A stretch of DNA of 64,000 bases from Spirochaetia bacterium (GTDB lineage Bacteria > Spirochaetota > Spirochaetia > SZUA-6 > Bin103): assembly GCA_965208575.1 (NCBI GenBank), contig CBDBOV010000002.1, positions 512,001 through 576,000 on the forward strand. The letters are read 5' to 3'. Of the stretch, positions 1 to 64,000 are shown piece by piece. Each line of letters starts with the position of its first letter. Positions within the stretch are counted from its first letter, which is position 1. The position numbers were made by a program, and so were the translations under genes. Below the pieces are notes generated by a model that saw only the letters and a list, made by a program, of their open reading frames with translations, did not search any database and was not told where the DNA came from.

Positions 1-212
1 GCTTCCGGCGGCTGCGTGTTCCCGTTCGGCGGCTTGGTGTCGGATGGTGGGGATGCGGGTGGTGAGCAGGCGGACAGAACAAGCAGCACGAACGCCGCCG
101 TCGCCACGAGGCTCAGCGGTCGTGCTCCGGTCCGAAACAGCGGGCGGGCGGGCGATGCCTGGGCATCGGGTTTCATCGTCTTCCCTGTCACGGAGTGACC
201 GTACCGTCTCAT
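1..212 (-). CDS. Putative lipoprotein, N-terminal part only (runs off the window edge)
   Basis: My translation of the minus strand from ATG 212 (GAGGAG RBS upstream; alternative ATG at 176) gives MRRYGHSVTGKTMKPDAQASPARPLFRTGARPLSLVATAAFVLLVLSAC-SPPASPPSDTKPP: a hydrophobic stretch, a LSAC lipobox and a Pro-rich linker. Not in the supplied ORF track. Confidence 0.65.
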   Translation of the reverse strand, partial: MRRYGHSVTGKTMKPDAQASPARPLFRTGARPLSLVATAAFVLLVLSACSPPASPPSDTKPPNGNTQPPE

Positions 213-618
213 GGAGAAACCTCCTCGGAGGCCGGCTCGCCGGAGGACACACCGGCGGCGTCCGGCACCTCTTTCATCTGGTACCGCGCTCATCCACAAG
301 AGTCAAGGAAGTATCAATATGCTTTGGACAAACGTATTTGTAGCGGGTAACAAAGGAGCCGTGCATCGCCTCCGCCACGTGACTCCGCAGGTTCTCTCGC
401 CTCCTCCCTCGAGTCGTGCAGGTAAAACAGGTGGTAGCGCCGCCGCGGCGCGCCGGCGTCCTCCGCGGAACATCCGGGCGCCCGCCCATCCCTCAGAACC
501 CCGGATCACCTCGCCGTCGATGCTCAAGGGGCCGTCGCGCCCACCGAACGAGGACGACGCGCCCCAGCCCCAGATAGGATGCGGGGGGCAGGTTCCGGGC
601 GCGGCGCTCGCCGCCCCG

Positions 619-3600
619 TCACCAGCGGATCGCGCCGCGCAGCGTCACCGCGTGCTCGGCCTCCGGGCCTGCCCCGGGTCCGGCGCGCTCGCGGCGCGTG
701 GCGTCGAGACTGACCTCGAACCCCGAGTGGCCCTGCGCCGCCGAGGTCAGCCGCCAGCCGATGCGGTACTCGCGCGCTCTGTCCGAGTGCTCGAAGCCGA
801 CGTTCGGCGTGCCCGTGAACCGGTCGCCGAACAGCGCAAACCCGTAGCCGAGCTCGCCCTGCAAGCGCCGCTCCGGCTCGAACCCGGCCCCCGGCGCCAG
901 CCCGCGCGCGTCGCGTGCCGACCACAGCCGGTCCATGCCGCTCGACGCCGCGCCCCAGGTGGGGGCGAGGCTGAACGAGAGGCCGCGGCCACGAGCGCCG
1001 GGGGCGAGCCGGATCGAACCGCTCGCGCCCCACTCGCCGTAGTTCGCGTCCTCGTGCGCAACGAGCGCGCGCACCCGCGTCTCCACGCCGAGGCCCATGC
1101 CCGGGTCGCTCCACGCGAGGCGCCCGCCCAGTTCCGCTCCCGATCCGGTCTCCGCGTCCCCGCCGTCATGGCGAAGCCCCAGCTCCACACCCGGCGTCAG
1201 CAAGGCGCCGCCGCCCATGGCGAGTGCGCGGCTGCCCTCCAGGATGAGCCGCACCCGGCTCGCTTCCGCCGTGGTGGCGCCCTCGTTCGAGACCGCCTCC
1301 GACTCCGTCTCCACCCAGAACGCATCCGCCCTCAGCCCGAGGTCGATGCCGCCGGTCTCGCCGGCCTTGAGCAACGCGCCCCTTCCGCCCCCCGCGGCAA
1401 GGCGCATCCCGAGGCCGGTGCGGGTCACCCGCTCGGGCTGGCCGCGGTCGGTCGCCGCCTGCACGATGGTCATGTCGCCGGCGCCGTAGCCGAGCAGACC
1501 CCAGGCCGAGACCCGGTCGTTCAGCATCACCCGCGCATAGGGGCTCACCGCGGTCATCGTGCTCTCGATGGTGCCCGAGTCCACCCCTGGCTGGTCGAAC
1601 GTGCCCTCGCCCTCGCTCACCGACACCGCCACGCCGGCCAGCAGCCGGTTCCATTCCACGTCCGCGCCGAGAATGGCCGTGGTCACCAGGCCGTCGAGGC
1701 GCACGTCGCCCCCGTCCGCCGGCGCCTCCCCGTCGAAGCCGCCCACCGTCGCCCGGCCCCAGGCCGCGAGGCCCGGACCGTCCCCCTCGCCCGCAGCCGC
1801 AGCCGCGAGATGGAACCCGCTCCCGAGCAGCAGTTCACGGCCCGATACACCGCGCGCCGCCGCGCTGCTGTGGATGGCAGACTCGCGCACGCCGAGGCCC
1901 GGCCCCGGACCCGATCCGGGGCCGTCCTCGGACGCGAACTCCTCCCGGGCGCCCAGCGCGCGGGCGACCGCGGCCAGCACCTCACCGAGCCACCCCTCGT
2001 CGCCGGTCCGCGCGAGGTCCACGCGCTGGCCGCCCACCGTCACCTGCGCGCCCGTGAGCGGGTTCGCGAGGCGGTCGGAGACCGCATCCGTGACGTGGCC
2101 CGCCACCGTGCGTCCGAAGCGCGACAGCCACATCTTCTGGAGCGGGTCCGCGTTCGCGATCGTCCCGGTCGCCTCGCCGTCGGTAATCCGCGCGCCCTGC
2201 GCGTTCGAGAGCGTCAAGCTGAAGGTCTCCTCGCCCTCGTCCAAGGCGTCGTCGAGCAGCGCCACGCTCACCGTCTTCATGGTCTCGCCCGCCGCGAAGG
2301 TCAGCGTCCCCGACGCCGCCGTGTAGTCCGCGCCCGCCTCCGCCGTGCCGTCGGCGGTCGCGTAGTCCACCGTCACCGCCCCCGCCGCCGCGCGGCTCAA
2401 GGAGACCTCGAACGCGACCGCGGCGCCCGCGCCCTCGTTCGCGCGCGCGTCCGCTACCGACAGCGTCGGGCGCCAGTCCACCTTGTGCGCCGTGTCGTAC
2501 CCCAGCCCCTCATGGGCGAGCGCCGCGTTCTCCCCGGCGGTCGATGCGGACTCGATCGTGCCGCCGTTCAACGCCAGCGTGTTCGCGAGCACCGCGACGC
2601 CTTGCGTCGAGACGTTCGGCTCCGCCACCGTCCAGGCGAACTCCAGCATCCTCGTGCCGCTGCCGTCCGCGTACGCCGCCCACTGCTCGTCTCCGGTCGC
2701 GGAGCTGAAGTCGACCTGCAGCCGCGGCACGCCGGTCACCGTCACCGCCTTGCTGAAGGTCAGCGTCACCCGGATGGTCTCGCCGAGGCCGTAGGTGGCG
2801 TCCGCGCCCGCGTCCGAGGAGATCGCCACGCCGGTCACCGACGGCGGCCCAGTGAGGTTGTCCAAGATGATGTGGGTGGTGTTCTCCACCGCGTTGCCGG
2901 CAAGGTCCCGGAGCCCCTTGGCTCTGTCTGTGGGCCTGATGTACCGAAAGATGTTAGTACCGCCCTCTCTCGCCCGAGGCTTGCCTTCACCCAGTCCGAC
3001 CGTCACCTTGCGCCCGCTGATCTCCACATCACCCGTGGCAGAAAACCCCCACGCGCTCTTGCCCAAGAGCTGCACCTGCACCCTGAAGTGGCCCCCCACC
3101 GAGTCCTCGTCCAGCGCCTCGCTGAAGTAGAGGATCACCGTCCCACCGTCGATCTCGCCCCGATCCAGCGTCGGCGCGGTTTCGTCGGGGCCGACTGCCT
3201 GGCCGCGGAAGCTCGCCACCTCGTTGCCGGCTTCGTCCCGCAGCCGATTGCCGGTCCCCGAGTCAGGCCTGGTATAGCTCACCTTCACGCCCGTGTCAGT
3301 CTCCAGCACCGCGTTCGCCAACGTCAGGGTCACCGTGGCGCCCTCGATGGCGGGCGACCCGCTCAGGCTCACCATCTCCTCGACACCCCCCTGCGGCGTC
3401 TTCTTCACCGTGAAGGCGTCGTTCGCGAGCGACGCGGCCGCTCCGAGGGTCTCGTCGAAGGTGAGCGTCAGCGCGGTTCCCCTCACCTCCGCACGCTCCA
3501 CGCGAGGCGGCCTGCTCCCATTGGTCACGTCCTCGACGGAGAAGCTCGCCACCTCGTTGCCGGCTTCGTCCCTCAACCGGTTGTCGGCACCCGTGGTGAG

Positions 3601-6600
3601 CCTGCTGTAGCTCACCTTCACGCCCGTGTCGGTCTCCAGCGCCGCGTTCGCCAACGTGAGGGTCACCGTGGCGCCCTCGATGGCGGGCGACCTCAGCCTC
3701 ACGTTCTGCTCGCTGCTCCCTTGTGGCGTCTTCTTCACCGCGAAGGCACTGTTCACCAGCGGCGCGGCCGCGACGAGGGGCTCGTTGAACGTGACCTTCA
3801 GAGTCACCCCGTTCACGCGCGCCGCGGACACTATCGGTGGCGTATCCACCCGGTGGTTCGGGTCGTGATCCAGCCCCGCATGCGCGAGTGCAGCGTTTTC
3901 CCCGGCAGTCGACACGGACCGGATAGAGCCGCCGCCGAGTTCCAGCGTGTTCGCGAGCACCGCCACACCTGCGCTCGAGGTGTCGCCCTCAGCCACCGTA
4001 TAGGCGAACTCCAGCGTCTTCTTACCGCTGCCGTCCGCGTAGTCCGCCCACTTCTCGTCTCCGGCCGCGGAGCTGAGGTCGATCCGCACCCGCGGCGTCC
4101 CGGTAACGTTCACCGCCTTGCTGAAGGTCAACCGGACTCGGATCGTGTCGCCCAGGCTGTAGGTGGCGCCCGCACCCGCCTCCGACGACACCGCCACCCC
4201 CGTCACCGTCAGCGCCACCCCGGTGACGTTGTCCAGATCGATCGATCGTGTCTTCTTCCACTCGCCGTCAAACAGCCGTTGCAATGCCTGCACAGGGTTG
4301 CCGGCAAGGTCCCGGAGCTGCTTTGCGTCAGGATCGGAGCGCCGAAGGTAATAGGCGCTGTTTCTCTGTTCGCCCGCTTTCGCGCGCAGTTGCCACTTGC
4401 TCGATGAGTGCCCCAAACCGACCGACACCACGTTGCCGCTGACCGTCATATTGCGTGTGGCGCCGGCGATATACCATTGTCCATTGATGTGCCGCATATT
4501 CACTCTGAAGCCTCCCCCCGTCGAGTCCGGGTCCAGCGGCTCGCTGAAGAAGAGCGTCATCATCGCGTCGTCGATCTCGCCGCGCACCAGCCGCGGCGGC
4601 GTGATGTCCGGGGCCCCCTTCCTCACCGGCTGGTCGATGAAGCCCGCCGCCTCGTTGCCGGCTGCGTCCCTCAGCCGGTTGCCGGTGCCCATGGTGGGCC
4701 GGGTGTAGCTCACCTTCACGTCCGTGTCGGTGCCCAGCACCGCGTTCGCCAGCGTCAGGGTCACCCGTGCGCCGCTGATGGCGGGCGACCCGGTCAGGCT
4801 CACCTCCTGCTCGCTGTCCCCCCGCGGCGTCTTGTTCACCGTGAACGCGCCGCTCGCCAGCGACTCGGCCGCGCCGAGGGCCTCATCGAAGACGAGCGTC
4901 AGCGTCACGCCCTCCACGGCCGCCTGGAGCAGTGTCGGCGTGATGCCGTCCACCGTGTGGGTCGAGTCGTGATCCACCCCCGCATGCACCCTGTCCGCGT
5001 CGGTCTGCGTTGTCGTGGAGCGGATGGCGCCTCCGTTGAGCGCCAGCGTGTTCGCCAGCACCGCCACACCCGTGCCGGCCGTGTCGCCCCTTGCCACCGT
5101 GTAGGCGAACTCCAGCATCGTCGTGCCGTCGCCATCCGCGTAGTCCGCCCACTTCCCGCCTTCGGTCTCGTAGCCGAAGTCGAGCTTCACCCGCGGCGTG
5201 CCGGTCACCGCTACCGCTTCACTGAACGTCAGCCGAACCTTGATGGTCTCGCCCCGCGCGTAGGCATGGTCCGTCCCCGCCTCCGACGAAATCGCCACGC
5301 CGGTCACCGTCGGCGCCGGCGACCGCTGCCAGTCCACCTTGTGCGCCGGGTCGTGCCCCAGACCCGCATGCGAAAGTGCTGCATCCGCGCCCGCCGTGGA
5401 GCGGATGGTGCCTCCGTTGAGCGCCAGCGTGTTCGCCAGCACCGCCACACCCGCGCTCGAGGCGTCGCGCTCAGCCACCGTGTAGGTGAACTCCAGCGTC
5501 CTCATGCCGACGCTGCGCGCGTAGTCCGCCCACTTCTCGTCTCCGGCGCCGGAGCTGAAGTCGATCTTTACCCGCGGCGCGCCGGTCACCGCCACCGCCT
5601 TGCTGAAGGTCAGCCGGACCCGGATCGTGTCGTCCAGTCCGTAGGTGGCGTCGCCGCCCGCGTCCGACGACACCACCACCCCCGTCACCGTCAGCGCCAC
5701 TCCGGTGACGTTGTCCAATCCAACCCATCGTGTGGTCGAGTAGCACGAGCCCCAACAGGTGACAACCGGAGCCCTCAGCGGGTTGCCGGCTAGGTCCCGG
5801 AGCCCCTTGGTGGGGTCGGCGGGCGGTCTGTACATAAGGGTGTTACCCGACAGGCCCCCCGTTAAGCGCCAAGGCAATCCGACCTTCACCACGTTGCCGC
5901 TGATCTGCACATCGCGCGCGTCGGAATAGTGTGACCAACCATAAGTCGGGGCCTGCAAGCTCATCCAGAACCGTCCCCCCTTCGAGCCCGGCTCCAGCGG
6001 CTCGCTGAAATAGAGGGTCACCGTCGCGCCGTCGATCTCGCCCCGCTCCAGCCGCGGCGGCGTGGTGTCCGGGGTATTGTTCGTGACGGGCTCGTTGGAG
6101 AAGCCCGCGACCTCGTTGCCGGCCGCGTCGCGCAGCCGGTTGCCGGCGTCCGAGCGCGACTTGCGGTAGCTCACCCTCACGTTCGTGTCGGTGTCGCGCA
6201 CCGCCTCCGCCAGCGTCAGGGTCACCGCCGCGCCCGCGATGGCGGGCGCCCCGCTCAGCCCCACCGTCTCCCCGGCGCCCCCCGCCGGCGTCCGCTTCAC
6301 CGTGAACGCGCCGCTCGCCGGCGACGCCGCGCCGTCGATGGCCTCGTCGAAGGCGAGCGTCAGCGTCGCACCGTTCACCTCCGACCGCGACAGCCGCGGC
6401 GGCGTCGTGTCCGGCGTGCCGTCCACCTTGTGCGCCGCATCGTGGGCGAGGCCTCCGTGCGCCCGGGCCGCGTCCACCTGCGACGACGCCGACTGGATCG
6501 TGCCGCCGTTCAGCGCCAGCGTGTTCGCCAGCACGGCGACACCCGCGCCGGAGGCGTCGTCCCGCGCCACCGTCCAGGCGAACGTCAGCGCCGCCGTGCC

Positions 6601-7746
6601 GCTGCCGCTCGCGTAGTCCGCCCATCGCTCGGCGCCGGCGCCGAGGCCGAGCTTCAGCCGCGGCGTGCCGGTCACGTTCACCGCCTCGCTGAACGTCAGC
6701 CGCACCCGGACCGTCTCGCCGAGTGCATAGGTGGCGTCCCCGCCCGCGACCGACGTCACCGCAACCCCCGTCACCGCGGGCGTCGCCACCGTGACATTGT
6801 CAAGACTCAAGATGCGCGTGCGGCCGCGCCCGCCGGGGTGCGCCGACGGCGTCTCCACCGGGTTGCCGCTCAGGCCCCGCAACCCGCCGGACGCGGGGTC
6901 CAGCGGCGCGAGGTAGTACGCATAGTTCATCTCGGTCAGGCCCGCCCGCGCCCGCGGCCTGCCCGCGCCCACTCCCACCTTTACCACCGCGCCATCGATC
7001 GCCACCGCGCCGGTGGCGAAGAACGACGTCACGTCGTTGGCCGAGGTCTGCACCTGGACATGGAACGCGCCGCCGGCCGCGTCCGGGTCCAGCGCCTCGC
7101 TGAAGAACAGCGTCACCGTGCCGCCGTCGATCTCGCCCCGCAGCAGCCGCGGCGGCGTGCTGTCGGGTGCCGGCGCGGTGACGTTGGCAAGCGCCATGCG
7201 CACGTAGCGCCACTCCACCCCGTCGCCGACCGGCAGCACATCGGGCGCCGTCACCAGGTTGCCGGCCAGGTCGCGCAGCGCCCCGCCGGCGCCGTCGGCG
7301 CGCCGGATGTAGAGCACGCGGTTGTGGTCGAGCCGGCCCGCCTCCGCCCGCGGGTTGCCCGCGCCGAGCCCGACCGTCACCACGTTGCCGTCGACCGACA
7401 CCGGGCCGGCGGCGTCGAAGTTGGACGTGAGCCTGGCCGTGGACAGGTCCACCATGAACCGGCCCCCGGTCGAGTCCGGGTCCAGCGCCTCGCTGAAGAA
7501 CAGCCGCATCGTGCCCCCGTCGACCTCGCCCCGCACCAGCCGCGGCGGCGTGGTGTCGCTCGGCGTGCCGCTGTCCGTCGAGACCCGCCCGCCCGCGCGG
7601 CCCGGCGCCGCGTCGGCGCCCGCCTCCGCCCTCACCGCAACTCCGCTCACCGCAGGCGCGCCGTCGGCGAAAGCCGGCGCCGCGGCGAACGGTGCCAGCC
7701 CGGTCGCGGCGGCGGCGAGCAGCAGGACCAGGCGGGCGATCGTCAT
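619..7746 (-). CDS. Giant repetitive surface/adhesin protein (SwmB-like repeats, Calx-beta domain, C-terminal autotransporter-like beta-barrel)
   Basis: 2375-aa ORF with signal peptide (MTIARLVLLLAAAA...AFA). Repeated 'PPRL.RGEIDG.T.TL.FSE.L...LRDLAGN', 'VTGVA.SS.AG.D.TY..G.TI.V.LTFS..V.VTG.P' and 'V.G.TLTL.FDE.L...LRD.AGNE' modules. Calx-beta-like 'LSVADARANEG...VTVDYATADGTA.AGADY' segment. Amphipathic beta C-terminus ending in W. Confidence 0.85.
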   Translation of the reverse strand: MTIARLVLLLAAAATGLAPFAAAPAFADGAPAVSGVAVRAEAGADAAPGRAGGRVSTDSGTPSDTTPPRLVRGEVDGGTMRLFFSEALDPDSTGGRFMVDLSTARLTSNFDAAGPVSVDGNVVTVGLGAGNPRAEAGRLDHNRVLYIRRADGAGGALRDLAGNLVTAPDVLPVGDGVEWRYVRMALANVTAPAPDSTPPRLLRGEIDGGTVTLFFSEALDPDAAGGAFHVQVQTSANDVTSFFATGAVAIDGAVVKVGVGAGRPRARAGLTEMNYAYYLAPLDPASGGLRGLSGNPVETPSAHPGGRGRTRILSLDNVTVATPAVTGVAVTSVAGGDATYALGETVRVRLTFSEAVNVTGTPRLKLGLGAGAERWADYASGSGTAALTFAWTVARDDASGAGVAVLANTLALNGGTIQSASSQVDAARAHGGLAHDAAHKVDGTPDTTPPRLSRSEVNGATLTLAFDEAIDGAASPASGAFTVKRTPAGGAGETVGLSGAPAIAGAAVTLTLAEAVRDTDTNVRVSYRKSRSDAGNRLRDAAGNEVAGFSNEPVTNNTPDTTPPRLERGEIDGATVTLYFSEPLEPGSKGGRFWMSLQAPTYGWSHYSDARDVQISGNVVKVGLPWRLTGGLSGNTLMYRPPADPTKGLRDLAGNPLRAPVVTCWGSCYSTTRWVGLDNVTGVALTVTGVVVSSDAGGDATYGLDDTIRVRLTFSKAVAVTGAPRVKIDFSSGAGDEKWADYARSVGMRTLEFTYTVAERDASSAGVAVLANTLALNGGTIRSTAGADAALSHAGLGHDPAHKVDWQRSPAPTVTGVAISSEAGTDHAYARGETIKVRLTFSEAVAVTGTPRVKLDFGYETEGGKWADYADGDGTTMLEFAYTVARGDTAGTGVAVLANTLALNGGAIRSTTTQTDADRVHAGVDHDSTHTVDGITPTLLQAAVEGVTLTLVFDEALGAAESLASGAFTVNKTPRGDSEQEVSLTGSPAISGARVTLTLANAVLGTDTDVKVSYTRPTMGTGNRLRDAAGNEAAGFIDQPVRKGAPDITPPRLVRGEIDDAMMTLFFSEPLDPDSTGGGFRVNMRHINGQWYIAGATRNMTVSGNVVSVGLGHSSSKWQLRAKAGEQRNSAYYLRRSDPDAKQLRDLAGNPVQALQRLFDGEWKKTRSIDLDNVTGVALTVTGVAVSSEAGAGATYSLGDTIRVRLTFSKAVNVTGTPRVRIDLSSAAGDEKWADYADGSGKKTLEFAYTVAEGDTSSAGVAVLANTLELGGGSIRSVSTAGENAALAHAGLDHDPNHRVDTPPIVSAARVNGVTLKVTFNEPLVAAAPLVNSAFAVKKTPQGSSEQNVRLRSPAIEGATVTLTLANAALETDTGVKVSYSRLTTGADNRLRDEAGNEVASFSVEDVTNGSRPPRVERAEVRGTALTLTFDETLGAAASLANDAFTVKKTPQGGVEEMVSLSGSPAIEGATVTLTLANAVLETDTGVKVSYTRPDSGTGNRLRDEAGNEVASFRGQAVGPDETAPTLDRGEIDGGTVILYFSEALDEDSVGGHFRVQVQLLGKSAWGFSATGDVEISGRKVTVGLGEGKPRAREGGTNIFRYIRPTDRAKGLRDLAGNAVENTTHIILDNLTGPPSVTGVAISSDAGADATYGLGETIRVTLTFSKAVTVTGVPRLQVDFSSATGDEQWAAYADGSGTRMLEFAWTVAEPNVSTQGVAVLANTLALNGGTIESASTAGENAALAHEGLGYDTAHKVDWRPTLSVADARANEGAGAAVAFEVSLSRAAAGAVTVDYATADGTAEAGADYTAASGTLTFAAGETMKTVSVALLDDALDEGEETFSLTLSNAQGARITDGEATGTIANADPLQKMWLSRFGRTVAGHVTDAVSDRLANPLTGAQVTVGGQRVDLARTGDEGWLGEVLAAVARALGAREEFASEDGPGSGPGPGLGVRESAIHSSAAARGVSGRELLLGSGFHLAAAAAGEGDGPGLAAWGRATVGGFDGEAPADGGDVRLDGLVTTAILGADVEWNRLLAGVAVSVSEGEGTFDQPGVDSGTIESTMTAVSPYARVMLNDRVSAWGLLGYGAGDMTIVQAATDRGQPERVTRTGLGMRLAAGGGRGALLKAGETGGIDLGLRADAFWVETESEAVSNEGATTAEASRVRLILEGSRALAMGGGALLTPGVELGLRHDGGDAETGSGAELGGRLAWSDPGMGLGVETRVRALVAHEDANYGEWGASGSIRLAPGARGRGLSFSLAPTWGAASSGMDRLWSARDARGLAPGAGFEPERRLQGELGYGFALFGDRFTGTPNVGFEHSDRAREYRIGWRLTSAAQGHSGFEVSLDATRRERAGPGAGPEAEHAVTLRGAIRW

Positions 7747-8073
7747 GGCACGCTCCCTTGCGGGCGTCGGTTCGTCACGTCACAAGCGAACTGCGAATAG
7801 GTGTTTCATGTCAATCTCTATTGGATGTCGAGAATGGATTCATCCATATCAAATCGATAAATGAACGGCCGTTGCCTGCCGCCGGGATGCTCTCAGCGAC
7901 CCCTGTGTGAATGATCGCTTCGCGCGTTCGCACCCCGGCCACCCCCGGCCACGCGGGGCGATTGACCGCGCTTGCCTCGTTCGGCCATCATGCGCCGAAT
8001 CGAATTCACAGACTCGGGTGTGCCGCACCACCCTGTTCCGGGAAGGTTGCACTCCGAGAAGGGAGACACTCAG

Positions 8074-9939
8074 ATGAGAACCAAGACACTCGCGGGGGCG
8101 CTGGTCCTGGCGTTCGCGGCGACCGGACTGTGGGGCCAGATCGGCGGCCTGCCGCGGGAAGAGAGCCTGATCATCCAGAACCCGGAGGGGAAACCGGCGA
8201 ATCCCGGCTGTTTCAACCTCTGGTGGGGGTGCGGCGGCGGCTGGTCGACCGGCCTGCATCAGCTCGCGCTCGACACGTTCTGGTATATCGACCCCAACGC
8301 GGGAGTCGACGGCGTAATCCACAACTCGCTCGCCTCCGGGCCGCCGGAGTACAATGACGACTTCAGCGAGATGACCGTGTTCCTGCGCCGGGGCATCTAC
8401 TGGAGCGACGGCGTCGAGTTCACCTCCGCGGATGTCGTGTACACCGTCGAAGCGCAGATCGAGCATCCGGGTGCGACCTGGGGCGGCGCGTTCAGCACCA
8501 ACGTCGAGTCGGTCCAGGCGATCGACGACTATACGGTCCGGTTCGTTCTGAAGGCGCCGAACTCGCGTTTCCAATCGGTGTTCTCGGTACGCTGGAACGC
8601 GGCGTGGATCATCCCGAAGCATATCTTCGAGAACGAAGATCCCACCACCTTCGAGTTCAACCCGCCGGTGAGCCTCGGCCCGTACACGCTGCACAGCTAC
8701 GATCCGAACGGGTCCTGGCACATCTGGGAGCGGCGCGCCGACTGGGAGCGCACCACGGTGGCCGAATTCGGCATGCCCGCGCCCCGTTACGCGATCTACC
8801 GGCACGGCATCCCCACCGACCGGCGGCTGATCGAGATGGTCAACGGCGACCTCGACATGATCCACGACCTCACGCCGGAGGGCACGTTCTCGATCGTGAA
8901 GCAGGACGAAACCACGCAGGGCTGGTTCCCGGGCTTCCCGTACGCGCACCCCGACCCGACGCTGCCCGCCGTGGTGTTCAACACCCAGAACGAGAAGTTC
9001 CAGGACAAGCGGGTGCGCTGGGCGCTGGCGCTGATGCTGGACGCGCAGGCGATGTCGCTGGCCAGCTACCGCGGCGCGGCGACCTTCTCCGCCATCCAGG
9101 TGCCGCCCACCGGACTGCACCCGGACGACTACCACGAGCCGATGCAGGACTGGCTGGAGGCCTATACGATCGCGGCCGGCGGCAAGACCTTCCAGCCGTA
9201 CGATCCCGAGGTCACCCTGCGGATAGCCGAGAACGTCCGCCGCCAGTTCGACGGCGTACCGGAGGACGAAGAGGCGATTCGGCGTTCGTTCGGCTACGGC
9301 TGGTGGGCCCAGAACCTGGAGGCCGCGACGCTGCTGTTGGAGGATGCCGGCTTCGAGAAGCGCGGCAAGGACTGGTACATGCCGGACGGCAAGCGGTTCT
9401 CGGTCGAGTTGGGCTACAGCGCCGAGGGTGTGATGAGCCGGCTCGGATCGATCATCGTGCAGCAGTGGATCCAGGCCGGCGTCGACGCGACCAGCAGGAC
9501 CGATCCGCAGTTGTGGGACCAGATGTTCATGGGCGAATTCGACGCGCAGATCGGCTGGTCGGTCGAAACCTGGGGCGGCCATCCCGACCTGTCGTTCTTC
9601 CTGGACAGTTGGCACTCCGAATTCGTGGCCGAGCCCGGCGCCCGGCAGCCGGCGCGCAACTGGCAGCGCTGGACGCACCCCGAGCTGGACCGGATCATCG
9701 AGGAGATCCGCACCATCGACTTCAACGATCCGCGCGGCGTCGAACTGGGCCAGGAGTTCGTGCGGCTTACGGTGGAGGAGATGCCGACCATCCCGATCAT
9801 GTCGTACAACGTGTTCTCGGTGCAGTCCAACCGTTACTGGACCAACTTCCCGACTTCCGAGAACAACTACGCGAACCCGGTCACCAACTGGGCCAACGGG
9901 CGCTACATCCTGAACCTGATCGAGCCCGCCTCGCGGTAA
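8074..9939 (+). CDS. ABC transporter substrate-binding protein, family 5 (oligosaccharide/peptide)
   Basis: Signal peptide; 'LRRGIYWSDGVEFTSADVVYT' SBP_bac_5 motif; heads a complete ABC operon; GGGAGA RBS before ATG 8074. Confidence 0.9.
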   Translation: MRTKTLAGALVLAFAATGLWGQIGGLPREESLIIQNPEGKPANPGCFNLWWGCGGGWSTGLHQLALDTFWYIDPNAGVDGVIHNSLASGPPEYNDDFSEMTVFLRRGIYWSDGVEFTSADVVYTVEAQIEHPGATWGGAFSTNVESVQAIDDYTVRFVLKAPNSRFQSVFSVRWNAAWIIPKHIFENEDPTTFEFNPPVSLGPYTLHSYDPNGSWHIWERRADWERTTVAEFGMPAPRYAIYRHGIPTDRRLIEMVNGDLDMIHDLTPEGTFSIVKQDETTQGWFPGFPYAHPDPTLPAVVFNTQNEKFQDKRVRWALALMLDAQAMSLASYRGAATFSAIQVPPTGLHPDDYHEPMQDWLEAYTIAAGGKTFQPYDPEVTLRIAENVRRQFDGVPEDEEAIRRSFGYGWWAQNLEAATLLLEDAGFEKRGKDWYMPDGKRFSVELGYSAEGVMSRLGSIIVQQWIQAGVDATSRTDPQLWDQMFMGEFDAQIGWSVETWGGHPDLSFFLDSWHSEFVAEPGARQPARNWQRWTHPELDRIIEEIRTIDFNDPRGVELGQEFVRLTVEEMPTIPIMSYNVFSVQSNRYWTNFPTSENNYANPVTNWANGRYILNLIEPASR

Positions 9940-10045
9940 CGCGCGTGGCCCATCCCGTCCCGACGCCAACAGGAGTCTGTCGAACCACGAACAACTCCTG
10001 TTGGCAGGGATCCGGGAGCCGGACGGTCGGCGGCAATACGCGCCC

Positions 10046-11050
10046 ATGAGAGCATATGGTCTGTTCGCGCTGAAGCGGTTCGGGCAACTGCTGCTGGTGG
10101 TGTTCCTGGGCGTGAGCGCGACCTTCTTCATCACCCACCTGTCGCCGCTCGACCCGGTGGAGCAGACCATGGGGCGCCTGACCAGGCAGTCCGGCTTCAG
10201 CCCCGAGGCGCAGGAAGCGATGCGCGCGGCGCTCACCGAGTTGTACGGCACCGACCAGCCGCTGCTCGGTCAGTTCCTGAGTTTCTGGGGCCGCCTGGTG
10301 CGCGGCGACATGGGCCCGTCGCTGCTCGCCTTCCCGACGCCGGCGCTCCGGCTGGTGCGGCGGGCGCTGCCGTGGACCGTCGGCCTGCTCACCACCACCG
10401 TGATCATCACCTGGACGGTCGGTAACCTGCTCGGCGGGCTGGCCGGCTACTTCCAGAACAACCGGCTCCTGAAGGCGTTCGGAGTGTTCGCCGTCGGCGT
10501 GCAGCCGATCCCGTATTACATCGTCGCCTTCATCATGCTGATCCTGTTCGGCTTTCTCTGGCCGGTGCTGCCGATCTCCGGCGGCGCCGGCATGTTCGTG
10601 GAGCCGGGCTGGAACCTGCCCTACGTGCTGTCGATCCTGCACCACGCCATCCTGCCGGCGTCGTCGATCGTGGTGGTCGGGCTCGGCACCTGGTTTCTGG
10701 GCATGCGCGCGCTGGTGTCGAACGTGGTCACCGAAGATTACGTGACCTACGCGGAGCTGGGCGGGGTGGAGAGCCGCAGGATCGTCGGCTCGTACGTGAT
10801 CCGCAACGCCATGGTGCCGCAGCTCACGGCGCTGGCGATGGTGCTCGGCGGCGTGTTCTCCGGGACCATCATCACCGAAGAGGTGTTCTCCTACCCCGGA
10901 GTCGGCACGCTGCTGATCGATGCCGTGAACGCCGGCGACTATACGCTCGTGCTCGCCGTGACGTCGATCTCGATCGCGACCGTGGCGACGGCAATCTTCG
11001 TGATCGACCTGCTGTACCCGTTGTTGGACCCGCGAGTGAGGGTCAAGTAG
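10046..11050 (+). CDS. ABC transporter permease (DppB/OppB type)
   Basis: TM helices; 'EDYVTYAELGG' EAA-like loop; 'EEVFSYPGVG'; 'LYPLLDPRVR' end. Confidence 0.9.
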   Translation: MRAYGLFALKRFGQLLLVVFLGVSATFFITHLSPLDPVEQTMGRLTRQSGFSPEAQEAMRAALTELYGTDQPLLGQFLSFWGRLVRGDMGPSLLAFPTPALRLVRRALPWTVGLLTTTVIITWTVGNLLGGLAGYFQNNRLLKAFGVFAVGVQPIPYYIVAFIMLILFGFLWPVLPISGGAGMFVEPGWNLPYVLSILHHAILPASSIVVVGLGTWFLGMRALVSNVVTEDYVTYAELGGVESRRIVGSYVIRNAMVPQLTALAMVLGGVFSGTIITEEVFSYPGVGTLLIDAVNAGDYTLVLAVTSISIATVATAIFVIDLLYPLLDPRVRVK

Positions 11051-11126
11051 TGAGGGTCAGGTAGCGTGTTTCGCATCATCCCCGGGTACCCGTTGCGCAA
11101 CCGGCGGGTGAGGTTCCGGTAGCCCC

Positions 11127-11984
11127 GTGTTTCATGTCATCCGGGATCTGCTGCGCTACAACCGGGAGTTCGCGGTCGGCGTCGCGTTCCTCGGGGTGAT
11201 CGGGATCTATTCCCTGCTGTCGTTCGTCTCGCCGGTCGACCCCGACATCCAGTTCATGGAGTTCCCCGACCTGCCGCCCTCCGGCGAGTACTGGTTCGGG
11301 ACCAACTCGCGCGGCCAGGACCTGTTCTGGCAACTCACCTTCGCGTTCCGCAACACGCTGGGGTTCGGGATCATGGTGGCCGCGTTCAGCCGCGTCATCT
11401 CGATCACCGTGGGCCTGGTGTCCGGGTACGTGGGCGGGGCGGTCGACCGCATCCTGATGGTGGTCAACGACGTGTTCGTCACGCTGCCCCTGCTGCCGGT
11501 GCTGCTGGTGTTCTTCTTCGTGCTCGGCGACAGCCTCAACACCATCAACCTGGCGCTGCTGATGGCCTGCCTCGGCTGGCCGTTCGACGCGCGCCTGATC
11601 CGCTCCATCGCGCTCGGGCTGCGCCACCGCGAGTTCACCCGCCACGCCACCTTCTCCGGAATGAGCCCGCTCAAGATCATGTTCGAGGAGCACCTCCCGT
11701 ACGTGATGCCGGTGGTGTTCGCCACCGCCATGGCCAACATGCTGTGGGCGATCGGGGTGGAGGTGACCCTGGCGGTGCTGGGCTTCACGAACATCAACAT
11801 AGCCACCGTCGGCACCACCATCTACTGGGCCAACAACCACTCCGCCATGGTGGTGGGCGTCTGGTGGTGGATCGTGATCCCGGTAGTGCTGGTGGTAATG
11901 TTGTTCATCGGCCTCTACCTGCTCGCCGTCTCGCTCAACGAGTACATCGATCCGCGCTCCCGGCTGCGCAGGATGGGCGGCTGA
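11127..11984 (+). CDS. ABC transporter permease (DppC/OppC type)
   Basis: 'WFGTNSRGQDLF' motif, TM helices, 'IDPR' end. Confidence 0.9.
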   Translation: MFHVIRDLLRYNREFAVGVAFLGVIGIYSLLSFVSPVDPDIQFMEFPDLPPSGEYWFGTNSRGQDLFWQLTFAFRNTLGFGIMVAAFSRVISITVGLVSGYVGGAVDRILMVVNDVFVTLPLLPVLLVFFFVLGDSLNTINLALLMACLGWPFDARLIRSIALGLRHREFTRHATFSGMSPLKIMFEEHLPYVMPVVFATAMANMLWAIGVEVTLAVLGFTNINIATVGTTIYWANNHSAMVVGVWWWIVIPVVLVVMLFIGLYLLAVSLNEYIDPRSRLRRMGG

Positions 11985-13018
11985 TGGCCGACGTCCTGAC
12001 CGTTGCACGCCTCAAGGCCTACTACCAGACCAAGTACTTCGGGGTGCAGCGCGAGGTGCGCGCGGTAGACGATATCTCGATTACGGTGCGCGCCGACGAG
12101 GTGTACGGCATCGCGGGAGAGAGCTCTTCCGGCAAGACCACGCTGATCAAGACCCTCGCCGGCGCCATCCATCCGCCGCTGCGCATCGTCGGCGGCTCCA
12201 TGCGGTACCGGTTCGGCGGGCGTGAGATCGACCCGTACGCGGTCAGCGCGGAGGAGCTGAACCGCCTGCGTTGGAAGCACGTGTCGTACATCATGCAGGG
12301 CTCCATGAGCGTGCTGAACCCGGTGCGCCGGATCCACCGCAGCTTTGCGGACTTCGCCTATGGTCACATGGAGTTGTCGAAGCCGCGCTTCCGGCAGGCG
12401 GTCGAGGAGCACCTGGAGCGGCTCTCCCTGTCGCCGGACGTGCTGCGCGCCTACCCGCACGAGCTGTCCGGCGGCATGCGGCAGCGCGTCACCATCGCGC
12501 TGGCCACCGTATGCCGGCCCGGCTTCATCATCGCCGACGAGCCCACCACGGCGCTCGACGTGGTGGTGCAGAAGGACGTGCTGGCGCTGCTGGACGACAT
12601 CCGCCGGTCGCTCGGATCGTCGGTGGTGTTCGTGACCCACGACATGAGCGTGCACGCCAACATGGCGGACCGCATCGGCATCATGTATGCCGGGCGCATC
12701 GTCGAGGAGGGCCCGACGCGGGCGCTGTTCACCGAGCCGAAGCATCCCTACACCGCGCACCTGGTGGCCAGCCTGCCGCGCATCGGCGACGCCGCCCGCA
12801 AGCCGGCGCTCGGCGGCCGCCCGCCCGCCCTGTCCGACCCGCCGGGCGGCTGCCGCTTCCACCCGCGCTGCCCGCTGGCCATCGACAAGTGCCGCACGGA
12901 GGTGCCGCCGCTGGAGGCGGTCGGCGCCGACCACCGCTCGGCGTGCTGGCGCAGCGCCGAGGTGGAGCCGCCGGCGCCGGCGACGGCGCGCGGCGCGGCG
13001 CAGGGGGCGCCGGCATGA
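11984..13018 (+). CDS. ABC transporter ATP-binding protein (DppD/OppD type)
   Basis: Walker A GESSSGKT, LSGGMRQR, IIADEPTTALD, C-terminal GCRFHPRC motif; TGATG coupling to the previous gene. Confidence 0.92.
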   Translation: MADVLTVARLKAYYQTKYFGVQREVRAVDDISITVRADEVYGIAGESSSGKTTLIKTLAGAIHPPLRIVGGSMRYRFGGREIDPYAVSAEELNRLRWKHVSYIMQGSMSVLNPVRRIHRSFADFAYGHMELSKPRFRQAVEEHLERLSLSPDVLRAYPHELSGGMRQRVTIALATVCRPGFIIADEPTTALDVVVQKDVLALLDDIRRSLGSSVVFVTHDMSVHANMADRIGIMYAGRIVEEGPTRALFTEPKHPYTAHLVASLPRIGDAARKPALGGRPPALSDPPGGCRFHPRCPLAIDKCRTEVPPLEAVGADHRSACWRSAEVEPPAPATARGAAQGAPA

Positions 13019-13932
13019 GCGCGATCCTGGAAGTGTCCCACGTTTCCAAGCGGTTCCACATGGGCGGCATCCTGTCGCGGCGCTACGTGGAGGCGGTGAC
13101 CGACGCCAGCTTTGCGATCGAGGAGGGCCAGCCGGAGGTGTTCACGATCGTCGGCGAGTCGGGCTCCGGCAAGACCACGCTGGCGCGCATGATGCTCGGG
13201 CTGGAGATTCCCAGCGCGGGCGAGATCCGGCTGTCGGGCCGCAGCATGGCGGATCGCCGCGGGCGGGCTGCCCGCATCGAGTTCATGCGCCACGCGCAGC
13301 CGGTGTTCCAGAACCCGTTCGAGGCGTTCAACCCGCTCAAGCGGGTGGACCGCTACCTGGAGGCCAGCGCGCGCGTGCTGCTCGGCGCCAGCGGCCGGGA
13401 GGCCGTCGATGCCGCCATGGACGAGGCGCTGCACAAGGTGGGCCTGAGCCTGGCCGAGGTGCGCGGGCGCTACGCCCACGAGCTGTCCGGCGGCCAACTG
13501 CAGCGCGTGGCGATCGCGCGGGCGCTGATCCCCAACCCGGAGGTCCTGGTGGCCGACGAGCCGGTGTCGATGGTGGACGCCTCGCTGCGCATGTCGATCG
13601 TCAACCTGCTGCGCGACCTGCGCGACACCCTGAACGTGACGGTAATCTACATCACCCACGACCTGGCCACCGCGTACTACATCTCGGACCGCATCATCAT
13701 CATGCAGCAGGGCTACATCGTGGAGATGGGCCCGGCGCAGGCGGTGCTGGAGTCGCCCGAGCACCCCTACGCGCGGCTGCTGAAGGAGTCGGTCCTGCCG
13801 GTGGACGACCCCGGCGCGGTGCGCGTGCAGGCCCCGGATCGCAGCCTGGCGCTGGCCGCCGCGGAGACTTCCGGCAGCGGCAAGCTGGTGCCGCGCGCCG
13901 GCGGCCGCCGCGTGCGCATACCCGCCGAGTGA
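13015..13932 (+). CDS. ABC transporter ATP-binding protein (DppF/OppF type)
   Basis: GESGSGKT, LSGGQLQR, VADEPVSMVD; ATGA overlap. Confidence 0.92.
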   Translation: MSAILEVSHVSKRFHMGGILSRRYVEAVTDASFAIEEGQPEVFTIVGESGSGKTTLARMMLGLEIPSAGEIRLSGRSMADRRGRAARIEFMRHAQPVFQNPFEAFNPLKRVDRYLEASARVLLGASGREAVDAAMDEALHKVGLSLAEVRGRYAHELSGGQLQRVAIARALIPNPEVLVADEPVSMVDASLRMSIVNLLRDLRDTLNVTVIYITHDLATAYYISDRIIIMQQGYIVEMGPAQAVLESPEHPYARLLKESVLPVDDPGAVRVQAPDRSLALAAAETSGSGKLVPRAGGRRVRIPAE

Positions 13933-14018
13933 CCGCACGGCGACGCGCCGGTGTACCGTGCCGGCACATCAGCTGAAGCGGTTTGGGAATTCACGAAGCG
14001 CGACCAAGTCGCCTTCGA

Positions 14019-14237
14019 TCATCCAACGGTTACCGAGTCCGCTACCAAGGTGGTGGGCTCCGGGATCGGGTCACCACTCTCACGCATGAAATGCAGGTGG
14101 GCCTTGATGGCTTCGGACATGTTGCGCTTGGTCTCCGCGATGGTCTTGCCGGTAGCGATGCAACCTGGCAAGTCCGGAGCGTATGCGGAGCAGTTTCGTC
14201 CCCCGCTTTCGATGATGATGAGGTACTTTCGACTCAT
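14019..14237 (-). CDS. hicB: HicB-family antitoxin (short form)
   Basis: 'YLIIIE...SAYAPDLPGCIATGKTIAE...EAI..HL......GDPIPEP' HicB signature; ATGA overlap with hicA. Confidence 0.9.
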   Translation of the reverse strand: MSRKYLIIIESGGRNCSAYAPDLPGCIATGKTIAETKRNMSEAIKAHLHFMRESGDPIPEPTTLVADSVTVG

Positions 14238-14437
14238 GACTTCTCCCCGTCGGGGTTGATGGTATTGAGAATCGATTTCCAGGTCTTGGGGTGCAGGTCG
14301 TCGCTCGGTTTGCCCGCGATGGTAAGCGTGCCGGGAATCGACGGATGCTTGAAGTGACGGTGGCTGCCGGTTGTCCGAACATGTACCCATCCGGCTTCTC
14401 GTGCCATCTTGAGCGCGTCCCTTACCTTCCGACTCAT
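14234..14437 (-). CDS. hicA: HicA-family mRNA interferase toxin
   Basis: 67 aa, 'GW.HVRTTGSHRHFKHP...T..SIL' HicA signature. Confidence 0.9.
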   Translation of the reverse strand: MSRKVRDALKMAREAGWVHVRTTGSHRHFKHPSIPGTLTIAGKPSDDLHPKTWKSILNTINPDGEKS

Positions 14438-14450
14438 GCCGGTAATGTAG

Positions 14451-16109
14451 TCAAAAGACTACCGAAGTCGGCGGATTAGGGCCATACGTCGAGCCGTAGG
14501 TCAGGCGCCACTCGCGGTTCGCGGCCAGTTCGCCGAACTCCTCCTCGGTGCCGTCGGGCCACAGTACGCGGACCGATGCCGCCGGCGCCGCGCCGAGGCC
14601 GAAGTGCAGCGCGGTGTCGTTGCCGGCGCCGAGGCTGGAGCCGCTCTTCACCTCCTGCATGCGCGGGCGGCCGCCGCCGGGGGTCACGAACACGCGCGCG
14701 CCGATCGCATCCCGGTTGACCGGCGGGCGGCCTTCGAGGCGCACCGTGAGCCAGTGGTTGCCCGCCCCCGCCAGCCCGGCGTTGCGGTACAGCGTGTAGC
14801 CCACGTCGAAGTTTCCGACCACGAAGTCGACCAGGCCGTCGCGGTCGTAGTCGGCGTAGGCGACGCCCATGCTGGGCCGGGGCCGCTCGTGCCAGGACGG
14901 CGGCGTCGCGTCGACGTAGTTGCCGTAGCCGCGGTTGCGGTACAGCACGTTGGCGTGCGGAAACAGCAGCCCGACCGACCCGGTGGAGGCCTGGAAGCGC
15001 TCGCCGTAGCCGCTGGCGGCCAGGAACAGGTCCAGCCAGCCGTCGTTGTCGAAGTCGAAGAACGCCGTTCCCCAGCCGACGATGTTGCCGCCGCCGCCGC
15101 CCACGCCGGCCGCCTCGGTGGCATTGCGGAAACGGCCGCCCACGTTCTGCAGCAGCGACATCGGCTCGCCCATGTCGGAGAAATAGAAGTCCAGGTCCAG
15201 GTCGTTGTCGTAGTCGCCCACCGCCAGGCCCATGCCGTTGCGCACGGCGCCGGTGCGCGTCTCCGCGGAGGCGTCGCGCCAGCACCAGCCGCCGCAGCCC
15301 GGCCCGTCGTTGCGCCACAGCACGTTGCCGACCGGGTGCTCCACCATGTCGTTGACCACGTAGATGTCGGGGTCGCCGTCGTCGTCGAAGTCGGCGAAGC
15401 TGGCCGCGAAGGCGGCGCCGCGCAGCTTGTCGCCGAGCAGCCGGGAGACGTCCTCGAAGGTGCCGTCGCCGCGGTTGCGGTACAGCCGGTCGCTGGCCAG
15501 GGCGGCGGCGTGTTCGCGCGGGCAGTCCGGGTAGCAGCGCCAGTTGGCCACGAACAGGTCCAGGAAGCCGTCGCCGTCGTAGTCGCCCCAGGCCGCGGTG
15601 GCGCCCTTGCCGGCGTCACCCACGCCGGCGGCGGCGGTGACGTCGTGGAAGCCCGCACCGCCCTGATTGCGGAACAGGACGTTGGCGCCGTGGGTGAGCA
15701 CGTACAGGTCGCGCCAGCCGTCGTTGTCGTAGTCCGCCCACACGGCGCCGCCGGTCCAGGCGTCGTCCAGGGCCACGCCGGCGGCCTGCCGGGGGATGCT
15801 GAAGGTGCCGTCGCCGTCGTTGCGGTACAGGGCGCTCGGGCTTTGGCCACCGGCCAGGAACAGGTCCACCCAGCCGTCGTTGTCCCAGTCGCCCCACGCC
15901 TGCCCGATGCCGAGGTAGCCACTGGTAAAGGAGTCGTGGACGAACTCGGCCCACGCGCCTCGGTGCGGCGCGTCGACGCCGGCGGCCTCGTTCGCAACCA
16001 CGAACAGTTCCGCGCCCGCCGGTACCTGAGCCACCGCCGGCAGACCTGCCCACAACGAGGCCACCGCGACCACCGTCACACGTGCGCATAGCTTCATCGC
16101 CGTCGGCAT
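14451..16109 (-). CDS. CRTAC1-like FG-GAP repeat protein with C-terminal ASPIC/UnbV domain, secreted
   Basis: Multiple 'WGD.DNDG..DLF.A' FG-GAP repeats; C-terminal 'NHWL.VRL.G...NRDAIGARV...LHFGLG...V.WPDG'; signal peptide. Start is uncertain (16109 or 16097). Confidence 0.88.
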   Translation of the reverse strand: MPTAMKLCARVTVVAVASLWAGLPAVAQVPAGAELFVVANEAAGVDAPHRGAWAEFVHDSFTSGYLGIGQAWGDWDNDGWVDLFLAGGQSPSALYRNDGDGTFSIPRQAAGVALDDAWTGGAVWADYDNDGWRDLYVLTHGANVLFRNQGGAGFHDVTAAAGVGDAGKGATAAWGDYDGDGFLDLFVANWRCYPDCPREHAAALASDRLYRNRGDGTFEDVSRLLGDKLRGAAFAASFADFDDDGDPDIYVVNDMVEHPVGNVLWRNDGPGCGGWCWRDASAETRTGAVRNGMGLAVGDYDNDLDLDFYFSDMGEPMSLLQNVGGRFRNATEAAGVGGGGGNIVGWGTAFFDFDNDGWLDLFLAASGYGERFQASTGSVGLLFPHANVLYRNRGYGNYVDATPPSWHERPRPSMGVAYADYDRDGLVDFVVGNFDVGYTLYRNAGLAGAGNHWLTVRLEGRPPVNRDAIGARVFVTPGGGRPRMQEVKSGSSLGAGNDTALHFGLGAAPAASVRVLWPDGTEEEFGELAANREWRLTYGSTYGPNPPTSVVF

Positions 16110-16178
16110 CACGCCCATACTAACCGCAACGGAGCACGGCGAGACCCAATCAAGGAGCCCGCGTTGCTGGGTTTCATT

Positions 16179-16204
16179 GCTATAGCACTCAACCGTACTA
16201 TAGC
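16179..16204. promoter_or_regulatory. Palindromic operator upstream of the HTH antitoxin pseudogene
   Basis: GCTATAG-cactcaaccgta-CTATAGC inverted repeat immediately before the GGAGGT RBS. Confidence 0.5.
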
Positions 16205-16218
16205 GGAGGTGGTGTGCG

Positions 16219-16535
16219 ATGACTGAGCAGTACAAGAGCGAGCCCCTTGCTGTGGCTCATGAAACGGCGCTGGGTCTGGCGGAGGCCGGTGTGATGGCTA
16301 GGCGAACAATGAAGGTGTTCGACGAGATGTGCTTGACGCCGGTCGAGGATATTGGACCGGAGAGAATCCGCGACTCCGATTGCGAGAGAACGCGAGTCAG
16401 GCGGTGTTTGCCCGCTACCTCAATGTCTCGACAGGATTGGTGAGTCAATGGGAGCGCGGCGAGAAGCGACCGCGCGGCGCTTCGCCGAAACTCCTGACGC
16501 TGGTCGCCAAGAACGGTCTCGGATCGGTCGCTTAA
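16219..16535 (+). pseudogene. Frameshifted XRE-family HTH regulator/antitoxin (HigA/YiaG-like)
   Basis: N-half MTEQYKSEPLAVAHETALGL...FDEMCLTPVE.I.PE.IR (16219 frame) continues in another frame as LRLRENASQAVFARYLNVSTGLVSQWERGEKRPRG. One base is missing near 16372. Confidence 0.8.
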
Positions 16536-16669
16536 TTGGGGCTACCGTAACCGGAAATCGTTGCGGCCGGAGCGGACGACGTAGCCGTCGCACTCATAGC
16601 GTGCGACCTCATCCTGCGACAACATTGCCGCCTACCCCTACCACGCGCGGGCGAGTTGAGTCCAGACCT

Positions 16670-18280
16670 CTACCCGACCAGCGCCGCGATCGCATCGCGC
16701 ATCCAGCGGGTCGACGCAAGATCGACTGGCCGCAGATTGAATCTCGCGAGGTATGCTGTCGGACGGTTCTTCTTCATATCCAGGAAGGAATAGTAGGTCT
16801 CGAAATCACTCGACGCCGTGGCTTGCTCGACCTCCTGGATCGCTTGCCTTTTCAGTTCGTTCGAGAGCCCCTGAATGATCTCGTAGCTGCCCCGGCTGCC
16901 GCGCAGGTTCACTAGCAGACGGTCGCGGACGGTTGCCATCTGGTTCCGCAGCGCCGCACGATAGGTCGAATCGTCGTATCCCGACAGATTCAGCTCGGTG
17001 ATGTTCGCGGGATGAAAAAGATAGCTCTGCAGCGCATAATATCGAAGTACATGTAGATTCGGCTGACGCCGTCCGATTTCCTCAATCTCGCCGGTGCCGA
17101 GGAAATCACGATCAATCAGTCCTTCAAATTCTGGTGAACCGCGCGATTGGATAGCGACCGAATTCTTGTCGCGTGCGCCTATGAACAAGAGCTCAGGAAG
17201 TCCAATGGCGTTATACAGCCGCTCGTCCGTGTTTTCGCAGATGACGAGACGCCTATTTGGAAACACTCTGAGAGCCGAACTCCGGGGCACCGCGATGTCA
17301 AAAATGTGCTCCGACTTCGGCGCCGGCTGCAGAGTCTGAGGTTGATCGAAGTCGAGGTCGTCAAAGTCGAGAATTGCAGCTTCGTCGCTGCTGTTGGCGT
17401 AGTCGATGAAGCCGAGCGAGTGGCTGGCCGTCCACAGTTGGGAGTTCTCGGGGATCCAGTGTTCTACTATCTCCTTGACGAGAGCGTACTGCAGTCTGGT
17501 ATGCAGATGAACGTCCAACTCGTCGATGAAGTAAATCGCGTTGGGAAAGTGCTCGCGGCGGGTGAACAGATTCAAGAGGATATTGAACACTTCCTTCTCG
17601 CCACTGCTGAGCAGATCGTAGTGGACCTCTGACCCGCCTTTCTGGAACCGGATGTCGGGCGGCTTCCCGGACAGCGCCGGGATCAGCGTGTGGAGTCGCA
17701 GACCGGTTGCGAAGCTGGCGCTGAAAATGCGTTCTAGAGCTTCGTTGATGGGATCGGTGAAGCGCGCGCGCATGGTGTCGGAGTCGAACGGCTCGCCCCA
17801 CACTTCGCGGAGAATGTTTTCAGTGATCTGAGACACGTCGGTGGTGAAGCGTGTATCCTGTTCGATGAATCGCTGCGGACGATCGGCATCTATGGTCAAG
17901 TCTACGGGGGCGCCCGTTTGCCCGCTGAGTTCGGGCACGGTACGAAACGAGCTGCGCCCATAGAATGCCGATCTTCCGTCCCAGCCCTTCGACGCGGTCA
18001 CTTGCTCGTTGTTGGTTCGCGTGACGGTAACCCCACCGCCGAGCGTGCAGTCAACTGACATGTCCGCATCCGATCGCTTCTTGAAGTAGTCAACGTAATA
18101 GTCGCGCAACCCCTTGGCCGGCCCGGACAGGTATTCGAACGCATCGAAGATGGATGACTTCCCGCTCCCGTTGGCACCGATGAGCAATATCAGCTTCGGC
18201 GGTGTGCCAAGCGGCGAGAGATCTATCGTCAGGTCGCTGAAGCGCTTGAAGTTGTTGAGATGAAGAGCCTCGATATTCAT
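16670..18280 (-). CDS. ABC-type ATPase (AAA_15/AAA_21) with C-terminal DUF4435/TOPRIM-like domain
   Basis: Walker A GANGSGKS, signature LSSGEK, Walker B YFIDE, H-loop ASHS; C-terminal 'VICENTD...LIDRDF...LRYYALQSYL'. Confidence 0.8.
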   Translation of the reverse strand: MNIEALHLNNFKRFSDLTIDLSPLGTPPKLILLIGANGSGKSSIFDAFEYLSGPAKGLRDYYVDYFKKRSDADMSVDCTLGGGVTVTRTNNEQVTASKGWDGRSAFYGRSSFRTVPELSGQTGAPVDLTIDADRPQRFIEQDTRFTTDVSQITENILREVWGEPFDSDTMRARFTDPINEALERIFSASFATGLRLHTLIPALSGKPPDIRFQKGGSEVHYDLLSSGEKEVFNILLNLFTRREHFPNAIYFIDELDVHLHTRLQYALVKEIVEHWIPENSQLWTASHSLGFIDYANSSDEAAILDFDDLDFDQPQTLQPAPKSEHIFDIAVPRSSALRVFPNRRLVICENTDERLYNAIGLPELLFIGARDKNSVAIQSRGSPEFEGLIDRDFLGTGEIEEIGRRQPNLHVLRYYALQSYLFHPANITELNLSGYDDSTYRAALRNQMATVRDRLLVNLRGSRGSYEIIQGLSNELKRQAIQEVEQATASSDFETYYSFLDMKKNRPTAYLARFNLRPVDLASTRWMRDAIAALVG

Positions 18281-18365
18281 GGTCTGGCCCGGTTACGCGC
18301 GACTTCGTCGAAGTCCGGCACATAGGGTACCACACCGGGAGGCGCAAGTCATCGTGGTGACCAGT

Positions 18366-20274
18366 GGAGCCAATTGCGCTGTAGCGGTTTTTTGGGCCGT
18401 TGAGCAGCCGGTCACACCAGAGAGCACGCGCCCGGGACGTTGACGGCGTCGCTGACGCTCGCCCGGCGCCGAATGACGGCTCTATCGAGTGTGCTGAGTG
18501 GGGTCCGCGAGGTGGGATCAAGCCTCATCCGTGGCTCAATGCACAGATCGGGACAGACCGGTCTCGCTGAGGAGCCGGTGGGATTGGGTTTCTTGGTGAC
18601 CGGCGAGTGGCCGTCGGTCAGGCGGGTTTGACCAGACTCCGCAGGTTCTCTGGTTGGCCGGCGCGGATGCGCCCCACGGCCATCGCCAGCATGATCGTCA
18701 GCGCCATGGTGACGCGCAGCTGCATCTTCGCCAGCCCGCGGATGCCCGGTCGCTCGAACCCGAAGCCGCCGGCCAACCGGCTGTTGACCCGCTCCACGGC
18801 ACCGCGCTGGTCGTAGAAGTCCTGCCACCGGTAGCTGGACCGCGCCACCGGCGTGAACACGCGCCGATCCTCGGCCAGCGGGATGCGCACCGCGTCGCTC
18901 ACCGGGCACCGATCCATGCCCTTGCAGGTGACCCCCGAGTAGCGCGCCGGACAGCGATACTTGAGCGACTCGCGAGCCTGCTCGAAGCCGCCGTAGGCCA
19001 TGCGGTGCAGTTCACCGGTCCGCGGGCACATGCAGGATACCTGGCCGTCGTGGGTATAGATCACGTTCTCCTGACCGCTCACCCGCTTGGTGAGGACGCC
19101 ATCCTGCTCCGCCTCTCCGTCCTTCCAGCAGTTTCGAATGTCGATGACCGGCTTGATCTGATGCTGTTGCCACAGCCGATTGATCAGCTTTTGGTCGTCG
19201 TAGCCCTTGTCGGCGCTCAGGCGATCGCACCGTTGCAGCAGCTCGGGATGACGATCCTGCATCTGATCAAGCAGTCGCTGTGCCTGCGGCTGCTCACCGG
19301 TCGACGCCTTGGTGACCTCGAACGCCAGCGGCACCTCGTAGGTGGCGTCCACGACCAAGTGCAACAGGTAGCCGAACCAGTAGTGTTTCTTCTTGCCTTT
19401 CTTCTCGCCCTTCTCGCCCTTCTTCTCGCCGGAACCCTTGACGCCCCAATCGGCATCGCGGTCGCGGCGCCCGTCGGTGTCTTCCTTGTTATCCTTCGGC
19501 ACCGGATAGCTGCTCGGACCGTTGGCCAGGGAGTGCAGCTCCTTGCCGTCCAGCGCCTGTACCTGGCCCAGGTCCGGCAGCTCAATCCGGAGTTCGTCGA
19601 GGGTGCTGTGGAACAGCTCATCGATCTGCCCCTGATGCTTGCGCAGCCGGCGCTGGAAGCGGGTATAGGCGTATTCGCTGGGCACCGCCCGTGCGCCGTC
19701 GAACGGGTCGAACCCGCACAGGTCTCGCAACTGCGCGTTGCGCAGCAACTCGCGCCGCAAGGCGGCGATGCTGGGATGCTGGAACACGAAGCCGGCGATC
19801 AGCGAGTTCCACATCGGGCGCACCGGATAATCGTTGCGACCGCGACCGCGACCGGCTTCCAGCAGTTGCATCAGCGGCTCGTCGGGGAGCGCGTCGAGCA
19901 CCAGCGTCAGGCGTTCGAGATCACCCAACTGGTCGACGCTGTCCCAGCGGAACAGAAACGGATGTGGTATAGTGGCCATCGGCGGTTCTCCTGTTGTGAA
20001 TTACTGTTCACTTGCCACTATGGCGAGTTACAGGAGAACCGTCAATTATTTTGTAGACAAACAGTTGCGATGTATCATCGGGGCCTTGACCGGCGCTCCC
20101 GACGCGCGTACAGGGGATCAGCAGGTCGTGGGGTAAGAAATACCTCCCCCTGGTTTCTGATCGCCTGCATCGGGCTTGCAGCAAGCGCAATTGCCTCGGT
20201 CACGGGGTAAAGAAAAAATCGCCCACTTCTATCTCGCTGCCCGCTTGGAACTTACCGACAGCGCAATTGGCTCC
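18366..20274. mobile_element. Insertion sequence (about 1.9 kb) with terminal inverted repeats and target duplication
   Basis: (GG)AGCCAATTGCGCTGT at 18366-18382 is the inverse complement of ACAGCGCAATTGGCT(CC) at 20258-20274. CCAGTGG occurs at both junctions (18361-18367, 20273-20279). Contains one transposase. Confidence 0.88.
18618..19979 (-). CDS. DDE transposase (DUF772 + DDE_Tnp_1 type; IS5/IS1182-like)
   Basis: 'GRNDYPV..M', 'ALDG', 'DADWG.K', 'WFGY.LHLVVD', 'ADKGYD', 'R.AVERVNSRL' motifs; lies inside the IRs. Confidence 0.9.
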   Translation of the reverse strand: MATIPHPFLFRWDSVDQLGDLERLTLVLDALPDEPLMQLLEAGRGRGRNDYPVRPMWNSLIAGFVFQHPSIAALRRELLRNAQLRDLCGFDPFDGARAVPSEYAYTRFQRRLRKHQGQIDELFHSTLDELRIELPDLGQVQALDGKELHSLANGPSSYPVPKDNKEDTDGRRDRDADWGVKGSGEKKGEKGEKKGKKKHYWFGYLLHLVVDATYEVPLAFEVTKASTGEQPQAQRLLDQMQDRHPELLQRCDRLSADKGYDDQKLINRLWQQHQIKPVIDIRNCWKDGEAEQDGVLTKRVSGQENVIYTHDGQVSCMCPRTGELHRMAYGGFEQARESLKYRCPARYSGVTCKGMDRCPVSDAVRIPLAEDRRVFTPVARSSYRWQDFYDQRGAVERVNSRLAGGFGFERPGIRGLAKMQLRVTMALTIMLAMAVGRIRAGQPENLRSLVKPA

Positions 20275-20318
20275 AGTGGGGCTCAAGCCGCTGCGATAAC
20301 CGTTGAGCTCGGTACCGG

Positions 20319-21056
20319 CTAGCGAAGCCGGAAGTCGTTGCGGCCGGAGAGGTCGGTGCCGCGCACCAGGAACACGGTGCGCTGTGCGTCGACGGCGTTG
20401 TTGCGGAGGTCGTGGTGGTACACCGAGGAGGTCGGCATGAAGCGCAGGGTCATGCCGCGGCGCGGGCGGCCGGAGGTGTTGGGTTCGGAGCCGTGCATCA
20501 GGTAGACGTCGTGCAGGGAGACCTGGCCCGGTTCGAGTTCGACGTCGACCGCCTTCGATTTGTCGACGTGCTCGGCGTCCAGCTCCAGGGGGAGGGCGTT
20601 GCCTTCGGCGTCGTTGTGGTGGTGGCTGGCGAGGGTCCGGCCGCGGTGCGTGCCCGGCAGGAAGCGCAGGCAGCCGTTCTCGCGCGTCGAGGCGTCCAGC
20701 GCGATCCAGACGGTGCAGGTGGCCAGCGGGCGGATGGGCCAGTATTCGCCGTCCTGGTGCCACGGCGTGCGCGTGCCCACCCTGGCGGGCTTGGCGAACA
20801 GGCTGGAGTTCCACAGCGCGATGTCGGGCCCGATGAGCTGCGCCACCATGTCCAGGATGCCGGGGTCGCGGGCGTAGTTCAGGAAGCACAGGTCATGCAC
20901 CAACAGGGAGCTGCAGTAGTCCGCGAACTCCGGGTGCCGGGCAATCAGCCGGCCGTGGTCGGCCCTGATCGCCTCGATCGTTTCGAGCGGGAGACGGAAG
21001 TCGGGGACGACGTAACCGTCTCGCGCGTAGCGTTCGATTTCAACCGGCGACAACAT
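20319..21056 (-). CDS. Phytanoyl-CoA dioxygenase (PhyH) family Fe(II)/2OG dioxygenase
   Basis: 'PWHQD..YW', 'TVWIALD.ST.ENGCL..LPGTH', 'HGS..N.S..PRR'. Confidence 0.92.
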   Translation of the reverse strand: MLSPVEIERYARDGYVVPDFRLPLETIEAIRADHGRLIARHPEFADYCSSLLVHDLCFLNYARDPGILDMVAQLIGPDIALWNSSLFAKPARVGTRTPWHQDGEYWPIRPLATCTVWIALDASTRENGCLRFLPGTHRGRTLASHHHNDAEGNALPLELDAEHVDKSKAVDVELEPGQVSLHDVYLMHGSEPNTSGRPRRGMTLRFMPTSSVYHHDLRNNAVDAQRTVFLVRGTDLSGRNDFRLR

Positions 21057-21161
21057 GCACCCAAATGCTCAACGTAAATCGGGCCCGCGTCAAGGGTCAT
21101 GGCAGCCCGCCCGCGAACAACCCAAACCTGTGGCGCAGGCGCGTGGCCCCAGGCGGCTGTA

Positions 21162-22091
21162 TTAAACCGACCCGGCGGCTCCGGCACCGAGACTGCCACC
21201 ACCCCGCAGCCTCGGGTCGAGCAGGTCCCTCATGGCGTCGCCGAACATGTTCAGACTGTACACGGTAATCGTCAGGCAAAAACCAGGCCAGAGAGCCAGC
21301 CGTGGCGCCATCTCCATGTACAGACGCCCCTCCCTGCTGAGCATACCCCCCCAGCTCGGAACCTGGCTCGGCAGACCGAATCCCAGGAAGCTCAAGGAAG
21401 CCTCGGACATGATCACCGCACCGATGTTGATGCTGAATATGATGATTACGGGAGGCGCAATATTCGGCAGGACATGGCGAATGAGTATTCTCCATCTGGT
21501 ATTGCCAATCGCCTCCGCCATCTGAAAATAGGCGTTCTCTTTCACACCAATAACGGCGCTTCTCATTATTCTCGAGCCGCCGATTCCTCCAGATATCCCC
21601 AGCACCAGTATTATCTGCAACAGCCCGCGGCCCGCTATCGACATTATGGTCAATAACAACAGAAGTCCTGGGAAGGCCATCCAGGCATCGACGACTCTCT
21701 GCGCGACCAGGTCGACTTTGCCGCCGAGGTACCCCGATGTGCCGCCTATCATGACGGCCACCACAACATTGAGCGCGGTCGCCGCCAGACCGACAGCCAA
21801 CGAAAGACGAGCCCCGTGAATAAGTCGGCTCAACAAGTCTCGCCCCAACTGGTCGGTACCCAGCAGATACTGGGCTGATGTGCCCTGCAACCTGTCTAAC
21901 TGATGCACCTCCCAATATGGATAAGGGGCCAGAACATCGGCAAAGATAGCGACCACGATCAATATCAGTACGATGAGCCCGCTGACGATGCCCAGCGGCT
22001 TCTCCCGCCACAGCCTGACAAAGAAATCAGCCGGTCCGGCATGTCTCTCTGGTTGGCTTACTGCCGATGGCATCCCTTTGCCGTCACTCAT
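21162..22091 (-). CDS. ABC transporter permease (DppC type)
   Basis: 'LLGTDQLGRDLLSRLIHGARLSL', 'RHVLPN', 'EASLSFLGFG', 'GDAMRDLLDPR'. Confidence 0.92.
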   Translation of the reverse strand: MSDGKGMPSAVSQPERHAGPADFFVRLWREKPLGIVSGLIVLILIVVAIFADVLAPYPYWEVHQLDRLQGTSAQYLLGTDQLGRDLLSRLIHGARLSLAVGLAATALNVVVAVMIGGTSGYLGGKVDLVAQRVVDAWMAFPGLLLLLTIMSIAGRGLLQIILVLGISGGIGGSRIMRSAVIGVKENAYFQMAEAIGNTRWRILIRHVLPNIAPPVIIIFSINIGAVIMSEASLSFLGFGLPSQVPSWGGMLSREGRLYMEMAPRLALWPGFCLTITVYSLNMFGDAMRDLLDPRLRGGGSLGAGAAGSV

Positions 22092-22106
22092 GCTGGTACT
22101 TCCTGT

Positions 22107-23117
22107 TTATTCATAGCGGACCCTCGGGTCCAAATAGGGATAGATCAGGTCTATCATGAGATTGATTGCCACAACCGCGGCGGCGAAAAACAGGTTTACT
22201 CCGGAGACCACTGGGTAGTCTCTCTCAATGAGCGCCACCACCATGAGACTACCCAGACCCGGCAGGTTGAATATGTTCTCCATGATAACCGAGCCACCTA
22301 CCAGGATAGGAAACTGCATACCCACCAGGGTAAGTACCGGCATGAATGCGTTCTTGAGGGCGTGTCTCATGATGACGACCCTCTCCTTCAAGCCCTTGGA
22401 CCAGGCCGTCCTGATATAGTCTTGCCTGAGCACCTCCAGCACCATCGTACGCGTCATCCGCATGGTGGCAGCGGACATGGCCGTCCCCAGAATCAGACTG
22501 GGAATGATGAACACCCCAATATTCCCCAGCGGGTCTTCGGTCAAAGGTATCCACTGCATCGGCGGCGACCAACCCCACCAGATCGCCGGGAAGATCATGA
22601 CCATGATTCCCAACCAGAAGTTCGGCGTCGCCAGGCCGATGATGGCGACCGAGCGCCCCACGTAGTCGGCGGCCGTATCCTGGCGAATCGCCGAGTAGAT
22701 GCCGACTGGCAGCGCTATTATCAACCCGATTACGATTGCCACGACACCGAGTTCGATGGTCACCGGCAATCTACTTCGTATCTCCTCCTCTACCCGCACA
22801 GCGCCGCGTATCAGTGATTCGCCAAGGCTGCCCTGGAGCAGGCCTCTATAGAAGGTTTCACCGGTAATCCAGCCAGGGGTCGGCAGCACTCCCAGCCAGC
22901 GTCCATACTGCACGTGCACAGGCACGTCCAACCCCAGATAACGCTCGAGAGCTTCGCGGTCAATATGGCCAGTTTGCCCGTCAAATTGTTGCATCCTGAT
23001 CACCATCAGGTCTATGACGTCGCCGGGGATGAACCGGACCGAGAGAAAGACCAGGATGCTCAATATGAACAGGGTCGGGATTGTGAGCAGTAACCGCCTG
23101 ATGATGTAGGCTCTCAT
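22107..23117 (-). CDS. ABC transporter permease (DppB type)
   Basis: 'YIIRRLL', 'LRQDYIRTAWSKGL', 'ENIFNLPGLG', 'LDPRVRY'. Confidence 0.92.
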   Translation of the reverse strand: MRAYIIRRLLLTIPTLFILSILVFLSVRFIPGDVIDLMVIRMQQFDGQTGHIDREALERYLGLDVPVHVQYGRWLGVLPTPGWITGETFYRGLLQGSLGESLIRGAVRVEEEIRSRLPVTIELGVVAIVIGLIIALPVGIYSAIRQDTAADYVGRSVAIIGLATPNFWLGIMVMIFPAIWWGWSPPMQWIPLTEDPLGNIGVFIIPSLILGTAMSAATMRMTRTMVLEVLRQDYIRTAWSKGLKERVVIMRHALKNAFMPVLTLVGMQFPILVGGSVIMENIFNLPGLGSLMVVALIERDYPVVSGVNLFFAAAVVAINLMIDLIYPYLDPRVRYE

Positions 23118-23242
23118 GTGATGCAACCGAGGTGACTTATCCCGCGAAGGAGCTGCTGAGAATCCAGCTTATGGTCGCGCACTGCCGACGGTGGTTGATG
23201 GGGACGCTGTTCGCTTCAACCGCGCACCTCGCGGTCCCCATG

Positions 23243-23276
23243 AGGGAGCTGGGGGGATTTCAGCCCCCAGCTCCCT
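23243..23276. terminator. Strong hairpin between SBP and permease genes (terminator or mRNA-stabilising stem)
   Basis: AGGGAGCTGGGGG-gatttcag-CCCCCAGCTCCCT, a 13-bp stem 34 nt past the SBP stop; no clear U-tract on the coding strand. Confidence 0.55.
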
Positions 23277-23309
23277 TCTGCGCTAAGTCAGCCACACGGG
23301 GTGAACCCC

Positions 23310-25121
23310 CTAACGACCCATTTCCTCCTTCAGCGCACTATCAATCCAGAGGCGGGCGAAGACATCATTATTTCGACTTCTCCCGAAACCGCCTTCGCCG
23401 TTGTAGCCTATCAGCCACGGCTGGTGCACGTTGAACGCTGGGCCCATGGCCCCCCAGATCATCCAATGCTGCTCTATGCCGTACATGTCCATCTTCTTGA
23501 TCAAGCTCATCTGCTCCTCCTCAGTGGCAGCAGCCAGCATCTCTTCATACCAGGCGTCATATTGCGCGTCGCTGACCTTGTTCCAGACAAAGCCGCTCGA
23601 AAATGTTTCCATTTGCCTGGCTGGAAAAGCCTTGACGCCCGAGACCCACGAATGAGCTCCAACATTGGGATCTTGCGCACTGGGACCATAGTCAGCCCCA
23701 GGGGTGTGATCAATGTCGACATGAATGCCAATCTCACGCCAGTATGAAACCATTAATTCAGCATAGTTGATGTCAAAATCACCGCGATCCAGCCACACAA
23801 GATTAGTTTCGAATCTCATGCCGTCGGCGCCGCGCGGATAGCCAGCCTCATCAAGGAGCTTCTCGGCCCCCGCCACGTCATAGGTATAGTATCCCTTGAG
23901 CTGTTCGGGCCACTCGTCAAATGGGACGTAGAAGCCGGTGAATTCCAGGCCTACTCGCCCGCGAGGTATCGGATCTCCGAAATCCTTGTACAAGGTCGTG
24001 CTCATTGTCTCGACGTCCAGTGCCATCTGCATTGCGTGGCGCACCCTGATGTCGTCAAAGGGCGGCTTGCTCGCGTTGAGCCAAGCACTATTGTTCGACC
24101 GTTCTGACCACGCGTGGATTACGAGCTCCGGGTTGGTGCGCTCGAGGCTCTCTGCCTGGTCCAGGGAGCTTAATTGATTCGCGCCCTGCCAACCTAGCCA
24201 GTGGATCTTGGCCGTGCGCAGTGCCGCTAGCTCGGTTGCCAATTCGGTCATGACCAGGCCCCTCACCTCGTCAATATAGGGCAAGCGGTTCCCCGGGTAT
24301 TTTTCGTCGTCGCTCCAGTAGTTGGGATTCTTGGTGTAGGTAAAAGAACTGCCCCCGACCCAGTCGGTTCTCATGTAGGGCCCGGTGCCAACCATGTCCC
24401 TCCAGTCCGAAATCTTGCCCTCTGGCACTTCAGCACTCTTTGATGCCTCGATGACTTCGGGGGGCTGTATCGCATAGTACCCGTCCAAGATGGTGCCCAG
24501 GCCAAGCAGGGTGGGCGCCTTCAGCTTCATGACAACCGTCCATTCGTCGGTGGCCTCTATCGATTCCCAGGGCAACGTTCCGAGCAACTGTGCGCAGCAG
24601 GGGGAAGGTTCGGTGAAGCCGCTGCCCAGACCCAAGTGGCGGTGAAAGTTATACTCGATGTCCTTGGCGGTGAGCTCGCGACCGTTCATCGGCGGCTTGT
24701 CATGCCAATGGACACCCTGGCGGATGTGGAAGACATACGTTGTGGAGTCGGGTTGTTCCCAGCTTTCAGCCAGCGCCCCCCTCGCGGCGAATGCGGGCAG
24801 CTGGTAGCCGCCGACGAAAGGATATTTTTTCCTGTCTATTGCCCAGTCAGCGACGCCCAGTTTCTCTATGACGAGACTGTTGTTGCTCAATGCGTGGCCA
24901 TGATACTGGTCATAGGAGCCGAAGCCATCTCCCCGATCGGCGAAGGTCAATGTCCCGCCATACTCTGGCGCGATCACCTGCTTGCCGGTGACGGGGTCGG
25001 TCACGTACTCCTTGTCGGCGGCGGTCGCGCCTTCCTCTGCGCCGGTGGCCCAGAGGCCGGTTGCGATCAGGACCAGGACCAACGCAACCGAGAGGGTCCT
25101 GGTAATCTGTACAATATTCAT
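23310..25121 (-). CDS. ABC transporter substrate-binding protein, family 5
   Basis: Signal peptide, 'PEYGGTL', 'LAESWE.PD..T..FHIRQGVHWHDKPPMNGRELTA.D', 'PPFDDIRVR.AM'. Confidence 0.92.
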   Translation of the reverse strand: MNIVQITRTLSVALVLVLIATGLWATGAEEGATAADKEYVTDPVTGKQVIAPEYGGTLTFADRGDGFGSYDQYHGHALSNNSLVIEKLGVADWAIDRKKYPFVGGYQLPAFAARGALAESWEQPDSTTYVFHIRQGVHWHDKPPMNGRELTAKDIEYNFHRHLGLGSGFTEPSPCCAQLLGTLPWESIEATDEWTVVMKLKAPTLLGLGTILDGYYAIQPPEVIEASKSAEVPEGKISDWRDMVGTGPYMRTDWVGGSSFTYTKNPNYWSDDEKYPGNRLPYIDEVRGLVMTELATELAALRTAKIHWLGWQGANQLSSLDQAESLERTNPELVIHAWSERSNNSAWLNASKPPFDDIRVRHAMQMALDVETMSTTLYKDFGDPIPRGRVGLEFTGFYVPFDEWPEQLKGYYTYDVAGAEKLLDEAGYPRGADGMRFETNLVWLDRGDFDINYAELMVSYWREIGIHVDIDHTPGADYGPSAQDPNVGAHSWVSGVKAFPARQMETFSSGFVWNKVSDAQYDAWYEEMLAAATEEEQMSLIKKMDMYGIEQHWMIWGAMGPAFNVHQPWLIGYNGEGGFGRSRNNDVFARLWIDSALKEEMGR

Positions 25122-25482
25122 ACGTTCCTCCGTATGTGGATTTTCGAGAGTATTGCGTAGCGGCTTGCCGCTCCCTGGCTACTTTCGCGCCCGCAACGCA
25201 GGCGGCCAGACAGAGTCGAATGTGTGACGCGCGCGGCGTGTGACTCACCGGGTCCACCCGGGTTCACGCCGCGCGCGCGTGCGGTTCTTTGAGTATCACC
25301 TTGACCTCTTCTTCCGCTCGTCGGGGTGCCTCGCGGCGACCGTGGTGAGGGAGTCACTATCGTCACAGGCTCGCCCGACCAAGTCAAGCGCGCACTCCGG
25401 CACTTCCGGCACTTCGGCATAGCCGCGTGCGCTCAGGGGCGGTGCCCGCCGGGAGTCGGTGGAGGTGGCGCGAACGGCCCGC

Positions 25483-26319
25483 CTACGGCGGCGAGAGCCG
25501 CTCGCCGGTGGCGACGCTGCGGAACCATTCGTGGACGACGCGGGGCGCGCGCCCGTCGACGTTGGCGGGCCCACGTTCTGCGCGCGCGTCGTCCTGGTCG
25601 ACGATACGGGTGTCGAGGCTCAGGCGCGTGCGTCCGGTGCGGTTGGGCCGGCTGGCATGCAGGTGCGCCCCGGAGAAGCACAGCAGGTCGCCGGGGTCGA
25701 TGAGCACCGGCACTGCCGCCGCGTCGTCGAGCGGGGCGCGGCACTCGGGCAGCAGCGGATAGCGTCCCGGATCCTCGCGCAGCCGTTCCAGGTCCCACTC
25801 GGCGCTGGTGTTGGGCACGGCGCGGTCGAACAGCGCCGGCCAGATCACCATGGTGGCGCCCGCTTCGACCGGGAACACCGGCCCCCACAGGTTGATCTGC
25901 GCCATGACGTTGGAGCCCCAGGTGTCGCGGTGCGCCGGCAGGTCGCGCATGCGCCGGCCGCGGTGAGTGGCGGCGCCGGGCTGCAGGCGCAGGATGAGGC
26001 GGTCGGCGTACGTGGCGGCGGGGTCGAGCGCGAGCGACTCGATGACCGCTCGAAACGAGGCGCGCACGCGCGCGTCGCGCATGAAGGCCCGTCGCAGCGC
26101 CGCCGCACGGGTACGGAACTCGGCGGCATCGAGCGACGCTTGCGCCTCCGGAGGTGCATGCGGAGCAAACGCCCCGGCGGCCATCGCCCGCGCCTGCGCC
26201 GCCAGGGCTACCATCGCGGGCATTTGCCGAAACACCAGGATCCCGCCCCGGTAGATCCGCTCCCGGTCGAGCGGTGCCTGCACAGCGGTGACGAGGGACT
26301 CCCTGCTGATATCAGCCAC
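25483..26319 (-). CDS. Hypothetical protein, probable Fe(II)/2OG dioxygenase (PhyH-like fold)
   Basis: HxD motif 'PAHRDTW', 'INLWGPV', distal His 'GDLLCFSGAHLHAS', 'TRLSLDTR'. Confidence 0.65.
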   Translation of the reverse strand: MADISRESLVTAVQAPLDRERIYRGGILVFRQMPAMVALAAQARAMAAGAFAPHAPPEAQASLDAAEFRTRAAALRRAFMRDARVRASFRAVIESLALDPAATYADRLILRLQPGAATHRGRRMRDLPAHRDTWGSNVMAQINLWGPVFPVEAGATMVIWPALFDRAVPNTSAEWDLERLREDPGRYPLLPECRAPLDDAAAVPVLIDPGDLLCFSGAHLHASRPNRTGRTRLSLDTRIVDQDDARAERGPANVDGRAPRVVHEWFRSVATGERLSPP

Positions 26320-26358
26320 GGAGACGCTCCACGCGCTTTCCGCTGCAAGCGATCCGTC

Positions 26359-26655
26359 TCAGTAGTGGTAGCGGCATTGCGCGATCTCGCACCGGCCGTT
26401 CGTCACACGGTACACGAGGCGGTGTTCCCGCGTGATGCGGCGCGACCAGTAGCAGGCGATCTCGTGCTTGAGGGGTTCCGGGTTGCCGGCGCCGCGCAAC
26501 GGATGGCGCAGACACTCTTCGATCAGCCGAGCGATTCGCCGCGCGACGGTGCGGTCGTTCTGCGCCCAGTATTGGTAGTCTTCCCACGCATGTCTTGAGA
26601 AGGCGACCTCCCCGCGCGCACTTCCCCGGTCAGGGGAGCGCTTCGACTTCGCCAT
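26359..26655 (-). CDS. yoeB: Txe/YoeB family toxin
   Basis: 'AWEDYQYW...RI..LI....R.P..G.G.PEPLKH....WSRRIT.EHRLVY....IAQCRYHY'. Exact start is uncertain. Confidence 0.92.
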   Translation of the reverse strand: MAKSKRSPDRGSARGEVAFSRHAWEDYQYWAQNDRTVARRIARLIEECLRHPLRGAGNPEPLKHEIACYWSRRITREHRLVYRVTNGRCEIAQCRYHY

Positions 26656-26905
26656 CGACGAGGGTGGCTCCGATCAGCCTGCCGGCCTCGATGTCGGCGA
26701 TGCCCTCGCGCAGGCGTTCGGCGTTGTGCGGCGAGCGCAGCAGGTGGAACGTCTCCAACATGGCGTCGTACTCGGACTTGGCCATCATGATCACCGGATC
26801 GCCCTTGGTCCGCGTTATCACCACCGTTACGCGGTCGTCGACGGCCGCGTCCATGAACGACTTCAGGTTCTGGCGCGCCTCGGTGTAGTTCGTGATGCGT
26901 TCCAT
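26630..26905 (-). CDS. yefM: Phd/YefM family antitoxin
   Basis: 'NYTEARQNLKS.MD...D...V.ITR......M....Y.A..ET.HLLRSP.NA.RL'. Confidence 0.92.
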   Translation of the reverse strand: MERITNYTEARQNLKSFMDAAVDDRVTVVITRTKGDPVIMMAKSEYDAMLETFHLLRSPHNAERLREGIADIEAGRLIGATLVDGEVEALP

Positions 26906-26915
26906 GTGCTGGATA

Positions 26916-26942
26916 TTGTACGTACAGGTTTATGTACGTCAA
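26916..26942. promoter_or_regulatory. Probable yefM-yoeB operator
   Basis: TTGTACGTACA-ggttta-TGTACGTCAA, TGTAC-core palindromes just upstream of yefM, as in known yefM operators. Confidence 0.55.
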
Positions 26943-26980
26943 CCTCGCGCACGCGGCGAAGCGTCCACCCGCCGCCGGCC

Positions 26981-27679
26981 CTATGAGCGGCGGGCGGCTT
27001 GGCAGCGGGCGAAGCCGGCGCCGAGGTCGGGAAGGGGGGCGGCCAGTTCCGGCAGGTCGTCGAGCGGCGGCGGGTTGCGGTAGGCGGGCCGTTGCAGCAG
27101 TTCGGCGAGGTTGGCGAGGATCTGCAGCATGATCTCGACCGTCGGCGGGGTCACCACGGCGGCGCCGAGGCCGAACGGCGGCTGCGGATCGCGCACCGCC
27201 TCGTGGACGATCCGTACGCGCCCGCCCGGCGCCGGCGTCAGGGTCATGCGCTCGCGCAGGCACAGGACGCGCGTGCCGCCGAACGCGGTCAGCTTGTCGT
27301 CAGCGCCGGTCACGTCGAGCACGGCGCCGCCGCCGGGAAGCCGCCACCAGGTGGCGTGCGCGACCGTGACCCGGCGCGTGAAGCCGTTGCCGGTCAAGCG
27401 GTGGACGAGTGTGCGGCCCGCGGCGCCGGCGGGATACACGCGCTCCTCGACGCAATCGTTCAGCCACAGTGAGCAGGCGGCCGGGTCGCGCAGCACGGCG
27501 GCCACGGCGGCCGGGCTGCCGGCAGGCGTCGCGCGGGCGCGCACTAGCGGGTAGTCGGCACCGGGGATGTCGCGCGACTGTGCCGTCGCGACCGCGTTGC
27601 GGCCTTCGTCGCGCCACTCGGCAGACGCCCCCATGGCGGCGGTCAGGAAGGCGCCGGCGAACAGCGCCGGCAGGACCAT
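26981..27679 (-). CDS. Secreted START/SRPBCC-like lipid-binding domain protein
   Basis: Signal peptide followed by 'W......V......PG..YP..RA.......P..V..VL.D......W...C' and 'W/M.L.P...G.V.I......DP', resembling bacterial START domains. Confidence 0.5.
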   Translation of the reverse strand: MVLPALFAGAFLTAAMGASAEWRDEGRNAVATAQSRDIPGADYPLVRARATPAGSPAAVAAVLRDPAACSLWLNDCVEERVYPAGAAGRTLVHRLTGNGFTRRVTVAHATWWRLPGGGAVLDVTGADDKLTAFGGTRVLCLRERMTLTPAPGGRVRIVHEAVRDPQPPFGLGAAVVTPPTVEIMLQILANLAELLQRPAYRNPPPLDDLPELAAPLPDLGAGFARCQAARRS

Positions 27680-27693
27680 GCGCCACGCACGTT

Positions 27694-28782
27694 TCAGCCG
27701 TGCGCCCGGCGCTCGCGGTCGCGGGCGGCCTGCAGGAACTCCTGCACCTTGACCGGCTGCCCGGTGTGGCTGCTCTCGATGGCGGCGAAGATCAGCGCCA
27801 CCGACTGCAGGTTGGCCTCCACGTTGGTGGCCATCGCCTCGCCGCCGTCCAGCCAGTCCAGGAACTGTTCCAGCAGCCAGGCGTCGGTCCAGTACTTCTG
27901 TTTTAGCAGCGGCACCTCGATGCCCTCGCCCTCGCGCTTGTACTGCTTCGGCTCGTACGGGAAGCGCTCGATGCGGCGGTGGTCCATGATCAGCGTCTCG
28001 TGCTCGCACTCGGCGCGAATGTACTCCCGCGACCAGCCGTTGAAGCCGCACGCGTTGGTCTTGGCGCCCTCGTAGATGGCGCGGGCGCCGTTCTCGAAGG
28101 TCATCATCACGTGGCCCTGCGAGCCGCTGGCGTATTCGCCCCAGGACGGGTTCCAGGTCTGCGCGTAGATGGTGTCGCAGTTCGCTCCGGCCATGTCCGC
28201 GATGATGTCGAGGTGATGCACCGACCCTTCGATCATCAGCGTTTCGTCGATGGTGTGGCGGAAGTGCGCGCCCCAGTCGCCGAAGTTGCGCAGGCCGCAG
28301 GTGAAGCGGCACACCAAGTAGTCGATGGTGCCGGGCCGGCCGGAGCGCAACTCGTGGCGCAGCGTGGTCTTGTCCTGGTCGAAGCGGTGGCTCATGGTCA
28401 CCCCCATCTTCTTGCCGGCGCGCTGCACCTTGTGGGCGATGCGCACCGCGGCGTCCATGGTGTCGGCGATCGGCTTCTCGGAGATCACGTGCATGTCGTG
28501 GGCAAGGGCGGCGTCCACCACCGACTCGTGGAACGCGGGCGGCACCACCACCGTGCAGATGTCGGCGGGGTTCTCGGCGCAGGCCTGCTGCAGGTCGGTG
28601 TAGCACTTTTCCGGCGGCAGCCCGAGGTGTTCCTGCGCGTTGCGGTGCACGCCGGGGTCGATGTCCACGGCGGCCACCACCTCCAGGCGGCCGGAGGCGA
28701 CGTGCGGCGGCAGAAACCGGGACATCCAGGGGACACCGCGACCGCCGGTGCCCACCTGGATCAGGCGATAGGTGTTTGGCAT
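27694..28782 (-). CDS. Gfo/Idh/MocA family oxidoreductase
   Basis: 'LIQVGTGGRG' Rossmann motif, 'HVISEKPIA', 'EGSVHHLD'. Confidence 0.9.
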   Translation of the reverse strand: MPNTYRLIQVGTGGRGVPWMSRFLPPHVASGRLEVVAAVDIDPGVHRNAQEHLGLPPEKCYTDLQQACAENPADICTVVVPPAFHESVVDAALAHDMHVISEKPIADTMDAAVRIAHKVQRAGKKMGVTMSHRFDQDKTTLRHELRSGRPGTIDYLVCRFTCGLRNFGDWGAHFRHTIDETLMIEGSVHHLDIIADMAGANCDTIYAQTWNPSWGEYASGSQGHVMMTFENGARAIYEGAKTNACGFNGWSREYIRAECEHETLIMDHRRIERFPYEPKQYKREGEGIEVPLLKQKYWTDAWLLEQFLDWLDGGEAMATNVEANLQSVALIFAAIESSHTGQPVKVQEFLQAARDRERRAHG

Positions 28783-28953
28783 GTCGGCCCCGACGCTAAG
28801 CGCCCCCGATGCCCGTGTCAATCCGCCATTTGAGGGTTGCGGGCGCGATGCGGTGGGGTCAGGGTCTGCGGTCGGAAGCGACCGCGGTCCTGCCATCCGC
28901 TGATGGATGGCGCCAGTAGCATGCCGTTCACTTGAGCGGTATGATTGATTCAT

Positions 28954-29400
28954 ATGAGCGTTGCAGCGACGGAGGTCGCCGAGGTTCTGGGCGGTCAGCG
29001 GGTGCTCGGACGCAGGATCCGGCACGCACGTGACCTGGAGGATTTGATTCGCGAGGGAGTCCCGAAGCCGGCTCTGGAACGCTTGGTCAGCTTGCTCGCG
29101 GCGCCGGGTGGTAACGGCAGGGATCTCAGGGCCGGGCTGCGGAGCCGCATCGTGTCGCGGGCCACGTATCAGCGGGCCGAGCGCTTCAACCTGCAGGTCA
29201 GCGAGACCACGGAACGGCTCGCGCGCCTCTATGCGCTGGCTGCATCCGCATTTGCCGATGGCGGCGCAACGGCGCGGTTCATGCTAACGCCCCATCCCGA
29301 ACTCGGTGATCGAGCGCCCTTCGATGTCGCGCTGACCGAGGTTGGGGGACGAGAAGTCGAGGAGGTCATCGAGCGGGGCCTGCATGGCCTCCCGGCATGA
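28954..29400 (+). CDS. Xre/MbcA/ParS-family antitoxin
   Basis: 'VAEVLGG..VLG..I....DL...IREG.P', 'ERL.RL...A...F......RF...PHPEL....P.D.A.TE.G.REVE..I.R..HGLPA'. Confidence 0.88.
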   Translation: MSVAATEVAEVLGGQRVLGRRIRHARDLEDLIREGVPKPALERLVSLLAAPGGNGRDLRAGLRSRIVSRATYQRAERFNLQVSETTERLARLYALAASAFADGGATARFMLTPHPELGDRAPFDVALTEVGGREVEEVIERGLHGLPA

Positions 29401-29836
29401 GACCGTAAGGTACGCATACCGGATCGTCAGCTCCCGGTACCCGCCATTCGACGGAGCTGGCGCGTACCGTTGGGGTAGCCGCTGGGTCAGCCCCGGCCGC
29501 CACGTGGTGCATGCGGCGGAAACCTATGCGCTTGCCGTGCTCGAGAACCTTGTGCACTGGCAAAGTGGCACGCTGCCGAGCGATCTGGTATGCGTTCGGA
29601 TCGCAATCCCGCGCGACGTTGCGCAGGAACAGGCCGACGAGATCGAGCCGGCACTGTTGCTTGCCGACGACTATCGCGCGACGCGACGCATCGGCGACGC
29701 CTGGTACGATGGCGGAGCAACCGCCCTACTGTGGGTGCCATCCGTCGTGTCTCCGTACGAGTCCAACGTGCTGTGCAATCAACGGCACGCGGAGTTCTCA
29801 CGGATTGTCGTGGGTGAGCCACTCCTGCTCGGGTAG
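29384..29836 (+). CDS. RES-domain toxin (NAD+ glycohydrolase/ART family)
   Basis: 'YRI...Y..FDG.GA...G.RW.SPG..V.H.AE..ALA.LE..VH', 'L.VPS.V.P.E.N.L.N..H.EF'. Start is uncertain. Confidence 0.85.
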   Translation: MASRHETVRYAYRIVSSRYPPFDGAGAYRWGSRWVSPGRHVVHAAETYALAVLENLVHWQSGTLPSDLVCVRIAIPRDVAQEQADEIEPALLLADDYRATRRIGDAWYDGGATALLWVPSVVSPYESNVLCNQRHAEFSRIVVGEPLLLG

Positions 29837-29947
29837 ATGCCCGCCTGTCGTACCGAAGGTGACGCCTACGAAAAAGAAGGCCGCCGAGTGCCGGCTGCCG
29901 GCTGTGGGTTGCAATAGGGCGAGTGATTCGCCATATTGAGTCTCAAA

Positions 29948-31111
29948 GTGGCGTTTGTAGGGAGATTTTTCGAGCCTCCGGCACAGAGTTACTACCTGTT
30001 CGGGCCGCGCGGCACCGGCAAGTCGGCCTGGACCCAACATCGCTACCGGGACGGCGTGCGCATCGACCTGCTGCGCCCGGCCACCCTGCAGCGCTACCGG
30101 TCGCGCCCCGACCGCCTGTTCGACCTGGTCCACGCTCAGCCCGACGGGCAGGTGATCGTGATCGACGAGGTGCAGCGGGTCCCGGCACTGCTCAGCGCCG
30201 TCCATGCCCTCATCGAAGAGCACCGCGGCTGGCGGTTCGTGCTGACCGGGTCGAGCGCACGCAAGCTCAGGCGAGGCGGCGTCGACCTCATGGCGGGCCG
30301 GGCCGTGGTACGGACCATGCATCCTTTCATGGCGGCGGAGCTGGGCGACGCGTTCGATCTTCGCGCGGCGCTGCAGCGCGGGCTGCTGCCGCTGGTGTTG
30401 GGCGCAGAGGACCCGGTCGACACGCTGGAAGGCTACATCGCCGTCTACGTGCGCGAAGAGGTGCAAGTGGAGGGGCTGGTGCGGGACCTGGACCGATTCT
30501 CCCGGTTCCTGGAGGCGGTCACGTTCTCGCACGGGCAGCTCATGAACGTCAGCAACATCGCCCGCGACAGCGAAGTGAGCCGCAAGACGGTGGAGGGCTA
30601 CCTGGGCGTGCTGGAGGACCTGCTGCTGAGCTTTCGCGTGCCGGTGTTCCGCAAGCGCGCCGCGCGCGCCACGGTCGCGCACGACAAGCTGTACCTGTTC
30701 GATTGCGGGGTGTTCCGCTCGCTGCGCCCATCCGGGCCGCTCGACCGGCGCGAGGAGATCGCCGGAGCGGCGCTGGAAGGGCTGGTGGCCCAGCACCTGC
30801 GCGCATGGCTCGCCTATCGCGGCGCGGGCGACCGCCTGTACTACTGGCGCACGCGGGCCGGGTCGGAGGTGGACTTCATCCTCTACGGGCCGGAGCAGTT
30901 CACCGCCATCGAGGTGAAGCACAGCGCCGCGGTGCGGCGGGCCGACCTGCGCTCGCTACGCTCGTTCCACGCCGACTACCCGGAAGCGGAGCGCCTGCTG
31001 CTCTACCTCGGCGACGAGGAACTGTCCATCGACGGCGTTCTGTGCCTGCCGTGCGACCGCTTCCTGCGCCGGCTGCATCCGCGCCGCGCGCTGCCGACGA
31101 CTGCGGCCTGA
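29948..31111 (+). CDS. AAA_14 ATPase with DUF4143 C-terminal domain
   Basis: GPRGTGKS, IDEVQRVP, LTGSSARKL, 'KLYLFDCGV', 'YWRT..G.EVDF......AIEVK' PD-(D/E)xK-like end. Confidence 0.9.
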   Translation: MAFVGRFFEPPAQSYYLFGPRGTGKSAWTQHRYRDGVRIDLLRPATLQRYRSRPDRLFDLVHAQPDGQVIVIDEVQRVPALLSAVHALIEEHRGWRFVLTGSSARKLRRGGVDLMAGRAVVRTMHPFMAAELGDAFDLRAALQRGLLPLVLGAEDPVDTLEGYIAVYVREEVQVEGLVRDLDRFSRFLEAVTFSHGQLMNVSNIARDSEVSRKTVEGYLGVLEDLLLSFRVPVFRKRAARATVAHDKLYLFDCGVFRSLRPSGPLDRREEIAGAALEGLVAQHLRAWLAYRGAGDRLYYWRTRAGSEVDFILYGPEQFTAIEVKHSAAVRRADLRSLRSFHADYPEAERLLLYLGDEELSIDGVLCLPCDRFLRRLHPRRALPTTAA

Positions 31112-31234
31112 CGGCCGCCTGCAACGCGCGTCCCCACACCGATTATCGTCCGCGAACGCACCCCTGCCCGAATCGACGCCCGCCTGCCGAGCCGACTGGA
31201 CTTGGTCCAGCCACGTGCCGCGCGGAGATGATCG

Positions 31235-32104
31235 CTATTGCAGGTCGGGGCTGCGCGGGGCGACCGGTTCCAGGACGGAGCGCCGCTCCGGGGTAAGGCG
31301 TTCGCGCAGGCCGGGGGAGAGCTGATAGTTGAACCGGGTGCGTATGTGGCGCGGCGAGTAGCGGTACAGCACGGTGCGGCGGTAGCCGGGGTTGGTGCGC
31401 TCGGCGGAGCCGTGGGTCACGGCGTCGGTGAACAGCAGCACGTCGCCGGCGCGCAGGTGCACTTCGCGCATGCCGAGCGCGTTGCCGGCTCCCTCGCGCT
31501 CGTGGGTGGCGGCGGTGATCGGCTCACCCTCCACCTCCAGCCGCGGGTGCACCTCGGTGGCCTTGTGGCTGCCGGGCACTAGTACCGTGGGGCCGTCGCC
31601 GGGGCCGATGTCGTTCAGCGCCATGATCACGTTGATCTGGCCCACCATCCAGGCGCCGGTGTTGTGCTGGCGGAAGGTCATGTAGCTCAGCGGCACGTGG
31701 CCCCCGGAGTGGATGTAGAGGAAGCCTCCCCGGGTGCGCACGTTGAGCAGGGTCTCGTGAATCGACAGCCGGTTGACCGGATTGACGTAGCGGCTCACCA
31801 GGGGCAGCCAGGCCGGGTAGTCGATCAGGCGCTCGAACACCGCGCCCCCTTCCACGATGTTCTGGAAGTTCACGCCGTCGTCCGGGCTGTAGCTGTGCAG
31901 CTCCACGTGGCCGATCCAGCGCCCCCGTTGCTGCTTGCCGCGCTCGTCTTCGCGCGCCGGCGCCTCCTCGACGTAGCTCCAGTGATCGTCCAGCCACCGG
32001 TTCATGGCCGCAAGGTCGCGCTCCGCAAGCGCCCCCGGCAGCACCAGGTACCCCTGCAGATCGAACAAGTAATCGCACTGTCTGTCGTCGAGAACGCCGC
32101 GCAT
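31235..32104 (-). CDS. PhyH family dioxygenase
   Basis: 'YLFDLQGYLVL', 'ALNDIGPGDG.T.LVPGSHK', 'GDVLLFTDAVTHGS', 'RR..LYRY'. Confidence 0.85.
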   Translation of the reverse strand: MRGVLDDRQCDYLFDLQGYLVLPGALAERDLAAMNRWLDDHWSYVEEAPAREDERGKQQRGRWIGHVELHSYSPDDGVNFQNIVEGGAVFERLIDYPAWLPLVSRYVNPVNRLSIHETLLNVRTRGGFLYIHSGGHVPLSYMTFRQHNTGAWMVGQINVIMALNDIGPGDGPTVLVPGSHKATEVHPRLEVEGEPITAATHEREGAGNALGMREVHLRAGDVLLFTDAVTHGSAERTNPGYRRTVLYRYSPRHIRTRFNYQLSPGLRERLTPERRSVLEPVAPRSPDLQ

Positions 32105-32312
32105 GGCCCTCACCCTGCCGCAACCGCCGCCGGTCGGCAACCCTCCGCCGCGCGCGGTGCGCGCTGTGGTCCTTCTCGGGACGGCGCTCGTAGCGGCCGC
32201 GGCGGCGTTCGCCGGCCCGTCATCCGAGCCGTCCGCCTCGGGTGTACCGGAGCGCGGGGTGGAACCCGGCGGTGCGGCGCTCGAGCGCAGGCGGTGCTTC
32301 GCCGCGAGCGCC

Positions 32313-34166
32313 CTACGGCGTCCCGATCATGCCGGTGCGGCGGAGAATCTGGTCGACGCACTCCTGTGCCGTGCGCGCGTTGGTGTCCACCCGGATCTCG
32401 GGACTCTCGGGCGGTTCATACGGACTGCCGATGCCGGTGAAGTTGGGAAGCTCGCCGCGGCGTGCCTTGGCGTACAGCCCCTTGGTGTCGCGCGCCTCGC
32501 AGGTACCGAGCGACGCGTCGACGAACACCTCCACGAAGTCGCCCTTCGCGAACAGGCGCCGCGCCGCGTCCCGGTCCGCGCGAAACGGGCTGATCAGGGC
32601 TACGATGACGATCAGCCCCGCGTCGACCATCAGGCGCGCCACCTCGGCCACGCGCCGGATGTTCTCGATGCGGTCGTCCTCGGTGAATCCCAGGTCCCGG
32701 TTGAGGCCGTGCCGCACATTGTCGCCGTCCAGCACGTAGCTGTGCCTGCCCTCCAGGTGCAGCCGCTGCTCCAGGAGATTCGCCAACGTCGACTTCCCCG
32801 CGCCCGACAGGCCGGTCATCCACAGGCAGCGCGCGGACTGGCGCTTCGCTTCGCTGCGCAGGTGCTGGGTGACCTGAAAGCGCTGCCAGCGGATGTTCGA
32901 CGAACGGCGCAGCGCGTACCGAATCATGCCGGCGCCCGCCACCGAGGCGGTGAGCTGGTCCAGGAGGATGAAACCGCCGAGCACTTGCGATTCGTCGTAC
33001 GGGGCGAACGGAATGCGCCGGTTGGTCGACACGTCCACCTCGGCCGTGTCGCTCCGCTCCAGCCTCGTGGCCGGGCGCGGCCCTTCCTCGGGGTCCACGA
33101 CGTGCTTGATACGGGTCACGGTGGCGCCCACCTCGATGCCGTGCAGCACAAGCGTCACGGCGCGGCCCACGTACAGGGGAGCCTCGGCCATCCACAGGAG
33201 CGTGGCGCGGAAGTGGTCGGCAACTTCGAGCGGCGCGGAAGCTCCGGCAATCACGTCGCCCCGGCTGACGTCGACGTCTTCGCTGAGGGTGAGCGTGACC
33301 GAGTCGCCGGCGCCGGCGCGCTCGCGCGTGCCCATACCGGCCACGATCGACTCCACCCGCGTTTCCAGGGCCGACGGGAACAGCGCGACCCGGTCTCCCA
33401 CTCGAACGGTACCCGAAGCGATGCGCCCGCAGTAGCCCCTGAAGTCCGGGCTCGGCCGATTCACGTACTGTACCGGCATGCGAAACGGGCCGGCGTCGCG
33501 CGCGGGCTCCTCCACGTCGACCGTCTCCAGGTACGCCAGCAGCGTCGGGCCCGCGTACCATGGCGCGTCGGCCGCGTTCCAGCGCAGGTTGGCGCCGGTC
33601 AGCGCCGAGGTGGGGATCGCGGTGACGTTCGGTATCCCCGCATCGGCCGCGAGCCGCCGGAAGTCGCCGGCGATGGCGTCGAAGCGTGGCTCGCTCCACG
33701 CGACCGCATCCATCTTGTTCACCGCAAGCACAACCGTACGGATCCCGAACGCGGCGGCGATGCGGGTATGGCGGGCGGTCTGGCGCAGCACGCCCTTCGA
33801 TGCGTCGACCAGCACCACCGCCAGGTCGGAGTTCGACGCCGCGGTGGCCATGTTGTGGGTGTACTGGCCGTGTCCCGGGGCGTCGGCCACCACGAAGCGG
33901 CGCCTGCCGGTCGCGAAGTGGAGGTAGGCGACGTCGATGGTGATGCCCTGCTCGCGTTCCGCCTTCAGTCCGTCGGCCAGCAACGCGAGATCGACGGCGT
34001 CTCCCTGGGTGCCGTAGCGGACCGAGTCCTTCTCGACCGACCGCAGCTTGTCTTCGAACACGCGGCCGCAGTCGTACATCAGGCGGCCGATGAGGGTGCT
34101 CTTGCCGTCGTCGACGCTGCCGCAGATCACCAGCTTCAAGGGCTTCCGGGCCTCCGAGCCACCCAT
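32313..34166 (-). CDS. cysNC: Bifunctional sulfate adenylyltransferase subunit 1 / adenylyl-sulfate kinase (CysNC/NodQ)
   Basis: GTPase motifs 'CGSVDDGKSTLIG', 'EREQGITIDVAY', 'DAPGH', 'VNKMD'; APS kinase motifs 'WMTGLSGAGKST', 'LDGDNVRHGL', 'RDTKGLYAKAR'. Confidence 0.95.
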   Translation of the reverse strand: MGGSEARKPLKLVICGSVDDGKSTLIGRLMYDCGRVFEDKLRSVEKDSVRYGTQGDAVDLALLADGLKAEREQGITIDVAYLHFATGRRRFVVADAPGHGQYTHNMATAASNSDLAVVLVDASKGVLRQTARHTRIAAAFGIRTVVLAVNKMDAVAWSEPRFDAIAGDFRRLAADAGIPNVTAIPTSALTGANLRWNAADAPWYAGPTLLAYLETVDVEEPARDAGPFRMPVQYVNRPSPDFRGYCGRIASGTVRVGDRVALFPSALETRVESIVAGMGTRERAGAGDSVTLTLSEDVDVSRGDVIAGASAPLEVADHFRATLLWMAEAPLYVGRAVTLVLHGIEVGATVTRIKHVVDPEEGPRPATRLERSDTAEVDVSTNRRIPFAPYDESQVLGGFILLDQLTASVAGAGMIRYALRRSSNIRWQRFQVTQHLRSEAKRQSARCLWMTGLSGAGKSTLANLLEQRLHLEGRHSYVLDGDNVRHGLNRDLGFTEDDRIENIRRVAEVARLMVDAGLIVIVALISPFRADRDAARRLFAKGDFVEVFVDASLGTCEARDTKGLYAKARRGELPNFTGIGSPYEPPESPEIRVDTNARTAQECVDQILRRTGMIGTP

Positions 34167-35062
34167 CAGAAATACCCCTCCCGCTTCTTGCGCTCCATCG
34201 ACGCCTCCTCGTCGTGATCGATGACCCGCCCCTCGCGCTCCGACCTGCGCGCCGCCTCGATCTCGGCGACGATCTCGCCGACGCTCGCCGCCGTGCTCTC
34301 CACCGCCGCCGACAGCGGATAACACCCCAGCGTCCGGAAGCGAACGCGCTTGCGGGCCGGCTGCTCACCGGGCTCAAGCGGCATGCGATCGTCGTCCACC
34401 ACGATCCACTGGCCGTTGCGCCGCACCACGGGGCGTTCGGCGGCCAGGTAGAGCGGCACGATCGGGATCTCCTCGCACTTGATGTAGCGCCACACGTCGA
34501 GCTCGGTCCAGCTCGACAGGGCCGCCACCCGCCACGAGTCGCCGGCGGCGAGCCGGGTGGGGTAGAGGCGCCAGATCTCCGGCTGCTGGCGCTTCGGGTC
34601 CCACTGGTGACGGGCGTTGCGCAGCGAAAAGACCCGTTCCTTGGCGCGCGAGGCCTCTTCGTCGCGCCGGGCGCCGATAAATATCACGTCGTGCCGCCCC
34701 TCGTCGAGCGCAGCCAGGAACGGACGCGTCTTCATCTCCGTCGTGTAGCTCTGCGGACTGTGGCTGAACGGGGTGATCCCCTTCCGCGCCCCCTCGTGAT
34801 TGGTGCGGACCCGCAACTCCAGGCCGAAGCGCGCGGCAATCTCGTCGCGGTGCTCGATCATGGCGCGGAACTTCCACGTGGTGTCGACGTGGAGGATGGG
34901 AAAGGGCGGCTTCGCGGGCCAGAACGCCTTGCGCGCGAGGTGCAGGAGGACCGACGAGTCCTTGCCCACCGAGTAGGCCATGACCGGCCGCCGCGCCCGC
35001 GCCACGCCTTCGCGCAAGATCTCGATCGCCTCGGCCTCCAGCTCGTCGAGCCACGCCTTCAC
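34166..35062 (-). CDS. cysD: Sulfate adenylyltransferase subunit 2
   Basis: 'LEAEAI.ILRE', 'YSVGKDSSV', 'HVDTTWKF', 'GARRDEE.SRAKER', '[10 protein letters not shown]', 'SME.KKREGYF'; GTG start about 7 nt after AGGAG. Confidence 0.95.
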
Positions 35063-35172
35063 GTGCACGCTCCTGCCGCCATCGCGTTCCTCCCGCCAGC
35101 CCGTCCCGCACGTTGCACCGTACGGCTCGGGCATGATAATAGACTGCTTGTACAACCATCCAGGACTCCTGA

Positions 35173-36303
35173 ATGGTGAACTTCCGCACGTCTTTTGCGG
35201 GGGAGGCCGAGACGTTGGCGCAGCGCGAAGAGTTCAACCCCATGTCGATGGCGCCTCTGCGCGTGTGGCTGCGCCTGGTCGCCCGGGCGGGCGGAGTGCG
35301 CCGCCCGTTTCGGGGGCGGTTGCAGCAGGCGCTCATCACGAGCGCGATCACCGCGGTTCCGCGCTGGCTCGAGTGGGCCGTCTACGGTGTGCCGATCGCG
35401 CGCACCCGGATCAGCAAGCCGCCGGTGATCATCCTCGGGTTCCCGCGCTCCGGCACGACCCTGCTGCACAACCTGATGGCGCACGATCCCGACCTGGGCT
35501 ACTGCTCCAACTACCAGGCGGCCATTCCGTTCTGCCTGGTCGGCGGCGAGCGGCTCAAGCGGCGGCTGGCTGCGCGGGTGCCGGAGAATCGAGGGATCGA
35601 CAACGTGGCCGCCGACCTGGACCTGCCGCAGGAAGAGGTGTTCGCGCTCGCCATGCACTCCCACCGTTCCTCCGCGCACGGGTTCACTTTTCCTTCCCTG
35701 ATGCCCGAACTGCACCGCAAGTACGTGCTGATGGACGCGCCGGAAGCCGAGGTGAGGGCGTGGCGCAAGGGCTACCTGCAGGTGGTAAAGAAGGCGACCT
35801 ACATGCACGGCGGCAAGCGGGTCGTGCAGAAGGCTACGCCCAATCTCGCGCGCATCCCGGTGATCATGGACATGTTCCCCGGCGCCCTCTACATCCACAT
35901 CGTCCGCAACCCCTACGAGCTCTATCCGTCCTACGTCCACCTGATCTCGACGCTCACCAGGAACTACGGCATGCAGGAGATCACCCCGCAGGAGCTGGAG
36001 GAGGGAGCGGTGCGCATGTACCGGCGAATCATGCGCAAGTATCTCGCTGAACGCCACCTCATCCCCGCCGACCGCTTCATCGAGATCCGGTTCGAGGAGC
36101 TGCGGGACGACCCGCTCGGGGTCCTGGAGCGCGTGTACGGGCATCTTGGACTGAACTGGGAGCAGGCGCGGTCGGCGATCGCGGCCTACGCCGGCACGCA
36201 GGCGTCGTACCGGCAGAATCGCTACGCGGACCGGGAGCACGTGCGGCGCGAAGTCGACGCGCACTGGGGATTCGCGGTGCGGGAGTGGCAGTACCGGCCT
36301 TGA
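35173..36303 (+). CDS. PAPS-dependent sulfotransferase (Sulfotransfer_3 / Stf3-like)
   Basis: 5'-PSB loop '[16 protein letters not shown]', 'PQEE.FAL', 3'-PB '[11 protein letters not shown]', 'IRFEEL..DP'. Start could also be ATG 35242. Confidence 0.9.
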
Positions 36304-38303
36304 GCACGCTCAGCGTCGCGGAAGACCTCAGCCTGCTGCTGCTCGACGAGTCGTCGGGCGTGCTCTACCCGCTGCCGGGGCGGACGCTGGAGATCGGCCT
36401 GGCTGCCGCCGCGCTGCTGGAACTCACGCTGGCCGACCGCATCGACACCGACCTGGAGTCGCTTTACCTGGTGAATGCCGCGCCGCTGGGAGATCCGACG
36501 ACAGACCCGGTGCTGGCACAGATCGCCGCCGGCACGGAGACGCGGTCACCGGAGTACTGGGTGCGCCGTATCGGTGCGCAGCTCGGCGCACGGATCGGAG
36601 AGGCCGCCCTGGCACGGCTGGTGGAGCGCGGTATCCTGGAACGAGCGCCCGGCAACCATTACTTCCTCACCGCCCCGGTGGCGCGTTCGCGGCGCTATCC
36701 GGCGGCCAACGGCGACAGCGCGGACGAGGTTCGCATCCGGCTGATGAAGGTCCTGTTCAGCGACGACATCCCGGAACCGCGCGACGCCGACCTGATCGGA
36801 CTCGCCGAGGCGTGCGGCGTCTTCACCCGCATCCTGAGCCGCGCGGAGCTGGAGCGGGTGCGTGACCGGATCGAGCTGGTGAAGTCGCTCAACCTGCTGT
36901 GCCGCGCGGCCGCGCGGGCGATAGCCGGCGACCTGCGCGAGCGGCCGGCCGCCGCCCGCACCTACCAGCCGATTCCCGATGCCCGCGGGTTGCCGCTGAT
37001 CGGCGCCGGCCTGGCCATGAACGGCGATCTCCAGGAGTTCGTTGCCGGACTGTACCGCGACTACGGACCGATCTGCAGAGTCTCCGCGCCGGGGCGCAAG
37101 ATGATTGTCCTGGGGGGCAGGGAGGCGAACGCGTTCGTGCAGAAACACGCACGCACCCACCTGCGCAGCAACCGGTCGTTCACGGAGTTCTGCCACGCGA
37201 TGGAGACCGACCGGGCGATGATCTCCATGGACGGCCACGACCACATGAAGCTGCGGCGGACCGCGCAGGCGGGCTACTCCCGTTCGGTGATCGAGCGCAG
37301 CATGGACACGGCGATCGACATCGCGCGGCGTGCGGTGGCGTCATGGCCGGTCGGAGATCCGCTGCCGGCGTTTCGCTCGATGCAGCAGATAGTGGCCGAG
37401 CACCTGGGCGTTCTCGCCACCGGCCACTCGCCAGGGGAGTACGTCGAAGACCTGAAGTATTGGTTCGACTCGCTGATCTTCGCCGTGCGGCGCGACCGCC
37501 CGAAGTTCATGCGCGAGTACCGGTTGCGGAAGGTGCGGCCGAGGATAAAGCAGCTCTACCGCCGCGTGGTGGAGTTGCACGCCCCGGAACTGCGTGAAGG
37601 CCGCCCCGGCGACCTGATCGACGCGTTCCTGGAACTGCACCGCGACGAACCGCAGTTCCTGCCGGAGACCGACCTGATGTCCGCGGTGATCGGCCCCTAT
37701 ATCGCGGCGCTCGACACCGTGGCCGGCACCCTCGGCTTCGCGCTGTTGCGCCTGCTCCAGGAACCGGAACACGAGCGGGCGCTGCGCGACGAGGCGGATG
37801 CCGCGTTCGCCGGCGGGACGCCCGATGCACGGCAGATACGAGGGCTGGAGAAGACCCACGCGTTCGTGAAGGAGGTGATGCGCTGCCACACGATCACGCC
37901 GGTGCTCATGCGCACGGCGTGCAACTCGTTCGAGTTCGAGGGCTGCTTCGTGCCCGCCGGCGCTACGCTGCTGCTTGCAGCCGGGGTCGTGCATCGCGAC
38001 CCCGGCTACTATCCCGATCCCGAGCGTTTCGATCCCGACCGGCACCTGCCGCCGCGGCTCGAGTCGAAGCGGACGGGGGCGTTCGTGCCGTTCGGCATCG
38101 GGCCGCACACCTGCATCGGCGGCCCGTTCGCGGAGGTGCAGTTGGCGGTGACCCTCGCCACGATGGTGCACTGCGCCGAGTTCGACCGGGCTCCCTCCGG
38201 CGACCGCCGCATCAGGGTGACGGCCTACCCGAGCATCCGGCCGCACAGGAAGTGCCGCTTCCAGGTGGTGCGGCTCAGGCATGACGGGGGCGCCGCGCAG
38301 TGA
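36300..38303 (+). CDS. GPP34/GOLPH3-like domain fused to cytochrome P450
   Basis: N-terminal ~210 aa 'AEDL.LLLLDE..G......L..GLA.A.L.EL.L..RID......L.........DP.L..I......W...RLV.RGIL' (GPP34-like). C-terminal P450 with I-helix AALDT, ExxR (KEVMR), PERF and heme ligand FGIGPHTCIG. TTGA overlap with the sulfotransferase. Confidence 0.88.
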   Translation: MSTLSVAEDLSLLLLDESSGVLYPLPGRTLEIGLAAAALLELTLADRIDTDLESLYLVNAAPLGDPTTDPVLAQIAAGTETRSPEYWVRRIGAQLGARIGEAALARLVERGILERAPGNHYFLTAPVARSRRYPAANGDSADEVRIRLMKVLFSDDIPEPRDADLIGLAEACGVFTRILSRAELERVRDRIELVKSLNLLCRAAARAIAGDLRERPAAARTYQPIPDARGLPLIGAGLAMNGDLQEFVAGLYRDYGPICRVSAPGRKMIVLGGREANAFVQKHARTHLRSNRSFTEFCHAMETDRAMISMDGHDHMKLRRTAQAGYSRSVIERSMDTAIDIARRAVASWPVGDPLPAFRSMQQIVAEHLGVLATGHSPGEYVEDLKYWFDSLIFAVRRDRPKFMREYRLRKVRPRIKQLYRRVVELHAPELREGRPGDLIDAFLELHRDEPQFLPETDLMSAVIGPYIAALDTVAGTLGFALLRLLQEPEHERALRDEADAAFAGGTPDARQIRGLEKTHAFVKEVMRCHTITPVLMRTACNSFEFEGCFVPAGATLLLAAGVVHRDPGYYPDPERFDPDRHLPPRLESKRTGAFVPFGIGPHTCIGGPFAEVQLAVTLATMVHCAEFDRAPSGDRRIRVTAYPSIRPHRKCRFQVVRLRHDGGAAQ

Positions 38304-39493
38304 CCGGCGGGATCATCGACGACCCCACGTCGATTACGCCGGAGTGGATGCAGGAGACGCTGTCTCGGGGTGGCGCCGGCGCGGTGGCGGTCCGGCGGGT
38401 GGACGTCCGGGACCTCGGCGCCGGCGTCGGGCAGCTCAGCAGGATCCTGCGGGTGAGGCTCGCAGGCAGTGAGTCGTGTCCGGCGAGCGTGGTGGTCAAG
38501 CTGCCGAGCGCCGACCCGCGAATCTTCCGCATGTGCCGGCGCACGGGGCTGTACCGGCGGGAGGACCGTTTCTATCGCGCCGTGGCGCCCACCGTGCCGG
38601 TGTCGGTACCGTCGATTCTGTTCCGGGAGTTCGACGACCGCACGCACCGGTTCGTGCTGGTGATGGAGGACCTGGCAAACCGGCGCGGCGGCGGGGCGGC
38701 GGGCCGCGACCAGCTCGGCGGCGCGAGTGAAGCGGAGGCGATCACCGCCGTGCGGGCGGCGGCGCGCATCCACGCGGCGTACTGGCGCGCACCGAGCGGC
38801 CGTGCGGGGGCGCGGCCGGCATCCGCGCCGGCAGGCTACCGGGACATCTTCCGCCCGCCGGTGCGGTTCGCGTTGCAGTACGTCTACGCCAGAAGCGTGC
38901 CGAGGGTGCGGCGGGAGTTCCCGGGTGCGCTGTCCGAGGAGGAACTGTCGCTCGTGGAAGCGTTCGGGCCGTCCGTGGCGGCCGTGCTCGGCAGCCTGAG
39001 CCGCGGCGCGCGGACGTTCATCCACGGCGACTACCGGCTCGACAACATGTTCTTTCTGCCGGACGCCGCCGACCGGTTCGCCGTCGTGGACTGGCAGGCG
39101 AGCGCCATCGGCAGCGGACTGTACGACGTGGCGTACTTCATCTGCACCAGCCTGACCGAGACGGTGCGGCGGCGCGCCGAGGGCGGGCTGCTGGAGGCGT
39201 ACCACGCGGCGCTGGTCGAGGCGGGCGTGCGCGGCTTCGCCCGCGACGCGTGCCGGCGGCTGTATCGTGCGTGCGTCCTCGCCTGCCTGGTGAGGATGGT
39301 GATCGTGGCCGGTTCTTCGGGGATCGAGAATGACCGGGCGCGCGAGCTGGCGCGGCAGTGCCTGCGGCGAACGGTGGCGGCGATTCACGACCAGGACGCC
39401 TGGACGGTCGCTGCCGGACGCAAGGCCGGGGGGCTCGGCGGGGTGATCACGTGGCTGGCGGACAGGGCCGCGCGGCGCGAGGCGGCGCGATGA
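38300..39493 (+). CDS. APH/choline/ecdysteroid-kinase-like small-molecule phosphotransferase
   Basis: 'G.G.LS.I.RV', 'SVVVKLP', 'RE.RFY', 'LVMEDL', 'TFIHGDYRLDNMFF', 'VVDWQ', 'DVAYF'; GTGA overlap. Confidence 0.85.
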   Translation: MTGGIIDDPTSITPEWMQETLSRGGAGAVAVRRVDVRDLGAGVGQLSRILRVRLAGSESCPASVVVKLPSADPRIFRMCRRTGLYRREDRFYRAVAPTVPVSVPSILFREFDDRTHRFVLVMEDLANRRGGGAAGRDQLGGASEAEAITAVRAAARIHAAYWRAPSGRAGARPASAPAGYRDIFRPPVRFALQYVYARSVPRVRREFPGALSEEELSLVEAFGPSVAAVLGSLSRGARTFIHGDYRLDNMFFLPDAADRFAVVDWQASAIGSGLYDVAYFICTSLTETVRRRAEGGLLEAYHAALVEAGVRGFARDACRRLYRACVLACLVRMVIVAGSSGIENDRARELARQCLRRTVAAIHDQDAWTVAAGRKAGGLGGVITWLADRAARREAAR

Positions 39494-41115
39494 CCGGCCC
39501 GGGGCGCGGCCCGGCGCTCGCGTGGCGGAGCGCGATGGCGGCGCTGTTCCTGGTCGCCCTCGGCAACACCGCGGTGGTCACCGTGCTGCCGGCGATCATC
39601 GCGGACCTGGGCGGCTTCGACCGCTACGCATGGGCATCCACCTCCTACCTGATCGCCGCCACCACCGCCATGCCGATCGCCGGCAGGCTGGCCGATCTTC
39701 ATGGCCGCCGGGCGTTCTTTCTGATCGGCGTGGTGATCTTCATGGCGGCCTCCATACCGGTGGCGCTGAGCGGTACCATGGAGCAACTCGTCCTGTTCCG
39801 GGCCCTGCAGGGGCTCGGCGGCGGCATCATCATGGTCAACAGCACCGCCGCTATCGCGGACCTGGCGCCCCCCAAGGAGCGCGGCAAGTACCACGGCTTC
39901 ATGGGGATGGTGTTCAGCCTTGCCACCGTCGTGGGGCCGCTGGTGGGCGGGATCGTGGTCGACCGCTTGCATTGGTGGGGGTGGGCGTTCCTGATCAACG
40001 TGCCGCTGGGCATTCCGGTGTTGATCCTGCTCGCGCGCTTCTTTCCGCGTCCCGGCGCCCTGGCGCCGGCGCAACCGGAGACCTCAGCCGGCGCCGGCGG
40101 GTCCGCGAGCGCGCCGCGGATCGACTATGCAGGCATCGCCACCCTGGTGCCGGCGACCGTCGCCACCCTGGTGGCGCTGTCGGTGGCGGGGGTGCAGTTT
40201 CCGTGGCGTTCGTGGCAGGTCGTTTGCCTGCTCGCCGTCGGGCTGGCGATGACCGTGGTGTTTCTGGCGGTCGAGTCGCGCTCGCGGTGCCCGATCGTAC
40301 CGCTGACGATCTATCGCTACCGCGGCGTGCCGGCCGCGGTGGCGGCCACCTTCCTGGCAAGCTTCGGCCTGTACGGCATCATTCTGTTCGTTCCGCTGTT
40401 TTTCCAGGCGGTGCAGAATGCCTCCGCCGGACGCAGCGGCGTGTTCCTGGTGCCGATCATCGTCGGCGTCACGGTGGGCGCCGTGGCGGCGGGCCAGTTG
40501 GTGTCCCGCACCGAGGGGCGCGAGCGGCTCCTCGCCGTGGCGGGCGCCGTACTCCTCACCGGCGGCATCTACCTGCTTTCGACGCTGTCCGCCGAGACCG
40601 GCTCCGTGCTGGCCGTTGCCTACGTCCTGCTCATGGGCGCCGGGGTCGGCGCGGTGTTCACGCTGGCGGGGGTGGTGGTGCAGAACGCCGTCCCGCACGA
40701 GGATGCGGGCGCGGCCACCGCGGCCGTACAGTTTCAGCGGGCGGTAGGCGGTACGGTGGGCGTGGCGGTGCTCGGCGCGATGATGGCACGGCGCACCGCG
40801 GACCGGCTCCGCGAGGAGGTACCGGCGCGCGTGCGCGAACTGCTCCCCGACGGGTGGCTGGACCTGGCCAACGCAACCCAACTGCTCGTCGATCGGTCCG
40901 CTGCCGCCACCCTCGCCGAGCAGATTTCGGCGCCAGGGTCGGGCGCGGCCGAGCTGGCCCGGGAAGTAGCCGGCTACGCCGCGGCGGCGTTGGGCGGAGC
41001 GCTCGGCGACACCTTCCTGCTCGCGGCAGCGGTCGCCGGCGCTTCGCTGGCGGTCGCGTTCTTCATGCGCGTCCCCGGGGAGCGTACCAGGGCCGGAGAT
41101 CCGCCCCCAACCTGA
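39490..41115 (+). CDS. MFS efflux transporter, DHA2 (14-TM) type
   Basis: 'GRLADLHGRR' motif A, 'RALQGLGGG', 'GPLVGG', 'WAFLINVPLG'; ATGA overlap. Confidence 0.9.
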   Translation: MTGPGRGPALAWRSAMAALFLVALGNTAVVTVLPAIIADLGGFDRYAWASTSYLIAATTAMPIAGRLADLHGRRAFFLIGVVIFMAASIPVALSGTMEQLVLFRALQGLGGGIIMVNSTAAIADLAPPKERGKYHGFMGMVFSLATVVGPLVGGIVVDRLHWWGWAFLINVPLGIPVLILLARFFPRPGALAPAQPETSAGAGGSASAPRIDYAGIATLVPATVATLVALSVAGVQFPWRSWQVVCLLAVGLAMTVVFLAVESRSRCPIVPLTIYRYRGVPAAVAATFLASFGLYGIILFVPLFFQAVQNASAGRSGVFLVPIIVGVTVGAVAAGQLVSRTEGRERLLAVAGAVLLTGGIYLLSTLSAETGSVLAVAYVLLMGAGVGAVFTLAGVVVQNAVPHEDAGAATAAVQFQRAVGGTVGVAVLGAMMARRTADRLREEVPARVRELLPDGWLDLANATQLLVDRSAAATLAEQISAPGSGAAELAREVAGYAAAALGGALGDTFLLAAAVAGASLAVAFFMRVPGERTRAGDPPPT

Positions 41116-41233
41116 GCCGCCCGCCGGCCCGGCCGGCACGCGGGGCCACCCGCCGCCGGCCGTCGTACACGCACGCCCGGCAGCTTGCTGGTCAGGTCGC
41201 GTACTCTCCCCGAGACGCGGCACGGGCGCGAAC

Positions 41234-41740
41234 TCACTGCCGCGGAGGGTCGATCGCTCGGTGCAGGCGGATCTGTCGCCCCTGGTCGCGAACGCCCCCG
41301 CCGCGGCGCCACCCCATCGCCTGGTAGAAGTCGATGCCTTGGCGATAGCCGGCCACGGTCCACAGTATCGCCGCGCGGTAGCCGTCCAGGTCGAGGTGGC
41401 GGTGGGCAACGGCGATCAGCGCGCTGCCGACTCCCGTGCGCCAGTGCGGTTCGTCCACGAAGACACTGTCCAGCTCGCCGATCGAGGGATCCACCGGATC
41501 GCGGCTCGGGCCGATGCCGGCGCACCCGACGATCGAGCCCGCGCGCTCGGCGACCCACCACCGGTGCGGCACTGGCCGAGACAGGTCGCGCCGCCAGCGG
41601 GCGACCAGGTCCGGCGTCACGGTTCGATCCGCCTGCGACACCAACTCGCCGAACGAGGTATTCCACGAATCGACGTAGATGCGTGTGACAACCTCGGCGT
41701 CGGACGCCGACGCTGGCCGGATAACGAGCCCCGGCCTCAT
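41234..41740 (-). CDS. GNAT family N-acetyltransferase
   Basis: 'IRPA...DA....RIYV.SW', 'GEL.S.FV...HWRTGVGS.L', 'LWT......G..FY..MGW'. Confidence 0.85.
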   Translation of the reverse strand: MRPGLVIRPASASDAEVVTRIYVDSWNTSFGELVSQADRTVTPDLVARWRRDLSRPVPHRWWVAERAGSIVGCAGIGPSRDPVDPSIGELDSVFVDEPHWRTGVGSALIAVAHRHLDLDGYRAAILWTVAGYRQGIDFYQAMGWRRGGGVRDQGRQIRLHRAIDPPRQ

Positions 41741-41907
41741 GTCACCCCGCACTACCGGCACGCTTCCGGTCCGTCCTGTCCGGCGTTCGGGCACGCATGG
41801 CGCAGTTCCCGCGTTACGCCGAACGTGGTGGGTAACGCGACGGGCGAATGCAAGGGCATGTCGCCTGCACTGCCCCTACCAACCGCAGGAACGTGAACGA
41901 CACCTCG

Positions 41908-42204
41908 CTACGGCTGACGGCGGAGGTGGTGTTCGCCAAAGGCATGGAAGTAGTGCAGCAGGCGATCCACCATCGGCGCGGCCGACGGCGCGACGCGGCA
42001 CTCGTGTCGGGCCCGATCATGGATGCTGTCGAGCAGCGATTGACCGGCGCTGTCGGCGGCGGGCTGACCGCCATGCCGCGCGCACTCGCGGGCGCAGGAG
42101 AGCAGCACGATGGAGACCGCGGTGGCGACCGACTGCGGGGCTATCTGGGCCGCTTGCTTCAGGTATGCACTGCAGGCGGCGAGTTCCGTGGGTGTATCCG
42201 ACAT
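41908..42204 (-). CDS. Small hypothetical protein (98 aa)
   Basis: ATG 42204 preceded by GGAG; codons are mostly G/C-ending; fills an otherwise empty gap. No recognisable family. Confidence 0.4.
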   Translation of the reverse strand: MSDTPTELAACSAYLKQAAQIAPQSVATAVSIVLLSCARECARHGGQPAADSAGQSLLDSIHDRARHECRVAPSAAPMVDRLLHYFHAFGEHHLRRQP

Positions 42205-42462
42205 CACGCTCCAATGCTCCAATGCCGGGCGCCCGTTGGTCCAGGTCAAGTGGCTTCCGAGCCCGTGGGCCGCCGGGGCCGTGGGCTGCCGGGCTCTTCG
42301 GCCACCGGGCCGGCGGGCCGCCACGGGCCAACCGGCTGCCGGCGGCACCGTGGGCGCCGGGCACTCCGGGCACTCCGGACTCCGGCACGGGGGCGCGTCA
42401 TCTCTGCTATTATCGCGCCCGGTGCGCCGTGGTGACGCGGCGCGCCTGAGGAGTGATGCCCT

Positions 42463-43425
42463 GTGGAAGCACGACCGACCGTCCTGGTGCTTGGCTCGCC
42501 GGCCCCGGCCCACCTGCCGGAGCGCACCGTCCTGGAGCCCCTGGCCGAGGTGGTCTACAACCGGGTGAAGACTCGCGAAGAACTGTACGCCGCGGTGCGC
42601 GACGTGGACGCGGTGATGATCGGGCTGGAGAACTTCGATGCGCCGCTGATCGAGAGCATGCGGCGCTGCCGGATCATCTCCCGCTATGGGATCGGCTACG
42701 ACAACATCGATGTCGACGCCGCCACCAGGGCGGGGATCTGGGTGGGGCGGGTGCCCGACTACGGCTGGGAGGCGGTGTCCGACCACGCCCTGGCGCTGTT
42801 CCTGGCCTGTGTGCGCGACCTCGGCAGCCTGGACCGCAGGGCGCGCGCCGGGCAGCCGGGCCGGCGGCGCCCGATGTTCCTGGTCAAGGGCCGTACCTTC
42901 GGAGTAATCGGTTGCGGCGGTATCGGCGGCGCGCTGGTGCGCAAGCTGGCCGGGTTCGGCTTGGCGCACATCCTGGTGCACGACCCGTATATGAGCGCGG
43001 AACAGGTGGCCGCCGCCGGCGGCGAGGCGGTCGACCTGGAGACGCTGCTGCGCGAGTCCGATTTCGTATCGCTGCACACGCCGCTGACCGACGGGACGCG
43101 CGGCATGATCGGCGCTGCGCAGCTCGCCCTGATGAAACCGAGCGCCGTCCTGGTCAACACGTCGCGCGGCCCCGTGGTGGACGAGGCGGCGCTGGCGGCG
43201 GCGCTGGCCGACGGCACCATCGCGGCGGCGGGGCTGGACGTGTTCGAGACCGAGCCGCTGCCCGCCGACAGCCCGCTCACCGGCCTGGACAACGTGATCC
43301 TGACCAACCACCTGGCGTGGTACACCGAGGAGTCGTCGGTGGAGCTGGCCACCAAGGCGGCCCGCAACATCCGCGAAGTGTTCTCCGGCCGCCCGCCCCT
43401 CTACCCCGTCAACCGCATCAAATAA
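42463..43425 (+). CDS. D-isomer-specific 2-hydroxyacid dehydrogenase (SerA/CtBP-like)
   Basis: 'RYGIGYDNID', 'GVIGCGGIG', 'SLHTPLT', 'VNTSRG', 'GLDVFETEP', 'TNHLAW'. Confidence 0.92.
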   Translation: MEARPTVLVLGSPAPAHLPERTVLEPLAEVVYNRVKTREELYAAVRDVDAVMIGLENFDAPLIESMRRCRIISRYGIGYDNIDVDAATRAGIWVGRVPDYGWEAVSDHALALFLACVRDLGSLDRRARAGQPGRRRPMFLVKGRTFGVIGCGGIGGALVRKLAGFGLAHILVHDPYMSAEQVAAAGGEAVDLETLLRESDFVSLHTPLTDGTRGMIGAAQLALMKPSAVLVNTSRGPVVDEAALAAALADGTIAAAGLDVFETEPLPADSPLTGLDNVILTNHLAWYTEESSVELATKAARNIREVFSGRPPLYPVNRIK

Positions 43426-43457
43426 CCCGCCGGGCGAGCGACGTCAGGATCGGACGG

Positions 43458-44744
43458 GTGATCCGAAAGAAGCTGTTCGCAAGCGTGCTGCTGGTGGCGG
43501 TCGCTGCGATTGTCGCGGCCACACTCCCCGCCGAAGAGATCCCGACGGCGGTGCCGGGGGAGGTGGGGATGTCGGGCGAGCGGCTGCGCGCGATCGATGC
43601 CGTGATGCGGCGCCACGTCGACTCGGGGGAGATTCAGGGGGCGGTCACGGCGGTGGCGCGGCGTGGCAGGGTGGTGCACTTCGAGGCCTACGGACTGATG
43701 GACGTCGGGCGCGGCCGGGCGATGCGGGAGGACGCGATCTTTCGCATGGCTTCCTCGTCGAAACCGGTGCTCGCCGTGGCGGCGATGATGCTGATCGAGG
43801 AGGGGCTCCTGCACCCGAACGACGAGGTAGCCGCGTACCTGCCGGAGTTCGGGGCGATGCAGGTGGCCGTGCTCAAGGAGCCCGCGGACCGGGACGTCAG
43901 CCCCTGGTTCGTGGCCGCGGGCAAGGGCAAGGGGGCGAAGGGCGAGATACCGGAGCACCGCCTGGTGCCGGCACGGCGGGCGATCACCATCCACGATCTG
44001 CTGACCCACACCTCCGGGATCGACGCATCCGGCCTCGGCTCGGCGGTGTCCGCGTGGCCGGAACCGGGCCCGGAGGCGACCCTGGCCAGCCACGTTCCGC
44101 TCTACGCCGGCATGCTCCTGGACTTTCAGCCGGGCACGCGTTGGGGCTACAGCCCGCGGGTGGGCCACGACGTGGTGGCCCGTATCATCGAGATCGCCTC
44201 CGGGCTGTCCTACGACGAGTTCATCCGCGCCCGGATCTTCGCGCCGCTCGGCATGAGAGACACCCACTTCTTTCTGCCGCCGGAGAAGGAACCGAGGCGG
44301 GTGGTGATTCATAGTCTCGATGCCAAGGCGAAGGGCTGGGACCAACCGAGCCGCTACGTCTCCGCCTCCGGCGGGCTCTCCAGCACCGCGCGGGACTACC
44401 TGCGCTTCGAGCAGATGCTCGCCAACGGCGGCACATTGTTCGGGGAGCGCCTCCTCAGCGCCGAGTCGGTTGCGGCCATGTCCAGCAACCAGGTCGGCGA
44501 CCTCTACCAGGTGGACGGCAAGCAGGCAGGCCGCGGGTTCGGCTACGGCGTGGCGGTGGTCCTGGACCCGGCCACCGCAAACACGGCCCGCGGCCGCGGC
44601 GCGTTCGGCTGGGCCGGCGCGTTCGGCACCACCACCTGGACCGACCCGGAGCACGAAGTCACTGCCGTGCTGATGGTGCAGCAGGGCAGCGCACGAGTGC
44701 TCCACGACTTCGAGCACGCCATCCGCGCCGCAATTGTCGACTGA
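43458..44744 (+). CDS. Serine hydrolase, beta-lactamase (class C / EstB) family, secreted
   Basis: SxxK in 'FRMASSSKP', 'DLLTHTSG', 'PGTRWGYS', 'GGL.ST.RDY.RF', 'FGWAGA'; signal peptide. Confidence 0.9.
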   Translation: MIRKKLFASVLLVAVAAIVAATLPAEEIPTAVPGEVGMSGERLRAIDAVMRRHVDSGEIQGAVTAVARRGRVVHFEAYGLMDVGRGRAMREDAIFRMASSSKPVLAVAAMMLIEEGLLHPNDEVAAYLPEFGAMQVAVLKEPADRDVSPWFVAAGKGKGAKGEIPEHRLVPARRAITIHDLLTHTSGIDASGLGSAVSAWPEPGPEATLASHVPLYAGMLLDFQPGTRWGYSPRVGHDVVARIIEIASGLSYDEFIRARIFAPLGMRDTHFFLPPEKEPRRVVIHSLDAKAKGWDQPSRYVSASGGLSSTARDYLRFEQMLANGGTLFGERLLSAESVAAMSSNQVGDLYQVDGKQAGRGFGYGVAVVLDPATANTARGRGAFGWAGAFGTTTWTDPEHEVTAVLMVQQGSARVLHDFEHAIRAAIVD

Positions 44745-44875
44745 GGGCTGCGCGACATCGATACGCCAGGACTATCCCACGCTACGAAACCGCGGTCTGT
44801 CACGCACCGCCTCGTCGCCGCCCCATCGATTCTGGCGACCTGCACCTGATCCGCGGTTCTCATGCCACGATTCAC

Positions 44876-45037
44876 GTGAGCCGGTACGGTCACTCCGTGA
44901 CAGGGAAGACGATGAAAACCGATGCCCGAGCATCGCCCACCAGCCGGCTTTTTTCGGACCAGCCTACGGTCAGCGAACGGTTCGCCGTGGGCCGAGTGCC
45001 TGAAAAAAGTCGAGAAAATCGCTCGCTGCGGGCCTGA
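44876..45037 (+). pseudogene. Degenerate copy of the N-terminus of the lipoprotein gene at window start
   Basis: 44876-44960 aligns with the reverse complement of 129-212 (CGGTACGGTCACTCCGTGACAGGGAAGACGATGAAA identical). An extra T in the T-run near 44949-44954 shifts the frame. Confidence 0.7.
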
Positions 45038-45227
45038 GGGGGTTGACATGGTTTCGGGCGCGCGATTGCGCCACGTCCCCGACCCCGCCTGTTCCGCTCC
45101 CCTTGGCGCCCTCAGCGCGCGCTCTCGGCCCGCCGCGTCCGGGTCTGGCGCGCAAAGCCCAAATCGGACGGGCGGCTCGTCCACGGGCCGGCACGGGGCC
45201 ACCGAATACCGGGTGTACCATGGCGGC

Positions 45228-46889
45228 ATGGCACCTGACACCTATACGCAGCCGCGCCCGCCGACGCCGTCAGCGCGGCCTGAACCGGCAGCCACCGGCC
45301 CAGCCGCGACCGCGGCCACCACCGCTGCGAGGGCGCCCGGCGCGAGCGAGACTGCGCCGCTCGCCGTTGCCGACAGCGCAGCGCCTCCGGCCCCGGAGGC
45401 ACCGCCCGACCTGAATCAGCTCGGCAACCGCATCGCCGAGCTGTCGGCGCGCATCCAGGCCGCCACCTACGAGTTGCTGTGTTACGTGCGCGAGTTCGAC
45501 CGCCACCACGGCTGGGAGGGCTTCCGTTCCTGCGCCCACTGGCTCAACTGGCGCACCGGCCTCGACCTCGGCGCTGCCCGCGAGAAGCTGCGCGTGGCCG
45601 CTGCGCTGGCCGATCTCAACCACCTCTCCGCGGCCATGGCCTGCGGTCGGCTGTCCTACTCCATCGTACGCGCCCTGACTCGAGTGGCCACCGCCGACAA
45701 CGAGGCACGGCTGATTGCCGTGGCCTGCTGTGCCACCGCGGCGCAGGTGGAGCGGCTGGTGCGGGGGTGGCGGCAGGCGGACCGGGAGGCGCAGCCGGAC
45801 GCGGAGCAGGTGCGGCTCGCGCGGCGCACGCTGACCACGCGGGTGGACGAGGACGGCATGGTGGTGCTGCGGGCGCGGCTTACGCCTGAGGTAGGCGCGG
45901 TAGTGCTGCGGGCGCTGGAGGCGGCCCTGGAGCAGGTGCCGGCGGCGGAGGAGGAGGATACCGCCGGCGGCGACGAGGCGAGCATCGCGCAGCGGCGTGC
46001 GGATGCGCTGGGGCTGGTGGCCGAGAGCGCGCTGGCCGGCGGGCTTGATCCGGGCAGCAGCGGCGACCGCTTCCAGGTGACGGTACACGTGGAGGCTGAC
46101 GGGCTTTGCTGCCGCGAGGCCGCCACGGCCCCGCGGCACGTTTCCGCGGAAATTGCGCCGGGCAGCGAGGCAGCCTTCGCACCGGCGGCAGCGTTACTGG
46201 GCGGGGTGGCGGAGCAAGTGTCGATCGAGCACGCGGAGAAACTACCGGCCACCGAGGCGCCCGACCGTGACCTGGCGGTCCCGATGCCTGGCCCCGACGC
46301 CGGGCAGGCGGTGATCGAACAAGCAGGAGGCATATACGTCGGCAAGGAGGCAGCGCGTCGCGTCGCCTGCGATGCCGGCCTCGTGGAGCTGCGCCACGGC
46401 GCCGACGGCGAGGTGCTCGAAGTAAGCCGCAGGACCCGCACCATCCCGACCGCGCTGCGCCGTGCCCTGCAGAGCAGGGATCGCAACCAGTGCCAGTTCC
46501 CCGGCTGCGAGTCCCGCCACTGCGACGCCCATCACGTCATGCACTGGGCCGACGGCGGGGAGACGCAGCTCTTCAACCTGGTTCTTGTGTGTAAATTCCA
46601 CCACCGCGCGGTCCACGAGGAGGGGTTTCAGGTGGTCGCTGACGGCGCCGGGGCGTTCCTGTTCCTCCGGCCGAATGGCGAGCCGCTGCCGGCGGTGCCA
46701 CCGGCGCCGCGCTGGGAGGGTGTCGGGCCGCCGCTGGCGCCGACCGTGGAGCGCTTGGCGGCGGCCGGCATCAGCATCGGTCCGCACACCGCTACGCCCG
46801 AGTGGTTCGGCGAATCGCTGCACGTGGCGGCGGCGCTCGACGTGCTGTGGCAGCCGCCGGTGGCGGCGGCGCGCGGCGGCGTTCCCTGA
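45228..46889 (+). CDS. DUF222 + HNH endonuclease (13E12 repeat family-like)
   Basis: 'FD...GW.GFRSCAHWL.WR.G......RE..RVA.AL', 'QRRADAL', 'RR.ACDA', 'R.RT.P.ALRRAL..RD..C.FPGC.....DAHH..HWA.GG.T...NL...C..HH..VHE'. Confidence 0.9.
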   Translation: MAPDTYTQPRPPTPSARPEPAATGPAATAATTAARAPGASETAPLAVADSAAPPAPEAPPDLNQLGNRIAELSARIQAATYELLCYVREFDRHHGWEGFRSCAHWLNWRTGLDLGAAREKLRVAAALADLNHLSAAMACGRLSYSIVRALTRVATADNEARLIAVACCATAAQVERLVRGWRQADREAQPDAEQVRLARRTLTTRVDEDGMVVLRARLTPEVGAVVLRALEAALEQVPAAEEEDTAGGDEASIAQRRADALGLVAESALAGGLDPGSSGDRFQVTVHVEADGLCCREAATAPRHVSAEIAPGSEAAFAPAAALLGGVAEQVSIEHAEKLPATEAPDRDLAVPMPGPDAGQAVIEQAGGIYVGKEAARRVACDAGLVELRHGADGEVLEVSRRTRTIPTALRRALQSRDRNQCQFPGCESRHCDAHHVMHWADGGETQLFNLVLVCKFHHRAVHEEGFQVVADGAGAFLFLRPNGEPLPAVPPAPRWEGVGPPLAPTVERLAAAGISIGPHTATPEWFGESLHVAAALDVLWQPPVAAARGGVP

Positions 46890-47017
46890 GGGACCTGCGA
46901 CCTGGCGGTGCAGCGCAGCGCGGATGAGCAGCGCGCCCGCAATGGAGACTGCCTCCAGGGATTTTCAGTCCTCATCAGCATGGGATCGCCCTGTCGATCC
47001 GCCTGGGGGTGTTGACG

Positions 47018-47035
47018 TGCATATACATTTATGCA
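47018..47035. promoter_or_regulatory. Palindromic operator of the brnT operon
   Basis: TGCATA-tacatt-TATGCA directly after a TTGACG -35-like hexamer (47012-47017). Confidence 0.55.
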
Positions 47036-47050
47036 AACCTGAGGTGGGCG

Positions 47051-47320
47051 GTGGAGTTCGAGTACGATGCCAAGAAGTCCCGTACCAACGCAGACAAGCA
47101 CGGGATTGACTTTGAGCACGCTCAGAACCTGTGGCAGGACGCTGGACTGCTCACCTTGCCGGCACGATCCGAGAGCGAAGCTCGGTTTCTGGCGGTCGGA
47201 AAGATCATGGATCGGTACGACACGGCTGTCTTCACTGAGCGGTCCGCAAGGGTACGATTGATCAGTGTTCGGCGGTCTCGCGCGGAGGAGAAGGATCTGT
47301 ATGAGCGCAACCAACAGTGA
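47051..47320 (+). CDS. brnT: BrnT family ribonuclease toxin
   Basis: 'FEYD..KS..N..KHGIDF..AQ.LW.D......A.S..E.RF..VGKI.....TAVFT.R...VRLISVRRSR.EE..LYE'. Confidence 0.9.
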   Translation: MEFEYDAKKSRTNADKHGIDFEHAQNLWQDAGLLTLPARSESEARFLAVGKIMDRYDTAVFTERSARVRLISVRRSRAEEKDLYERNQQ

Positions 47321-47567
47321 GAATCTGGAACAGCGATTCGATGCCGGTGAATCGGTCCTCGACTACTTTGAGACGGATGTGACGTTGACCATAGGCCGGT
47401 TGGCAGACCTGGCGCGGATCCTCAACATGTCTGCGCTCTCTCGTGAGGCAGGGATCAACATCCAGACGCTGCAGGCGAAGATCAGGAGACGGACACCGCT
47501 GTCGGGAAGCGAGACGCGCCGGATCGTCCTTGCCCTCAAGCGCCATCACCTTGCAACCATCGCCTGA
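47301..47567 (+). CDS. Putative antitoxin: BrnA/CopG-like N-terminus plus HTH-like C-terminus
   Basis: Overlaps the brnT stop; N-terminus 'LEQRFDAGESVLDYFE'; C-terminus 'ILNMSALSREAGINIQTLQAKIRR'. Confidence 0.7.
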   Translation: MSATNSENLEQRFDAGESVLDYFETDVTLTIGRLADLARILNMSALSREAGINIQTLQAKIRRRTPLSGSETRRIVLALKRHHLATIA

Positions 47568-47582
47568 GCGTTCTGGGGACAA

Positions 47583-48125
47583 CTAGGTCAGGGAGGCGGT
47601 GGTGAGCGGCGAGATGTCGGGCCAGCCGTAGGCGATCTCGATCAGTTCGGTGCCGCCTATGGCGATCGTCTCCTGCTTGATCTGTACGCCGCCGAGCGCT
47701 TCGTAGAAGCCGCGGGATGGATTGTCCTCGAGGACCCAGAGCAGCATCGATCGCCAGCCGCGGGAGATGAACCAGTCGGCGAGCGCGGCAACCAGGCGAT
47801 GACCCAGTCGCAGTCCCTGCCACGACTCGAGGAGGTAGATCGCATACAACTCGGCGGGGTAGGCGGGGTCATTGCTCCGTTCCGGTCCACCGGAGGAGAA
47901 CCCGACGATCCGGGCGTCCCGATCCTCGGCCACGTACACCTTCTGGCGCCGGTCGGCCAGGGTGCGCTGCCAGTTCGCTTCCCGCCGATCGTAGTCCAGT
48001 GCGGCCAGGTGCTCCGCGGGGAGGATGCCGGCATAGGTGGAGCGCCAACTGTCGACGTGGACGCGCGCAATCCCCCGGGCGTCCGAATCGACCGCCTGCC
48101 GTACGTGAGCCTCGTGCGCTACCAT
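47583..48125 (-). CDS. GNAT family N-acetyltransferase
   Basis: 'DA.GIARVHVDSWR.TY.GI', 'ELYAIYLL...QG..LG..L', 'LWVLEDNP.RGFYEALGG'. Confidence 0.9.
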   Translation of the reverse strand: MVAHEAHVRQAVDSDARGIARVHVDSWRSTYAGILPAEHLAALDYDRREANWQRTLADRRQKVYVAEDRDARIVGFSSGGPERSNDPAYPAELYAIYLLESWQGLRLGHRLVAALADWFISRGWRSMLLWVLEDNPSRGFYEALGGVQIKQETIAIGGTELIEIAYGWPDISPLTTASLT

Positions 48126-48241
48126 GGGCGACTATAGCACGCCGAGCGTTGGTCATGCGCTGTCCAGGCCCGGCCGGTGGCCGTGGTGGCCGCCAGGGTC
48201 CGGCGGCACCAGGTCGAGGAAGTTGCTATACTGGTGGCGCA

Positions 48242-49420
48242 ATGTCATCTCGACACGATACGCCGTCTCGAGGAGCCGACAGCGAGGATTCGTCCCGCAA
48301 CGCTAGTTTGCTGGAAGCCATCCATATCAAGGGTTTCCGGTCCCTCTCCGATATCGAGATCACGGACTTGCCGCGGGCCGCCGTGCTGATAGGCGCCAAC
48401 GGCTCGGGCAAGTCCAACCTGATCCGCTTTTTCGAGATGATGAGCTGGATGCTGAGGTCCCGCCGCTTGGCACAATTCGTCACACTTCAGGGTGGAGCCG
48501 ACGATCAGTTATTTCGCGGAAGCAGTGTCAGCCCACGCATGGAAGCGACGCTCTCCATGCGCACCGACGCAGGCCGGAACGACTATCGATTCGCGCTCGC
48601 ACATGCTCAACCGGACAGGTTCATGTTTGTCGATGAAGCGTTTCGCTTCAGCAGCGAAGCAACCGATGCGGAGCACGGGCGAGAATGGTTTCTCCTTGGG
48701 AGCGGCCATACCGAAGCCGAGATACTGGAAATCGCCCAGTCCGACAGCGCCGGCAGCAAGACGGCACGGGTCATCGTCGCACTATTGCGGAGTTGCGCAG
48801 TCTACCAGTTCCATGACACCTCCAATGAATCGCGCTTCAAGCAGAGGTGGGACTCGAGCGACAACGCGCAACTGCGTTCTCACGGCGGGAATCTGGCCGC
48901 CGTCCTGCTCCGACTGGAGCGAGAGGATATAGGACGCTTCGAACTGATCTGCTATCACATCGGCCGGGTCCTTCCCGTTTTCGACCGCTTCGAAGTCGAG
49001 GAGACCAACGGCACCGTGCTGCTCAGATGGAAGGCCAGAGGCACAGACAAGACGTTCGGGCCGCATCTCACGTCGGACGGGTCCCTGCGTCTGTTCGCGC
49101 TCGTGACGCTGCTCAACCTTCCCTCTGACATGCTTCCCGACGTGTTGCTGCTGGACGAACCGGAACTTGGCCTGCACCCGGCCGGGATCGGATTGATCGC
49201 CGGCATGGTAAAACAGCGCTCCATGGATCGACAAGTAATCGCGGCCACCCAGTCGCCCCGGTTCCTGGATTCTTTCGATCTCCATGAAATTGTAGTACTG
49301 GAACTCAGTGATGGACGGACGCTGTGTCGCAGGCTCGAATCACAAGAGTATCAGCGCTGGATCGAGGAGTTTTCTCCCGGCCAGCTCTGGGAGAAAAATC
49401 TGCTCGGCGGCCGACCATGA
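48242..49420 (+). CDS. AAA_21 family ABC-type ATPase
   Basis: 'I.GFRSL', GANGSGKSN, 'YQFHDTS', 'SDGSLR', 'LLDEPELGLHP', 'ATQSP', 'LWEKNLLGGRP'. Confidence 0.9.
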   Translation: MSSRHDTPSRGADSEDSSRNASLLEAIHIKGFRSLSDIEITDLPRAAVLIGANGSGKSNLIRFFEMMSWMLRSRRLAQFVTLQGGADDQLFRGSSVSPRMEATLSMRTDAGRNDYRFALAHAQPDRFMFVDEAFRFSSEATDAEHGREWFLLGSGHTEAEILEIAQSDSAGSKTARVIVALLRSCAVYQFHDTSNESRFKQRWDSSDNAQLRSHGGNLAAVLLRLEREDIGRFELICYHIGRVLPVFDRFEVEETNGTVLLRWKARGTDKTFGPHLTSDGSLRLFALVTLLNLPSDMLPDVLLLDEPELGLHPAGIGLIAGMVKQRSMDRQVIAATQSPRFLDSFDLHEIVVLELSDGRTLCRRLESQEYQRWIEEFSPGQLWEKNLLGGRP

Positions 49421-50046
49421 TTCGCTTGGCAATCGTAGTAGAGGGGGAAACAGAGGAGGAGTTCGTGAAGCGCGTGCTTACCGCACATCTTCAGACGCGC
49501 GAGGTTCAGGCGACGCCTCACTCGATCGGCGGGAACGTAACGGTGGAGCGATTGGCATATGAGATGGCCAACTATTTCTGGTCGTACGATCGCGTGACAT
49601 CGCTCGTCGATTTCTACGGATTTCGGAACAAGGGTCAGGCGTCGCGGGAAGACCTGGAAGCACGCATACATGAACAGGTGAGCAAGAACATCAAACGGAG
49701 CTGGGATCGATCACGCGTGTTTCCGTACGTCCAACAGTATGAATTCGAGGGTCTGCTGTTCTCCGATGTCATGGTCTTTGGGAAGTTGCTGGATCGTCCT
49801 CCAAATCTGGTGGAGAAGCTGAGCGCGGTCAGATCGAGGTTCCCGACCCCGGAAGAGATCAATGACAACAAAGAAACGAAACCGAGCAGGCGCATCAAAG
49901 ACCTGATGCCGAGTTACCAAAAGAGGGTCGATGGGCCCTTTCTCGCCGGCAGCATCGGATTGGCTACGCTTCGCACAGAATGCCCGCGATTTGGAAGGTG
50001 GCTTGCGCGGCTGGAGCAACTGGAGAATCAGCAGCATCCGCAGTGA
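49417..50046 (+). CDS. DUF4276 family protein (TOPRIM-like)
   Basis: 'IVVEGETEEEFV', 'VTSLVDFYG', 'PYVQQYEFEGLLFSD', 'PEEIND...T.PS.RI', 'Y.K..DG', 'CPRF..WL'; ATGA overlap with the ATPase. Confidence 0.85.
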   Translation: MIRLAIVVEGETEEEFVKRVLTAHLQTREVQATPHSIGGNVTVERLAYEMANYFWSYDRVTSLVDFYGFRNKGQASREDLEARIHEQVSKNIKRSWDRSRVFPYVQQYEFEGLLFSDVMVFGKLLDRPPNLVEKLSAVRSRFPTPEEINDNKETKPSRRIKDLMPSYQKRVDGPFLAGSIGLATLRTECPRFGRWLARLEQLENQQHPQ

Positions 50047-50330
50047 TCCAAGTTGGGGCCTCGCGATCGGCACCGCCGGTTGCTTGGTCAGGTGCTGTGT
50101 CCAGGACCGTCCGGTGGCCGCCGACGTGCGGGGGCTGCATGATGCGGTGGCGGCGGTCGGCGAGGTGGAAGGTGCCACGTTTGTCGTCAGTCACGGTATC
50201 GGCCGAGCTACAAACGCGCGCCAATCGCCCCGTCGACCATCCGCAATCGCTCTCTCCGCCCTTGCTCACACAGGCCCACTGGTCCGTGGCCCGTGGCACC
50301 GGCGCGGCCTGTCGTGCGATCTTTCCTACC

Positions 50331-51689
50331 ATGAAGCCCAATATTCTTCTGCTGATGACCGACCAGCAGCGCGCCGATGCGCTCGGCTGCGTCACGCCGT
50401 GGATGGAGACACCGCACATGGACCGCATTGCCGCCGAGGGGGTGCGCTTCAGCCGCTGCGTGACCAACTCGCCGGTGTGCATTCCCACGCGCCGGTCGAT
50501 GGCCAGCGGCCACTACCCGCACAACACCGGCATCTGGCACAACCAGAGCACGACGCTCGACCCGGAGGCGCCCAACTGGATGCGCACCGTGCGCGATGCG
50601 GGCTACCGCACCAGCGTGTTCGGCAAGACCCACCTCAATCACGCCGGCCCCGACCTCAGGGAGCGTGCGCACCTGCTCGTGGCGCAGGGCATCGACGACG
50701 TGTACGAGACGGTGGGGCCGCGGCAGTCCGCAACCACGCTGACGCACATGACCGCGGAGTGGGAAGCGCTGGGCATCTGGGACGCCTACAAGCGTGATTT
50801 CAAGGAGCGCTTCGCCACCAAGCCGCACCTGGTGCGCCCCTCGCCGCTGGGCTTCGAGCACTACTACGACACCCACGTGGGCCGGAAGGCGAAGGCCTAC
50901 CTGGAGGAGTACGACCGCGACCAGCCCTGGTTTTGCTGGGTCACCTTCGGCGGCCCGCACGAGCCGTGGGACACGCCGGAGCCCTGGTTCTCGCACTACG
51001 ATTCCGGACGGATGCCGCCCGCACTGCGCGGCGACCTGCGCGCCGGCCACCGGTCCCCGGGCCACCTCGACGAACTGCGCGCCCGGATGCCCGCCATGAC
51101 GCCGGACGACGTGGCCGCGATGCGCGCCAACTACGCCGGCAACGTGTCGCTGATCGACGACCAGGTGGGGCAGCTATTCTCGGTGATCGAGCAGCGCGGC
51201 GAGTGGCAGAACACGGTGGTGGTGCTGTGTTCGGACCACGGCGAGATGAACGGCGACTACGACATGATCTACAAGAGCAATTTCCTGAACAGCGCGCTGC
51301 GCGTGCCGCTGCTGGTCAAGGGCCCGGGCGTGGCGCGCGGCGTTTGCGAAGGCCCGGTGGAGTGGTTTGACGTCGGCCCGACGCTGGCCGAGTTCGCCGG
51401 CGCCGCGCTCGACTTCGAGCAGTTTGCGGTCTCCCTGATGCCGTCGCTGCGCGATCCCGCGGTAGAGACCCGCGCCGATGCGCTATCGGAGATCCACGGG
51501 GAGGCGATGGTGATGGACAAGCGCTGGAAGTGCGCCGTGAACGCCGACGGAAAGGCGTACCTGCTGTTCGACCTGGACAACGACCCTGCTGAGTCCGCCA
51601 ACCTGGCCGGCCTGCCGGAGTACCGCGACGTGGAAGAGCACCTGCGCCTGCGCCTCCTGGAGCGGATAATGGCCGCCCAGTTCACGTAA
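50331..51689 (+). CDS. Sulfatase (formylglycine-dependent)
   Basis: 'PNILLLMTDQQR', CxPxR 'CIPTR', 'GKTH', 'PHEP', 'SDHGEM'. Confidence 0.92.
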   Translation: MKPNILLLMTDQQRADALGCVTPWMETPHMDRIAAEGVRFSRCVTNSPVCIPTRRSMASGHYPHNTGIWHNQSTTLDPEAPNWMRTVRDAGYRTSVFGKTHLNHAGPDLRERAHLLVAQGIDDVYETVGPRQSATTLTHMTAEWEALGIWDAYKRDFKERFATKPHLVRPSPLGFEHYYDTHVGRKAKAYLEEYDRDQPWFCWVTFGGPHEPWDTPEPWFSHYDSGRMPPALRGDLRAGHRSPGHLDELRARMPAMTPDDVAAMRANYAGNVSLIDDQVGQLFSVIEQRGEWQNTVVVLCSDHGEMNGDYDMIYKSNFLNSALRVPLLVKGPGVARGVCEGPVEWFDVGPTLAEFAGAALDFEQFAVSLMPSLRDPAVETRADALSEIHGEAMVMDKRWKCAVNADGKAYLLFDLDNDPAESANLAGLPEYRDVEEHLRLRLLERIMAAQFT

Positions 51690-51736
51690 CCTGCCCGCCG
51701 CTGATGTCACGTGTAGCCGGTCCGCGGGCGGTGGCT

Positions 51737-52618
51737 TCAGGACACGCGGGAGTATTCGTCGGCGGGGTAGCGGAAGGTGGCGGGGGTCTCGCCGTCAGCG
51801 AGCGGGCCCTTGTCGAGCGTCGGCGGCGGCCGGTAGTCGAACGGGGCCTCGTCGGTGGCGTAGGTCGTGGTGCGGCGCTCGCGGAGGCAGGCGCGCAGCA
51901 CCTTCTGCTTGGCGACCACGTACTCGCGGGTGAACGGGCCGTGCTCCCACTCGATCCGCACAGTGTGGAACGTGTAGTAGACCACGCGGCGCAGCTTGTC
52001 GGACACGTTGGGCGGCGAGCCGTGCAGCAGGCGCACGTTGTGGAACAGCACGTCGCCGGCGCGCAGCAGCACCGGCTCGGCGCCCTCGGTGGAGAAGCCG
52101 TCCCGGTTGCGCTCGGCGATCGCCGCGGCGGTGCGCGCGTCGGACCACTGGTGGCTGCCCGTCACCACCCAGATACAGGTGTCCAGGTCGGCATCGTCGA
52201 GGTAGAAGTCGGCGATGAACACCGGCGGGTCGGACGGGTAGTCGTCGGTGCTGGCGCGGTCGCGGTGCCACGGCACTTCGATGCCCTGGCCCGGCATCTT
52301 GAGCACCATGGCGTCCTGGGTCGGAAACAGGTCGGGGCCGGCGATCCGCTGCACGGCGGCGAGCACGCGCGGGTGGCCCATCATGGCGCGCGCCGCGTGC
52401 GACTTGTCGACCACGTACTGGATGCGGCGCAACACCTGAGAGCCGTCCAGGTGCCCGGCGCTGAACAGGTAGTCGGGCGCATCGGGATCCGCCTGGCCGG
52501 CCACGCGGTCCATGTCGGCGCGCATCGCCGCCAGCTCCTCGGCCGCGAGGCAGCCGGGCAGCACCAGCCAGCCGTTGTCCAGGAACGACTGCACTTCAGC
52601 ATCGGAAAGACAAGCCAT
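51737..52618 (-). CDS. PhyH family dioxygenase
   Basis: 'VPWHRD', 'FYLDDA....C.WV..GSH', 'AGDVLFHN..LLHGS..N.S..LRR'. Confidence 0.9.
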   Translation of the reverse strand: MACLSDAEVQSFLDNGWLVLPGCLAAEELAAMRADMDRVAGQADPDAPDYLFSAGHLDGSQVLRRIQYVVDKSHAARAMMGHPRVLAAVQRIAGPDLFPTQDAMVLKMPGQGIEVPWHRDRASTDDYPSDPPVFIADFYLDDADLDTCIWVVTGSHQWSDARTAAAIAERNRDGFSTEGAEPVLLRAGDVLFHNVRLLHGSPPNVSDKLRRVVYYTFHTVRIEWEHGPFTREYVVAKQKVLRACLRERRTTTYATDEAPFDYRPPPTLDKGPLADGETPATFRYPADEYSRVS

Positions 52619-52972
52619 GAGTGTGGTTGTACCGACTCGGCGGGCACTCGTCAAACGCCTGCCTCCCGGCGACTGTGGCCGCCCGCCGCGCCCGACGGCG
52701 CCGACGACTTCCTGTTCTGGTGGGACGATGTGACCCTCAACGAGGAACTCACCCCCAGCGTGCCGTCGCAGAGAACTCGGGCGCATGACGCTCGATGAGA
52801 GGATCGCCCAGCTCCGTACGACAGGCCTCCCCGGGTCGTGTGGTCCGGGGTAGCGGGTATCGCAATGGACGTACCGGCTTCCAGTTGCGCCGCGGAACCT
52901 ACTATGGTCGGCCCTGACGCCGCATCGGCGTGGCTGTCAGCAGCCGGCTGCGTGCGTCACGGAGGTGGACGA

Positions 52973-54448
52973 GTGACAACTGTCATGCAACGGGATCGGG
53001 GAGTGCGGCCGCGTATTGGCATCTTCGGGATTGGGCTGGCGGCGTATTGGCCGCAGTTTGCGGGGTTGAAGGAGCAGCTCCAGGGTTACCAGCGCAGCGT
53101 GGAGGAGCGCGTCGGGCAATGGGCGGAGGTGGTGTCGGCCGGGCTGGTGGACTCGGCGCCCGGCGCGGTGGAGGCGGGCAACCTGTTTCAGAGGAGCCAG
53201 GTCGATATGGTGTACTGCTACGTGGGCACCTATTCGACCAGCTCGCAGGTGCTGCCGGCGGTGCAGATTCCGCGCGTGCCGGTGCTGGTGCTCAACCTGC
53301 AGCCGAGCGCCGCCCTGGACTACGCGCGCACCGACACCAAGGAGTGGCTGGCCAACTGCTGCGCCTGCTGCGTGCCGGAGATCAGTTGTGCGTTCAGCCG
53401 CTGCGACATCGACTTCCACGTGGTGTCGGGCATGCTGACCGAGGAACCCGGCTGCGAGGAGCCGGCCCGCCGCGCCTGGGCGCAGATCCGGGAGTGGACG
53501 GAGGCGGCGGGCGTGCTGCGCACCATGCGCCGTAGCCGCATCGGCGTGCTCGGCCACACCTACCCCGGCATGCTCGACATGTACAGCGACTTTACCCAGC
53601 ACCAGGGACAGCTCGGCACCCACGTCGAGGTGCTGGAGATGTGCGACCTGGCCGTCCTGGTGCGCGCCGCGACCGAACGCGAGGTGCGCGCCAAGGAGGA
53701 GGAGGCGCTGGCGGTGTTCGAGCTGGCGGAGGACTCGCCGTCCGATCCGCTCGCCGTGCGGCCCGCCCCCGACGCGCTCGACTGGGCCTACCGGGTGGCG
53801 GTGGGCCTGGACCGGCTGGTGGCGGACTTCGCCCTCGACGGCCTCACCTACTACTACCGCGGCCTCGACCACAACGAGTACGAGCGCATCGCCGCCGGTT
53901 TCGCCCTCGGCTGCTCGCTGCTCACCTCGCGCGGCGTGCCGTGCAGCGGCGAGGGCGACCTCAAGAACTGCCAGGCGATGAAGATCGTGGACACCTTCGG
54001 CGCCGGCGGCAGCTATTCGGAGGTGACCGCGATGGACTTCCGCGAGAATTTCATCCTGGCTGGCCACGACGGGCCGTTCCACCTCGCCATCTCGGCGGAG
54101 CGCCCGCTGCTGCGCGGCCTGGAGCTGTTCCACGGCAAGCACGGCGCCGGCGTCGGGGTGGAGACGCAGGTGCGCCACGGCCCCGTAACCCTGCTGTCGA
54201 TGACGCAGACCCGCGCCGGCAACCTCAAGCTGGTGGCCGCGCAGGGCGACAGCATCCCGGGCCCGGTGCTGCAAATCGGCAACACCGACAGCCGCCTGCA
54301 GTTCAGCCTCGGCCCGGCCGAATTCATCGACGCCTGGTGCCGCGAGGGGCCCACCCACCACTTCGCCCTGGGCGTCGGCCACATCCTCCCCCGCATCGAG
54401 AAATTCGCCGCTATCGCCTCACTCGACCTGCGAGTCGTCGCTTCCTGA
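52973..54448 (+). CDS. L-fucose/L-arabinose isomerase family protein
   Basis: 'IG.FGIGL.AYW.QF.GL', 'GH.YPGMLDMYSD', 'GEGDLK', 'GHDGP.H', 'GPTHH.ALG.GH'. Confidence 0.85.
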   Translation: MTTVMQRDRGVRPRIGIFGIGLAAYWPQFAGLKEQLQGYQRSVEERVGQWAEVVSAGLVDSAPGAVEAGNLFQRSQVDMVYCYVGTYSTSSQVLPAVQIPRVPVLVLNLQPSAALDYARTDTKEWLANCCACCVPEISCAFSRCDIDFHVVSGMLTEEPGCEEPARRAWAQIREWTEAAGVLRTMRRSRIGVLGHTYPGMLDMYSDFTQHQGQLGTHVEVLEMCDLAVLVRAATEREVRAKEEEALAVFELAEDSPSDPLAVRPAPDALDWAYRVAVGLDRLVADFALDGLTYYYRGLDHNEYERIAAGFALGCSLLTSRGVPCSGEGDLKNCQAMKIVDTFGAGGSYSEVTAMDFRENFILAGHDGPFHLAISAERPLLRGLELFHGKHGAGVGVETQVRHGPVTLLSMTQTRAGNLKLVAAQGDSIPGPVLQIGNTDSRLQFSLGPAEFIDAWCREGPTHHFALGVGHILPRIEKFAAIASLDLRVVAS

Positions 54449-54562
54449 GCGTACCGGGGTGGTCGCCGGCGTGAGTCCTTCATGCGGCTTGCAGTCCGGG
54501 ACGATCACCTCGGCGCCCGACCTACCGGCTCCCACAGCGCTACGGCCGGCGTGTTGTCCTCC

Positions 54563-55786
54563 CTATGGCGCATCCCGAATTGCGGTCGCATAGACGGCGA
54601 GGTCTGATGCGCTCATCCGGAGTCCCCGCGCGACGTGCTGCCATCCGTCCAATGCACTCGCGACTTCATTGATGATGGCGTTGGCGCGGACCAGGCCGAG
54701 CGCGAAGTACGGTGCGGCGTTGCGGGCAAGATCGAGGTCCGCGTCGGGCCCTTCTTCCGATATCCACGTCGTCAGTTCCCGCTCCTTGTCGGCCAGCGGC
54801 ACCGGGTTCAGGTCATAGGCCGGCGAGAGGCGCCATTTGTTGTCGTGGTCGTACAGGAAGCCATGGTTGCGGAGGTGATCGTCGAGATTGCCGACCATCA
54901 CATTGAAAACGATTCGCCTCCACAGCTCATGCAGGTCTTCCGTCGGCGCACTCGAATACATCCTGATGACTTCTGCGATATCCGTATAGGTCGCTTCGTC
55001 GCCGTCGCTGGGCCCGAGTAGGGTCATGGCGGAAATGAACGGGATTCTTCGCTCTTCATCGCGGTCGAAACGGGTGATCAGCGACACCGGCCGACCGGCC
55101 ACGTCAAGCAGTCTTGCCCGAGCAACATCGATGCCGGCGGCGGCGGCGAGCTTCATCGCGAGGACTTCGCCATGCGGAATGCTGCGATAGTCGTCGTGCT
55201 TCGGAAACTTGGCGATCGCCAGGCGACCGTCACTGTCGATGACGGCGGACTTGGGGCGGGCGCCACCGAGGGGCGAACCCTCGTTGAGCAGAAGTCTCAG
55301 GTCTTCGGCGGTTTCGGCGTTGGACAGTACCGCATCGGCGGCGTTGAGGAGCGCCGGCAGCCGGATCAGGGGAGGAACGCGGTAGCGTCCGATGTCGTGG
55401 TCGAAGGTCGCTTCGCCTTCCCGGCGGTACCGGAGCGCGCCGATTCTCGTCTGATCGTTGATAGCGAGGAGATAGTCGATCTCGGACATGGTGCGCTGCT
55501 CGCCGGCCTTGCGAAAGGCGCGCCGAATCAGCGTCTGGCCCCAGCGGTCCGGGGCGGTGTCGCGCAACGCGCCAGGCAATGCCGACGTGCCGAAGGAGGT
55601 GTAGAACTGGCGGCGCTCCAGCGGCAGATTCGCCGGATCCAGGGCGAAAGCATCGGTGCGGTCGTGCCACGCGTCGGCGTACTCGAAGACCGAGCTCTGG
55701 CCGTGCCGCCTGGCGATGTAGTGGCACCGGCCGACGAGAGCAGTCTGACCATCGTGGTCGACGAATACCTCGATGGCGCCGTTCAT
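54563..55786 (-). CDS. hipA: HipA family Ser/Thr kinase toxin
   Basis: 'D.APDRWG', 'GSPLGGARPK', 'IAKFP', 'RFDR', 'N.DDHLRNHGF', 'LSPAYDLNP'. Confidence 0.93.
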   Translation of the reverse strand: MNGAIEVFVDHDGQTALVGRCHYIARRHGQSSVFEYADAWHDRTDAFALDPANLPLERRQFYTSFGTSALPGALRDTAPDRWGQTLIRRAFRKAGEQRTMSEIDYLLAINDQTRIGALRYRREGEATFDHDIGRYRVPPLIRLPALLNAADAVLSNAETAEDLRLLLNEGSPLGGARPKSAVIDSDGRLAIAKFPKHDDYRSIPHGEVLAMKLAAAAGIDVARARLLDVAGRPVSLITRFDRDEERRIPFISAMTLLGPSDGDEATYTDIAEVIRMYSSAPTEDLHELWRRIVFNVMVGNLDDHLRNHGFLYDHDNKWRLSPAYDLNPVPLADKERELTTWISEEGPDADLDLARNAAPYFALGLVRANAIINEVASALDGWQHVARGLRMSASDLAVYATAIRDAP

Positions 55787-56118
55787 GACGGTGGCCGGGA
55801 GCGGCGGCGCGGTTGCACCTTCTTGGGCAGTCGATCCTCTTCGATGTCCAGTCCGAGGGAATCGTCGCGGCGGTCGGCCGCCAGAGCGAGACGATCAGCG
55901 AGCCCCAGGATGGCCAGGACCGTTGCGTAGATGCCGATCGAGACAGATGGGTCGCCTCGTTCGACCTTGTAGAGGGTGCCGCGGCTGATGAATGCGCGCT
56001 CAGCCATGGAGACTGTCGAGATGCGACGTTTCTTGCGGGCGACCGTGATGTCAGCGCCCAGCTTGGCGAGGGCCTGTTTGGCCGTTCCGGGAAGCGCATG
56101 TGTCGCTAGCGTTTTCAT
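55783..56118 (-). CDS. hipB: HipB-like XRE HTH antitoxin
   Basis: 'LG.DI..ARK.R.I....MAERA.ISR.TL.KVE.GDPSVS.G.Y..VL..LG'; ATGA overlap with hipA. Confidence 0.85.
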   Translation of the reverse strand: MKTLATHALPGTAKQALAKLGADITVARKKRRISTVSMAERAFISRGTLYKVERGDPSVSIGIYATVLAILGLADRLALAADRRDDSLGLDIEEDRLPKKVQPRRRSRPPS

Positions 56119-56122
56119 CGTC

Positions 56123-56172
56123 TGTCTTATTTAATAAGCAATAAAAGCAGATATAGTTCACTATATAAGACA
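56123..56172. promoter_or_regulatory. AT-rich hipBA promoter/operator with nested palindromes
   Basis: TGTCTTAT(56123)...ATAAGACA(56172) outer IR; CTTAT-tta-ATAAG and ATATAG-ttca-CTATAT inner palindromes. Confidence 0.6.
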
Positions 56173-56282
56173 TATTGGAGTTCAGTCAACAGACAGACTT
56201 CGGGGCTTGACCAGGGCTTGACCGGGGGTTGACGCCCGCATCGGGGTGGACTCGGGGGCGTGCGTGGCGGCGTCGGCGCCTT

Positions 56283-56430
56283 GTACCGACTCAGAGAGGA
56301 GATTGCGATCTATGAAGGCTGATGAGTTCGACCGGCGCTTTGACGCGGGCGAGGACGTCACGAAGTACCTGGACGTGGCCGGTGCCCGGAGGCCGGGCCA
56401 AAGCGTCAAGCGGGTGAACGTTGACCTGTT
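56283..56430 (+). pseudogene. Remnant BrnT/BrnA(CopG) TA pair
   Basis: Last codons of a BrnT-like gene (EEIAIYEG*) overlap ATG 56312 of MKADEFDRRFDAGEDVTKYLDVAGARRPGQSVKRVNVDL; similarity ends after RVNVD. Confidence 0.7.
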
Positions 56431-56524
56431 GGGCGGACGTGAGCAGGGCGCCCCGGCTTACCGCCGGCGGGCGGATGCCCAGCCCCAGGAAGCTGAGCGC
56501 GGTGGCGTGTAGGCAGGGCGGCGG

Positions 56525-57550
56525 TCAGGAATCGGGGGCGGCGCGTACCTCGGCCAGCAGGGGAATGAGGACCGTGAACGTGGCTCCGGCGCCCGGCTCG
56601 GAGTGTACGGAGATGTTGCCTTCCCAGCCGCGCACCAGCCGGTACACGACGGACAGCCCGAGCCCGGTGCCGCCGCCGCCGCCCTTGGTGGTGAAAAACG
56701 GGTCGAACACGTGACGCTGAACCTCGGCGGCCATGCCGGGACCTTCGTCGGACACCGCGATGCGGACGTAGCCGCCCACCGTCAGGCCCTGCGCCAGCGC
56801 GGCCTCGGCATCGAGGGTGCAGGAGTCGAGCGTGACGGTGACGGTGCCGCGCCCCCGCATCGCCTCGAGCGCGTTGCTGAGCAGGTTGTCCATGACGTGC
56901 TCCAACTCGCCGGTGTTCACGCGCACCGCGCCGGCGCCGCTGCCGATCCGGGTCGCGAACACGGCGCCGTCGGGCGCCGATTCCCGGGCCTGCGCCACGA
57001 AGCCGGCAAGCCACTTCGCCGGGTCGACCTCTTCGGTGTCGCGGATGCCTCCCGTGGTGAACGACAGCGAGTGGCGGACGATGTCGCGGCCCCGCTCGGC
57101 CGCCTCGTGGATGTGGCGCATGCCGGTACGCACCTCGTCGGGCGTGTCCGCCCGGTCGGCGTGCAACTGCGCGAGGGTGACGATCGGCTGCAGGACGTCG
57201 TTCAGCTCGTGCGCGAGCCCGCCGGCGACGGTGCCCACGGCGGCGACCTTGTACGCCTCGCGAAGCTGCTCCTGCAGTTCGCGGCGCCGGCGAATCTCCT
57301 CCCGGAGTTCGGCGGCGTGGTGCTCCAGGCGCACGTTCAGCTCGACCGCCTCGCGGCGCCGGCGGATGGCGAACCAGGCCGCGACCACGGCCAGCGCCGG
57401 CACGCCGGCAAGGATCTCGTCGAGGTCCCAGGCCTCGTGCTGCCGGGTCCAGTCGAACACCAGTTCGACCAGTTCGATGCGGGTAAAGAAGTAGACAAGG
57501 ACCGCACACGCTACCGCGCCGATGACCAGGTCCCTGGCCGATGTGCTCAT
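56525..57550 (-). CDS. Membrane sensor histidine kinase (no adjacent response regulator)
   Basis: Two TM segments; H-box 'GGLAHELND', N-box 'NLLSNALEAM', 'DEGPGM', 'FDPFFTTK', 'GTGLGL'. Confidence 0.9.
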   Translation of the reverse strand: MSTSARDLVIGAVACAVLVYFFTRIELVELVFDWTRQHEAWDLDEILAGVPALAVVAAWFAIRRRREAVELNVRLEHHAAELREEIRRRRELQEQLREAYKVAAVGTVAGGLAHELNDVLQPIVTLAQLHADRADTPDEVRTGMRHIHEAAERGRDIVRHSLSFTTGGIRDTEEVDPAKWLAGFVAQARESAPDGAVFATRIGSGAGAVRVNTGELEHVMDNLLSNALEAMRGRGTVTVTLDSCTLDAEAALAQGLTVGGYVRIAVSDEGPGMAAEVQRHVFDPFFTTKGGGGGTGLGLSVVYRLVRGWEGNISVHSEPGAGATFTVLIPLLAEVRAAPDS

Positions 57551-57695
57551 GCAACGATGGTACCGCCCCCGGCGCCTGCGTCAATGACACGATCAATGAC
57601 GCGCCGTTCCGATACGAATTGGCGGCAACGAAGCAGACAGCGCAACTTGCATCGGGTACGATAGATGGATACTCACGTTTCGTGTGGAGGTTGTC

Positions 57696-59483
57696 ATGAA
57701 GAGAATACTCGCCGTGCTCGTTGCCGGCGCAGCCGCCGTAGCCGCCTGGGCCGGCCCCGAGGTGGAGATCGAACCGATGGCCGCGGCCGAGGAGATGAGC
57801 CCGATCGACCTGCTGGAGCCGGTCGATCACTCCGCGTGGGAACGCGGCCGCCACGGCGGACGGTTCGTGGTGACCAACATCTCCGACGCCAAGACCTTCA
57901 ACCCGGTGGTGGCGAAGGAGACATCGACCACCGACATCACCGATCGCATGTTCGCCGCTATCGTGCGGCGCAGCCAGCTCACCCTGGAATGGGAGCCCGG
58001 CCTGGCCGAGAGTTGGGAAATCTCGGAGGATCAGAAGACGATCACGCTCCACTTGCGCAGCGGCCTGGTGTGGTCCGACGGCGACCCGATCACCGCCGAC
58101 GAGGTCGTGTGGAGCGTGAACGAGATCTACAAGAACGAAGAGGTGGAGACCAGCGCCCGCGACGCGCTGATTGTCGGCGGCGAGTTCGCCGAGTTCGAGT
58201 TGATCGACGACCTGACCTACCGCATCGTGCTGCCGTCGGTATACGCCGGCATCTTCGAGATCGCCTCCATCGGGCCGATGCCGCGCCACATCTTCGAACC
58301 GCTGATCGAGGCGGAGGGCGCCGCCGCGGTCAACTCGTTCTGGGGGGTGGACACCGACGTGAGCACCATCGTCGGCAACGGCCCGTTCCTGATCGGCGAG
58401 TACGTGCCGAGCGAGCGGGTGGTGATGGTGCCCAACCCCAACTACTACGAGCAGGACGAGTGGGGCCAGCAGCTTCCTTACCTGGACGAGTTCGTGATCG
58501 AATTCGTGGAGGACCAGGACACCAGCCTGGCGCGCTTCGTGGCCGGCGAAACCGACGCCCTGGGGTTGCGCGGCGAGGACTACGGCGTCCTGGTCGACAA
58601 GCAGGAGTCGGACAACTTCCTGATCTACAACGTCGGCCCCGCCTCCAGCACCCAGTTCATCACCTTCAACCAGAACCCGATCGAGGGCGACGAAGACGGC
58701 GGCATCGAGCCGCCGGCGCTCACCTGGCTGTCCAGCAAGTCGTTCCGGCAGGCGATGGCGCACCTGATCGACCGCCAGACCATCATCAACAACATCGCCT
58801 TCGGCTTCGGCTACCCGCAGTACTCGTTCGTGTGGACCGTGTCCCCCTATTACTGGGAGGGCGCCGCCGACGCCGCCTTCAAGTACGACCCGGAGCGCGC
58901 CAAGGAACTGCTCGACTCGATCGGCTACACCGACCGCGACGGCGACGGCGTGCGCGAGGATCCGGACGGCAACAAGATCGAGCTGATCCTGAACACCAAC
59001 TCCGGCAACGACGTGCGCGAGCAGATCGGCGAGCTGTTCAGCCAGGAGGCGAAGGCGGTCGGCATCGACGTCACCTTCAAGCCGGAGGCGTTCAACGAAC
59101 TGGTCACCCGGCTGGTCGCCTCCTACGACTGGCAGATGATCCTGATCGGCCTGACCGGCTCGGTGGACCCGGTAGGCGGCGCCAACGTGTACCCGTCGCG
59201 CGGCTCCCTGCACATGATCGAGCCGAACCAGGATTCGCCGCGCCGCGACTGGGAGGCGGCGGTGGACGCGGCCTGGGACGAGGCCAACCTGACCACCGAC
59301 GAGGAGCAGCGCATCCGCGGCTTCCGCAAGCTGCAGGAGCTGTGGATCGAGGAGGTGCCGTGGGCGTACACGTTCGCACCGGCGTCGATGGCCGCCGTCC
59401 GCAACACGATCGGCAACATCAAGCCGCACCCGCTCAACGGCTACGGCATGCGGGGCCTCGCCGACCGGCTCTACCTCAAGTAA
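57696..59483 (+). CDS. ABC transporter substrate-binding protein, family 5
   Basis: Signal peptide; 'PGLAESWEISED..T.T.HLR.GL.WSDG.PITAD'; 'FRQAMAHLIDR'. Confidence 0.92.
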   Translation: MKRILAVLVAGAAAVAAWAGPEVEIEPMAAAEEMSPIDLLEPVDHSAWERGRHGGRFVVTNISDAKTFNPVVAKETSTTDITDRMFAAIVRRSQLTLEWEPGLAESWEISEDQKTITLHLRSGLVWSDGDPITADEVVWSVNEIYKNEEVETSARDALIVGGEFAEFELIDDLTYRIVLPSVYAGIFEIASIGPMPRHIFEPLIEAEGAAAVNSFWGVDTDVSTIVGNGPFLIGEYVPSERVVMVPNPNYYEQDEWGQQLPYLDEFVIEFVEDQDTSLARFVAGETDALGLRGEDYGVLVDKQESDNFLIYNVGPASSTQFITFNQNPIEGDEDGGIEPPALTWLSSKSFRQAMAHLIDRQTIINNIAFGFGYPQYSFVWTVSPYYWEGAADAAFKYDPERAKELLDSIGYTDRDGDGVREDPDGNKIELILNTNSGNDVREQIGELFSQEAKAVGIDVTFKPEAFNELVTRLVASYDWQMILIGLTGSVDPVGGANVYPSRGSLHMIEPNQDSPRRDWEAAVDAAWDEANLTTDEEQRIRGFRKLQELWIEEVPWAYTFAPASMAAVRNTIGNIKPHPLNGYGMRGLADRLYLK

Positions 59484-59505
59484 GCCGACTGACTGACTGA
59501 CGGGA

Positions 59506-59539
59506 GGGAGAGTCCGGGAGCGCATTCCCGGGCTTTCCC
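59506..59539 (+). terminator. Intergenic stem-loop after the SBP gene
   Basis: GGGAGAGTCCGGGAG-cgca-TTCCCGGGCTTTCCC stem (with G-U pairs), preceded by a (GACT)n run. Confidence 0.5.
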
Positions 59540-59542
59540 TGG

Positions 59543-60529
59543 TTGATCGTGAGCCTGTCGCTGCTGCGGCTGGTCATTCGCCGGCTGCTGAACATCGTGC
59601 CGATCCTGGCCGTGGTGCTGGCCATCGCCTTCTGGCTGATCCAGCTCGCGCCCGGCGACCCGTACACCGAGTACGCGCTCAACCCGGACATCCGCGCCGA
59701 GGACCTGGAGCGGTTCCGCGCCAACTTCGGCCTCGACCAGCCGTGGTACGTGCAGTTCGGGCGCTACCTGTGGAACGCCGCGCAGGGCGACTTCGGCTTC
59801 TCGCAGACGTTCAAGGCGCCGGTGTTCGCGCTGGTCTCGCAGCGCGCCGCCAACACCCTGCTGCTGGCGGTGGTGGCGCTGCTGCTGGCCTGGGGGTTCT
59901 CGGTGCCGGCCGGCATCATTGCCGCCGCCCGCCAGTACCGCTGGCAGGACCAGTCGATCGCCGTGCTGGCGTTCTTCGGCCTGTCGATTCCCAACTTCTT
60001 CCTGGCGTCGCTGATCCTGTTTGCAATCGCCTCCACCGGAAGCTGGCTGCCGATCGGCGGCATGACCTCGATCGACCACCCCGAAATGAGCCTGTTGGGC
60101 AAGACCTGGGACCTGGCCAAACACCTGGTGGTGCCGGCGCTGGTAATCTCCACCGCCATTACCGCGGGGCTGACCCGCATCATGCGCGCCAACATGCTGG
60201 AGGTGCTGGGGCAGCAGTACGTCACCACCGCGCGCGCCAAGGGGCTGTCCGAACGCGTGGTGCTGCTCAAGCACGCGCTGCGCAACGCGGTCAATCCGAT
60301 GATCACCATCCTGGGCTTCAACATCGGCGAGATCTTGAGCGGCGCGGCCCTGGTGGAGATCGTCACCGGCTGGCCCGGCCTGGGCAAGCTGATCCTGACG
60401 GCGCTGCTCAGCCAGGACTCCTTCCTGGTGTCGGGCAGCGTGGTGTACGGGGTGGTGCTGCTGATGATCGGCAACCTGGTGGCCGACATCCTGCTGGCGA
60501 TCACCGATCCGAGGATCCGCGTGACATGA
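59543..60529 (+). CDS. ABC transporter permease (DppB type)
   Basis: 'GLDQPWYVQF', 'QQYVTTARAKGL', 'KHALRNA', 'WPGLG', 'DPRIR'. Confidence 0.92.
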   Translation: MIVSLSLLRLVIRRLLNIVPILAVVLAIAFWLIQLAPGDPYTEYALNPDIRAEDLERFRANFGLDQPWYVQFGRYLWNAAQGDFGFSQTFKAPVFALVSQRAANTLLLAVVALLLAWGFSVPAGIIAAARQYRWQDQSIAVLAFFGLSIPNFFLASLILFAIASTGSWLPIGGMTSIDHPEMSLLGKTWDLAKHLVVPALVISTAITAGLTRIMRANMLEVLGQQYVTTARAKGLSERVVLLKHALRNAVNPMITILGFNIGEILSGAALVEIVTGWPGLGKLILTALLSQDSFLVSGSVVYGVVLLMIGNLVADILLAITDPRIRVT

Positions 60530-61992
60530 GCAGGCGCGGCGGCTCCGCTACCCGGAACGCAAGCCAAGGCACGACACCGGCGCCGGCCGCCGGCCGGCAG
60601 GGGGCGCGCGCCGCTCCCGCCGCCGGTGCCGCGGAGGCGATGCACGAGCACACCGAGTCGTTGCTGGAAGTGTACTGGCGGCGGTTCAAGAAGCACCGGC
60701 TCGGGCGCATCGGCGGCGCGGTGCTGATCGTGCTGTACGCGCTGGCGCTGTTCGCCGATCCGCTGGCGCCGGCCACCATGCGGTGGACCGACAAGACCAA
60801 GTCGTACCAGCCGCCGACCGGAATCCGGTTCAGCTACCTGGACGGCGGCCGCCTGGTGGTGCGCCCGTTCGTGTACGAGATGCACATCGTGAACCAGGCG
60901 CTGCGCACCTACGGGCGGGTGCCGCGCCACACCCTGCGCGTCATCTCCCTGGAGCGCACCGCCGGCCGCGCCGAGCTGCGCTCGGTCGCGCTGCAACAGG
61001 ATGCGGGGGCCAGGAGCCGCGCCTCGCTGGAAGCGGTGCAGCGCTACTACCGCCTGCCGGACGGCGACCCGCGGCTGGGCGAGGTGCAGGCGCTGATCGA
61101 CGAGGTGGAGGCCGACCCGGCGCGCGACCTGCACCGCCGCGTGCGGCTGCACCTGCCCGGCGCTTCGCCGGAGACCCTGGAGCTGATCGTGGCCAAGGGC
61201 AACAAGAACTTCCTGGGGCTGTTCGCCCGCGGCGTGCCGTACCGGTTCCTGGGGCTGTTCACGGCACGCATCCACCTGCTCGCCTCGCCCACCGGCGGCT
61301 TCTTTCCGCTCGGCACCGACCACGCCGGCCGCGACCTGCTCTCGCGCCTGCTGCACGGCGCGCGCGTATCGCTGACCGTGGGCCTGGTGGGCGCCGCGAT
61401 CACCTTCGTCATGGGGCTGCTGATCGGCGGCGCCGCCGGCTACTTCGGCGGCGCCGTCGACAACCTGCTGATGCGCTGCACCGAGGTGCTGCTCTCGTTC
61501 CCGTCGTTGTACCTGCTGCTGGTGCTGCGCGGCACCTTCCCGCCGACGCTCAACAGCGTGCAGGTCTACTTTCTGATCATCCTGATCGTGTCGTTCGTGA
61601 TCTGGGGTTCGCTGGCCCGCATCGTGCGCGGCATGGTGCTGTCGCTGCGCTCGGAGGACTACGTGCTGTCCGCCCGCGCACTCGGACTGGGGCCGTTCAA
61701 GATCATCCGCCGCCACGTGCTGCCCAACACGTTCTCGTTCGTGATCGTGCAGGTGACCCTGACCATCCCCGGCTTCATCCTGGGCGAGTCGACGCTCAGC
61801 TTTCTGGGCCTGGGCATTACCGAACCGCAGTCGAGCTGGGGGCTGATGCTGGCCGCGTCGCGCAGCTACCGGGTGTTCCAGGACTTCCCGTGGATCCTGG
61901 TGCCCGGCGTCTGCATCTTCCTGGCGATCATGGCGTGGAACTTCGTCGGCGACGGGGTGCGCGACGCGGTCGATCCGAGGAGCCGGCATTGA
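60526..61992 (+). CDS. ABC transporter permease (DppC type) with large insertion
   Basis: 'W.RFKKHRLG..G', 'LGTDHAGRDLLSRLLHGARVSL', 'RHVLPN', 'GDGVRDAVDPR'; long soluble segment between the first TM and LGTD. Confidence 0.9.
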   Translation: MSRRGGSATRNASQGTTPAPAAGRQGARAAPAAGAAEAMHEHTESLLEVYWRRFKKHRLGRIGGAVLIVLYALALFADPLAPATMRWTDKTKSYQPPTGIRFSYLDGGRLVVRPFVYEMHIVNQALRTYGRVPRHTLRVISLERTAGRAELRSVALQQDAGARSRASLEAVQRYYRLPDGDPRLGEVQALIDEVEADPARDLHRRVRLHLPGASPETLELIVAKGNKNFLGLFARGVPYRFLGLFTARIHLLASPTGGFFPLGTDHAGRDLLSRLLHGARVSLTVGLVGAAITFVMGLLIGGAAGYFGGAVDNLLMRCTEVLLSFPSLYLLLVLRGTFPPTLNSVQVYFLIILIVSFVIWGSLARIVRGMVLSLRSEDYVLSARALGLGPFKIIRRHVLPNTFSFVIVQVTLTIPGFILGESTLSFLGLGITEPQSSWGLMLAASRSYRVFQDFPWILVPGVCIFLAIMAWNFVGDGVRDAVDPRSRH

Positions 61993-62060
61993 GTCGGCGC
62001 AGAGGCGGGCGCGGGCGCGGGCGCGGACGCGGGCGCGGGGGCTCCGGGACGCCGCGGACC

Positions 62061-63223
<1,163 letters not shown>

Positions 63224-63227
<4 letters not shown>

Positions 63228-64000
63228 GCGGACGTGGCGGTCGCGACAGGAGGCCGGGGCAGGGCGCCGGGCCACGCCGCCGGGACGGCCGCCGGCGTGG
63301 CCCACGGCGCAGAGGCCGGCAAGGACCGCCGGCGCCCGGCACGCCTGAACAGCGGCACGCGCGACCCAACCAGGGGCCCGCCGCCGGCCGACCCCCGTCA
63401 TCGGCGGCGGGCGCCGGCGAGCGGGACCGGGAGACCGGACGAGGCGGGCGGCAGCCGGCGCGGCCGGTGCTGGACGTGCGCGGGCTGCGGACCTACTTCC
63501 CGGTCAAGACGGGCGCGTTCAAGGTGCGCCGGCTGATGGTGCGCGCCGTGGACGGCGTGTCGCTGCAAATGCGGGCCGGCGAGACCCTCGGCCTGGTGGG
63601 CGAGTCGGGCTGCGGCAAGACCACGCTTGGCCGCTCCGTGCTGCGCCTGTACCAGCCGCAGGGCGGGCGCGTGTACCTGGAGCCCGACCCGGAACTGGTG
63701 AGTGCCGTGTCCGCCCTGGACGCGCAGGCCGATGCGGTGCGGGGGCAAGCCGCGGAACAGGCGGGAGCGGGCTGGCGCGAACGGCGCCTGCTGCGCGCCC
63801 GCGAGCGGCGCCTGCGCGACGCGGCCGACCGGCGCGCGGCGACCGCCGACCTCCTGGCCATGCCGCGGGCCGAGCTCAAGCAGGCACGGCAGCGGCTGCA
63901 GATGGTGTTTCAGGATCCATGGGCGTCGCTCAACCCGCGCATGCTGGTGTACGACCTGGTCGCCGAGGGGCCGCGCGAGTTCGGCACCCACGCCGGCCCC
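63224..64000 (+). CDS. ABC transporter ATP-binding protein (DppF type), partial
   Basis: ATGA-coupled start; in frame 'VRAVDGVS', GESGCGKTT, '[16 protein letters not shown]'; runs off the window end. Confidence 0.88.

Follow-up and report, generated by a model that had tools for sequence, protein, structure and literature searches.

Positions 32313 to 41115 of the window (the whole 64,000-nt stretch of a Spirochaetia bacterium genome that was analyzed) form a discrete cassette of six genes that is horizontally mobile and belongs to sponge-associated bacteria. Judging from its predicted proteins, we consider it reasonably probable that the cassette oxidizes a lipophilic molecule, then sulfates and/or phosphorylates it, and then exports it. 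The substrate is probably a sterol.

Gene content and layout of the cassette

The initial annotation had assigned five functions to this region, namely PAPS supply, sulfation, P450 oxidation, phosphorylation and efflux. Pfam and NCBIfam confirmed all five at these coordinates. The features are as follows.

31235..32140, minus strand: PhyH-family Fe/2OG dioxygenase, 3' of cysNC (PF05721, 56.9 bits)
32313..34166, minus strand: cysNC, sulfate adenylyltransferase large subunit fused to APS kinase (Pfam, NCBIfam NF004035; start ATG fixed)
34166..35134, minus strand: cysD, sulfate adenylyltransferase small subunit (Pfam PAPS_reduct, NCBIfam CysD equivalog)
35135..35172, no strand: short divergent intergenic region (38 nt, or about 107 nt with a Met24 start)
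35173..36303, plus strand: predicted PAPS-dependent sulfotransferase, bacterial Stf/Sulfotransfer_3 type (PF13469)
36300..38303, plus strand: GPP34::cytochrome P450 fusion, "GPP34_L" (Pfam, motifs, AlphaFold2, architecture as in PMC11706023)
38300..39493, plus strand: predicted EcKL/APH-family small-molecule kinase (Pfam EcKL and APH)
39490..41115, plus strand: predicted DHA2-like MFS efflux permease (Pfam MFS_1, TIGR00711)

The cysNC product matched APS_kinase (220.3 bits) and GTP_EFTU (138.6 bits) in Pfam, and the bifunctional CysN/APS kinase model NF004035 in NCBIfam (828 bits; cut-off, 715). CysD matched PAPS_reduct (155.8 bits) and the CysD equivalog (441 bits; cut-off, 413), and the cysD stop shares one base with the cysNC start (TGATG). 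The three 4-bp stop/start overlaps proposed for the plus-strand genes (TTGA at 36300, GTGA at 38300 and ATGA at 39490) were all read in the sequence. For the P450 fusion, an in-frame GTG at 36285 (19-nt overlap) is as possible a start as the TTGA at 36300, and a GTG at the same offset is present in genome G017. By themselves such overlaps prove little, being common in high-GC operons; the recurrence of the six-gene block elsewhere is stronger evidence. The proposed gap of about 110 nt between cysD and the sulfotransferase gene holds if translation starts at Met24 (about 107 nt) but not if it starts at the first ATG, 35173 (38 nt). No sigma-70-like site was found in this divergent intergenic region.

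The cassette is a transferable unit

Gene order was conserved: in genomes G006 and G017, the six genes are complete and follow one another as in the window. DNA homology to G017, which belongs to a different genus, covered exactly positions 32313 to 35092 (88.5%) and 35197 to 41068 (86.8%), ending within the MFS gene. Within the cassette, such homology was missing only from 35093 to 35196, the divergent intergenic region. In G017, the cassette lies between a Hydantoinase_B and a Hydantoinase_A gene. The cassette proteins are 81 to 89% identical to their G017 counterparts, while the housekeeping CysN is only 72% identical; conversely, G007 has a 93% identical housekeeping CysN, yet lacks the cassette. 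The PhyH-family dioxygenase is a neighbor outside the transferable block, as it was found in G006 but is absent beside the G017 cassette. Furthermore, "sponge metagenome" runs of three studies contained cassette pieces at 88 to 99% identity, on short contigs that span gene junctions.

An extra PAPS supply, probably separate from sulfur assimilation

In agreement with the initial annotation, the window contained neither a PAPS_reduct-type cysH nor an NIR_SIR sulfite reductase gene; the genome carries them at C2:347980 and C1:42782-44068, respectively. A second locus with the order cysH-cysD-cysN-cobA/hemD lies 196 kb from the cassette, which excludes that the cassette cysDNC is the sole housekeeping copy. 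The CysH of this assimilatory locus carries CC...CxxC...ECGLH, which we take to be the hallmarks of an APS reductase. The housekeeping CysN has a degenerate kinase domain, with a partial APS-kinase match of only 29 bits, and is 34% identical to the cassette CysNC. The latter is the sole APS_kinase match in the genome at E<=1e-20. Thus, the cassette carries an extra PAPS supply. CysD and CysNC would provide PAPS for sulfation only, and the cell would assimilate sulfur via the separate APS-reductase pathway. A clean co-occurrence of APS kinase with Sulfotransfer_3 was not seen across relatives.

The GPP34-P450 fusion

The fusion protein comprises a GPP34 domain (residues ~1 to 213; 116.0 bits) and a P450 domain (residues ~228 to 660; 189.1 bits). 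Its AlphaFold2 model had a pLDDT of 88.1 and a pTM of 0.80. Among the structural neighbors of the P450 domain, fatty-acid hydroxylases (CYP184A1 with oleic acid, P450 BM3) were as prominent as CYP51. The cassette encodes no redox partner, and the genome yielded no CPR-type FAD_binding_1 protein. The fusion has 125 homologues, mostly metagenomic; the named relatives are MAGs, several of which bear sponge-symbiont names. This genome and nearly all of its family additionally carry standalone GPP34_S genes.

The module idea of the initial annotation predates the link to a published family with another proposed role. GPP34_L was described as a GPP34-cytochrome P450 fusion reported to be exclusive to sponge symbionts (Ferreira et al. 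2025, Microbiome 13:4, PMC11706023), and its two-domain architecture is identical to that of the window's fusion. In that study, GPP34 was enriched in sponge symbionts, and free-living relatives lacked it. It was expressed in situ and was proposed to bind PI4P and help evade phagocytosis. The flank analysis reported there covers GPP34_S only, and sulfotransferase, sterol and MFS go unmentioned in the main text.

According to this published hypothesis, GPP34_L would be a eukaryote-like effector that binds host PI4P and disturbs phagosome maturation, the neighboring genes being incidental. Besides the distribution and expression data, the detection of GOLPH3/Vps74 by the N-domain profile (E about 1e-11) speaks for it. 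Nevertheless, we regard it as very unlikely. GOLPH3 binds PI4P through W81, R90, R171 and R174, and binding is lost in the R90L mutant (PMC3596250). These residues are not conserved in the 22 GPP34_L N-domains compared: the W81 position is L/V/I in 21 and the R90 position Ala in 20, while Arg occupies the R171 position in none and the R174 position in 8. Moreover, ExxR and FxxGxxxCxG are invariant across 22 homologues, with all catalytic P450 motifs kept, and no signal-peptide-like N-terminus was seen by eye. Translational coupling ties the gene to those of cytoplasmic enzymes, and in many phyla it lies near efflux pumps. The flanks of GPP34_L point here instead to enzymatic lipid tailoring. 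We suggest that the GPP34 domain may serve to target the protein to lipids or membranes rather than to read PI4P, and that the fusion would oxidize a lipophilic, membrane-resident substrate, most likely a host-derived sterol.

Sulfotransferase, kinase and pump

The sulfotransferase matched Sulfotransfer_3 (PF13469, 129.2 bits). By eye, it has a PRSGTT loop and an RNPxxxxxS motif, presumably the sulfotransferase motifs. Homologues at 34 to 37% identity were named Stf3-type by JGI. The kinase matched EcKL (63.6 bits) and APH (58.2 bits), carries HGDxxxxN and DWQ motifs (by eye) and was placed among "CHK kinase-like" clusters in the Atlas. Together, the two enzymes would turn hydroxyls into sulfate and/or phosphate esters. 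The pump matched MFS_1 (175.2 bits) and, just below the cut-off of 230.2, DHA2 efflux TIGR00711 (216.6 bits); it would expel the anionic product.

PDB sequence matches, all weak (E 1e-5 to 1e-10), were 2z6v, 2zq5 and the CurM/OLS sulfotransferases for the sulfotransferase, and ACAD10/11-type APH domains for the kinase. CurM/OLS sulfotransferases and ACAD10/11-type kinase domains activate hydroxyls for elimination. Accordingly, a sulfate, phosphate or acyl group could be placed on the P450-made hydroxyl and then eliminated, giving a desaturated or rearranged lipid in place of a stable conjugate. The interchangeability of sulfotransferase, kinase and acyltransferase as P450 partners (see below) would suit such chemistry, but the cassette has no eliminating domain (thioesterase or ACAD), and an exporter fits an anionic end product. 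Together with the weakness of the PDB matches, this makes elimination highly improbable.

Neighborhoods of related loci

Neighborhoods reached out to about 6 kb and were built from naive ORFs and BLAST clusters. Among the best-scoring 80 of 489 confirmed relatives, a set that includes close kin so that its fractions are not independent counts, the GPP34-P450 gene had nearby a sulfotransferase at 18 loci (mostly 0 to 120 bp off; 13 taxon labels), an EcKL kinase at 6 (each with an MFS gene), Acyl_transf_3 at 4, an AcrB-type RND pump at 27, a KshA-like Rieske oxygenase at 25, a Sterol_MT_C methyltransferase at 10, an amine-oxidase-like flavoprotein at 10 and some transporter at 43. The P450 family is thus repeatedly partnered with hydroxyl-modifying enzymes, efflux pumps and sterol enzymes. 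One locus reads cysD-cysNC-P450-sulfotransferase in one direction, and the sub-modules P450+sulfotransferase and P450+kinase(+MFS) recur across many phyla. On the P450 tree, sister tips differ in whether the partner is a sulfotransferase, a kinase or an acyltransferase, and such swaps occur within the window's own family too; this mutual replacement beside closely related P450s fits an oxidize/conjugate/export logic. Sulfotransferase and kinase occurred together in only 3 of the 91 loci examined (the window, G006 and G017), so that a combined sulfate and phosphate product is the least supported step.

One paralogous locus reads Rieske, GPP34-P450, amine oxidase, 3beta-HSD-like, Rieske and three sterol methyltransferases, and matches the sponge-symbiont sterol clusters described in PMC10070321. 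The sterol link comes through paralogues that share 31 to 41% identity with the P450 of the window; no gene of the cassette itself is sterol-specific. AMP-ligase flanks at Vicinamibacterales loci hint at carboxylic substrates in some clades. No squalene/oxidosqualene cyclase was seen in the window's genome, so a sterol would need to come from the host. Sterols that bear sulfate as well as phosphate, known as haplosamates, are reported from sponges (review PMC10384810).

The same chemistry could serve self-protection, with the P450, sulfotransferase and APH-type kinase inactivating a toxic, for example antibiotic-like, sponge or microbiome molecule that the pump expels. The best named NCBIfam matches of the pump, all far under their cut-offs, are the drug-efflux proteins OtrB, Tcr3 and TcmA, and the APH/EcKL superfamily includes antibiotic kinases; the mobility of the cassette and the frequency of transporters at the related loci point the same way. 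We still consider a xenobiotic substrate rather unlikely, since an own PAPS supply suggests sustained flux and not occasional defense, and what the paralogous loci carry, sterol methyltransferases and SdmA/SdmB-like genes, serves tailoring and not resistance. In addition, the family is reported from sponge symbionts only (PMC11706023). In summary, the conserved unit, the non-housekeeping cysDNC and the partner swapping partly support the dedicated oxidation, conjugation and efflux module first proposed for a lipophilic molecule; its reaction order, substrate and product, and the role of GPP34, we infer.

Comparison with known systems

The initial annotation knew of no described system with this five-function layout. 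Parts of it are shared by Cyp128-Stf3, Bacteroides BT_0411-0416 and rhizobial NodPQH, the full layout by none of them. In rhizobia, NodP/NodQ are a second CysD/CysN-APS kinase set beside the sulfotransferase NodH, and a host-directed lipid signal is sulfated. This resembles the window in that a symbiont has a second PAPS set beside a sulfotransferase, but the substrate is a lipochitooligosaccharide and there is no P450 or kinase. Insect EcKL kinases phosphorylate steroid hydroxyls. The window's kinase belongs to the same Pfam family (PF02958, 63.6 bits), but to a bacterial "CHK kinase-like" branch, as predicted from sequence.

Sponge-symbiont sterol clusters contain sterol methyltransferases and sdmA/sdmB (Brown et al. 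2023, PMC10070321); P450 and Rieske are unmentioned in the main text. Paralogous GPP34-P450 genes similarly cluster with KshA-like Rieske, 3beta-HSD-like and Sterol_MT_C genes, while the window's cassette is without any of these.

In M. tuberculosis, the P450 gene cyp128 adjoins the Sulfotransfer_3-type stf3, and the bacterium's own menaquinone is hydroxylated and then sulfated (PMC7404182). As described there, the pair is without the GPP34 domain, kinase, exporter and dedicated cysDNC of the window. By analogy, the cassette could tailor an isoprenoid lipid of the bacterium itself to a sulfated (and phosphorylated) envelope lipid, and JGI named some of the sulfotransferase homologues at 34 to 37% identity "omega-hydroxy-beta-dihydromenaquinone-9 sulfotransferase". 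This seems very improbable to us, since P450+sulfotransferase pairs of this kind are found in Pseudomonadota, Acidobacteriota, Chloroflexota, Gemmatimonadota and other groups with differing quinones, and since confinement to sponge symbionts suggests that the substrate or target is linked to the host.

The preferred reading, modification of a lipophilic molecule that is probably a host-derived sterol, has a partial counterpart in Bacteroides thetaiotaomicron BT_0411-BT_0416, where a sulfotransferase gene lies beside putative PAPS-synthesis genes (Le et al. 2022, PMC9417993). No P450, kinase or MFS exporter is described there. Both cases combine an animal-associated bacterium with sulfotransferase and PAPS genes; in the window the reactions are predicted from genes, while the conversion of host or dietary cholesterol to cholesterol sulfate by B. 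thetaiotaomicron was shown experimentally.

Gene content of the cassette

The cassette takes up 8.8 kb of the window (G000:C2:512001-576000; G+C content, ~70%) and includes both a PAPS supply and an exporter of its own. Its small size and self-contained nature make it well suited to heterologous expression. The genes are as follows:

32313-34166, minus strand: cysNC; the cysD stop and the cysNC start share one base (TGATG)
34166-35134, minus strand: cysD, with the one-base overlap with cysNC
35173-36303, plus strand: Sulfotransfer_3 enzyme
36300 or 36285 (two candidate starts) to 38303, plus strand: GPP34::P450 fusion
38300-39493, plus strand: EcKL/APH kinase
39490-41115, plus strand: DHA2-like MFS permease

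The stop/start overlaps TTGA, GTGA, and ATGA described in the initial annotation for the plus-strand junctions were borne out on reading the sequence. The divergent gap between cysD and the sulfotransferase gene is 38 nt if the first ATG is used, or ~107 nt if translation starts at Met24. A promoter/terminator scan found no promoter-like sites, and terminator-like sites at chance level only.

CysD passed the NCBIfam equivalog/subfamily cutoff (NF009214; 441 versus 413), as did the bifunctional CysNC (NF004035; 828 versus 715), which contains a GTPase domain and a complete APS kinase domain covering positions 3 to 152 of the 152 in the Pfam APS_kinase profile. The sulfotransferase scored 129.2 bits against Pfam Sulfotransfer_3 (gathering threshold, 27) and had no NCBIfam match; some homologues at 34 to 37% identity carry JGI names of the Stf3 type. 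Inspection by eye revealed PRSGTT and RNPxxxxxS, which we take to be the 5'-PSB and 3'-PB PAPS-binding motifs. The kinase belongs to the EcKL/APH group, as indicated by its Pfam EcKL score (63.6 bits; gathering threshold, 22) and, by eye, by the catalytic HGDYRLDN and the metal-binding Asp in VVDWQ. The MFS pump remained below the TIGR00711 cutoff (216.6 versus 230.2).

PAPS supply and sulfur assimilation

The module reading of the initial annotation depended on the cassette cysDNC not being the sole housekeeping copy. This concern was removed by a separate sulfur locus of the source genome (G000:C2:347700-352000; L001, L003, and L005), which harbors cysH, cysD, cysN, and a cobA/hemD fusion. 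The C-terminal APS-kinase domain of this housekeeping CysN is degenerate (partial, 29 bits). The housekeeping CysH contains CC, CxxC, and ECGLH, which we take to be marks of APS reductases, so that assimilation would not need PAPS. The cassette CysNC provides the sole APS-kinase match in the genome at an E value of ≤1e-20, and its low identity to the housekeeping CysN (34%) makes it an old paralogue rather than a recent copy. The sulfite reductase is encoded on a different contig from the cassette. Judged from gene content, the cassette cysD-cysNC pair is a predicted extra, dedicated, and nonassimilatory PAPS supply.

The source genome also has a second, larger Sulfotransfer_3 gene with a 612-aa open frame (G000:C5:90183-95663; L006 and L008). 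At a distance of ~5 kb lies an APS-kinase-like remnant of just 73 aa (29 bits). Related genomes (G001, G003, G006, G007, G018, G019, G021, and G023) carry an intact standalone APS kinase (~105 bits) beside the C5-type sulfotransferase, which argues that the G000 copy may be broken; if so, the cassette may be the only PAPS source of this genome. A clean co-occurrence of APS kinase and Sulfotransfer_3 was rejected, because several of the 41 relatives have a strong APS kinase and no Sulfotransfer_3. Furthermore, neither G009 nor G010 has a Sulfotransfer_3 match, although both carry an APS kinase gene near the GPP34-P450 fusion gene.

The cytochrome P450 domain

The fusion protein contains a cytochrome P450 domain (PF00067; 189.1 bits), in which E525, R528, G599, G601, C605, and G607 of the ExxR and FxxGxxxCxG motifs are invariant in 22 sequences. 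The AlphaFold2 model of the fusion had a pLDDT of 88.1 and a pTM of 0.80. According to Foldseek, the modeled P450 part resembles CYP184A1 (oleic acid bound; TM-score normalized to target, 0.83), P450 BM3, and Methylococcus CYP51 approximately equally, so the predicted fold does not settle the substrate. CYP51 was the best PDB sequence match, yet this match was restricted to the C-terminal half (E value, 1.5e-30), and the identity in Foldseek was 21%; CYP51 membership was therefore rejected. The I-helix sequence AALDTV was also counted against CYP51, a family with characteristic I-helix and B'-helix signatures. No CPR-type FAD_binding_1 redox partner was found in the source genome, which is 95% complete. 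KshA_C was likewise absent from the matches in this genome. A P450-like stretch with 25% identity and two in-frame TGA stops, possibly a pseudogene, is located at G000:C3:759086-760528.

Neighborhoods of GPP34-P450 genes

A search of a large protein collection yielded 125 homologues of the fusion, almost all of which share its two-domain architecture, and 489 relatives were confirmed in GTDB species genomes. The best 80 of these 489 were used to survey naive ORFs within ~6 kb of the P450, which were grouped by BLAST clustering and named by Pfam. All 80 are from MAGs, several with sponge-symbiont names, and relatives occur in Binatia, Chloroflexota, Acidobacteriota, Gemmatimonadota, Latescibacterota, Pseudomonadota, Bacteroidota/Rhodothermota, and other taxa.

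Neighbor types at the best 80 of 489 GPP34-P450 loci (kin included; counts are not independent)
AcrB-type RND pump: 27/80; in most cases accompanied by HlyD and OEP genes
KshA-like Rieske oxygenase: 25/80; KshA is the best PDB match
Sulfotransfer_3 homologue of the window's enzyme: 18/80; distance usually 0 to 120 bp, spread over 13 taxon labels, tandem arrays of as many as three
Sterol_MT_C methyltransferase: 10/80
Amine-oxidase-like flavoprotein: 10/80
EcKL kinase: 6/80; each with an MFS gene
Second sulfotransferase type: 5/80
AMP-ligase: 5/80
Acyl_transf_3: 4/80
None of the listed types: 8/80

A transporter of any kind was present at 43 loci. Exclusion of the alternative-frame ORF of L028 brought this count from 44 to 43 and the RND count from 28 to 27. 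Sulfotransferase and kinase were together at none of the 80, and cysD plus cysNC were near the P450 at one, L040, in the order cysD-cysNC-P450-sulfotransferase. The best PDB match of the amine-oxidase neighbor, LkcE, was uninformative on the substrate. At L045 (Binatia MAG, 8931-19282), genes for a KshA-like Rieske protein, GPP34-P450, amine oxidase, a 3beta-HSD/epimerase-like protein, a VanA_C-type Rieske protein, and three tandem sterol methyltransferases were found, a set corresponding to that of the sponge-symbiont sterol clusters as outlined by Brown et al. 2023 (PMC10070321).

Candidate Rosetta-stone fusions were rejected. The homologue P0031 combines GPP34 and the N-terminal P450 half with the C-terminal part of a sulfotransferase, and such joined halves look like a deletion or misassembly; P0046 contains an MFS fragment only, and the 1024-aa ORF of L028 is no fusion but an alternative frame that stays open across the sulfotransferase gene.

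The RND pumps near GPP34-P450 share 62 to 96% mutual identity at 26 of the 27 loci, which fall within L011 to L090 (the exception is L059, with 25%). These loci span Acidobacteriota, Gammaproteobacteria, Binatia, and Rhodothermales, and this identity across phyla suggests that a P450-plus-pump block moves between them. At the Vicinamibacterales loci L054, L056, L061, and L071, AMP-binding (acyl-AMP ligase-type) genes are located on both sides of GPP34-P450, which hints at a carboxylic substrate in this clade.

A FastTree phylogeny of 91 P450 sequences (one from each of the 80 loci plus those of the window and 10 relatives; the partial G018 sequence omitted) was midpoint rooted, with local supports and no bootstrap. 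The window, G006, and G017 sequences grouped beside L011 to L016, whose neighbors are RND, Rieske, and amine oxidase genes or none. In a "conjugation" clade, sulfotransferase, kinase, acyltransferase, and AMP-ligase alternate among sister tips and phyla, and a third clade is of the RND/Rieske/methyltransferase type. Three kinds of hydroxyl-modifying enzymes swap beside close P450s. This partner swapping is our main comparative argument that the P450 would provide, or act beside, a hydroxyl that is later derivatized.

Within the window's family, four kinds of GPP34-P450 loci were detected: the acyltransferase type (G010, G003, and G018), the kinase-plus-MFS type (G007 and G023), the Rieske type (G001), and the full cassette (G000, G006, and G017).

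The cassette as a block and its presence in sponge metagenomes

The gene order is kept elsewhere, as the module reading required: the whole region is syntenic in G006, a genome of the same genus with a 95% identical housekeeping CysN, and the six-gene block is present in G017, which belongs to another genus of the family. DNA homology to G017 spans exactly 32313-35092 (88.5%) and 35197-41068 (86.8%), and the cassette proteins of the two genomes are 81 to 89% identical versus 72% for the housekeeping CysN. The closer relative G007 (CysN, 93%) has merely a 40%-identical P450-kinase-MFS paralogue. Genes for Hydantoinase_B and Hydantoinase_A are normally paired. In G017, the block (L104, G017:C4) is located between them (3398-5170 and 14056-16116), with junctions of ~8 and ~19 bp. 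The identity pattern is consistent with lateral movement of the cassette, measured against a thin baseline of one marker gene. The transferable unit does not include the PhyH dioxygenase gene, which lies downstream of cysNC, or the GNAT gene, which follows that for the MFS pump.

A stretch of 12 kb holds three genes for PhyH-family Fe/2OG dioxygenases (window 20319-21056, 25483-26319, and 31235-32140), and PhyH homologues (38 to 39% identical) are located 4 to 5 kb from fusion paralogues in G019 and G021. The surroundings are mosaic (window 16670-19979, 26630-26929, 29936-31111, 44922-46889, and 49866-51689), with genes for an AAA_15/AbiEii-like ATPase, a DDE transposase, a Phd/YefM antitoxin, a DUF4143 ATPase, a DUF222 protein, and a sulfatase. 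Window positions 619-7779 hold a 2386-aa ORF.

Near-identical cassette DNA was detected in three "sponge metagenome" runs, one from each of three studies (30/30 bins of the stretch in X10 and X12; 29/30 in X7). Short contigs of the sponge runs span the cysD/sulfotransferase, P450/kinase, kinase/MFS, and PhyH/cysNC junctions.

The GPP34 domain and PI4P

According to Ferreira et al. 2025 (PMC11706023), who reported 656 copies in the 20 phyla studied, GPP34_L, the GPP34-P450 fusion family, is exclusive to sponge symbionts and marks their lifestyle. The proposal made there is that GPP34 binds host PI4P and thereby blocks phagosome maturation. The flank analysis in that article concerns GPP34_S, the standalone short form, and its main text is without sulfotransferase, sterol, or MFS. 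The window's protein belongs to GPP34_L, since GPP34 and P450 are in one protein and near-identical DNA is present in sponge runs.

The GPP34 domain scored 116 bits against PF05719 (gathering threshold, 29.1). As a single sequence it had no match in the PDB; a profile of 22 N-domains was required to find GOLPH3 and Vps74 (E value, ~1e-11; GOLPH3 3kn1, 9.6e-12). GOLPH3 binds PI4P via W81, R90, R171, and R174, and R90L abolishes binding, as stated in PMC3596250. The profile alignment revealed no Trp at the W81 position among the 22 N-domains (L/V/I in 21), no Arg at R90 (Ala in 20), no Arg at R171, and Arg in 8 of 22 at R174; the window's fusion has L25, A35, A97, and G100. The result for W81 is sensitive to how the sequences are aligned, because one clade has a Trp two residues off; the R90-to-Ala change does not hinge on the choice of alignment. 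Since the binding residues are not conserved in this profile alignment, assignment as a GOLPH3-type PI4P reader was rejected. The neighborhood evidence, too, argues against the published PI4P hypothesis, and it gives GPP34_L, previously without known function, a concrete and testable putative enzymatic role.

Two GPP34_S genes of the source genome (G000:C5:811881-812495 and C3:380409-381011) share 51% and 39% identity, respectively, with the fusion's N-domain. Almost every genome of family f1 has such genes, whereas a search of 17 genomes from the same order but outside this family found none. The 926-aa homologue P0030 has two GPP34 domains before the P450 domain.

Proposed function and substrate

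We propose that the dedicated cysD-cysNC pair would supply PAPS for conjugation, that GPP34::P450 would oxidize the substrate, and that the oxidized product would be sulfated and/or phosphorylated and the conjugate exported. This scheme would account for all of the anatomy, and we consider it rather probable.

Our best single guess at the substrate is a sterol, which we hold with somewhat less than even confidence. It is suggested by the paralogous loci that are sterol clusters and by the steroid kinases included in the kinase family. In addition, no squalene/oxidosqualene cyclase, with which G000 could make its own sterols or hopanoids, was found in this genome. Finally, sponge sterols with both sulfate and phosphate, the haplosamates, are reported in the review PMC10384810. 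Against a sterol, the cassette has no sterol-specific gene, and its P450 is only 31 to 41% identical to the sterol-cluster paralogues; a fatty-acid-type substrate is a possible alternative.

It is a bolder and rather unlikely extension of the sterol reading that GPP34_L proteins, instead of being PI4P effectors, are the oxygenases of host-sterol tailoring across the sponge microbiome, with the cassette making anionic conjugates (sterol sulfates and the rare haplosamate-type phosphorylated sterol sulfates known from sponges). If so, symbionts would be the makers of well-known "sponge" sulfated steroids and would export them, with the host or its microbiome as the target. A sterol substrate would tie bacterial genes to the sulfated/phosphorylated steroids to which sponges owe pharmacological note, would bear on who makes or modifies sponge sterols and hence on sterane biomarkers, and would provide a marine counterpart of cholesterol sulfation by gut Bacteroides.

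The initial annotation knew of no described system with this five-function layout, and for the layout as a whole none was found in a limited literature search either. The closest experimentally known systems share parts of it. One of these is rhizobial NodPQH. Two others, each with part of the cassette layout in common, are the cyp128-stf3 pair as outlined in PMC7404182 and the Bacteroides cluster for PAPS and cholesterol sulfotransferase as outlined in PMC9417993.

Follow-up and report, generated by a model that had tools for sequence, protein, structure and literature searches.

A GPP34–P450 fusion gene in a predicted sulfotransferase, kinase, and exporter operon of a Spirochaetia bacterium

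The GPP34–cytochrome P450 fusion gene described here, from a 64,000-nucleotide stretch of a Spirochaetia genome (the window), is a member of the published GPP34_L family and lies among genes for sulfate activation, sulfotransfer, phosphotransfer, and export. We lean slightly toward a reading in which its product is a cytoplasmic two-domain GPP34_L monooxygenase that performs the oxidative step of a "hydroxylate, conjugate, export" operon, with GPP34 as an adaptor. Few gene families characterize sponge symbionts of many different phyla; the GPP34+P450 proteins are one of them, and the sole published idea about their function is that of a secreted PI4P-binding effector. A concrete and experimentally testable alternative emerges from the operon, the recurrent neighbors, and a GPP34 domain that is acidic and lacks the PI4P pocket.

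The fusion gene, its operon, and its family

The features of the locus are as follows, with residues numbered throughout from GTG 36285.

32313..34325, minus strand: CysN–CysC fusion (GTPase plus APS kinase), with CysD a second, dedicated PAPS-synthesis pair
34166..35155, minus strand: CysD-like sulfate adenylyltransferase subunit (PAPS_reduct fold), divergent from the operon, start codon uncertain
35173..36303, plus strand: Stf-type sulfotransferase (Sulfotransfer_3), its stop overlapping the start of the fusion gene
36300..38303, plus strand: GPP34–P450 fusion gene, likely start TTG 36300, alternative start GTG 36285, stop TGA 38301–38303
36318..36923, plus strand: GPP34/GOLPH3-like domain, residues 12–213, acidic, with family-specific invariant R137-Y138-P139 and R152
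36924..36980, plus strand: linker, residues 214–232, DLRERPAAARTYQPIP, continuing into the PxxxGLPxxG motif at the start of the P450 domain
36981..38300, plus strand: P450 domain, residues 233–672, with Pfam match, motifs, and heme ligand Cys610 (codon 38112–38114)
38300..39493, plus strand: EcKL/APH-type small-molecule kinase, its GTG start overlapping the fusion stop (GTGA)
39490..41115, plus strand: MFS exporter, its likely ATG start at 39490 overlapping the kinase stop (ATGA); the longest ORF begins at 39358

The fusion gene is genuine and not an artifact of assembly. An unbroken ORF runs from 36285 to 38303 on the plus strand and would encode 672 aa from the GTG; starting at TTG 36300 gives 667 aa, the length of the closest homologs (P0001, P0003, and P0004), and an N-terminal length that equals that of other homologs too, which makes the TTG the likelier start. 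The single continuous frame of the original prediction is thus upheld, and the start that it gave is this TTG. Contigs from four public sequencing runs show no indel over 36300–38300, and one 811-nt contig (36330–37140) from an independent sponge-metagenome run crosses the linker without a gap. Apparent "skips" in the layout of the read contigs were rejected as real deletions; since all of their sides are shorter than 30 nt at 90% likeness, we read them as paralogs or other organisms. GPP34 (PF05719) and p450 (PF00067), the pair that had been predicted, are the only Pfam families that match the protein.

Three consecutive 4-nt stop/start overlaps (TTGA 36300–36303, GTGA 38300–38303, and ATGA 39490–39493) join the sulfotransferase, fusion, kinase, and MFS exporter genes into what these codons predict to be a four-gene operon. 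The closest solved relative of the sulfotransferase is the Mycobacterium avium sulfotransferase 2z6v (E 5e-14); PDB entry 2zq5 is presumably a mycobacterial Stf. The kinase shows a weak likeness to solved kinases (E 1e-5 over 45 residues). The divergent arrangement of cysD and the stf–fusion–kinase–MFS genes is kept in two related genomes at 81–97% identity. Because the genome has another cysD/cysN pair elsewhere (contig C2, 33–34% identity), the cysD–cysNC pair beside the sulfotransferase is an additional one.

The P450 domain is complete, with an intact cysteine ligand, as originally predicted. PF00067 matches residues 233–634 (E 1.6e-55), and all catalytic motifs are present: the heme-ligand motif F603-G-x-G-x-H-x-C610-x-G612, the I-helix pair D477-T478, E530-x-x-R533, and P579-E-R-F582. 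Among 23 aligned sequences, F603, G604, G606, H608, C610, G612, E530, R533, P579, and F582 are invariant and D477, which T478 follows in our protein, is at least 90% conserved. In Foldseek, the full-length model is best matched by CYP184A1 in complex with oleic acid (TMt 0.84), P450 BM3, and lanosterol-bound CYP51; the CYP51, BM3, and CYP184 types are all lipid-acting P450s. The ferredoxin families Fer2 and Fer4_15 have no member anywhere in the 64-kb window, in agreement with the earlier statement that no redox partner adjoins the gene.

Both domains are present in all of the best 120 of 247 homologs. The novelty that the original prediction implied for this fusion fails because the architecture has already been published for sponge symbionts: Ferreira et al. 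(Microbiome 2025, PMC11706023) describe, in their main text, GPP34_L as a GPP34+P450 architecture of 656 sponge-symbiont proteins. In the same text the family is confined to sponge symbionts within that data set, and long (P450) and short GPP34 forms are both reported as expressed in sponge metatranscriptomes. The gene occurs in 17 of 18 genomes of the bacterium's own family versus none of 12 from other families of the order. Runs labeled sponge metagenome, from several studies, contain 0.23–0.27 of the sampled words, and their contigs align to the window at 90–99% identity.

One homolog, P0024, has Pfam matches to sulfotransferase, GPP34, and P450 and was rejected as a three-domain enzyme; its GPP34 domain is followed by the N-terminal half of a P450 and then by the C-terminal part of a sulfotransferase, and from this arrangement it is probably a deletion chimera. 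The genome also encodes short GPP34 copies, one next to the gene for a PhyH dioxygenase, the other immediately preceding that for the heme A synthase CtaA. The idea that short GPP34 proteins are linked in general to oxygenases was dropped as unsupported: PhyH lies within 3 kb in just 3 of 10 relatives' loci, CtaA adjoins the GPP34 gene in 3 of 7, solely in copies at ≥95% identity, and a P450 is near short GPP34 proteins in none of 17.

Fold, pocket, and charge of the GPP34 domain

The predicted GPP34-like N-terminal region is borne out by profile and by fold. PF05719 matches with 116 bits against a cut-off of 29.1 (E 3e-33) over profile positions 2–198 of 201. A single N-domain searched with phmmer against PDB sequences gave no match at E≤10; GOLPH3 was reached only with a 33-sequence N-domain profile, which matches GOLPH3 3kn1 (E 2.7e-11) and Vps74 (E 6.7e-9). 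The AF2 model of the domain has a pLDDT of 89.6, and its eight Foldseek matches in the PDB at E≤1e-3 are every one GOLPH3 or Vps74 (best E 3.7e-8; 9qpq_B with TM 0.69/0.67).

The pocket of the eukaryotic protein is not retained. GOLPH3 binds PI4P through W81, R90, R171, and R174, and the W81A/R90A mutant loses binding (Wood 2009). By HMM alignment, as distinct from structural superposition, the counterparts in the fusion are L30, A40, A102, and G105, so that none of the four is kept; in the alignment of 33 family members, position 30 is Trp in 0/33, position 40 is Ala in 32/33, and positions 102 and 105 are Arg in 0/33 and 15/33, respectively, which leaves at most one pocket residue of four in any member. 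The domains are also strongly acidic, with a median net charge of −12 to −13 and a pI of 4.67, and are negative in 49/53. In the model, the hairpin region has short strands at about 137–138 and 146–147, and its loop, PAANGDSAD, is polar and of lower pLDDT. With these features, the GPP34 domain is unlikely to read PI4P or to anchor the protein on anionic membranes.

They bear directly on the model of Ferreira et al. (2025), in which GPP34 proteins, the P450 form included, are released by the symbiont, bind host PI4P on the phagosome, block its maturation, and so avert digestion by the sponge. That model draws on the confinement to sponge symbionts and the metatranscriptome expression given in the main text of PMC11706023, to which can be added the distribution of our gene within its own family, the near-identical sequence in sponge-labeled runs, and a GOLPH3 homology that is genuine. 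Against it, the PI4P-pocket residues are gone, including the equivalent of R90, whose mutation together with W81 abolishes binding in GOLPH3 (Wood 2009). The fusion has no N-terminal signal peptide, for which a Pfam match beginning at residue 12 (residue 7 from the TTG) leaves no room, and sequence alone cannot speak to type III, IV, or VI secretion signals. The gene is, furthermore, coupled by overlapping codons to cytoplasmic PAPS- and ATP-dependent enzymes and to an exporter, and a heme monooxygenase requires a supply of reductant. The main text of PMC11706023 does not contain the terms "signal peptide," "binding site," "operon," or "sulfotransferase." Our results on the sulfotransferase/PAPS/kinase/exporter context, the lost PI4P pocket, and the acidity of the domain go beyond that main text and point away from the secreted effector, which we regard as improbable for this protein.

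The original prediction suggested two possible roles for GPP34, presentation of a lipid substrate and docking of the P450 on anionic membranes. In the second, GPP34 would bind the inner, anionic face of the bacterial membrane and so do the work of the TM helix that anchors microsomal enzymes. The P450 domain opens with PxxxGLPxxG, a motif that in those enzymes comes after the anchor; the likely substrates are lipophilic, membrane exporters are among the neighbors, and GOLPH3 is itself a peripheral membrane protein (Wood 2009). The net charge, the lost phosphoinositide pocket, and the polar hairpin loop nevertheless argue against docking. As for the substitution, the 24 closest unfused P450 relatives begin straight at the Pro-rich motif with neither a hydrophobic segment nor an N-terminal TM helix, and the maximum 19-residue Kyte–Doolittle hydropathy is ≤1.2 for the 22 of these 24 sequences amenable to scoring; hence there is no anchor to be replaced. 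These results disfavor docking, and we consider the anchor quite unlikely.

In contrast to the canonical pocket, a family-specific set of basic and aromatic residues (R52, W92, R111, R137-Y138, and R152) is invariant or nearly so among the 23 and the 33 aligned sequences. These residues could form a new pocket that binds the sulfate or phosphate head group of the amphiphilic substrate or product and passes it to or from the P450, a proposal that fits the sulfate ion bound in the GOLPH3 pocket in crystals (Wood 2009) and the neighboring enzymes that install sulfate or phosphate. The short unfused GPP34 proteins of the genome, however, have the same residues although they do not adjoin a P450, sulfotransferase, or kinase, and we think such ligand handling unlikely.

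Recurrent neighbors and a proposed role

Related loci were found with the family alignment as query; a single protein as query gave no relative. We counted neighbors within 7 kb at 79 loci, 55 with the fusion and 24 with only the P450, and these counts overstate independence because the loci are related and exchanged by gene transfer. A sulfotransferase is nearby in 16/55 fusion versus 0/24 P450-only loci, an EcKL kinase in 10/55 versus 3/24, and Acyl_transf_3 in 5/55 versus 0/24, so that at least one of these conjugating enzymes is found in 30/55 versus 3/24. Exporters (MFS, RND, or ABC) are nearby in 26/55 versus 3/24, and an exporter or conjugating enzyme in 41/55 versus 6/24; the remaining 14 fusion loci have neither. 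The linked loci span Latescibacterota, Binatia, Alpha- and Gammaproteobacteria, Gemmatimonadota, Acidobacteriota, and Chloroflexota. A cysDNC set is nearby at only 1 of the 79 loci (L050), and a profile search within 7 kb of the P450-only loci, where split forms might lie, found GPP34 in 0/24. The tree of loci, a quick IQ-TREE run of 77 rows, leaves out L021, L048, and L057, whose HSPs are short or contain stops. KshA-like neighbors in four and ERG4/24-like neighbors in three of the 55 fusion loci make sterol-like compounds possible substrates.

We posit the following scheme for the operon. The P450 domain, of the CYP51/BM3/CYP184-like structural type, would add a hydroxyl to a lipophilic substrate; the upstream Stf-type sulfotransferase would then sulfate this hydroxyl with PAPS from the divergent cysD–cysNC pair, and in addition or alternatively the downstream EcKL/APH-type kinase would phosphorylate it. 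The anionic product would exit through the MFS transporter. The GPP34 domain would be a protein-binding or adaptor partner, working either with the P450 domain, which is relatively basic, or with a partner in the membrane. We infer in what order the reactions occur, that the substrate is a lipid, and that GPP34 acts as an adaptor, the last by analogy with the acidic GOLPH3 face that, according to a preprint (bioRxiv 10.1101/2025.06.26.661719), binds the basic client tails of Golgi enzymes. The median net charge of the fused P450 domains is +3 versus −6 for unfused relatives, which is consistent with such pairing; we are cautious here, as whole-protein charge balance may be a simple explanation for the complementarity of GPP34 and P450.

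More broadly, and as a speculation to which we give a rather low chance, bacterial GPP34 may be the counterpart of the enzyme-adaptor and not the phosphoinositide-reading function of GOLPH3, an acidic domain that holds an oxygenase to a basic surface, be it its own P450 or the cytoplasmic face of an exporter. Sponge symbionts would then carry a phase I/II/III-style cassette of P450, sulfo-, phospho-, or acyl-transfer, and efflux that acts on lipids of the host or community. Were the adaptor reading true, it would show which half of GOLPH3 function is ancient. The compact six-gene locus identified here could serve for heterologous expression to find the substrate.

Comparison with known systems

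The protein shares with GPP34_L (PMC11706023) the GPP34-then-P450 order, a length of about 660–680 aa, and a spread over many phyla, and its architecture does not differ in any respect. With eukaryotic GOLPH3/Vps74 (3kn1, 9qpq, and 2zih) the N-terminal domain has its fold in common (Foldseek TM 0.64–0.69), and its acidic character matches the acidic client-binding face described for GOLPH3 in the preprint. Unlike those proteins, it lacks the N-terminal COPI-binding extension and the W81/R90/R171/R174 pocket, and its hairpin loop is polar with a family-specific RRYP motif; moreover, GOLPH3 binds enzymes in trans, whereas here the GPP34 domain is fused to the enzyme.

P450 BM3/CYP102 and the Methylococcus CYP51–ferredoxin are likewise single-polypeptide P450 fusions, and their heme domains are among the best structural or sequence matches to our P450. 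In contrast to these fusions with redox partners, the fused domain is N-terminal and matches no flavin or iron–sulfur family, and so it cannot be the electron donor.

The closest operon type is cyp128–stf3 of M. tuberculosis, which makes the sulfomenaquinone S881 and, according to PMC6469627, pairs a P450 with an Stf sulfotransferase, which are believed to act in turn on a membrane lipid by hydroxylation and subsequent sulfation. As predicted from its genes, our locus shares this type through TTGA-overlapping P450 and Stf genes with an adjoining cysD–cysNC supply of PAPS, and the closest solved relative of its sulfotransferase is also mycobacterial. CYP128, in a comparison of gene content and not of P450 sequences, lacks a GPP34 domain, and our locus has in addition a kinase, an MFS exporter, and a cysDNC set of its own.

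The GPP34–P450 fusion and its family

An uninterrupted open reading frame at 36285..38303 on the forward strand encodes 672 amino acids from a GTG start. The likelier start, at the coordinate of the original prediction, is a TTG at 36300, given that it shares bases with the stop of the preceding gene (TTGA within cct-TGA), yields 667 amino acids, the length of the closest homologs (proteins P0001, P0003, and P0004; 84–96% identity), and gives an N-terminus equal in length to that of other homologs. Both predicted regions are present in this one protein, and an alignment of 23 family members shows every P450 catalytic signature, including the heme-ligand cysteine, to be invariant or nearly so.

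Domains and P450 signatures of the fusion (residues numbered from the GTG)
Residues 12–213 (+): GPP34 (PF05719; Pfam, E 3e-33)
Residues 233–634 (+): p450 (PF00067; Pfam, E 1.6e-55)
D477-T478: I-helix pair
E530-x-x-R533: E-x-x-R motif
P579-E-R-F582: PERF motif
F603-G-x-G-x-H-x-C610-x-G612: heme motif

Searched by itself against the PDB with phmmer, the N-domain gave no match; a profile built from 33 N-domains matches human GOLPH3 (E 2.7e-11) and yeast Vps74 (E 6.7e-9). All eight Foldseek matches (E ≤ 1e-3) of the N-domain AlphaFold model (pLDDT 89.6, pTM 0.86) are GOLPH3 or Vps74, with TM 0.69/0.67 to 9qpq_B, in keeping with the GPP34-like assignment. The fusion is not an assembly artifact: contigs from four public runs aligned to 35100–41200 contain no indels between 36300 and 38300, and an 811-nt contig from an independent run labeled sponge metagenome crosses the linker (36330–37140) with 31 substitutions and no gap.

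The architecture, whose novelty the original prediction implied, is not new. The fusion is one more member of GPP34_L, a family defined in 2025 by a GPP34 domain that precedes a cytochrome P450 (Ferreira et al., Microbiome 2025, PMC11706023); a literature search on GPP34 and sponges turned up no further study of this family. GPP34_L accounts for 656 of the 663 long GPP34 proteins in the sponge-MAG data set of that study, is reported there solely from sponge symbionts of many phyla, and, like the short form, is expressed in Aplysina aerophoba metatranscriptomes. Our searches agree with this distribution. Among 247 homologs at E ≤ 1e-3, the best 120 all carry both Pfam domains (96% to 39% identity). 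From 479 related stretches in one-genome-per-species contigs we retained 79 loci, all MAGs (55 fusion and 24 P450-only), which span Chloroflexota, Binatia, Latescibacterota, Acidobacteriota, Gemmatimonadota, Actinomycetota, Alpha- and Gammaproteobacteria, Spirochaetia, and others. Matches occur in 17 of 18 other genomes of the window's own taxonomic family and in 0 of 12 genomes from seven further families within its order. A full-length fusion in a Gammaproteobacteria MAG (L071, JAAXHV010000174.1) has an isolate label (Plut_...) unlike sponge-style labels and may bear on the claimed exclusivity to sponge symbionts.

We built a quick maximum-likelihood tree on the P450 domains (77 rows, three dropped). 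Its topology is grossly incongruent with phyla and nests the 24 P450-only relatives inside the fusions, forcing at least four changes, a pattern consistent with frequent transfer and with N-domain loss on repeated occasions. Two P450-only genes of Chloroflexota MAGs (L012:6995-8449 and L015:6938-8377) still encode, ahead of the P450 motif, what is left of the final GPP34 helix, suggesting secondary loss. Six loci (L001, L002, L003, L004, L056, and L068) contain a second fusion paralog within 7 kb of the first, so in several genomes the family has more than one copy and has undergone local duplication. The homolog P0024 (649 aa) consists of GPP34, the N-terminal half of a P450, and the C-terminal part of a sulfotransferase, and is probably a deletion joining a fusion gene to a downstream sulfotransferase gene.

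Properties of the GPP34 domain

GOLPH3 binds PI4P in a pocket formed by W81, R90, R171, and R174, and the W81A/R90A and R171A/R174A substitutions each abolish binding (Wood et al. 2009, PMC2806290). We mapped these positions by profile-to-GOLPH3 sequence alignment, not superposition, and counted residues in 33 N-domains.

Equivalents of the GOLPH3 PI4P pocket
W81: window L30; Trp in 0/33 (L/V/I/F/A)
R90: window A40; Ala in 32/33
R171: window A102; Arg in 0/33, often Asp/Glu
R174: window G105; Arg in 15/33

On this mapping, the family would naturally bear substitutions that inactivate the GOLPH3 pocket, sequence evidence against PI4P binding that is one of three contributions beyond the main text of PMC11706023. 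That paper proposed that GPP34 is a secreted effector, binding PI4P of the host and stopping phagosomes from maturing. Its proposal fits the ecological distribution; however, we consider it improbable given the missing pocket, the coupling to cytoplasmic enzymes through overlapping codons, and a GPP34 match that begins at residue 12, leaving no space ahead of it for a signal peptide of the Sec or Tat type.

The N-domain is strongly acidic: in the alignment used for charge its median net charge is −13 and its pI 4.67, and across loci the median is −12, with 49/53 negative. Its hairpin loop is polar. The original prediction proposed that GPP34 may dock the P450 on anionic membranes in place of a transmembrane anchor. 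Both parts are disfavored: the unfused relatives begin right at the PxxxGLPxxG motif without a hydrophobic segment, which argues against replacement of a lost anchor, and docking conflicts with the charge, the lost pocket, and the solubility of these relatives, making such an anchor improbable.

The family has invariant residues of its own (R52, D70, D74, W92, R111, R137-Y138-P139, and R152), which are shared by both short stand-alone GPP34 proteins of the window's genome (47% and 38% identical).

Short GPP34 genes
G000:C5:811896-812495 (L080:1483-2139, +): follows a PhyH gene
G000:C3:380403-380999 (L081:1462-2112, −): immediately precedes heme A synthase (COX15/CtaA)

These neighborhoods are kept solely in the closest relatives (3/10 and 3/7 loci, respectively). 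An alternative of lower probability is a new ligand pocket in GPP34 that would recognize the head group, whether sulfate or phosphate. The P450 domains of fusions are more basic than those of the unfused relatives (median net charge +3 vs −6; Mann–Whitney p 5.5e-7, for kin that are not independent), and the acidic face of GOLPH3, held near the membrane, binds short basic tails of its clients (bioRxiv 10.1101/2025.06.26.661719). Taken with the acidic N-domain, these observations lead us to favor, tentatively, GPP34 as an adaptor or partner acting through its acidic surface.

Gene neighborhoods

The fusion gene is the second of four in a tightly packed operon whose three junctions are all 4-nt stop/start overlaps (TTGA, GTGA, and ATGA).

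Operon and adjoining genes
35173–36303 (+): sulfotransferase (Sulfotransfer_3, E 3.6e-37)
36300–38303 (+): GPP34–P450 fusion (ORF and Pfam)
38300–39493 (+): EcKL/APH-type kinase (Pfam)
39490–41115 (+): MFS transporter (ORF and Pfam)
34166–35155: cysD, divergent to the operon from an AT-rich patch
32313–34325: cysN-cysC fusion, divergent together with cysD

Two related genomes (81–97% identity), one from another genus, preserve the entire layout. Given that this contig has a further cysD/cysN pair (33–34% identity) at a separate site, the one adjoining the sulfotransferase is an extra, dedicated PAPS-synthesis module. The closest solved relatives of the sulfotransferase are 2z6v (E 5e-14), from Mycobacterium avium (PMC11734872), and sulfotransferase domains of polyketide/olefin synthases; the kinase resembles solved proteins only weakly, among them ACAD11 in its kinase part (E 1e-5 to 7e-4, ~45 residues). 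In keeping with the original observation that none is adjacent, no ferredoxin (Fer2 or Fer4_15) is encoded in the window. A sulfatase gene (49980–51689, +) lies 9 kb from the operon, so that the same region encodes both sulfate addition and removal.

Window neighbors were compared with the 79 loci by tblastn and, independently, 913 flank ORFs were clustered and recurrent clusters named with Pfam; the counts combine both approaches.

Neighbors within 7 kb (fusion vs P450-only loci)
Sulfotransferase: 16/55 vs 0/24
EcKL kinase: 10/55 vs 3/24
Membrane O-acyltransferase (Acyl_transf_3): 5/55 vs 0/24
Any of these three hydroxyl-conjugating enzymes: 30/55 vs 3/24
MFS, RND (AcrB/HlyD/OEP), or ABC exporter: 26/55 vs 3/24
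Exporter or conjugating enzyme: 41/55 vs 6/24

The sulfotransferase difference gives a Fisher p of 0.0018, which overstates independence since the loci are kin; 11 of the sulfotransferases directly adjoin on the same strand. Contexts track subclades of the P450 tree, one with the sulfotransferase and another with kinase and MFS genes, and the window and locus L005 have both. Rarer neighbors have a lipid or sterol flavor: KshA-like oxygenase C-domains (four loci), ERG4/ERG24-type reductases (three), and GDSL lipases (three). Counting against generalization of the window's context, 14/55 fusion loci have no exporter or conjugating enzyme within 7 kb, only one of the 79 loci (L050) has cysDNC nearby, and some loci are truncated contigs. 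The genomic context described here is coherent and is absent from the main text of PMC11706023.

Five alphaproteobacterial P450-only loci (L023, L067, L069, L070, and L072) lie near a conserved gene set for four kinds of protein: a luciferase-like monooxygenase, a Rieske plus glutamate-synthase-like FMN protein, a homocysteine S-methyltransferase-like protein, and an SDR. The Rieske–FMN protein is a candidate redox partner. The window also contains four PhyH-family (phytanoyl-CoA dioxygenase-like) genes, one of which follows cysNC on its strand after ~170 nt; a fifth (L080:445-1362), on another contig, adjoins a short GPP34 gene. With its SWM repeats and its Big_5 and Calx-beta domains, one protein of 2375 aa resembles a large adhesin of the cell surface. 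The scattered transposase and toxin genes suggest a mobile or variable region.

Other genes in the window
20319–21056, 25483–26319, 31235–32140, and 51737–52786 (all −): PhyH family
619–7746 (−): 2375-aa protein
18618–19979 (−): DDE transposase
29342–29836 (+): RES-domain toxin
54563–55786 (−): HipA-like kinase toxin

A possible hydroxylation, conjugation, and export pathway

Based on the operon, we posit that the fusion would act as a cytoplasmic monooxygenase on a lipophilic compound, that the new hydroxyl would be capped with sulfate (by the Stf-type enzyme with its dedicated PAPS supply) and/or phosphate (by the EcKL/APH-type kinase), and that the product would leave via the MFS pump; taken whole, we hold this reading slightly more probable than its negation. 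The full-length model (pLDDT 84.7, pTM 0.71) best matches CYP184A1 with oleic acid (TMt 0.84), P450 BM3, and lanosterol-bound CYP51; by sequence, bacterial CYP51 and CYP170A1 come closest. The pathway might detoxify sponge or community metabolites, or it might make a signaling lipid; the compact locus is suited to heterologous reconstitution. The proposed scheme resembles that of the Mycobacterium tuberculosis cyp128-stf3 operon, believed to sulfate menaquinone after hydroxylating it (PMC6469627), and, by our own analogy, phase I, II, and III metabolism of eukaryotes.
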